A DNA stretch of 32,000 bases from Halalkalibacterium halodurans. GTDB taxonomy: Bacteria > Bacillota > Bacilli > Bacillales > Bacillaceae_D. Position 1 is the first letter of the stretch; each line of letters begins with the position of its first letter. A program made the translations under genes and the position numbers. The notes below the pieces were generated by a model that was given only the letters and a program-made list of their open reading frames with translations, did not search any database and was not told where the DNA came from. Below are positions 1-32,000 of the stretch, one piece after another. The stretch lies in the NCBI RefSeq assembly GCF_004376175.1, contig NZ_SNUY01000029.1, positions 1 through 32,000 on the forward strand. The letters are read 5' to 3'.

Positions 1-276
1 AGAGAGTATCGACCTCTCAAGCAAATCATTGAACGACTAAATCGCACGTTTAAAGGGAATTATCGTTCGACGCACGGCTTTGGTTCTGAACAGGGATCTG
101 TTTCTTTTGTGACATTGTTTGTGGCTTACTTTAACTTCTTGCGCCCACATTCTTCACTTGAAGGTAAAGTGCCAGTCACAATTCCAGAATTAGAAAAGCT
201 ACCAACCATGCCAGCGAGATGGACAGCCCTTATTGGATTAGCTCAAGACTGGATTCAACAACAACAGTCAGCCTAA
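1..276 (+). CDS. C-terminal fragment of a DDE transposase with an integrase-core (rve-like) tail; the 5' end lies outside the window
   Basis: Frame 1 is open from the window edge to TAA at 274-276. It is absent from the ORF track because it has no start codon in the window. The translation ...IIERLNRTFKGNYRSTHGFGS...VAYFNFLRPHSSLEGKVP fits the ERxNRTxK ... YNxxRPHxxL tail typical of integrase-type DDE transposases. Confidence 0.6.
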   Translation, partial: REYRPLKQIIERLNRTFKGNYRSTHGFGSEQGSVSFVTLFVAYFNFLRPHSSLEGKVPVTIPELEKLPTMPARWTALIGLAQDWIQQQQSA

Positions 277-301
277 CTTTTGTTTAGCTGAGCCCTATTC
301 A

Positions 302-451
302 GCTATCGGCGAAGCGAACTCTTGACAAACCGAACTTGCCAATGGTTTAAAATGGAAAAAGTCAAGGGTTATTTGGCATGCCTACTTTTGTTCCCTTCGC
401 CCTTGATTGACCTCTGAATAAACCATTGGCGTGTTTGTCAAGAGCGATAGC
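302..451. repeat. Long imperfect inverted repeat (potential ~150 nt cruciform or RNA hairpin) in the IS tail
   Basis: Three arm pairs match: gctatcg (302-308) with cgatagc (445-451), ctcttgacaaac (319-330) with gtttgtcaagag (433-444), and ccaatggttt (339-348) with aaaccattgg (420-429). An inner pair is gtcaaggg (361-368) with cccttga (400-406). Confidence 0.6.
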
Positions 452-473
452 GCGGCCTTTCCACCTAATAAAT

Positions 474-524
474 GGTAGTAGTGTTAGAACCAAATAAGGT
501 TTTCATAGAAGTTTTGACACTACC
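474..524. repeat. Sub-terminal inverted repeat or hairpin at the presumed IS end
   Basis: ggtagtagtgttagaac (474-490) pairs with gttttgacactacc (511-524). The reverse complement of the second arm is ggtagtgtcaaaac, which matches the first arm apart from a 3-nt bulge and 2 mismatches. Confidence 0.4.
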
Positions 525-528
525 TCTA

Positions 529-1512
529 CTAAAACTCTGCTAATTCACGGATTGCCTTCTCTACTTTATCTGGATTGATCATAAAATGTTTTTCCATCGT
601 CGGTGCATATGGCATCGCTGGTACATCTGGACCTGCTAACCGTTGAATCGGGGCATCTAGATCGAATAAACAATGTTCGGCAATGATCGCTGCTACCTCA
701 CTCATGATGCTGCCTTCTTTATTATCCTCTGTCACTAAAAGGATTTTTCCTGTTTTTGAAGCGGCTTCGATAATCGCATCTTTGTCTAACGGATAGACTG
801 TGCGTAAATCTAAAATATGGGTCGAGATCCCATCTTTTTCAAGACGCTCAGCTGCTTGCAACGCGAAGTGGACCGCCAGACCATATGTAATGACAGTAAC
901 GTCGTCCCCTTCCCGTTTGACATCTGCCTTGCCGATTGGTAGGGTATAATCGTTTTCAGGTACTTCACCCTTAATGAGCCGATAAGCCCGTTTATGTTCG
1001 AAAAAGAGAACTGGGTCATCAGAACGAATGGCCGCCTTTAACAGCCCTTTTACATCGTATGGTGTAGAAGGCATGACTATTTTCAATCCTGGAGTATTTG
1101 CAAACATTGCTTCCACCGATTGAGAGTGGTATAACGCCCCGTGAATCCCTCCGCCGTAAGGTGCGCGAATCGTAATTGGGCATTGCCAATCATTGTTGGA
1201 ACGGTATCGGATTTTAGCAGCCTCAGACACAATTTGATTCACAGCTGGCATAATAAAATCAGCAAACTGAATTTCCGCCACTGGGCGCATCCCATACATT
1301 GCCGCGCCAATCCCAACACCTGCAATTGCTGATTCAGCAAGCGGGGTGTCTAATACGCGCGCTTCGCCAAATTGTTCATAGAGTCCGTTCGTTGCCCGGA
1401 ATACACCACCGCGTGCCCCTACATCTTCCCCGAGAACAAATACATTTTCATCCCGCTCCATCTCTTCTTTTAATGCGAGCGTCACTGCTTCTATATAAGA
1501 CATTACAGCCAT
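529..1512 (-). CDS. bkdAB: Branched-chain 2-oxoacid dehydrogenase E1 beta subunit
   Basis: The track ORF 529-1590 was trimmed to the internal ATG at 1512 (MAVMSYIEAV...). That ATG follows AAAAGGGGGG with suitable spacing and lies just after the bkdAA stop. This gives 327 aa, the length I recall for B. subtilis BkdAB. The sequence has a typical E1-beta N-terminus (VLGEDVG..GGVF, DTPLAES) and the C-terminus RELAEF. Confidence 0.93.
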   Translation of the reverse strand: MAVMSYIEAVTLALKEEMERDENVFVLGEDVGARGGVFRATNGLYEQFGEARVLDTPLAESAIAGVGIGAAMYGMRPVAEIQFADFIMPAVNQIVSEAAKIRYRSNNDWQCPITIRAPYGGGIHGALYHSQSVEAMFANTPGLKIVMPSTPYDVKGLLKAAIRSDDPVLFFEHKRAYRLIKGEVPENDYTLPIGKADVKREGDDVTVITYGLAVHFALQAAERLEKDGISTHILDLRTVYPLDKDAIIEAASKTGKILLVTEDNKEGSIMSEVAAIIAEHCLFDLDAPIQRLAGPDVPAMPYAPTMEKHFMINPDKVEKAIRELAEF

Positions 1513-1528
1513 TGTTCGCCCCCCTTTT

Positions 1529-2521
1529 CTATTCCGCGTATACGTGGCCCAACGCTTGCTCTGGATCAGCGTACGGTGCACGTTCTGCATACTCTGTTGC
1601 TTCGTTCACCATGTCACTAACTCTCTTATCCATCGCTTCTTTTCCTTCTTCCGTAAGCGCTCCCGTTTCGAGTAAGTATTCAGCAAACGTAATCAGGGCA
1701 TCGTATTTTTTCGCTTCCTCCACTTCCTCACGAGAGCGGTAGGCGCGATCATCGTCATCGCTAGAATGCGGAGTTAATCTGTACGAAACCGTCTCGATCA
1801 ACGACGGGCCTTCGCCACGACGTGCACGATCTGCAGCCTGCTTCACCGCTTCATATACAGCAAGAGGATCGTTTCCATCAACCGTTACCCCTGGCATTCC
1901 ATAGCCGATAGCCCGATCTGATACTTTTTCGCATGCAAGCTGTTTTTCAATCGGAACTGAGATCGCATATTTATTGTTTTCACACATAAAAATAACCGGA
2001 AGCTTATGAACGCCAGCAAAGTTGGCACCTTCATGAAAGTCTCCTTGGTTGGAGGAACCTTCCCCAAACGTCGTAAAGGTAATAAAGTCTTCCCCTTTCA
2101 TTTTTCCCGCTAGGGCGATCCCTACAGCGTGAGGAACTTGCGTGGTGACAGGAGATGATCCGGTTACAATGCGAAGTTTTTTCGATCCGAAATGTCCTGG
2201 CATTTGCCGGCCTCCTGAGTTCGGATCTTCCGCTTTTGCAAAACCGGAGAGCATTAAATCCTTTGCTGTCATCCCAAACGTTAAGACGACACCCATGTCA
2301 CGATAGTATGGAAGAATGTAATCTTTCGTCCGATCAAGGGCAAAAGCTGCACCTACTTGGGCTGCTTCTTGTCCTTGACACGAAATCACAAATGGAATTT
2401 TCCCAGCTCGATTTAAAAGCCACATCCGCTCATCGATTTTTCGTGCGAGGAGCATCGTCTCATACATATGTACGACTGTTTCATCAGACAACCCTAGCTG
2501 CTTATGGCGTGGTTCTGTCAT
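1529..2521 (-). CDS. bkdAA: Branched-chain 2-oxoacid dehydrogenase E1 alpha subunit (ThDP-dependent)
   Basis: The ORF is 330 aa. It carries the ThDP-binding motif FGEGSSNQGDFHEGANFAGVHKLPVIFMCENN. It sits between lpdV and bkdAB as in B. subtilis. Confidence 0.93.
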   Translation of the reverse strand: MTEPRHKQLGLSDETVVHMYETMLLARKIDERMWLLNRAGKIPFVISCQGQEAAQVGAAFALDRTKDYILPYYRDMGVVLTFGMTAKDLMLSGFAKAEDPNSGGRQMPGHFGSKKLRIVTGSSPVTTQVPHAVGIALAGKMKGEDFITFTTFGEGSSNQGDFHEGANFAGVHKLPVIFMCENNKYAISVPIEKQLACEKVSDRAIGYGMPGVTVDGNDPLAVYEAVKQAADRARRGEGPSLIETVSYRLTPHSSDDDDRAYRSREEVEEAKKYDALITFAEYLLETGALTEEGKEAMDKRVSDMVNEATEYAERAPYADPEQALGHVYAE

Positions 2522-2541
2522 AGAACTACCTCCTTCAGTCT

Positions 2542-3966
2542 TTAAAAATGAATCGCCTTTCCGTCAACGGCTAATGCCGCTTCACCAACAACCTCGGATA
2601 ACGTTGGGTGGGGATGAATCGTTTGGGCCACTTCCCAATGGGCTGCATCGAGAACCTTTGCTAGTGCAGCTTCAGAAATCATATCGGTCACATGGGGCCC
2701 AATCATATGAACACCGAGTAGATCATCTGTTTTCTTATCAGATAGGATCTTTACAAATCCATCAGATTCGCCATAGACAAGTGCTTTGCCGATCGCTTGA
2801 AACGGAAACGTTCCGACTTTTACTTCGTAGCCTTTCTCTTTTGCCTCCGCTTCTGATAGTCCGATGCTTGCCATTTCTGGATGGCTATATACACACCGGG
2901 CAACCGTTAAGTAATTAAGTGGTTCAGGCTTGTGATCCGTCATATGCTCAACTGCAAGGATTCCTTCGTGAGACGCCACATGGGCAAGCTGCATCCCGCC
3001 GATCACATCACCGATCGCATAAATATGCGATTCTTTCGTTTGATACCACTCGTTTACTGCAATGGCGCCATCAATGACTTCAATATCTGCATTTTCAAGT
3101 CCGATGTCATTCACGTTCGGTGTTCGTCCAACGGAAACGAGCATTTTTTCAGCGGTGAAACGCTCGCTCACACCGACAACCTCCGCCTCAATTGCGACCG
3201 AGTTATCTCCTTTTTCCAACGTTTCCGCTAACACTTTTGCGTTTGTTTTGAATGTAACGCCTCTCTTTTTTAAAAGACGCTCAGCTTCCTTTGCAATATC
3301 CGCATCTTCGGTCGGTAAAATTCGTGGACCGTATTCAATGACTGTCACGTCAACGCCAAAGTCATTGAGCATCGAAGCCCACTCGATTCCGATCACGCCG
3401 CCACCAACAATGAGCATCGACTTCGGCAACTGCTCCATTTTCAGCGCCTCGTCAGACGTTAAGACAGCCTCACCGTCAATTTCCATCCCTGGTAAGACGC
3501 GAGGTGAGGAACCTGTTGCAATAATGACGTTTCGCGGAATGAGCATCATATTGTCTTCTCCGTTGTTCATTTCAACCGAGATCGTACCAGGCGTAGGGGA
3601 GAAAATCGATGGACCTAAAATGCGTCCATGGCCTTCATAGACATCGATTTTTCCTTTTTTCATCAGCATTTCGATCCCGCGATGGAGCTGCGTGACAATT
3701 TGTTCTTTTCGATTTTGTACACTCGTAAAGTCTAACGTGGCTCCGTCAATCTTCACGCCAAACTGATCGGCTTTCTGAACCGTCGAAAATACTTCTGCCG
3801 ACCGAAGCAACGCTTTACTCGGTATGCATCCCTTATGTAAGCACGTGCCACCTAATTTTCCTTTTTCGACTAATGCCACTTTTAGACCGAGTTGTGTGGC
3901 GCGGATGGCGGCTACGTAGCCACCAGTCCCTCCACCTAAAATGACGAGATCGTACTCTTCCGCCAT
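2542..3966 (-). CDS. lpdV: Dihydrolipoamide dehydrogenase (E3) of the branched-chain 2-oxoacid dehydrogenase complex
   Basis: The ORF is 474 aa. It has the FAD-binding motif GGGTGGYVAA, the redox-active disulfide GGTCLHKGCIPSK, and a C-terminal HPHPTLSE. Confidence 0.93.
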   Translation of the reverse strand: MAEEYDLVILGGGTGGYVAAIRATQLGLKVALVEKGKLGGTCLHKGCIPSKALLRSAEVFSTVQKADQFGVKIDGATLDFTSVQNRKEQIVTQLHRGIEMLMKKGKIDVYEGHGRILGPSIFSPTPGTISVEMNNGEDNMMLIPRNVIIATGSSPRVLPGMEIDGEAVLTSDEALKMEQLPKSMLIVGGGVIGIEWASMLNDFGVDVTVIEYGPRILPTEDADIAKEAERLLKKRGVTFKTNAKVLAETLEKGDNSVAIEAEVVGVSERFTAEKMLVSVGRTPNVNDIGLENADIEVIDGAIAVNEWYQTKESHIYAIGDVIGGMQLAHVASHEGILAVEHMTDHKPEPLNYLTVARCVYSHPEMASIGLSEAEAKEKGYEVKVGTFPFQAIGKALVYGESDGFVKILSDKKTDDLLGVHMIGPHVTDMISEAALAKVLDAAHWEVAQTIHPHPTLSEVVGEAALAVDGKAIHF

Positions 3967-4015
3967 GTAAAATCCTCTCCTTTTAAATACGTGCTAGTCT
4001 AACTGCCAGAAGAAG

Positions 4016-5110
4016 TTAGCGACGAGACAAAATATGTTGACCGTTTTGCAAGAATTGTCGACGGGAACGTCTCATCCGTTCAATTCGCTCTTCTGCCATT
4101 CGATCTGCTGCTTTGTATGTCGGAATACCATCGCGTTTCGCAATCTCAAATACTTTCGCCAAATTATCATAAATGCCTTCTACTTTTTTCAACGCACGCT
4201 CACGGTTATAGCCGCTTAATTCGTCCGCTACATTAATAACGCCACCCGCATTAATAACATAGTCTGGTGCATAGACGATCCCCATTTCGTGGATCATATC
4301 ACCGTGGGCTTGTTCTTTCAACTGATTATTCGCCGCACCTGCAATCACCTTTGCTTTTAATTGCGGGATCGTATCGTCATTAATAATCGCTCCGAGGGCA
4401 CACGGGGCAAAAATGTCGCAATCAACACCATAAATGTCGCCAACGTCGACAGCTTTTGCGCCAAAATCGCGAATCGCCCGTTCAACCGATTCTTTATGAA
4501 TATCGGTCACTATCAAGTCTGCCCCAGCTTCATGCAGATGTTTACATAAATTGTACGAAACATTTCCTACTCCTTGAACAGCAACTGTCTTTCCTGCCAA
4601 ATCATCTGTTCCGAACGCCTCTCTCGCTGCTGCTTTCATACCGACGAACACGCCGAATGCCGTAACAGGCGAAGGGTTTCCAGAAGAGCCGAAAGCCGGA
4701 GAGATTCCCGTCACATAGTCCGTTTCTTGATGAATGATGTCCATATCATCCACCGTAGTCCCTACATCTTCTGCTGTAATGTAGCGCCCATTTAACCCTT
4801 GAATGTAACGGCCGAACGCGCGAAACATTTCTTCGTTTTTGTCTTTACGAGGGTCGCCAATGATAACCGTTTTACCACCACCGAGATTAAGACCTGCTGC
4901 GGCATTTTTGTAGGTCATCCCTTTGGCTAAACGCAGGGCATCTTCAAACGCCGCATTTTCATTTTCATACATCCACATTCTCGTCCCACCGAGGGCAGGT
5001 CCAAGGGTCGTATCATGTATCGCAATAATCGCCTTTAAGCCTGATGTTTTATCTTGACAAACGACCACTTGTTCATAGTCATACGTTTCCATATAAGAAA
5101 ATAGTTCCAT
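4016..5110 (-). CDS. bcd: Leucine (branched-chain amino acid) dehydrogenase
   Basis: The ORF is 364 aa. It has the Glu/Leu/Phe/Val dehydrogenase catalytic-lysine motif [14 protein letters not shown] and the NAD-binding motif [16 protein letters not shown] lies 8 nt before the ATG. Confidence 0.93.
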
Positions 5111-5161
5111 TAATAGATCCTCCTTAGAAGTCGCACTTCATCCTAGTCACACATCTTAAGT

Positions 5162-5177
5162 TGCAAGTTTTATGCCA
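5162..5177 (-). promoter_or_regulatory. Sigma-54 (SigL) -24/-12 promoter of the bkd operon
   Basis: The minus strand reads TGGCAT-aaaac-TTGCA, against the consensus TGGCAC-N5-TTGCA with GG-to-GC spacing of 12. It lies ~50 nt upstream of the bcd ATG and downstream of bkdR, which encodes a sigma-54 enhancer-binding protein. Confidence 0.75.
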
Positions 5178-5320
5178 ACTTCAATCGGTAGCTATTCGGC
5201 TTTCTGTCTAGAAAACCATAATCTGTCGTCAAATCTATAAGCGTGCGTCTTCGTTTTTCCTTAATCACTGTCAAAACTGTGCAAACAATCCGTCGCTCGA
5301 GTCTGCAAAATTCATCATAC

Positions 5321-5338
5321 CATGCAAATTATTGCATG
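5321..5338 (-). promoter_or_regulatory. Candidate upstream activating sequence (BkdR binding site)
   Basis: CATGCAA-N4-TTGCATG is an inverted repeat ~160 bp upstream of the -24/-12 promoter. On the minus strand two further TTTGCA copies follow, revcomp of 5282-5287 and 5304-5309. The distance and dyad symmetry are typical of NtrC-class activator sites. Confidence 0.35.
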
Positions 5339-5347
5339 TCATTTTTT

Positions 5348-7393
5348 TCAGTCGATCCCATGTTTCTCAAGTTTGTAGTACAAATTACGAACGGAAATGT
5401 CTAGTTGCTTGGCAGCCAGCGTTTTGTTCCCACCAGTCTTCGCGAGCGTTTCGAGAATCACTTGCTTTTCATACTCGTTGACACGCTCCTGTAAAGACCC
5501 TTCGCTTTCCTTCGTTTCGGGCGTTTTAAGCATCGATTTTTCTCGCACGCCAAGGCTCGGTAGATGTTCTGCTGTTATGTAAAGAGAATGGTACGGCATG
5601 TAGATCATCGCTCGAGCCAATATGTTTTCTAGCTCGCGCACATTTCCAGGCCAATGGTAAGACATGAGCAAGTTCAATGCTTCCACAGTGACCCCTTCCA
5701 CATTTCGACCATAATCAGCATTTAGTTTAGACAAAAGATAATCAACTAAATCAGGAATGTCATCAAGTCGTTCTTTTAATGCTGGTATGTAAATCGGCAT
5801 TTTATTTAATCGGTAAAACAAGTCTTCTCTAAACGTTTTATCCTGGATGCTTTTTTCAAGATTTACATTGGTTGCTGCAATCACACGGACATCAATGGGG
5901 ATCGCTTTCGTTCCCCCGACACGGACGATTTCCTTTTCCTGCAACACCCGAAGAAGTTTCGCCTGCGTGCTGCTCGATAGCTCCCCAATCTCATCTAAAA
6001 AGATACTACCGTGGTTCGCTTCTTCAAAAAGACCACGTTTTCCGCCCCGCTTAGCTCCTGAAAACGCTCCTTCCTCATAGCCGAACAGTTCACTCTCTAA
6101 CAAGGTTTCTGACAGTGCAGCACAATTCACACGAATAAATTTGTTATATTTTCGACTGCTTGCATTATGTATCGCATGGGCGAAGAGCTCTTTTCCTGTC
6201 CCAGATTCCCCTCGCAACAAGATCGTCGCAGGAGTGGAGGCGGCCAACTTTGCCTGCTTGACGGCTACTTGAAATTCGGCGGATGAACCGATAATGTCTT
6301 CAAATGTATATTTTGCTTCAAGGTTTCGAATCAGCTGTTTTGCTTTTTCTAACTCATCTGTTAGCTTCTTAATTTCCGACATGTCATGAATGACGGCGAC
6401 GCTTCCTTTTAATGCTCCATCTACAATCACTGGTGCCACATTCACAACAACTTCCCGCTTTTTCGGTCCTACTTTCATTCTCGCTCCTCGTACAGGTCTT
6501 CTCGTACGAAGAACTTGCATATGCATGCTTTCCCCTTCCGAAATATCAGTAGTGGCTGGTTGTCCAATGATTTGTTCTGGAGTTAACCCTGTGAGCCTCG
6601 TATAAGCTGGATTGATCATAATACCCTTTCCGAGTTCGTCAACGACTGATATGGCATCCTCACTTGACTTAATGATCGCTTCCAACATCGTTTGCACACT
6701 TTTTAAATTCGTCACGTACTCTGCTAGTTCGACGACTTCCGTGATGTCTTTGAATACCGCGAGCGCTCCGATGCAGCGATCTTGATCCATGAGCGGTACG
6801 CGAGTCGTGACGATTTTCACACCATTATCGAGCACAAGGCGGTGGTTGATTTCTTTCTTCTTCGTTCGAACGACCCGTTCTAGCTGACTCGAAGGCAAAA
6901 TTTCTCGAATCGGACGACCAATGGCAGCCTCTGCCTTCACCTCGGACATTCGTTCTGCTGCATGGTTAAACAGAAGAATGCTTCCATGCTCATCGATGGC
7001 AATCATCCCATCATGGGTGGACTGCAAAATCGTCTCTTGGAGAGAGGCATGCTTCCTCGTTTGTTCAACAAGCAGTTGCTTTTCCTCCATCAAGGAGAAC
7101 ATAAAATAAGCGATATGACTTGGGATGACTGCGATCCGTGGGCCAGCTTTCGTTCGGACCGTTTCTGCCATTTGCGGCAAACCGGTCGCCTCAATAATGA
7201 CATCAATTTGTTCGAACGGAAGCTTTGTCCAATCGTCATACGTTCTTATACCAAGCATTAGAGCTTTATTTATGCCTGGTGCTTTTTGATTTACGTCAAC
7301 GATCCCTTGCACCTGAAATCGCTTCGCTGCTACAAGCATCTCAAGTAAAGCCGATCCTCCCTTTCCTGCTCCAAGAATGGCTACACGCTTCAC
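5348..7393 (-). CDS. bkdR: Sigma-54-dependent transcriptional activator of the bkd operon (PAS domains, AAA+ domain, HTH)
   Basis: The ORF is 681 aa with a GTG start 7 nt after GGAGG. It has Walker A GESGTGKE, the sigma-54 contact loop EEGAFSGA (a GAFTGA variant), and a C-terminal Fis-type HTH ([16 protein letters not shown]). Confidence 0.9.
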
Positions 7394-7468
7394 GTTCTAA
7401 CCTCCCCTTGATCAAAAAGTCCCCAAGATAACTATTACGTAAATGTCACAAAGTTGCAACTGAGAACT

Positions 7469-7497
7469 TCGACAAGCCCGACTTTTTTCGTTAAAAT
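7469..7497 (+). promoter_or_regulatory. Candidate sigma-A promoter for the small membrane protein gene
   Basis: The -35 is TCGACA (7469-7474), the spacer is 17 nt, and the -10 is TAAAAT (7492-7497). It lies ~70 nt upstream of the ATG at 7565. Confidence 0.4.
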
Positions 7498-7564
7498 AAG
7501 GATCGTAAGGGCTCCAATGGGCGCCCGGAATATCTAAATTATTTAACCTACTAAAGGAGTCATT

Positions 7565-7822
7565 ATGTTACGTTTTATTGCTTTAATGTTACTCGTCCTT
7601 CCTTGTGTCATCGCCGGTTACGGCATTAAACTAATGAGAGATACGATCATGCAAGAGCTGCTATTTCCTTGGCCATCGTTAGCGATCCAGTTTTTGGCAG
7701 GATTCATTTTATTCGTAGCTGGCTTTAGTTTCATTGGTGGCTTTATTTTTCACCGCGACCGAAAAAATGGAAAAGTAGCTCCCCGCTTCCAAAAACGACC
7801 AAAACAGGACAATCCTCACTAA
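7565..7822 (+). CDS. yqzF: Small two-TM membrane protein (DUF2627 / YqzF-like)
   Basis: The ORF is 85 aa with AAAGGAG 7 nt before the ATG. It has two hydrophobic segments and a basic tail. It lies divergently next to bkdR, as I recall for B. subtilis yqzF, and shares the GIKLMRDT motif. Confidence 0.55.
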   Translation: MLRFIALMLLVLPCVIAGYGIKLMRDTIMQELLFPWPSLAIQFLAGFILFVAGFSFIGGFIFHRDRKNGKVAPRFQKRPKQDNPH

Positions 7823-7842
7823 TCGTCCGGTTTCGGTCGTTT
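7793..7842. terminator. Bidirectional stem-loop between two convergent genes
   Basis: aaacgaccaaaacaggac (7793-7810) pairs with gtccggtttcggtcgttt (7825-7842) at 16 of 18 positions. The structure spans both stop codons, and T-rich sequence follows on the plus strand. Confidence 0.5.
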
Positions 7843-8638
7843 ATTCTTGTGTGGATACTCCAATTTGATCGAGCAAACGGAGCAAAGAATGCCTTTCAAT
7901 AATCGAAGTAAAGGAGGTTCGCTCAGCGAGAAATGTTACCGCCGTAAACAATAGCGCAATGATCCATTGCTGAGTGACACCTGTATGGAATATTACGACT
8001 AACGCGATGATGGCTCCTACAGTTGTTGCTCCATTGTCCCCTAACATCGCTTTTTTATGCCCTTCCATCACAAAAACAATGTAAAAAACCGTCACAAAAT
8101 ACAACAACACGTCAAACGGTAAATAAAACAGCACCGGTAAAAAGGCTACAATAAAAAGAAAGGCAAGCTTCCAAACCCGCAAAGGCCGAGTATCAAATAA
8201 ATTCATCCCATGAGGAATGAGTAGTAGTAACAAAATATAGCGTACAAACTCTTGAAGCGAGGTGGGCTGAAAGGCGAAGACGACAGCCAATGTAATGATA
8301 AAAGTTCCTCCGGCTTTTAAAACACCTGTCGTCGGTTTTTTCGTGACAAACGCTTGTTTAAAATGACCTTTCAACCCTTTAGGATAGGTGGTTCCGAAAA
8401 TATCGTCTAGGATGCCTAACACCCAAATGGTCGTGACATAAAGGAGTGGCATAAAGGAAAGCAAAGGAGTTTGAACAGGAGAGAAAAATACATAAGCGAT
8501 AAAAGCAAAAAAGATAAATGCACCTAGACTATAAGGGATCGGATCTCCTTTAAAATTCGTCACCGTCCATTGAAGCTTTTCAAACAGGGTATAGCTCCCG
8601 TACGCAACAAAGCCTAAGGTAAAAAGAACAATGATCAC
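7841..8638 (-). CDS. Polytopic membrane protein, a divergent short member of the MraY/WecA (GT4, polyprenyl-phosphate sugar-phosphate transferase) type
   Basis: The ORF is 265 aa with a GTG start that overlaps the upstream stop (GTGA). It has many TM segments. Two motifs resemble MraY/WecA motifs: GILDDIFG and MLGDNGATTVGAI. The central NxxNxxDGxDGL motif is replaced by MNLFDTRPLR. Confidence 0.55.
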   Translation of the reverse strand: MIIVLFTLGFVAYGSYTLFEKLQWTVTNFKGDPIPYSLGAFIFFAFIAYVFFSPVQTPLLSFMPLLYVTTIWVLGILDDIFGTTYPKGLKGHFKQAFVTKKPTTGVLKAGGTFIITLAVVFAFQPTSLQEFVRYILLLLLIPHGMNLFDTRPLRVWKLAFLFIVAFLPVLFYLPFDVLLYFVTVFYIVFVMEGHKKAMLGDNGATTVGAIIALVVIFHTGVTQQWIIALLFTAVTFLAERTSFTSIIERHSLLRLLDQIGVSTQE

Positions 8639-9303
8639 GTGTTACTCCCCCTTAACGCCCGTTCGATATCAATCCATTGCTGAAAACGATGAATAAACCC
8701 AGAGATCGTTTTTCCTGTGTATCGATGAGCCATCAATGTTGGTATTTCTTTTACGACCGCTCCTCGCAGCAAGAAGTGAAGCAACATCTGCGTTTCAACA
8801 CCAAAGCCTTGAACGTTTTCTTCAAGTAATGAGGGAAGCCAGCGGCGGTGAAATGCTCGCTGTCCAGAAAGAGGCGCGGTGAGAAAAGCACCAGTTCGCT
8901 TGGCAATATATTGTTGTGCCCGTTTTTTCACGAGCCCGAACCCTTTCTTCGATGAATGGGTCGGAAGCATGCCAATGACGAGATCAGCCTCATTCGTTAG
9001 GAGAGGTGGAAGGAGGTGAGCCATTTCTGAAGAAGTGCTCCCAAGGTCCGCATCGAGCATCACAATGTGCGTGCCCTCTGCTCGTTTCCAGCCTTCCATG
9101 AGAGCTTGACCTTTTCCTTGATTAACAGGAAGTGCTACCGTGATATCTGCCAAACGTTCTGCAATTTTTTTCGTGTCATCTGCGCTCCCATCATCAACGA
9201 CGATCACTTCACAATCAAGGGACAAATCACGAATCCCTTGTATCGTTTGCGGAAGATCGCTTGCTTCGTTGTAAGCTGGGATCACCACAGAAATCCTACT
9301 CAC
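8635..9303 (-). CDS. Family 2 glycosyltransferase (polyprenyl-phosphate glycosyltransferase-like)
   Basis: The ORF is 222 aa. It has VVIPAYNE, VVDDGSADDT and the DXD motif LDADL. It overlaps the neighbouring gene at both ends. Confidence 0.8.
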   Translation of the reverse strand: MSRISVVIPAYNEASDLPQTIQGIRDLSLDCEVIVVDDGSADDTKKIAERLADITVALPVNQGKGQALMEGWKRAEGTHIVMLDADLGSTSSEMAHLLPPLLTNEADLVIGMLPTHSSKKGFGLVKKRAQQYIAKRTGAFLTAPLSGQRAFHRRWLPSLLEENVQGFGVETQMLLHFLLRGAVVKEIPTLMAHRYTGKTISGFIHRFQQWIDIERALRGSNT

Positions 9304-9754
9304 TCTCCACCACCTCCTTCATGCGAAGCAACGAAATATAAAACTTAAAATAATCCTCCCGCGTCGTTGGAACTTCCTCAAGGGCAAGAAGGGGTACATC
9401 TTCCTCAAGCTCATACTCTCCTAGGGCGATGAGAATGCCTTTCCGCTCTAACAGCTGCTGCTCTGACAAGAGAGGCTTCGCTTCAACACCCATCTGGCTC
9501 AGCATTTCACCTACCGATTGGAGCTCGTGTGATTCTTCACTCATAAATACGGCAAGTGATGACAACTCCTGGCGCAAAAAATCTTCCCATACTCTCTTTT
9601 CAGCCACGAGTGTACCGTTCTCTTGTCTCAAAGCTTGAACGTGTTGATACATATCGTCTGCCAGCCATGACTTATCCATGCTGATGCCAAGAATCATTCC
9701 AATCATAATGGATAAAAGGGTTGTGACGATTCCTTTAAGTCGCTCTTTTCTCAT
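9296..9754 (-). CDS. Small N-terminally membrane-anchored coiled-coil protein (resembles SteB or the MctB N-terminus)
   Basis: The track ORF 9296-9862 was trimmed to the ATG at 9754, which forms an ATGA overlap with the steA stop. The product is 152 aa, MRKERLKGIVTTLLSIMIGMILGISM..., with a single TM segment followed by a charged helical region. Its position right after steA mirrors the actinobacterial steA-steB/mctB arrangement. Confidence 0.5.
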   Translation of the reverse strand: MRKERLKGIVTTLLSIMIGMILGISMDKSWLADDMYQHVQALRQENGTLVAEKRVWEDFLRQELSSLAVFMSEESHELQSVGEMLSQMGVEAKPLLSEQQLLERKGILIALGEYELEEDVPLLALEEVPTTREDYFKFYISLLRMKEVVESE

Positions 9755-10890
9755 AAAAAGCCTCCCATTACCCAACTCCATAACAAACTGATGACGAAGG
9801 CCACGCGTGGGTGTAATAACAATACACTGCAGGCGCCAACAGGAGCTAACCGCCACATCCATTCACTTCCCATTTCCTGCTGGTGGTGCCGATATAATCG
9901 ATGAATCCCTTTTAAATCTGTAATCCGCTCACCGGCCTGCATGCGGCAGAGCAAGCTCCCCGCCATTCCACTCCTGCCTTTTTCCAGAAACTCTTTATAG
10001 CCGAAACGGCACCCAACTAGATAAAGGTGTTCCGCACCGCTCCAGTACGCCAAATAAACCGCCACATCCTCACTCGTTCCGATGAACGGAAATGTTTCGG
10101 CTGTGAGACCTAACGCTTGTAAACGTTTAAGTCCGGGAGCTCCACCATTAATATATTGATGAACTAATCGCTTTGGAATCGCTCGCAGTGTTTGCTCTGT
10201 CACTGAATCCATATCACCGATGATCATGTTCGGCTTCAAGCCTTGTCTGATCATGCCATCGGCAGCACCGTCGACTGCAATTTTTATTATATTTCTTTTC
10301 GATAATTCCTTTTTAAAAACAGCTAAATCTTGTTCAAAACCGGCATACCTAGCAACAATTAATACTTGCCTGCCTTTGCAAACGTTAAACAGGTCCGGGA
10401 TCATTGGCTTTTCTGTGAAATAAGCGACCTCGTTTTTTGCATAGTCCCATGTATTTTCAAAAAAAGAGGTAAAACGCTCAGCAAAGTCGGCATCTGCTTT
10501 CTGATTAATCTGGGCAATGGTTGCAGCATCGTATTTTTGCAGACGGGCTACTTTTCTATATCCTTTCTCAGAAGCGACAAATAATGAACGTTCCCGCAGC
10601 AACACTTTTTTCCCGTTTAATTCGAGCTCATTATTTGGAGTAAGGACTTCCGCCACATCATAAACCGCAATGCCCTCCTGCAAGAGTTGATAAATAAAAT
10701 CATGCCGGAACGCCCCATTCATCGTGGAGCACAAATTGACGATGGCTTTCACTTGTCTCGCCAATAATCCTTCCACCGCAAGGGAATCGAGATTTTCGTG
10801 TGAAATCACAGCAATCGATCGTTCAGGAAGCGTTTCCAATAGCTTTTTTGTCTTTCGATGCTGATAAGCTGTCCCTTCAATTCGCCCCAT
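9751..10890 (-). CDS. steA: SteA-like putative cytokinetic-ring / cell-separation protein (thiamine pyrophosphokinase-like domain plus C-terminal hydrophobic tail)
   Basis: The ORF is 379 aa. It has a TPK-like motif MIIGDMDS and a hydrophobic C-terminus (APVGACSVLLLHP...LLWSWVMGGFL). Its size and architecture fit SteA-family proteins. Confidence 0.7.
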   Translation of the reverse strand: MGRIEGTAYQHRKTKKLLETLPERSIAVISHENLDSLAVEGLLARQVKAIVNLCSTMNGAFRHDFIYQLLQEGIAVYDVAEVLTPNNELELNGKKVLLRERSLFVASEKGYRKVARLQKYDAATIAQINQKADADFAERFTSFFENTWDYAKNEVAYFTEKPMIPDLFNVCKGRQVLIVARYAGFEQDLAVFKKELSKRNIIKIAVDGAADGMIRQGLKPNMIIGDMDSVTEQTLRAIPKRLVHQYINGGAPGLKRLQALGLTAETFPFIGTSEDVAVYLAYWSGAEHLYLVGCRFGYKEFLEKGRSGMAGSLLCRMQAGERITDLKGIHRLYRHHQQEMGSEWMWRLAPVGACSVLLLHPRVAFVISLLWSWVMGGFL

Positions 10891-11018
10891 GTCTTTCCCT
10901 ACTTTCTTCTGTATGCACCAGTCATAGTATGATTCGAAACGAATCGTTTTAGCAGCTTCACTTTTAGGAAAACATATCCATCACTTTCTTAAGTTATCAT
11001 GACGAATGCAATCAAATA

Positions 11019-11046
11019 GGCCAAGAGCTTAAAAAGACTCTTGGCC
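11019..11046 (-). terminator. Rho-independent terminator-like hairpin
   Basis: ggccaagag (11019-11027) pairs with ctcttggcc (11038-11046) in a 9-bp perfect stem. On the minus strand it is followed by TATTTGATT. Confidence 0.5.
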
Positions 11047-11100
11047 GGATAATGGGCACGGTTAGACAGGAAAAAATTTTTTTCGATGGAACCGGGTCGG

Positions 11101-11334
11101 TTAATAGCCGACAAAACCAACAGAGTCAGCTTCCTCTTCTGTGTCCCACGCCTGGTTTTTCTTTTTCTTATTGTCTGCCTGAAGATTGAGATAGATGGAC
11201 TCTAAATCTACATGTTTTTCATAGTGCCACTGCAAAGCAACTGAAGTGTAGAGTTCATTAAGCTGAGCATATGAAAACCCTTTTGTCCACTCAACCAATG
11301 TTTTTACTTCGTCTTCTTTTTCAAATCTATATTT
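11101..11334 (-). pseudogene. 3' remnant of an AAA+ ATPase gene (lid-domain region only)
   Basis: The stop-to-stop frame encodes ...KYRFEKEDEVKTLVEWTKGFSYAQLNELYTSVAL.... This resembles the T-x-GFSGADL-x-x-L lid segment of AAA ATPases. There is no Walker region, no ATG and no RBS, and the frame starts immediately after the spo0A terminator. Confidence 0.35.
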
Positions 11335-11346
11335 CAGAACGAAACA

Positions 11347-11381
11347 AACCCAACAAATCTAAAGATAAGATTTATTGGGTT
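11347..11381 (-). terminator. Terminator hairpin downstream of spo0A
   Basis: aacccaacaaatct (11347-11360) pairs with agatttattgggtt (11368-11381) at 13 of 14 positions. On the minus strand it is followed by TGTTTCGTT. Confidence 0.5.
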
Positions 11382-11441
11382 CGTTATGCTGATTTGAAAG
11401 CAGGTTTTTTTCTAACATGAAAAAACCTACCTCTTTCCCTT

Positions 11442-12245
11442 TCAGCTTACTTTGTGCTCAATTCGCAGCTTATCGGCTACCATGGCGATAAACTCTGAGT
11501 TTGTTGGCTTGGCTTTAGAGACGCTGACTGTGTAGCCGAACAAATTGGAGATGGAATCAATGTTCCCACGACTCCATGCTACTTCAATCGCGTGACGGAT
11601 GGCGCGCTCCACGCGGCTTGATGTCGTGTTAAATTTCTTGGCGATGTCAGGGTATAGTACCTTTGTAATCGATCCGAGCAATTCAATGTCATTATACACC
11701 ATCGTAATCGCTTCACGGAGATACATGTAACCTTTAATGTGAGCTGGGACCCCAATTTCGTGAATGATGTTCGTAATGCTCGCATCTAAATTAAAGACGT
11801 TTGCTTCAGGCTTCTTCGGTTGTGCAAATGAAGAGTGGTTAGATGCAGTATTTTGCACAAACGAACGTTTTTGACCGCTAACTTCACGGATGTTATTAAT
11901 TAAAATCTCCATATCAAAAGGCTTTAATACGTAGTAAGAGGCTCCTAAATCAACCGCTTTTTTCGTGACATCTTCTTGACCAAAGGCTGTTAGCATAATG
12001 ATGTTCGGCTTCGTTTGCAAGTTCATGTACGGGAGTTTTTCAAGTACAGCCAAACCGTCCAAATGAGGCATAATAATGTCCAAAATTAAAACATCTGGCT
12101 GTCTTTCCTCCACAATCGATAAACATTCTTGACCGTTAAAAGCAACGCCTACCACTTCCATATCGTCTTGGGCAGACACATAGTCATTCAGTAAGTTCAC
12201 AAGTTCGCGATTATCGTCAGCAATACATACTTTCACCTTTTGCAC
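11442..12245 (-). CDS. spo0A: Sporulation master response regulator Spo0A
   Basis: The track ORF was trimmed to the GTG at 12245, which lies 8 nt after GGAGGG. This gives 267 aa, the length I recall for B. subtilis Spo0A. The sequence is near-identical over [25 protein letters not shown], and the DNA-binding region [12 protein letters not shown]...[19 protein letters not shown]. Confidence 0.96.
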
Positions 12246-12290
12246 GAGAACAACCCTCCAGTTACTAAGATACTTCCTTGTCATAAACTT

Positions 12291-12429
12291 TTCGACATTC
12301 GACCTAGAATCCCTCTTCAAATTTTAAAAAAATTAAAAAATCCCATAATTTCTTTTATTTCCTTCGTTTTACTCTTGTTTTCGATATGATTCGCCATTTG
12401 ACTACAAAGAATTTATTCCTTTTGTCGAA
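12291..12429 (-). promoter_or_regulatory. spo0A upstream control region with three 0A-box-like heptamers
   Basis: There are three matches to TGNCGAA: TGTCGAA (minus strand, 12297-12291), TGGCGAA (minus strand, 12396-12390) and TGTCGAA (plus strand, 12423-12429). I could not place a sigma-H or sigma-A hexamer pair with correct spacing. Confidence 0.35.
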
Positions 12430-12496
12430 TTTTCTTTATCCTTATCATAGCACACTTTCTCTTCTTCGTTCATCCTTTTCTTTTTGCAGAAATGGG

Positions 12497-12531
12497 AAAA
12501 AGCCAAAGGAGGTCAACTCGCTTTGGCTTTT
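12497..12531 (-). terminator. Rho-independent terminator overlapping the spoIVB stop codon
   Basis: On the minus strand AAAAGCCAAAG pairs with CTTTGGCTTTT. The 12-nt loop contains the TGA stop, and TCCCATTT follows the stem. Confidence 0.55.
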
Positions 12532-13826
12532 GATTGATCGAAGGTAATACCTGCCTCTTCAAGCATCCAACTTATATGACATCCGTAACCGCTAGTGGGA
12601 TCGTTTACAAACACATGAGTCACTGCACCAACAAGCTTTCCGTCTTGAATAATCGGACTTCCACTCATCCCCTGAACAATTCCACCTGTTGTGTTTAGCA
12701 ATTTTGGATCTGTCACTTTGATGACAAGTCCTTTTGTTGCCGGTTGCTTTTGTGGAACCGAGCTGACAATCTCAATATCAAATTCTTCAACTTTTTCTCC
12801 TTCAACAACGGTTAAAATTTTGGCGGGGCCTTCCTTCACATGGTTTGATAATGTCACCGGAAGTGCTTCATCTGACACATGATTTTTTAAATCCTTTTCG
12901 GTTAGCGTTCCAAAAATTCCGAATGAACTATTTTTCTCAATTGTCCCTAATGTGTTACGTTGGTTTGAAAAACTCGCTAACTTTTCACCTGGGTCTCCAT
13001 TGCTCCCTTTGTCAATAGACGTAACAGATGAGCGAATAATTTGACCGTCGTGAACAACGATCGGCTTTTTTGTATCCACATCAGATATCACATGCCCGAG
13101 AGCACCATATTTTTTCGATACTGGGTCATAGAACGTTAGTGTGCCAACACCTGCAGCTGAATCTCGAATGTACAATCCCATGCGAAAGGTGGATTCTCCT
13201 TTATTTTTCAAAGGTGACAACTCACGTACAAGGGTTTGATCCCCTCGACGAATTTCCACTTTTAATGGCTTCTTGCCTTCTCCCGCTGCTTGGACCACAT
13301 CTCCCACTTCATCCATGTGCTGAATTTCTTTATCATTCAGTTTGGTAATTCTGTCACCTACACGGATACCTGCCAGTTCCCCAGGTGATTTCTCACCGTT
13401 TTCTGAATGGATGAGATGATGACCAACAACAAGGACACCATCTGTATTCACTTTTACACCGATCGACTGTCCGCCAGGAACGACTTTCATTTTCGGAAGC
13501 GTATCAATGCTCAGCTTTTTGATTGGAATGCCTGCTACTTCTATTGTGGCTTCATCTGTACCTTCTTCTACTCCTGTAACGGTTTGCTTCGTGTAACCAT
13601 CATCTGTTGGCATAGCTTCAAATGCCACTTTCGATTCTTTCGTAGACACTGTTATTGCTTGACTTAACATGCTGGAGGTTTCCAGCCATTCGAGTTGTTC
13701 TCCCTCAAAGATCGTTAATGATGTTGGTGACATCAGTAAGTCTTTCACGGACGGAGAAAAACCGATCATCATCATCGTGACAAGGAGACAGCCTCCTACC
13801 ACCATTCGAATCGTTTCGCCTCTCAC
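12513..13826 (-). CDS. spoIVB: SpoIVB signalling serine peptidase (PDZ plus S55 peptidase domain)
   Basis: The sequence has a PDZ segment ([16 protein letters not shown]), the catalytic region YGALGH, and the serine motif GMSGSPII. The start is ambiguous. I chose the GTG at 13826, 10 nt after AGGAG. The ATG at 13805 and the track start at 13859 are alternatives. Confidence 0.9.
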
Positions 13827-13881
13827 TTCCTTCACTCTCCTAGCTCCTAGCCCACACACCCGATTGGTTTGGCTCTATATC

Positions 13882-13911
13882 TAATGTTGCCTTTCGAGCT
13901 CACGTTTATAA
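13882..13911 (-). promoter_or_regulatory. Candidate forespore (sigma-F/sigma-G type) promoter of spoIVB
   Basis: The minus strand reads TTATA-N15-GGCAACATTA, against the sigma-F-type pattern GYATA-N15-GGnnAnAhTr as I recall it. There is one mismatch in the -35. Confidence 0.3.
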
Positions 13912-13924
13912 CTGTTTCGGGATG

Positions 13925-13954
13925 AAAAAAGCTAACCTTTATTGGTTAGCTTTT
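13925..13954 (-). terminator. Rho-independent terminator of recN
   Basis: On the minus strand AAAAGCTAACC-aataaa-GGTTAGCTTTT is followed by TTCATC, directly after the TGA. Confidence 0.6.
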
Positions 13955-15651
13955 CAATGGTTACATTTGATGCTTGTCGCTAGGTCCAGAAGCTCCTTTG
14001 CGTGCTCCTTTGTCAGCTCTGTCATTTCAACGCCAGCGATCATTCGCGCGATCTCTTCCACCTTTTCTTCATCCTTAAGTGCTCGCACTTCGGTCGTCAC
14101 CCTACCCCCTACTTCCTTTTTTGAAATGTAGAGGTGCGTATCTGCCATGGCAGCCACTTGCGGTAAATGAGAAATGCATAAAACTTGCGAGCCGACGGAA
14201 ATGTGGCGAATTTTTTCCGCTATTGCTTGCGCCACACGTCCGCTTACTCCTGTATCCACTTCATCGAAAATAACGGACGTGACGCCTTGATGATTGGAGA
14301 AGATTGTCTTTAATGCGAGCATAATCCGTGAAATCTCGCCACCTGAAGCGACTTTGGCTAACGGCTTGACTGGTTCCCCTGGATTGGTGGATAAATAAAA
14401 TTCTACATCATCTACGCCATTTTCACGAAAGGGCTTCTTCCCTTCTGCTGTTTCATGAAATTTTACTTCGAAGGACGTTTTCTCCATGTAAAGAGCGCGC
14501 AACTGCTCATGAATTGACTCGGTTAGCTCCATTGCTATCTGCTTACGAATGTTTGTTAAGGCAGCACTTTCCACTTCTAAATCGAGTCGCATCGTTTCCA
14601 ATGACTGCTCTAATTGTTTGATGCGGTCATCTTTATGTAAAATCGAATCAAGCTGTTCCTCAATGGTTGATGCGTATTCCACGATTGCGTCGACTGAATC
14701 ACCATATTTACGTTTCAGCTTCTGCAGTTCATGAAGTCTGCTTTCAATCATTTCAAGTCGTGTAGGATCAAACTCAAGCTTGTCCAAATAGTCACGGAGT
14801 GTGAACATCGCCTCTTCAAGTAAATAATACTGCTCCTGTACGTGTTGTTGAAGCTTACCTAATTCTGGGTCGTAGCTCGAAGCGTCTTCAATATGAGTGA
14901 GGGCATTGTTGATCCATTCAAGTCCTCGCCCTTCTCCATATAAATTATTGTATGCATCATGTACAGACTTAAACAGCTTTTCTGCATTTGCCAGCTTTAA
15001 TCGTTCAGCTTCAAGTCGTTTATCTTCACCTGGTTCAAGGTTTGCGGCTTCAATTTCTTTTAACTGGTATTGAAATAAATCTGTTTTTTGCGCCATCTCT
15101 TTTTCATTTTCCGTCAATTGAGCGAGTTGTCTTTCCAGCGCTAAGTATTGCTTATACAATTCCTTATACTCATCCAACACAGTCTCTAATGGATGGCCCG
15201 CAAAATGATCGAGTAGTGAGAGATGCTGCTCTTTATGAAGCAATGTTTGATGCTCATGTTGTCCATGGATATCCACAAGGCTTTGACCAATTTCTCTCAA
15301 GATTCCGAGCGTGACCAACTTTCCATTAATCCGGCAAATGCTCTTTCCTTGATTTGTCACATCTCTTCTTAAAACGATCATCCCATCATCCGCTTGTATT
15401 CCGAGGGCCTCCGCTTTCGCAAAAGCAGGATGCTTCGGCTCCAATATAAAAAGGCCTTCAATCTCTGCTCGTTTTTCGCCATAGCGGACATACTCCGCTG
15501 ATCCTCGGCCTCCTAGCAGCAGACCAATCGCATCAATGATAATTGATTTTCCAGCACCCGTTTCCCCTGTCAATACGGTTAAACCTTTATCAAAAGAGAC
15601 TGTTAATTGTTCAATGATCGCAAATTGTTTGATGGATAACTCAACGAGCAT
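13954..15651 (-). CDS. recN: DNA repair protein RecN (SMC-like ATPase)
   Basis: The ORF is 565 aa. It has Walker A GETGAGKS, long coiled-coil middle regions, a C-terminal ABC signature (ASGGEISR) and Walker B (VIFDEVDTG). Confidence 0.95.
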   Translation of the reverse strand: MLVELSIKQFAIIEQLTVSFDKGLTVLTGETGAGKSIIIDAIGLLLGGRGSAEYVRYGEKRAEIEGLFILEPKHPAFAKAEALGIQADDGMIVLRRDVTNQGKSICRINGKLVTLGILREIGQSLVDIHGQHEHQTLLHKEQHLSLLDHFAGHPLETVLDEYKELYKQYLALERQLAQLTENEKEMAQKTDLFQYQLKEIEAANLEPGEDKRLEAERLKLANAEKLFKSVHDAYNNLYGEGRGLEWINNALTHIEDASSYDPELGKLQQHVQEQYYLLEEAMFTLRDYLDKLEFDPTRLEMIESRLHELQKLKRKYGDSVDAIVEYASTIEEQLDSILHKDDRIKQLEQSLETMRLDLEVESAALTNIRKQIAMELTESIHEQLRALYMEKTSFEVKFHETAEGKKPFRENGVDDVEFYLSTNPGEPVKPLAKVASGGEISRIMLALKTIFSNHQGVTSVIFDEVDTGVSGRVAQAIAEKIRHISVGSQVLCISHLPQVAAMADTHLYISKKEVGGRVTTEVRALKDEEKVEEIARMIAGVEMTELTKEHAKELLDLATSIKCNH

Positions 15652-15681
15652 CGCTCATTCACACCTTTACTATAGGTTAAC

Positions 15682-16131
15682 CTATAACATGTTTAAAAAT
15701 CGCTCGGTCACTACAGGTCCATCTTGCTTGTCTTTACATATGATCAGGATCGTATCATCACCACAAATGGTTCCCATAATTTCAGTCCAATCAAGGTTAT
15801 CAATGAGCGCACCAATGGCATGGGCATTCCCTGGCAATGTTTTCATCACAATTAAATTATCCGTTCGGTCGATGCTAACAAAAGAGTCCACAAGACCACG
15901 TTTGAGCTTTTGTAACGGATTAAAACGTTGGTCAGCTGGTAAACTATATTTATATCGCCCATCCATCATTGGTACTTTGACAAGATGCAGCTCTTTTATG
16001 TCACGAGAAACTGTTGCTTGGGTGACATTGTAACCAGCCGCCTTTAACTGTTCTACAAGCTCATCTTGCGTTTCAACATCGTTATTTGCAATGATCTCTC
16101 TAATTTTAATATGTCGCTGTCCTTTATTCAT
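15682..16131 (-). CDS. argR: Arginine repressor
   Basis: The ORF was trimmed to [14 protein letters not shown]..., giving 149 aa, the length I recall for B. subtilis AhrC. The sequence is conserved over [19 protein letters not shown] and [12 protein letters not shown]. Confidence 0.95.
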
Positions 16132-16164
16132 GATTACCACCTGTTTTCTAGAGTCAATACCTTT

Positions 16165-16193
16165 ATTATCTACATAATTTGTTAGGAAAACAA
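16165..16193 (-). promoter_or_regulatory. Candidate sigma-A promoter for argR-recN
   Basis: The minus strand reads TTGTTT (16193-16188), a 17-nt spacer, then GATAAT (16170-16165). Confidence 0.3.
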
Positions 16194-16278
16194 CCGATGA
16201 TGACTGACTGTAGGCGCACTCGGAAAGTCGCCTCGTGTTTGACGCTTTGCGCTAGACATCTCTGTTTCTATATTTATA

Positions 16279-16304
16279 GAAAAACTTGGCATAGTGGCCA
16301 AGCT
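16279..16304 (-). terminator. Rho-independent terminator after the TlyA-like methyltransferase gene
   Basis: On the minus strand CTTGGC-cactat-GCCAAG is followed by TTTTTC. Confidence 0.6.
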
Positions 16305-16330
16305 TCCTTGTTGCTTTTTTCTCGATCGTT

Positions 16331-17149
16331 TTACCCTTTTTTCAACTCTAAATGGGCCCGTTCAACAGTGTCTCGAATCATTTCTTGGGAAATAAAGGAT
16401 TCTTTATCCTTTCGCCACATCAGGTGAAGAAGAAACTCAATATTTCCTTCTCCTCCCGTTATAGGTGAAAAGTCAAGTCCTCCTACGGCATAACCTTCTT
16501 TTAAAGCAAATTCAACGATTGTGCTTAACACTTTTTGATGAACGCTTTTATCACGGACGATCCCCTTTTTCCCCACTTCCTCTCGACCTGCTTCAAATTG
16601 TGGCTTCACTAAAGCTACGACGTCGCTATTCTCAAGAAGCATCGTTTTTAAAACAGGTAAAATGAGTTTAAGCGAAATAAAGGATACATCAATGGTCGCC
16701 ATATTTGGCAGTCCACGTTCTAATACCTCTGGCTTCAAATAACGAAAATTCGTCCGTTCCATTACAACGACTCGCTCGTCTTGGCGAAGCTTCCATGCTA
16801 ATTGATTGTAGCCTACATCGACCGCATACACGAAGGTCGCCCCATTTTGCAAGGCGCAATCTGTAAACCCTCCTGTAGAAGCACCGATATCTAAGACAGC
16901 TCTGTCGGTTAAATGGAGGTCAAATGCACGGATGGCTTTTTCTAGTTTTAAACCGCCTCTGCTGACATAAGGAAGCACCTCTCCCTTGACGGAAAGAGGT
17001 GTATCACGATCCACCTTTAACCCAGGTTTATCGACTCGTTCATGTCCTGAGAAAACGAGACCAGCCATAATCGACCGTTTGGCTTTTTCCCTCGTTTCCA
17101 TCAGGCCACGCTCCACGAGCAATACATCTACACGTTCTTTTTTACTCAT
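16331..17149 (-). CDS. yqxC: TlyA-family rRNA 2'-O-methyltransferase (S4 domain plus FtsJ-like domain)
   Basis: The ORF is 272 aa. It has an S4-like N-terminus (RVDVLLVERGL) and the SAM-binding motif LDIGASTGGFTDC. It lies between dxs and argR as in B. subtilis. Confidence 0.88.
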   Translation of the reverse strand: MSKKERVDVLLVERGLMETREKAKRSIMAGLVFSGHERVDKPGLKVDRDTPLSVKGEVLPYVSRGGLKLEKAIRAFDLHLTDRAVLDIGASTGGFTDCALQNGATFVYAVDVGYNQLAWKLRQDERVVVMERTNFRYLKPEVLERGLPNMATIDVSFISLKLILPVLKTMLLENSDVVALVKPQFEAGREEVGKKGIVRDKSVHQKVLSTIVEFALKEGYAVGGLDFSPITGGEGNIEFLLHLMWRKDKESFISQEMIRDTVERAHLELKKG

Positions 17150-17156
17150 CTTAGCC

Positions 17157-19046
17157 TTACGCCCTTTTTTGCTTTCTCGGAAGCAATTTGCTTAATTGGT
17201 TCGCCACTTGGCTTGAGGTGAGGCCAATTTCTTCAAGCAATTCGCTTACGCTTCCGTGTTCAATAAATCGATCAGGTATTCCCATCCGCTGGGTGACGAC
17301 ATTGTGATACCCATGGTCATGGAAAAATTCCAGTACCGCACTACCAAAACTTCCTTGCACCGCTGTCTCCTCAAGCGTTAATACTGGTCGCCCGCTTTTC
17401 GCAATCTCGTGAAGCATCGCCTCATCAAGAGGTTTAACCGACCTAGCATTGATTAACCGGATGGAATAACCTTGTTGTGAAAGCTCTTTACTCGCTTGCT
17501 CTGCAACTGGGATCATCGTTCCGAAGGTAAGAATACAGGCATCCGTTCCTTCTTGTAGCACTTCCCACGATCCAATTGGGATTTCCTTTAACACCTCGTC
17601 CATTTTGATTCCATACCCGTTCCCTCTCGGATAACGGACAGCTATTGGTCCACCCTCATATTGAATGGCTGTATAAACCATGTGCTGCAATTCATTTTCG
17701 TCCTTTGGCATAAGGATCTTCATGTTTGGTAAATGGCGTAAATAGGCGATATCGAAAACCCCTTGATGTGTTTCGCCATCTGCCCCAACAAGTCCTGCTC
17801 GGTCAATTGCAAAAAACACGTTTAAGTTTTGCCTGCAAATGTCGTGCACGACTTGGTCATATCCCCTTTGCAAAAAGGTTGAATACACAGCGAATACGGG
17901 CTTTAACCCTTGTGTTGCAAGTCCCCCGGCCATTGTGGTCGCATGCTGCTCTGCAATCCCTACATCAAACATACGATCTGGAAATTCCTTTGCGAATTGG
18001 TCAAGCTTCGTCCCACCAGGCATGGCTGCAGTGAGGGCCACAATTCGAGGGTCGTTGCGAGCAATTTTCTTTAATGTTTCTGCAAACACACCGCTATAAC
18101 TTGGCGGAGCCGGTTTTTTTACAAGCTCACCTGATTCAATTTTGTAATGACCGACCCCATGCCATGTACCCTTCTCATCATTTTCTGCGGGGGCGTAGCC
18201 TTTTCCTTTTTTCGTCAGAACGTGAATGAGGACAGGACCTTTTGTTTTCTTCGCGTATTTCAAGTTTTCCATCAAATCGTCAAGGTCATGGCCGTCGACT
18301 GGTCCTAAATACGTAAAGCCCATTTCTTCAAAGAAAATGCCAGATACGAGCAAGTACTTTAAGCTGTCTTTCACACGCTCAGCCGCTTGAGCCAACTTAC
18401 CACCGAAAGCTGGAATCTTTTTGATCAGCATTTCCAGATCTTCTTTTGCCTTTTGATATTTACCTGCTGTCCGCAAGCGCCCAAGAACATTGTGAAGAGC
18501 ACCGACATTTGGAGCGATCGACATTTCATTATCGTTTAATACGACAATTAAATCCTTCTGCTCATGTCCGATATGGTTTAACGCTTCGAGGGCCATGCCA
18601 CCTGTCAACGCTCCATCACCAATGATGGCGATAACGTTTTCATCTGTCCCCTTTAAATCACGGGCTGTAGCCATTCCCATCGCTGCAGATAGAGAAGTGG
18701 AACTGTGTCCCGTTTCCCAAACATCATGCTCACTCTCGTCGCGTTTCGGAAATCCACAAAGCCCTTTATATTGTCTAAGTTGATCGAATTGTCCTGCTCG
18801 TCCAGTCAAAATTTTATGTACGTAAGCTTGATGACCTACGTCCCAAATCAACTTGTCTTTCGGACTGTCAAACAGTGAATGTAATGCCAACGTCAATTCG
18901 ACAACCCCAAGGTTTGGCCCGAGATGGCCGCCCGTAATGGATAGCTTTTCAATTAAAAATTGACGAATCTCTTCCGCTAATTGCTCCAATTCTTGCTTTG
19001 TCATTGATTTGATCAAGGAAGGATCGTGCAGCTTCTCTAAGTCCAT
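17157..19046 (-). CDS. dxs: 1-deoxy-D-xylulose-5-phosphate synthase
   Basis: The ORF is 629 aa. It has [14 protein letters not shown] and the ThDP motif [16 protein letters not shown]...NDN. Confidence 0.96.
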
Positions 19047-19055
19047 GAAGTGACC

Positions 19056-19670
19056 TCACTTTCGAGAATTTTTCTCTTTCTTCTTTTTTCCATTTGGTAG
19101 AAAGTTTATGTTCATTTTTTCTTCAAGAAAATAAAACACTTTTCCTACTTGGTAAATAATTGCGGTGGAATGCTCAATCGCCAATGTCTTCCCAATCGCT
19201 TTACCGCCCACCGTTAGCGCGGCTACCACACTCGTAAATAAAACCGACAACGCAAATTGCTGGCCTGAGTTTTCACCATACCCGAGCTGTAAAGCCAACT
19301 GAATGACAACATAGGTGGCTGCTGTTCCACTCACAATACCTGATATATCTCCAATTACATCGTTGCAAAAATTCGCAAACCGATCCGCATTGCGAGTAAT
19401 GGCGACAGCTTGTTTTGCCCCTTTTAACCGCTCTGAAGCCATCGCATGAAATGGCTTTTCATCTGCTGCAGTTGCTGCCACCCCAATTGTATCAAAAAGA
19501 ATCCCAACAAGCACAATAAGCAAAACGATTCCCATGCCAACTGCCCAGGAAACACCGCTTAACATGAATGTGGAGACAATTGAAAAAATCGCCGCTAACA
19601 CAAGCGTGATAACGGCAATAGCTAAAGTCCAATTTATTGATTTTCCTAGAGATTTCATAGCGCCTCGCAT
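19056..19670 (-). CDS. oapA: Four-TM membrane protein in the position of OapA (OLE-associated protein A)
   Basis: The ORF is 204 aa with four hydrophobic segments (about residues 14-37, 42-66, 104-127 and 138-160) and a lysine-rich tail. It lies between the large non-coding region and dxs, which is the published OLE/oapA context. The start could be the ATG at 19670 or at 19658, and both have weak SD spacing. Confidence 0.7.
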   Translation of the reverse strand: MRGAMKSLGKSINWTLAIAVITLVLAAIFSIVSTFMLSGVSWAVGMGIVLLIVLVGILFDTIGVAATAADEKPFHAMASERLKGAKQAVAITRNADRFANFCNDVIGDISGIVSGTAATYVVIQLALQLGYGENSGQQFALSVLFTSVVAALTVGGKAIGKTLAIEHSTAIIYQVGKVFYFLEEKMNINFLPNGKKKKEKNSRK

Positions 19671-19699
19671 ACACCTTTTTAAATAGAATACACTAAATT

Positions 19700-20330
19700 C
19701 GTTCCGACTGCGTATGTATGAGAGTGGTCATTTAAAGAGTAAACTCTGTGGCTTAGGTCCAGTAGGATTTCCCAATTCAACACCAGTGCGTCGCCGCGCT
19801 GGCGGTTTCCCTTTATGTTGAACTTGGCGCTGTCACCAAACGCCAGACTGGATTACCACTTAGTCCACACTGTAATCCTCTTTAAATGTCCCCATGGAAC
19901 AGTCTAGGAGTTTTCCTCGGCAATCCCTTGCCATTCTCTTATCCTCTTTTGCAGAGCAGATTTCATATGGTACTAGAGAGGCAATGGCTGTTGGCCGACA
20001 GCGGATTGCTTCAAAACCCATAATCCCCTCTACTCCACTCAAGGCAGGCTACGCTGCTGACAAGCTCCCTAGCTTGCCTTCGCAGGTTCATACCCTTTGC
20101 TCTTGCCCTATGTCCATACATAAGCAGCAGAGAAAAAGGCCTCCACAGTAGGAGGGTCATCGCCCACATGCCTTTGTGGATCGCCCTACTACCTTTTCTC
20201 CCAGCAATGACCCAAGGCTGGGCGCCTCAAGCCATCACAAGGAGCTTCATCGATGTGCCCTTTGGCGGATTTTTAGCCCCGCCTTCAAGAATGGAGGATT
20301 GACTAGAATACTGCACCACTCTTATTCTAA
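19700..20330 (-). ncRNA. ole: OLE (ornate, large, extremophilic) RNA; the ends are approximate
   Basis: The gap between ispA and oapA is 723 bp and has no credible ORF. It looks more G+C-rich than its flanks. Many local helices are readable in it: 20304-20310/20323-20329, 20264-20268/20279-20283, 20200-20205/20217-20222, 20164-20168/20175-20179, 20140-20144/20151-20155, 20061-20066/20071-20076 and 19825-19829/19841-19845. A near-consensus promoter sits just upstream. The synteny ispA-ole-oapA-dxs matches B. halodurans as published. Confidence 0.75.
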
Positions 20331-20335
20331 AAGAC

Positions 20336-20364
20336 ATTATACCATGAAATCAATCGAAGCTCAA
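20336..20364 (-). promoter_or_regulatory. Strong sigma-A-type promoter directly upstream of the OLE RNA
   Basis: On the minus strand the -35 is TTGAGC (20364-20359) and the spacer is 17 nt ending in TGg (an extended -10). The -10 is a perfect TATAAT (20341-20336). The predicted start is near 20329, at the foot of the first hairpin. Confidence 0.5.
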
Positions 20365-20393
20365 TTACATTAATTCCCTTCTTTGATCAGCAA

Positions 20394-21278
20394 CTAATGG
20401 TTACGATTCACGACATAATCCGTTAATTCCTCTAATAAGCGATGGTTCATTTGAACACTATATAAATATTCCTTTGCCAGCAAAGTATGCAAGTGAAGCT
20501 TCTCTTTTGCCCCTTCGAGGGTTAATAGGCTTGGATAGGTGCTTTTTTGATTTCCATCATCGCTTCCAACTGGTTTACCAATGGCAGCTTGATCCCCTTC
20601 AACATCTAAAATATCATCTTTTATTTGAAAGAGTAAGCCTAATTCTCTTGAAAATCTACGTATGTTCTCAATATCTTGTTCAGATGCATCCGCAAGCCTT
20701 GCCCCTGCAACAATGGCGAACGAGAGAAGCGCCCCTGTTTTATGATGGTGGATATATTCAAGTCCCTCGACCGTTAGTTTTTGATTTTCTCCTTCGATAT
20801 CAGCTACTTGTCCGCCTACCATTCCTTCTGGTCCAGCAGCCCTTGCAAGCTCTTCTATCAAGCAGAGTGTTTTGGCCGGGTCAACACCTTTCATTTTGGC
20901 CACAATCTCAAAGCTGTACGTTAATAATGCATCCCCTGCAAGAATGGCATGAGCTTCTCCGAACACTTTATGGTTCGTCGGTTTTCCCCGGCGAATATCA
21001 TCATCATCCATCGATGGGAGGTCATCATGAATGAGCGAGTACGTATGAATCATCTCAATCGCACAGGCAAGGTCAATCCCCTGTGAAATATCCTTTTGAA
21101 AACTTTTCATCGTTGCCAATAGCAGCGCTGGTCGAATTCGTTTTCCTCCTGCCTTCAAGGAGTAAAGCATAGAATTTTTCAGCATGTCAGGAGAATTTAG
21201 TCGTTCAATATGTGCAGGCATCCGCTCTTCGATGATGTCTTTAATTTCATCTAAAAATTGTAACAGTTGTACACTCAC
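20394..21278 (-). CDS. ispA: Farnesyl diphosphate synthase
   Basis: The ORF is 294 aa. It has the first aspartate-rich motif [17 protein letters not shown] and the second, FQIKDDILD. The GTG start overlaps the xseB stop (GTGA). Confidence 0.93.
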
Positions 21279-21517
21279 TCTTGTTCCTCCTGCAATACTG
21301 TTTCCTCAAAATTCCCATCTTCTTTCAATATCTGATCCATCTGCTTCTCTACAGTTGCCAGCTTTTCATGACAAACCTTCGAGAGGTTCATCCCTTTTTG
21401 GAACATCGAAATGGCTTCCTCTAGCGGCACGTCCCCTTGTTCAAGCTGTTCTACCACTTCTTCAAGCTGCTCCATCGCCTCTTCAAAACTGAGTGGCGGT
21501 TGTTCATTTTTGATCAT
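21275..21517 (-). CDS. xseB: Exodeoxyribonuclease VII small subunit
   Basis: The ORF is 80 aa, helical and acidic ([28 protein letters not shown]). It overlaps the 3' end of xseA by 14 nt. Confidence 0.9.
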
Positions 21518-22889
21518 ATCCTTCTCCCCCGCTTTCGCTCTCTATTTCTTTCACATCACAGATGAGCTGCCCATCAGTAACCCGAAGGTGCAAGCGGTCA
21601 TTCATCCTTACTTGCTTCACCGATTTTATCAGCTCTTGAGTTTTCGCTTTATATGGTAACGCGTAACCCCTCTCCATGACTCGCAGTGGACTGAGGAGGT
21701 TCAAACTAGAAATGGCTTGTTGGAATTGCTGCTCTTTCCGCTCCATCATTTGTTGGAATTCTTTCTTCAATAAAACTTCTAGCTTTACTCTTGCTTGCTC
21801 CGCTTGCCTGAGGCGCCCTTCTGGATGGATTCGTTTTAAGCGGTATTCAAGCTGACTCAGTCGATCCTTAGCATCGCTAACCATTCGCCGTTGATGCTTC
21901 GTCAATCGCTCAAGCTGTTGATCAAGCTCTAATTCCTTTTGTTTAACCAATTGTGCTGGATAACGAAAGGCATACGATTTTTGCAGGCGTTGAAGGTGTT
22001 CTTTTTGCCTTTTGAGTAGTTCATGCTGGGCACGTTTTAGCCTTTGGGTATATTGGTTGACACGAGAGATGAGCTCTTTCAAGTCTGGAACGGCTAGCTC
22101 AGCGGCTCCTGTCGGTGTAGCTGCTCGTACATCGGCGACAAAGTCAGCGATTGTATAATCTGTTTCATGACCGACAGCTGAAATGATCGGAATGACCGAC
22201 TGATAAATCGCTCGGGCAACAAGCTCTTCATTAAATGCCCATAATTCTTCAATCGAACCCCCACCTCGACCAACAATGAGAAGATCGAATCCACCTACCT
22301 CATTGGCTTGCCTAATCGCTTTTGCGATCGAATGAGGTGCTTCCTCCCCTTGCACGAGTACAGGGAGAAGCGTCAATTGAGCGATAGGAAAACGCCGTTT
22401 AATGGTTGAGGCGATGTCACGAATCGCTGCTCCTGTTGGCGATGTTACGATCGCAATTTGTCTTGCAACAGGAGGCAATGGCTTTTTGTTTTCTTCCTTA
22501 AACAGTCCTTCTTGTTCAAGTCGTTCTTTTAGTTGTTCATAGGCAAGATATAAGTTTCCGATCCCATCCGGCTGCATTTCAAGCGCATAAAGTTGATATT
22601 GACCAAACGGTTCATACACGTTCACTTCTCCGCGAACAATGACCTTCATTCCATTTTCAGGTTTGAAATTTAAAAAACGATTATTACCTGCAAACATCAC
22701 AGCAGACATTTTAGCATGCTCATCCTTTAGTGTGAAGTACATATGCCCTCTACTATGATGCTTAAAGTTAGAGATCTCTCCTCGCATCCAAACGTCTTGC
22801 AATAACGGGTCATCTTCAATGGTTCGCTTCAAATGTCGTGTCACTTCTGAAACCGTCAAGATTGGCTGCTGACCTGCCATTTCACACAC
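21504..22889 (-). CDS. xseA: Exodeoxyribonuclease VII large subunit
   Basis: The ORF is 461 aa with an OB-fold N-terminus ([11 protein letters not shown]...[19 protein letters not shown]). The start could be the GTG at 22889 or the ATG at 22880. Confidence 0.92.
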
Positions 22890-22892
22890 GCC

Positions 22893-23732
22893 CTATTCTT
22901 TCGCTGCTTGAATCGTATTGGCTAATAGCATCGTGATCGTCATTGGTCCGACGCCTCCAGGAACAGGGGTAAGATGGGACGCTACCTCTCGAACACTTTC
23001 AAAGTCCACATCTCCGCAAAGCTTTCCATCGACACGGTTAATGCCGACATCGATCACAACAGCGCCTTCTTTGACGTGACTTGCGTCAATAAAACGAGCT
23101 CTCCCAACCGCAACAATTAGAATGTCAGCCTGTTTTGTGATCTCAGTTAAATTTTTTGTACGCGAATGACAATATGTAACGGTAGCATGTTCATTTAACA
23201 TTAATTGTCCGACTGGTTTACCAACGATATTGCTCCGTCCAACGACAACAACGTGCTTTCCGGCAATCTCCACATTTGCTTCTTGCAGCATGACAAGCAC
23301 ACCAAAAGGCGTACAAGGAAGGAACGTGTCTTCACCGATCATCATTCGCCCTACACTGATCGGATGGAACCCGTCCACGTCTTTGGCAGGAGAAATCCGT
23401 TCAATAACCGCCTGTTCCGAAATTTGTTCTGGCAATGGCAGTTGCACGAGGATACCATGGATCGTAGGATCGTTGTTCAAACGGTCAATTTCTGTTAACA
23501 GCTCCTCTTCCGAAGTGGATGCTGGAAGCTCTTTTAATACAGAATAAATTCCAATTTGCTCACACGCTTTTTGTTTTGAGCGAACATATACTGTGGATGC
23601 AGGATCATTACCAACAAGAATCACAGCTAAGCCTGGGGTGATTCCACGTTCTTTTAACTTGGTTACCTCTGATTTTAATTCGTCACGCTTTTTTGCTGCT
23701 AATGCTTTTCCATCTAATAATACTGCACTCAT
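22893..23732 (-). CDS. folD: Bifunctional methylenetetrahydrofolate dehydrogenase/cyclohydrolase
   Basis: The ORF was trimmed to the ATG at 23732, 8 nt after GGGAG. The sequence is conserved over GILVQLPLP, VDGFHP, VGRSNIVGKPV and PVPGGVGPMT. Confidence 0.95.
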   Translation of the reverse strand: MSAVLLDGKALAAKKRDELKSEVTKLKERGITPGLAVILVGNDPASTVYVRSKQKACEQIGIYSVLKELPASTSEEELLTEIDRLNNDPTIHGILVQLPLPEQISEQAVIERISPAKDVDGFHPISVGRMMIGEDTFLPCTPFGVLVMLQEANVEIAGKHVVVVGRSNIVGKPVGQLMLNEHATVTYCHSRTKNLTEITKQADILIVAVGRARFIDASHVKEGAVVIDVGINRVDGKLCGDVDFESVREVASHLTPVPGGVGPMTITMLLANTIQAAKE

Positions 23733-23753
23733 CGTCTCCACTCCCTTTAAAAA

Positions 23754-24164
23754 TTATTTGTCTTTTGGTTTATAGGCTTCCATTGTTTTTGATAGAACAC
23801 CATTTATAAATCGACCAGCATCTTCCCCGCCAAAGGCTTTTGCGAGCTCAATTGCTTCATTAAAAGAGACATTTTTAGGAATATCGTCCACGTAATATAG
23901 TTCATATAAAGCCATGCGAAGAATCGCTCGATCTACATTGCCGATCCGGTCCACGGTCCAGCCTTGAAGGTGATCTGCATATAGCCGGTCCAACTCCTCT
24001 TGGTGGGTAACGGTTCCGCTAACAAGGTCGCTCATGAACGAACTTGCCTCTTCCCCTTCGTCGAGAACACTTTCAATGGCTTTTTCCATTGATGTGTCGA
24101 TAACATCCATTTGATAAAGAGCTTGTACAGCTCGAAGTCGTGATAAACGTCGATTCATGCTCAT
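23754..24164 (-). CDS. nusB: Transcription antitermination factor NusB
   Basis: The ORF is 136 aa. It is conserved over RAVQALYQMD, DRIGNVDRAILRMALYEL and EAIELAK.FGG....FINGVL. Confidence 0.93.
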   Translation of the reverse strand: MSMNRRLSRLRAVQALYQMDVIDTSMEKAIESVLDEGEEASSFMSDLVSGTVTHQEELDRLYADHLQGWTVDRIGNVDRAILRMALYELYYVDDIPKNVSFNEAIELAKAFGGEDAGRFINGVLSKTMEAYKPKDK

Positions 24165-24354
24165 ACTCCTTCTAATTGAAAACTTAAAGATAGGTTAAGT
24201 TTCCCCATTAATATGTTTGATCATAGCATAACATTTTTCGTAAAAACAGAACAATTGCAGAAAAGAGTCGGAACAACTTTCGTTTTCTGAATATTTTTGA
24301 CCCTTTGTTTATCTATCAACGTTTAACTGATTGCTGAATCCTGTTTGATGAGTG

Positions 24355-24382
24355 CAAAAAAGCGACCCAAAATTGAGCCGCT
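24355..24382 (-). terminator. Rho-independent terminator after yqhY
   Basis: On the minus strand AGCGGCTC-aatttt-GGGTCGCT forms an 8-bp stem that includes 2 G-U pairs. It is followed by TTTTTG. Confidence 0.5.
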
Positions 24383-24392
24383 TTTTGAGCCA

Positions 24393-24791
24393 TTATTTAG
24401 TTTCTTCTTCTCCATCGACTGCTTCAAAATGCACGCCGACAATATGAACGTTTATGGATTGTAGCTCAATGGCAGTCATAGTTTGCAAAGCTTGTTTGAT
24501 GTTTTGTTGAATTTTCTTCGCCACTTCTGGAACGGATACTCCGTAAAGAATAATGACGGAAACATCAACGATAATCCCCTCGTCATTCAAATCAACCTTT
24601 ACACCTTTGCCATGATTTTTATAACCTAATTTCTCTGCCACTCCTGCTGCAAAATTGCCCCTCATGGTGGCGACCCCTTCAACTTCTGAGGCTGCAATCC
24701 CAGCGATTACTTCAATGACCTCTGGTGAAATTTCCACCCTGCCTAAATCTGTTTTTTGCTCTTCTAGGTCTAACAGATGGTTCTCGTTCAT
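24393..24791 (-). CDS. yqhY: Asp23/Gls24-family alkaline shock protein
   Basis: The ORF is 132 aa. It has the typical GRVEISPEVIEVIAGIAASEVEGV segment. It lies after accC as in B. subtilis. Confidence 0.85.
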   Translation of the reverse strand: MNENHLLDLEEQKTDLGRVEISPEVIEVIAGIAASEVEGVATMRGNFAAGVAEKLGYKNHGKGVKVDLNDEGIIVDVSVIILYGVSVPEVAKKIQQNIKQALQTMTAIELQSINVHIVGVHFEAVDGEEETK

Positions 24792-24820
24792 CCTTTACAC
24801 CTCCATTGGAATGGACCTTA

Positions 24821-26179
24821 CTATTTGCTCTCCTCCATGATGTTATAAATCTCTAAAAATTTCGTGTTGAAATCTCCAGATACAAACGTTTCATGGTTTA
24901 GCAAGCGCAAGTGAAACGGAATGGTCGTCTCAATTCCCTCTACCTCAAACTCTGCAAGTGCTCGCTTCATTTTTGCAATCGCCTCGTCCCTTGTCGCTCC
25001 GTGTGTGATCACCTTAGCAATCATGGAATCGTAAAAAGGAGGAATTGTATAGCCTGGGTATGCAGCAGAATCGACCCGAACTCCTAGTCCACCAGGTGCT
25101 AAGTAGCTTTTTAATTTACCTGGAGATGGCATAAAATTTTTCTCTGGGCTTTCTGCGTTAATCCGACACTCTATCGACCAACCATTAAATGTAACGTCTT
25201 CTTGTTTGTAGGACAACGGCTTCCCTGAAGCTACTTTGATTTGCTCTTTAATCAAGTCAATTCCCGTCACCATTTCTGTCACTGGATGCTCAACTTGGAT
25301 TCTCGTGTTCATTTCCATAAAGTAGAAATCACCATTATTATGGTCATAAATAAACTCAACGGTTCCTGCCCCCGAATAGTTGACGGCTTTCGCTGCAGCA
25401 ACAGCGGCTTCCCCCATCTCCTTACGCTTCTTCTCTGTAATTGCAGGAGACGGTGTTTCCTCTAATAGCTTTTGCAATCTTCGCTGAATCGAGCAGTCCC
25501 GTTCCCCTAGATGAATTACGTGACCGTGGTTGTCGGCAAGCACTTGAATTTCAACATGACGGAAATCTTCAATGTATTTTTCAAGGTAGACACCAGGATT
25601 CCCGAACGCTGTTGCGGCTTCTTGTTGGGTAATGTTAATACCTTTTCGCAATTCCTCTTCATTACGAGCGACGCGAATTCCCTTACCCCCACCGCCTGCT
25701 GTAGCTTTAATGATGACTGGATAACCGATTTGTTCCGCTACTGCTAAGCCGTCTTCCACACTCTCGATGATTCCTTCTGAGCCTGGGACGATTGGAACGC
25801 CGGCACGTTTCATTGTTTCTCTTGCCACGTCTTTCGTTCCCATTTTGCTAATCGCATCCGCACTAGGACCTACAAAAGTAATGTTGCATTCCCCACATAT
25901 TTCAGCAAAATCGGCGTTCTCTGCTAAAAATCCATATCCAGGGTGAATCGCATCCACTTCAGTTAAAGTCGCTACACTCATGATATTCGTGAAGTTTAAA
26001 TAGCTTTTTGCAGATGGCGTCGGTCCAATGCAATAAGCTTCATCCGCCATTCGTACGTGAAGGGCATCGCGATCAGCTTCTGAAAAAACAGCCACGGTTT
26101 CAATTCCTAACTCGCGACAAGCGCGAATAATTCGAACGGCAATTTCCCCGCGATTGGCAACTAGCAGTTTCTTTATCAT
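24821..26179 (-). CDS. accC: Acetyl-CoA carboxylase biotin carboxylase subunit
   Basis: The ORF is 452 aa. It has LVANRGEIA, the ATP-grasp loop GGGGKGIRV and [14 protein letters not shown]. Confidence 0.96.
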
Positions 26180-26191
26180 CCAAATCTCTCC

Positions 26192-26701
26192 CTACTTTTG
26201 CGGCTCTACTACAAATAGAGGTTGACCGTATTCCACTAATTCGCCGTTCTCCGCTAAAACTTCGACGATCTTCCCTTTCACTTCCGCTTCAATTTCGTTC
26301 ATTAATTTCATTGCTTCCACGATACAAACAACAGTATTTTCGCTAACATTATCACCGACCTTTACATATGGATCAGAATCTGGCGATGGTGCAACATAGA
26401 AAGTCCCTACCATCGGAGACGTAATTTTATGTAAGTTGTCAGTTGCTTTCGTTTCAGCCTCTTCCTTCACAGGCTCTGAAGCAGGGGCTGCTTGAACGGC
26501 TTGTCCCTTAGGTGGCTCTTGAACGGCCTGAACAACAGGGGCTGGAACTGGAGCGCTCTGAACAGGCTGTTGGTAAGCAACAGTCTCTCCCTGAGATTTT
26601 TTCAATACGAGCTTTAATCCTTCTTGCTCAAGCTTAAACTCGTCTAAATCGGATTGATCAACCGCACGGATCAACTCGCGAATTTCTTGTACTTTTAACA
26701 T
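26192..26701 (-). CDS. accB: Acetyl-CoA carboxylase biotin carboxyl carrier protein
   Basis: The ORF is 169 aa. It has a Pro/Ala-rich linker and the biotinylation motif [19 protein letters not shown] lies 9 nt before the ATG. Confidence 0.95.
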
Positions 26702-26730
26702 TAATCAGCTCTCCTCCATTTCTCGTTAGC

Positions 26731-26745
26731 CAACGTAATACGTTG
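26731..26745 (-). promoter_or_regulatory. 15-bp perfect palindrome in the accB leader (candidate operator or leader hairpin)
   Basis: CAACGTA-A-TACGTTG lies between the accB -10 element and the RBS. Confidence 0.3.
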
Positions 26746-26768
26746 TAAACTAAATGATCACATGATTC

Positions 26769-26777
26769 ATTATAGCA
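26769..26777 (-). promoter_or_regulatory. Extended -10 promoter element for accBC
   Basis: The minus strand reads TGcTATAAT, ~65 nt upstream of the accB ATG. The -35 region is poor. Confidence 0.4.
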
Positions 26778-26787
26778 TATCCACAAT

Positions 26788-26804
26788 AAAGAAAGCGCTT
26801 TCTT
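26788..26804 (-). terminator. Short terminator-like palindrome after the 117-aa ORF
   Basis: AAGAAAGCGCTTTCTT is a self-complementary 16-mer. On the minus strand it is followed by TATTG. Confidence 0.35.
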
Positions 26805-26825
26805 ACCAAGTGATTCACCAAACGT

Positions 26826-27179
26826 TTATTCTTCTTGCTCCTCGCCTTCTTCTTTCGTGATGGCGTCAAATTTGTATTGGCGGAACACAGGGAACTCTGA
26901 TAAATTATCAGGAATTTTTCCGTTTTCCAAAAGAATAATTTTCACAATATTTTTATTTCGTGCCATATGGTACTTTTCACCATATTCATTTTCAAGTGTA
27001 TACCTTTTTAAGCTTTGATAATCTTCCTCTTGAATGGATACGGTGTAAGTCCCACCTTCTGTTTCATACTCATGTTGAAAGCCTACCTCAAACTCAACAA
27101 TTTGAATATGGTCGTTTTTTAAATTTCGGGTTTGTTCCAATACGGCTTTTGCACCTTCGGTTAGTTCAGACCATTCCAT
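26826..27179 (-). CDS. Hypothetical acidic cytoplasmic protein (117 aa), with no family recognised
   Basis: The ORF has AAGGAGAG 7 nt before the ATG, its own extended -10 element and a downstream hairpin. It has no TM segment and ends in a Glu-rich tail (KEEGEEQEE). It occupies the position of the membrane protein gene yqhV in B. subtilis but does not resemble it. Confidence 0.6.
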   Translation of the reverse strand: MEWSELTEGAKAVLEQTRNLKNDHIQIVEFEVGFQHEYETEGGTYTVSIQEEDYQSLKRYTLENEYGEKYHMARNKNIVKIILLENGKIPDNLSEFPVFRQYKFDAITKEEGEEQEE

Positions 27180-27216
27180 GTCAATCTCTCCTTAGCTATA
27201 GGAATTACGCTGACCT

Positions 27217-27225
27217 ATTATACCA
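27217..27225 (-). promoter_or_regulatory. Extended -10 promoter element for the 117-aa ORF
   Basis: The minus strand reads TGgTATAAT, ~40 nt upstream of the ATG at 27179. Confidence 0.4.
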
Positions 27226-27599
27226 TGATGAAAAACGGAATGCATCCTCGCTTCGAACATCTCGTATTTTTATGCGAATTCTTCCTTTTTGATTGAGCTC
27301 AAAAGGCAGAAGCTAGGAGGGCGCCCCTCTTATACATATAACATTTGCCAGCAACTCACGTTTTCCTCCTTGTTGTCAATTGATCTTTTTACGTCAAACG
27401 AGCAAAACGCAATGCACTCGCTAAAAACTGGGGCCAAACAACAGAGAGCAAGAAATCGGTGAACCTACGTGACTGATCGTAGGATGTTCTCGGGAAATCG
27501 CTTTATGTTTGAGGCTTTGACTAAACCTCTCTAGTTATTCTTTCTTTAGGAAAGCTGGTTGGGCGCCTAATCGTTTGCTTTTTTTATACTTTTAATTCT

Positions 27600-29165
27600 T
27601 TGAATCAATTTCATAAAGCCTATCTCTTGAATCAGACAAGAATCCAATTTTCGTTTTATTGATTTTAAAAATGGATTTAAGCTGCTTGAATCATCTCCTT
27701 TTCGGAGAGTACTTTAGCTATGCGATCACACGCGAGTTTCGAACCGTTATAGACTAATTGTGTCAAATCAAAATGTACTTTTGCTCGTTTTCCTGTACGG
27801 TAACGAACATTATTTAATTGGAAGAATTCTTTAAGATAAGCGATGACGCGTTCGACTGCACTTCTTTGCTTGTAAAGATTTTTCCAAGCTTTTGAACCAC
27901 GGGCTGGCGCTGTATAGCGACGTAGATCCGTCGTGATTTTCACTTTATAGACTTTCTGACAGAGCGTATCTTCTGCTAGCGGACAGTCTTTACACTCTTT
28001 TGGACGTGTATACTTTAGTGTCTCGTAAGTTGGGTCATAACTATCATACCGATATGAATGTTCGCGAACACAGGTAGGGGCAAAATACTTATCAAAGCCT
28101 ACTGGTTCTGATTCATTCTTCTTGTTATAAGCAATAATGGACTGGGCACGGATCCGATAGATTTGTTCATAAATAGCGGGATAATCGTAACCTGCATCCA
28201 GTGTACTGTAAGAGATCGGAAGGATAGAAAGACGCTCATGAATGCCTTTTAATAAAGGGATTGCCGCTTTTCCATCATTTAGATTACCAGATGAGAATAG
28301 AGATTGAAGAATGTACTGACTTTTGGTTCCAACGGCTAAATGTCCTTTATATCCAAACCAATAAGCATTCTTTCCTTCACTATTTTTCTTAATGCCCCAT
28401 TTAGGATCAGTTGGAACGGACGATCGTAATTCATTTAAAGGCGTATCAAGCTGAGATTCAATGGGTTTCTCAAAAACTGACAGAGCTGCTTCGCGTTCAG
28501 CCTGTTCTTGAACCCATTTCTCTTGTTCTTCTTTTGATTTACGCCCACGTTTTTTGGGTTCTGGTTTCGCTTTTTCTACTTTCGCTGGCGCTTGATCACG
28601 AGCTTCAATATGAGTCGCATCGATGGCAATGGTGTCGTCCATGACAAATCCTTCAATGATGGCTTGAAGAATCTGCGTTTCTTGAACACGTTCTAAAACA
28701 TCTGATTCTTCTAATTTTGTGAGCATTCTTGAATAAGATGCTTCAGATGGAATCGCATCAGAAAGAAGGAATCCACAATCTAAACGGAACATGTAGTCAT
28801 TCTTTAAACGTTTAATAAGATCTTTAATCGTAGGAATTCGTTCAAGAATTCTAGCTGTAAGTGAGTAAATCATCGCTGCGTAGTTTAGCTGAACAGGAGC
28901 ACCATAAAGGGTTTTTTTCGATACAACAGCTAGAATCGGATCAACCTCAATTGTCGAAAATACCGCTTCAAAACGGTGGGTAGGTTCTAACTCATATAAA
29001 TCTTGCAGGGCAAATAGGCTTCCTTGTCGTATAATAGTCATAAGGGAGTCTTCCTCCAGTCGTTAGTTTTGTGTGGTAACTTACTAATTCGACTTTTGGG
29101 GAGGTACTCCTTTTTTCGTGTCTTAAAAGCCTTACGAGACTAAGGGTTCAAATTATGAAATTTAC
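27600..29165 (-). mobile_element. Insertion sequence of the IS4 superfamily (IS1182/IS660-like); the boundaries are approximate
   Basis: A single transposase gene is flanked by AT-rich non-coding DNA. A 10-bp inverted pair, aatttcataa (27608-27617) and ttatgaaatt (29151-29160), is the only candidate terminal repeat I found. I saw no target-site duplication. Confidence 0.5.
27677..29041 (-). CDS. IS4-superfamily DDE transposase (IS1182/IS660-like)
   Basis: The ORF is 454 aa. The DDE candidates are AIDATHIEA, TLDAGYDY and RSAVERV. The IS4-type Y-2-R-3-E-6-K signature is present as YKQRSAVERVIAYLK. A cysteine-rich insertion (CKDCPLAEDTLC) is present, as in IS1182-like enzymes. Confidence 0.85.
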   Translation of the reverse strand: MTIIRQGSLFALQDLYELEPTHRFEAVFSTIEVDPILAVVSKKTLYGAPVQLNYAAMIYSLTARILERIPTIKDLIKRLKNDYMFRLDCGFLLSDAIPSEASYSRMLTKLEESDVLERVQETQILQAIIEGFVMDDTIAIDATHIEARDQAPAKVEKAKPEPKKRGRKSKEEQEKWVQEQAEREAALSVFEKPIESQLDTPLNELRSSVPTDPKWGIKKNSEGKNAYWFGYKGHLAVGTKSQYILQSLFSSGNLNDGKAAIPLLKGIHERLSILPISYSTLDAGYDYPAIYEQIYRIRAQSIIAYNKKNESEPVGFDKYFAPTCVREHSYRYDSYDPTYETLKYTRPKECKDCPLAEDTLCQKVYKVKITTDLRRYTAPARGSKAWKNLYKQRSAVERVIAYLKEFFQLNNVRYRTGKRAKVHFDLTQLVYNGSKLACDRIAKVLSEKEMIQAA

Positions 29166-29198
29166 TCCTTTACAAAAAATTTACTCTTTCTTATAAGT

Positions 29199-29232
29199 GA
29201 AAAAAGGGAGACGTTAGTACGCCCCCCCTTTT
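29199..29232 (-). terminator. Rho-independent terminator of the spoIIIA operon
   Basis: On the minus strand AAAAGGGGGGGCG-tactaa-CGTCTCCCTTTT is followed by TT, 8 nt after the spoIIIAH stop. Confidence 0.55.
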
Positions 29233-29239
29233 GTAACCA

Positions 29240-29875
29240 TTACTTAGAATCATTATGATGTCCTACCGTTACAAGACGATCGGAACCTAGCTGTTTGCTC
29301 GCCATCACCATAATTTCGTTGGCTTGCTCAGCTGTAAGTTCTTCAGCTTGCACGATGATACGTACTTGCTCTTCTTCGGCAAGAACGAGCACATCATCGT
29401 ACCCTTGTGCTTTGATCAACGTTTCCAATGTAGCTTCTTGCTGGGAAAGCCGTTGCAGTTCTTGACTCTTTGTGAACGCCTCGCTCTTCATTTCAGCGGT
29501 AGCATCTGGAGAGCCCATAATGTTCGTGTAGTTTTCAGCCATTTCTTCACGAGAGGCGATCATTTGGTTACGAATCGTCGCAAACACTTCATTGCTTGCC
29601 ACATTTGAAATCGAGCCAACGTCTGAATCTGTCTCAGCCTCTGCTCCCATCTCCTCGTCCTCTTCTACCGTCACCTCTTCGCCTTCACCTTCAGCATCCA
29701 GATCGATGTCCATCTCCTCTAGCTGCCTTTCCATTTCTTCCTGCATATCGTTTAGCTCCTCATCCGAGACAAACGCAACATCTTCGCCTCCAGGGGACAT
29801 CATGTAGTAAGCAGAAAGAACGACAATTAAGCTAAGCATTGTTAACAACCACACCGTTTGTTTTTTCAACACCAT
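29240..29875 (-). CDS. spoIIIAH: Stage III sporulation protein AH
   Basis: The ORF is 211 aa. Its N-terminus LKKQTVWLLTMLSLIVVLSAYY is near-identical to B. subtilis SpoIIIAH. It has an acidic linker and a C-terminal YscJ/FliF-like region (LETLIKAQGYDD). Confidence 0.9.
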   Translation of the reverse strand: MVLKKQTVWLLTMLSLIVVLSAYYMMSPGGEDVAFVSDEELNDMQEEMERQLEEMDIDLDAEGEGEEVTVEEDEEMGAEAETDSDVGSISNVASNEVFATIRNQMIASREEMAENYTNIMGSPDATAEMKSEAFTKSQELQRLSQQEATLETLIKAQGYDDVLVLAEEEQVRIIVQAEELTAEQANEIMVMASKQLGSDRLVTVGHHNDSK

Positions 29876-29877
29876 TA

Positions 29878-30543
29878 CTATTCCTCCTTCGATTTCTTAG
29901 GCATAACAGACACCCGATGAGCTGGAACATCCAACACTCGACTGACCGCTTCAACGACCATCCCTTTGACTTGGGCATTTTCAACGCCTTCCGCTACAAT
30001 CAATACCCCGCGGACTTGCGGTTTTTCCTTTTGTACAAGAAGAGGCTTCTCTTGATCCCCTTCTCTGACGATCACGACCTCCTCGTCTCGCGATACATCA
30101 TCCACCTTCCGTGTTCCCCCTTCGCGATCGGTCTCATCGGTCTTTTGTTGCTTCGTGCTCGAATTTTTCTCATAAACCATTCGTTCCGTCTCTGCAAGGT
30201 TAATCATGACCGTTACATCTGAAATTCCTACAATTTGCTCCAAGCTCTCTTTGAGCTGATTTTCGTACTGAATTTCATATTGCTCCATTTCACTAGACTG
30301 ACTGGAGGAGCGCTGACCGAATGTCTCCTGATCTTCTTGGCGATCGGTATCATCTTCTTGAAAAACAGGTGCTGTGTCTCCTTGATCATCATTAGGTGAC
30401 AGCAAATTACCAACAATCATGAGCATTAACCCTATACAAAGAATGACGATCACATATTGAAAAGAGAACTTCCCCTTTTCTGCCCCTTTTTTATGAAATA
30501 ATTTTTTCAACCACTGGCGATCTTGTTGTTCATCATGACCCAT
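29878..30543 (-). CDS. spoIIIAG: Stage III sporulation protein AG
   Basis: The ORF is 221 aa with a single TM segment (YVIVILCIGLMLMIVG) and the conserved C-terminus VRGVLIVAEG. It overlaps spoIIIAF by 11 nt. Confidence 0.9.
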   Translation of the reverse strand: MGHDEQQDRQWLKKLFHKKGAEKGKFSFQYVIVILCIGLMLMIVGNLLSPNDDQGDTAPVFQEDDTDRQEDQETFGQRSSSQSSEMEQYEIQYENQLKESLEQIVGISDVTVMINLAETERMVYEKNSSTKQQKTDETDREGGTRKVDDVSRDEEVVIVREGDQEKPLLVQKEKPQVRGVLIVAEGVENAQVKGMVVEAVSRVLDVPAHRVSVMPKKSKEE

Positions 30544-31183
30544 TCCCTTGCTCCCCTCCTTCCCATACCAACGAAATCATTTCCTCAGGGATTTGCCATA
30601 CTTCGGCAAGATAATGAATGTACTTCTGATTCATTCGATCCTCCGTTGACACTGACTGAATGTCTTCGGTCTTTGATGCCAGATCGATCTGAACCGGGGA
30701 AACGACTTCGATGCTAACGGATTCATCATCGGCCTCCTCTGTTAATAAAACGGTAACCGATTGAACTTGATCGGGATGAAACCCCGATTCATAAGCGGTA
30801 GGTTCGATAACAACATCCACTGATTGAATTTGAACACCATACGTTTCACGGAACTCCTCCTCCACTTGTCTTTTTAATTGGACAGCCATCTGTTCAGAAA
30901 TATATGCACGCATGTCGGATTCTATATCATCTTTTTTTGAATTCCAGTCCGATTCTACGGAAAGTTCTGATGTGCTCGTCGCTAAGGAAAGCTCTGCAAA
31001 CCAAGTGTCTAAATCTTCCGTTACAATCGCTAAGACCGGTTGTAGCATCACAACTAGCAACAGCAAACCGACGACCATGCGCACATATCGTTGGAACATA
31101 GAGTTTGGAAGTAGCAGTTCCAAAATCGTTGCTAGCAAAATGAGTAAGATTAAATTCGTTAACCAGTCGGTTAGAAAACCCAC
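30533..31183 (-). CDS. spoIIIAF: Stage III sporulation protein AF
   Basis: The ORF is 216 aa with a GTG start 7 nt after GGAGG. Its N-terminus FLTDWLTNLILLILLATILELLLPNS..YVRMVVGLLL resembles B. subtilis SpoIIIAF. Confidence 0.9.
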   Translation of the reverse strand: MGFLTDWLTNLILLILLATILELLLPNSMFQRYVRMVVGLLLLVVMLQPVLAIVTEDLDTWFAELSLATSTSELSVESDWNSKKDDIESDMRAYISEQMAVQLKRQVEEEFRETYGVQIQSVDVVIEPTAYESGFHPDQVQSVTVLLTEEADDESVSIEVVSPVQIDLASKTEDIQSVSTEDRMNQKYIHYLAEVWQIPEEMISLVWEGGEQGNGS

Positions 31184-31210
31184 GTCGGTTCCTCCCCTTT
31201 GTAAGATTCA

Positions 31211-32000
31211 TTATCGAATCATCACCGATGCATTACCGGCCACAATCATTATCGTAATCGCGAGAAAAAACATTAAACAAACGACGGCCAGAGAAGCAAA
31301 AATGAAAATAATCGCCTTTCCGATAATCGATAAACAGTCCGTTATCGGACCTGCACCTAACGGCTGTAAGATAGCGGCTGAAATATGAAAAATCACCGCT
31401 AGAGACAGAACTTTAATTGCTGGAAAAGCACAGAGCATAAGCAGGATTGCCAGCCCAGCAACACCGACGGTATTTTTTAAAAGAAGCGACGCACTCATGA
31501 CCGTATCGGCAGCATCTGTAAACATCCGGCCAACAACAGGGACAAAGTTGCCGGCAATGTATTTGGCCGTTCGAACCGTAATGCCATCTGTCACGGCAGT
31601 TGTTGCCCCTTGAACGGAGATAATCCCTAAAAACACCGTTAAAAAGACACCAAGAACTCCGACTGCGATCGTGCGTAAAAAGTTAGCCAATTTCGTTACT
31701 TTATAGTGATCGGTCATCGTGCTCACAATGCTTAAAACCGTAGAGATAAACAGCAAAGGTAAGACAAAATGGTGAATGACCATTCCACTCGTATTAACCA
31801 TAAATACAATCAACGGATGAAACAAAGCCGCAGAGGTAATATTTCCGATTGCCGCCATCAGGGCAAGAAGAAGCGGTAAAAGGGCCACCATAAAATGGAC
31901 CATGCTGGATATGGCTTCTTTCGTATAATCCATTGCCACGTGAAAGCTATTTAACGCAATAAGCATCAAGACCATATACGTAATGGCATACGCCACTTTG
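31211..32000 (-). CDS. spoIIIAE: Stage III sporulation protein AE, C-terminal part; the 5' end lies outside the window
   Basis: A polytopic membrane ORF stays open to the window edge. It sits upstream of spoIIIAF in the conserved operon order. Confidence 0.88.
   Translation of the reverse strand, partial: KVAYAITYMVLMLIALNSFHVAMDYTKEAISSMVHFMVALLPLLLALMAAIGNITSAALFHPLIVFMVNTSGMVIHHFVLPLLFISTVLSIVSTMTDHYKVTKLANFLRTIAVGVLGVFLTVFLGIISVQGATTAVTDGITVRTAKYIAGNFVPVVGRMFTDAADTVMSASLLLKNTVGVAGLAILLMLCAFPAIKVLSLAVIFHISAAILQPLGAGPITDCLSIIGKAIIFIFASLAVVCLMFFLAITIMIVAGNASVMIR

Follow-up and report, generated by a model that had tools for sequence, protein, structure and literature searches.

The Ornate Large Extremophilic (OLE) RNA is large, ancient-looking and bound to the membrane, and it could represent the first case of a natural transmembrane RNA. 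The closest described system is the ole gene of Bacillus halodurans C-125, which lies between BH2781 and BH2780 (Puerta-Fernandez et al. 2006; Wallace et al. 2012; Lyon & Breaker 2025). BH2780 is OapA, and OLE RNA is studied in Halalkalibacterium halodurans C-125 as its model organism (PMC12265935; PMC3413148). In H. halodurans, OLE forms a ribonucleoprotein particle (RNP) with OapA, OapB (at the P13 GUGA hairpin), OapC and bS21, and its membrane localization needs OapA (PMC12265935). Loss of ole or oapA leads to sensitivity to short-chain alcohols, cold, Mg2+ above 2 mM and poor carbon sources (PMC12265935; PMC3413148); under optimal conditions the knockout had no phenotype and its transcriptome was barely changed (PMC3413148). 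OLE RNAs of Clostridium form an RNA-only homodimer through L4, L5/L6/L7 and L9.3 bridges (PMC12286853), and in 2025 the P3/P3.1 helix was proposed to span the lipid bilayer, which needs roughly 14 bp (PMC12265935).

In this study, we analyzed a 32,000-nucleotide stretch of H. halodurans DNA (contig NZ_SNUY01000029.1, positions 1 to 32,000; hereafter the window), in which a preliminary description had recognized an OLE RNA on the minus strand between ispA and a gene for a four-transmembrane (TM) protein. A covariance-model scan agreed with this identification. RF01071 (OLE) matched the minus strand over model positions 1-616 of 616, that is, without truncation (Table 1), and was the sole match above the curated threshold when the whole window was scanned with Rfam 15. 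The score of 538.6 bits (E=1.9e-155; gathering score, 50 bits) is partly circular, since the window sequence is probably among those behind the Rfam model. The covariation test presented below was done on 77 other species and is therefore independent of Rfam training.

The genomic setting was equally clear. The gene order on the minus strand was accC, yqhY (Asp23 family), nusB, folD, xseA, xseB, ispA, OLE, oapA, dxs, tlyA, ahrC/argR and recN, so that the typical OLE neighborhood (ispA, dxs, xseAB, folD, nusB, yqhY, tlyA and recN) was completely present, in order, in an alkaliphilic host, as fits an RNA of extremophilic or anaerobic Bacillota. The order previously read from the sequence, nusB-folD-xseA-xseB-ispA-OLE-four-TM protein-dxs, was thus recovered, and the four-TM protein turned out to be BH2780, the published OapA. 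The flanking proteins agreed in every residue with BH2779-BH2782 of H. halodurans C-125 (BAB06498-BAB06501), including XseB, for which an exact-sequence look-up returned BAB06501.1 of H. halodurans. These exact matches identify the host as H. halodurans itself, and by its proteins the strain is indistinguishable from C-125, identical proteins being found on 20-23 contigs. We have hardly any doubt that the gap contains the Halalkalibacterium (Bacillus) halodurans ole gene, encoding an OLE RNA of ~610 nt, with its obligate partner gene oapA directly downstream. It is the same locus as C-125 ole, with which it agrees in sequence, structure, host, neighbors, promoter and OapB/OapA binding motifs, and no difference was found. 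The ole-oapA locus here is the archetypal, experimentally characterized reference locus, studied since 2006; it is already known and is no new discovery. Since the window holds the locus behind nearly all OLE genetics and biochemistry, it opens no new question.

Table 1. Features of the ole-oapA locus, listed in the direction of transcription (window coordinates)
Feature	Coordinates	Strand	Remarks
ispA (farnesyl diphosphate synthase, FPP synthase, BH2781)	20394-21278	minus	NF045485, 423 bits; exact match to BAB06500.1; upstream neighbor
sigma-A-type promoter, TTGAGC-17 nt-TGgTATAAT	20336-20364	minus	10/12 hexamer matches plus TG extension; abuts the RNA
ole gene, OLE RNA (RF01071)	19708-20335	minus	full-length covariance-model match
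P1 5' arm, GAGUGGU	20315-20321	minus	partner 19722-19728; helix closing the molecule; 98.7% paired, 4/7 pairs compensatory
P3 (20301-20295) and P3.1 (20294-20287), 5' strands	20287-20301	minus	15 bp in total, 95% paired, 12/15 pairs compensatory
P4 hairpin, A-rich loop CUAAAAAU at 20276-20269	20264-20283	minus	99.6% paired; loop invariant (78/78); dimer bridge B1 in cryo-EM; P-name from PMC12265935 and PMC12286853
Palindrome AUCGAU, P4a region	20249-20254	minus	invariant (78/78)
P5/P5.1 20-bp hairpin, loop GCCCA	20198-20244	minus	95.1% paired, 8 compensatory pairs; loop invariant; kissing contact with the P6.1 loop of the second RNA
P6/P6.1 hairpin, loop AAGGCA	20147-20193	minus	followed by the conserved joiner GUGGAGG at 20146-20140
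Variable hairpins P7 (20139-20093) and P8 (20085-20054)	20054-20139	minus	15/17 and 10/13 pairs compensatory; P8 holds the nested helices of the preliminary description
P9 long arm, palindromic GGCC in predicted terminal loop 19996-19993	19942-20045	minus	symmetric kissing loop, dimer bridge B3 (PMC12286853)
P3.1 (19938-19931) and P3 (19927-19921), 3' strands	19921-19938	minus	3-nt bulge at 19930-19928
3' multi-helix part of domain 2 (P11-P15 region)	19729-19888	minus	helices 87-100% paired, 37/47 pairs compensatory
P13 hairpin, OapB site	19845-19825	minus	invariant GUGA tetraloop at 19836-19833, preceded by UUU
P1 3' arm, ACCACUC	19722-19728	minus	same P1 helix
oapA (BH2780), 200 aa	19056-19658	minus	exact match to BAB06499.1 / Q9K970
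dxs (BH2779)	17157-19046	minus	TIGR00204, 943 bits; exact match to BAB06498.1; downstream neighbor

The gap itself had been described as non-coding and 723 bp long. Its non-coding character held, but its size did not: 723 bp is the distance from ispA to the next ORF if that ORF starts at ATG 19670, whereas BH2780 and all of its homologs begin at ATG 19658, so the gap is 735 bp (19659-20393). The 204-aa form starting at ATG 19670 was dropped for the 200-aa form, which is the only one in the sequence collection; the homologs align from residue 5 of the longer form. Both strands of the gap carried short ORFs (six in total, 44-85 aa), none of which gave a credible match in a Pfam scan at E<=1 (best E = 0.063). 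The G+C content of the OLE RNA was 49.8%, compared with 43.8% for the window (sd 2.9% among 628-nt windows), which places it in the top 0.6%. The minus strand had a minimum free energy (MFE) of -237.3 kcal/mol, compared with -203.4 +/- 5.9 kcal/mol for shuffled sequences (z = -5.7). The earlier remarks on short ORFs on both strands, on high G+C content and on dense folding of the minus strand are all in line with these results.

To place the RNA among its relatives, we used an OapA search with one genome per species, which yielded 80 loci from Halalkalibacter, Evansella, Alkalicoccus, Salibacterium, Halobacillus, Lentibacillus and other genera of Bacillaceae. An OLE homolog was located directly upstream of the oapA homolog and on the same strand in all 80 loci (nhmmer E <= 1e-78). 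In addition, ispA was found upstream of OLE in each of the 75 loci with enough upstream sequence, and dxs followed oapA in 66 of the 80. A MAFFT alignment of 78 sequences (A1) was then evaluated by explicit pair counting, in place of a whole-RNA custom covariance model, against a structure composed of the Rfam consensus plus P1 (20 helices, 165 pairs). This structure was paired in 91.0% of cells (39-44% in slid controls), and its covariation score was 0.375, compared with 0.08-0.10 when partners were slid by 1-3 columns. Compensatory changes, i.e., changes on both sides of a pair among the 78 sequences, were observed for 117 of the 165 pairs, and none of 500 shuffles reached the observed values. 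Helices 6, 11 and 12 were poorly paired because MAFFT misaligns the variable P7 and the distal part of P9. A decayed protein gene, or one or more small proteins with incidental helices, would fit the presence of six ORFs in the gap, but this reading has practically no chance of being right, given that these ORFs are without a Pfam match and lie on both strands, that the compensatory pairs across 78 species are not codon-patterned, and that the covariance-model match is full length.

Closer inspection of the architecture showed agreement with the published molecule. The P-names P4-P9 used here were inferred from the verbal descriptions in the papers. Positions in our analysis were numbered as 20336 minus the window coordinate, and the published B. 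halodurans numbering corresponds to N = 20337 minus the coordinate, a relation fixed by the bulged U498 and by the GUGA tetraloop at U502-A504. P1, P3 and P3.1, which are long-range and strongly covarying, are missing from the structure line of RF01071; P1 was also predicted by the MFE fold. P3/P3.1 forms the junction of the two domains of the RNA, and its slid controls were 31-59% paired, compared with 95% observed. With 15 bp, the H. halodurans helix meets the length of ~14 bp needed for spanning a bilayer.

With regard to dimerization, all bridge motifs were present, namely CUAAAAAU, GCGCCCAG, AAGGCAU and GGCC, the first three of which were invariant in 78/78 sequences. The L5.1 and L6.1 loops carry complementary GCC/GGC, which is also invariant across the alignment. 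The GGCC of P9 was found in 62 of the 78 sequences, and 16/78 relatives are without this kissing loop, suggesting that at least that dimer contact is dispensable. With regard to protein binding, the positions of the P13 tetraloop and its U-run match U498/U502-A504 of the crystallized B. halodurans OapB-OLE fragment, in keeping with an OapB site made up of P13, a GNRA tetraloop (here GUGA) and a bulged U beside P12.2. OapA sites have been mapped in or near P2 and P4a (PMC12265935), and the AUCGAU hexamer appears to be the P4a palindrome, one of the two mapped OapA-binding palindromes. Two candidate P2 segments with CUAG were seen at 20308-20301 and 19908-19902, both invariant. Covariation is uninformative for P2 because both strands are invariant.

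The preliminary description had also drawn six helices by eye, which we examined in the 78-species alignment. Three of them coincided with consensus helices: 20264-20268/20279-20283 (99.5% paired, 4/5 pairs compensatory), 20061-20066/20071-20076 (6/6 compensatory) and 20054-20057/20082-20085 (2/4 compensatory). The other three had zero pairs in common with the Rfam consensus projected onto the window sequence, and we rejected them as conserved structure. Helix 20304-20310/20323-20329 was paired in 47.7% of cells and had no compensatory pair. Helix 20200-20205/20217-20222, also with no compensatory pair, would bring the invariant L5.1 loop into pairing with the base of its own hairpin; the 20-bp stem of that hairpin (20244-20198), with which it competes, has 8 compensatory pairs. 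Helix 20140-20144/20151-20155, again with no compensatory pair, takes up the 3' arm of the supported P6 stem and the conserved single-stranded GUGGAGG. This last helix is also the one terminator-like site inside the RNA, which was dropped on account of its lack of covariation and the observation of full-length RNA. Thus, OLE could be recognized from sequence through its context and composition, but the helices drawn by eye were only half right. There is a slim chance that the non-consensus pairings are alternative conformers specific to H. halodurans, forming a co-transcriptional or stress-dependent switch. The clearest candidate is a perfect 7-bp hairpin, UAGAAUA/UAUUCUA (20329-20323/20310-20304), at the extreme 5' end, which might sequester the invariant GUAUUCUAG segment beside P1/P2, where one OapA-binding palindrome maps.

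Next to the RNA we found a sigma-A-type promoter (Table 1) that shared the top score of the 9-kb scan with a site at 22736-22708, and from which transcription is expected to start near 20329. An equivalent promoter with at least 10/13 matches was present in 71 of the 78 related loci, compared with 2.3% of shuffles. In the relatives, 11-16 nt separate the end of the -10 element from the conserved RTGGTGCAG, indicating that its distance to the RNA is fixed. Published experiments on this locus point in the same direction: OLE expression is over 100-fold higher with the proximal promoter, 5' RACE ends lie close to the start of P1, OLE is a single and very abundant northern band that is almost undecayed 4 h after rifampicin, and short-chain alcohols induce it ~7-fold (PMC3413148). 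The discrete, abundant RNA implied by the preliminary description had therefore already been reported from this locus, together with its 5' end and its active upstream promoter.

No terminator-like site or intrinsic terminator was found on the minus strand between OLE and oapA, which is consistent with the reported co-transcription of the ole gene cluster (PMC12265935). Together with the short distance of 49 nt from the end of the Rfam match to the oapA start codon at 19658, these two observations could be taken to mean that OLE is merely a long cis-acting leader of oapA-dxs, i.e., a riboswitch- or attenuator-like 5' UTR and not a free-standing RNA. However, a leader would hardly accumulate as one discrete, highly stable and extremely abundant species of ~600 nt, nor would ethanol be expected to raise OLE ~7-fold and oapA mRNA only modestly (PMC3413148). 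Moreover, the RNA binds OapA, OapB, OapC and bS21 as a particle (PMC12265935), and its size and roughly 25 conserved helices go far beyond any known leader. We thus regard the leader explanation as very improbable, and OLE is treated below as a free-standing RNA.

We then analyzed the partner protein. The 204-aa form of the ORF had no Pfam or NCBIfam family at default thresholds. It was identified through a homolog search, in which the closest database relative was an H. halodurans protein with 99% identity, and through the exact-sequence look-up. Hydropathy analysis gave four TM segments in OapA (~9-31, 36-60, 101-123 and 132-152). The loop between TM2 and TM3 is basic, with K/R at 68, 77, 79, 82, 89 and 93 (R89 is 98% conserved), and the C-terminal tail is Lys-rich. 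The DxxxD motif (D100 and D104), which sets OapA apart from CNNM domains and is named in PMC11332333, was invariant in 121 of 121 OapA homologs. When the Pfam threshold was relaxed to E<=10, the only similarity to appear was the expected one to CNNM (PF01595), at 17.2 bits (E=0.0043), below its cut-off of 28.4; the CBS and CorC regions are absent from OapA, which ends at residue 200. OapA resembles the CNNM family but, falling short of this cut-off, is not filed as one of its members. This agrees with reports that OapA is distantly related to the CNNM domain found in the Mg2+ exporters MpfA/CorB, and that MpfA anticorrelates with OLE across Bacillota (PMC11332333; PMC12265935).

From these results and the published data on the locus, OLE is made both from its own strong promoter (20364-20336) and within the nusB...dxs polycistron, and it folds into about 25 conserved helices closed by P1. 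The best model at present for how it may work, which draws on PMC12286853 and PMC12265935, is a stress-response particle in which an RNA dimer is bound to OapA. We hold this model tentatively, as nearly but not quite as apt to be right as wrong. Two OLE RNAs would dimerize via L4, L5.1/L6.1 and L9, loops that the present sequence also has, and the RNA dimer would dock on OapA dimers, OapA being CNNM-like and a putative divalent-cation transporter. OLE could then act as the regulatory or sensing module of the transporter, the role that the CBS and CorC domains have in the all-protein MpfA/CorB, and through OLE-OapA the state of the cell would be linked to ion flux and other stress responses. 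It is more speculative still that the 15-bp P3/P3.1 crosses the bilayer and places the two RNA domains on opposite faces of the membrane. Several points speak against the model: the cryo-EM work concerns RNA alone, from two Clostridium species, with only domain 1 resolved, the transmembrane placement rests on docking, and the transport activity of OapA is putative. The absence of a knockout phenotype under optimal conditions, the nearly unchanged transcriptome (PMC3413148) and the 16/78 relatives that do without the P9 kissing loop also count against it.

Two other views of the function of OLE need to be weighed against this regulatory-module model. One is that OLE is a ribozyme (a c-di-AMP synthase or another catalyst has been suggested), with the proteins serving as folding chaperones and membrane anchor and not as regulated effectors. 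This hypothesis has been raised repeatedly by the Breaker laboratory (PMC12265935; PMC11332333). Ribozymes typically show such a size, such a share of near-invariant nucleotides (~25%) and such structural complexity, and many invariant nucleotides of domain 2 are without an assigned partner. However, catalytic activity has not been found in nearly 20 years, and splicing or self-cleavage products were not seen (PMC3413148), which makes a ribozyme rather unlikely.

The other view fares better, and we consider it possible, if less likely than the regulatory-module model. Here OLE would be a peripheral, cytoplasm-facing scaffold tethered by OapA, which sequesters and releases bS21, OapC and perhaps ArgR (a 'bTOR' hub), with no membrane crossing or ion gating. 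Such a scaffold would reprogram translation and metabolism under stress and is compatible with transporter regulation. In its favor, bS21 and OapC bind domain 1 and are tied to the ethanol and cold phenotypes (PMC12265935; PMC12286853), the neighborhood includes ahrC/argR, tlyA and nusB, and no energetic cost of RNA within the bilayer is incurred. However, it leaves unexplained both the Mg2+ hypersensitivity and MpfA anticorrelation (PMC11332333) and the flat face of domain 1 with protruding P3 stems in cryo-EM (PMC12265935).

Finally, the OLE RNP of this locus can be compared with other known systems. First, GOLLD, ROOL and the raiA motif are, like OLE, large, ornate, highly structured and abundant bacterial RNAs, and GOLLD and ROOL also form RNA-only homo-oligomers in cryo-EM. 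However, none of the three has sequence or structural homology to OLE, and GOLLD and ROOL are phage-associated cages of 14 and 8 subunits, respectively, whereas OLE is a chromosomal dimer that is membrane-bound through a dedicated protein. Second, the SRP RNA (4.5S/scRNA) is likewise non-coding and abundant, and it too acts at the membrane as part of an RNP; in contrast with OLE, it is universal, much smaller, of known function, and transiently at the membrane via a soluble protein. Third, on the protein side, the CNNM-CBS-CorC Mg2+ exporters MpfA/CorB/CorC have three TM helices, the conserved CNNM proline, and CBS and CorC domains, whereas OapA has four TM helices and the DxxxD motif, is without that proline and those domains, and binds a 600-nt RNA instead.

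P1 (20315-20321/19722-19728) and P3 plus P3.1 (20287-20301/19921-19938) are unpaired in the consensus structure line of RF01071, as printed by cmscan, and all three of these OLE RNA stems showed strong covariation across 78 species. The literature proposal that OLE RNA spans the membrane centres on P3/P3.1. A hairpin drawn by eye in the preliminary description (20140-20155, minus strand), which resembles a terminator with its U-run (CCUCCUACUGUGGAGG CCUUUUUCUC) and lies within OLE RNA, was not conserved among relatives. Presumably this hairpin never forms, because its 5' arm is part of P6.

Second, the GGCC kissing-loop palindrome of P9 was missing from 16 of the 78 aligned relatives (alignment columns 335-411; OapA-anchored loci L021-L024, L026-L031, L034-L037, L041 and L045), most of which had a shortened P9. 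Truncated P9 arms occurred in Evansella, Salipaludibacillus, Alteribacter, Alkalicoccus, Salisediminibacterium and Texcoconibacillus. L041 kept a full-length arm with other palindromes (UCGA and AAUU) in the predicted loop, and no substitute 4-nt palindrome was found in the predicted P9 terminal loop of the other 15 loci, which would lack the B3 dimer bridge seen by cryo-EM.

Third, 13 loci of the Lentibacillus/Virgibacillus/Ornithinibacillus type (L051, L052, L059, L062, L064, L066, L069, L070, L072 and L075-L078) retained ispA-OLE-oapA, but dxs was absent from the 2.5 kb that follow oapA. Therefore, dxs is tied to OLE more loosely than ispA and oapA are. The longest OapA ORF of H. halodurans begins at ATG 19670 (minus strand, 204 aa), and ATG 19658 (minus strand, 200 aa) is the start of the deposited BH2780 and of all homologs. 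Neither ATG is preceded by a well-spaced Shine-Dalgarno sequence; AGGUG and GAGG lie 13 and 4 nt upstream of ATG 19658, respectively.

Elsewhere in the window, the minus-strand region 529-13859 showed the usual Bacillus-type synteny. An IS1182-family transposase, probably one of many IS copies in H. halodurans, separates the spoIIIA genes (29240-31996) from the accB/accC side of the cluster. Three ORFs (7841-8638, 9296-9862 and 26826-27179) had no NCBIfam match at E<=1e-10.

Features annotated around the ole cluster and in the rest of the window
Feature	Position	Strand	Match
bkd operon: sigma-54 activator	5348-7393	-	
bkd operon: leucine dehydrogenase, lpdV, E1 alpha and beta subunits		-	
steA	within 529-13859	-	
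spo0A	11442-12320	-	
spoIVB	12513-13859	-	
ahrC/argR	15682-16140	-	NF003281, 276 bits
yqhY (Asp23 family)	24393-24791		
IS1182-family transposase	27677-29041	-	NF033551, 296 bits

Finally, the 228-nt yqhY-nusB gap (24165-24392, minus strand) contained a promoter-like site (24319-24290) and gave no Rfam match; yqhY is, according to a 2025 review, among the genes most frequently linked to ole. The ahrC/argR gene lies 3.5 kb downstream of ole within the same minus-strand cluster, and this linkage may not be accidental, since the 2025 review lists ArgR as a candidate, still unpublished, OLE-binding protein.
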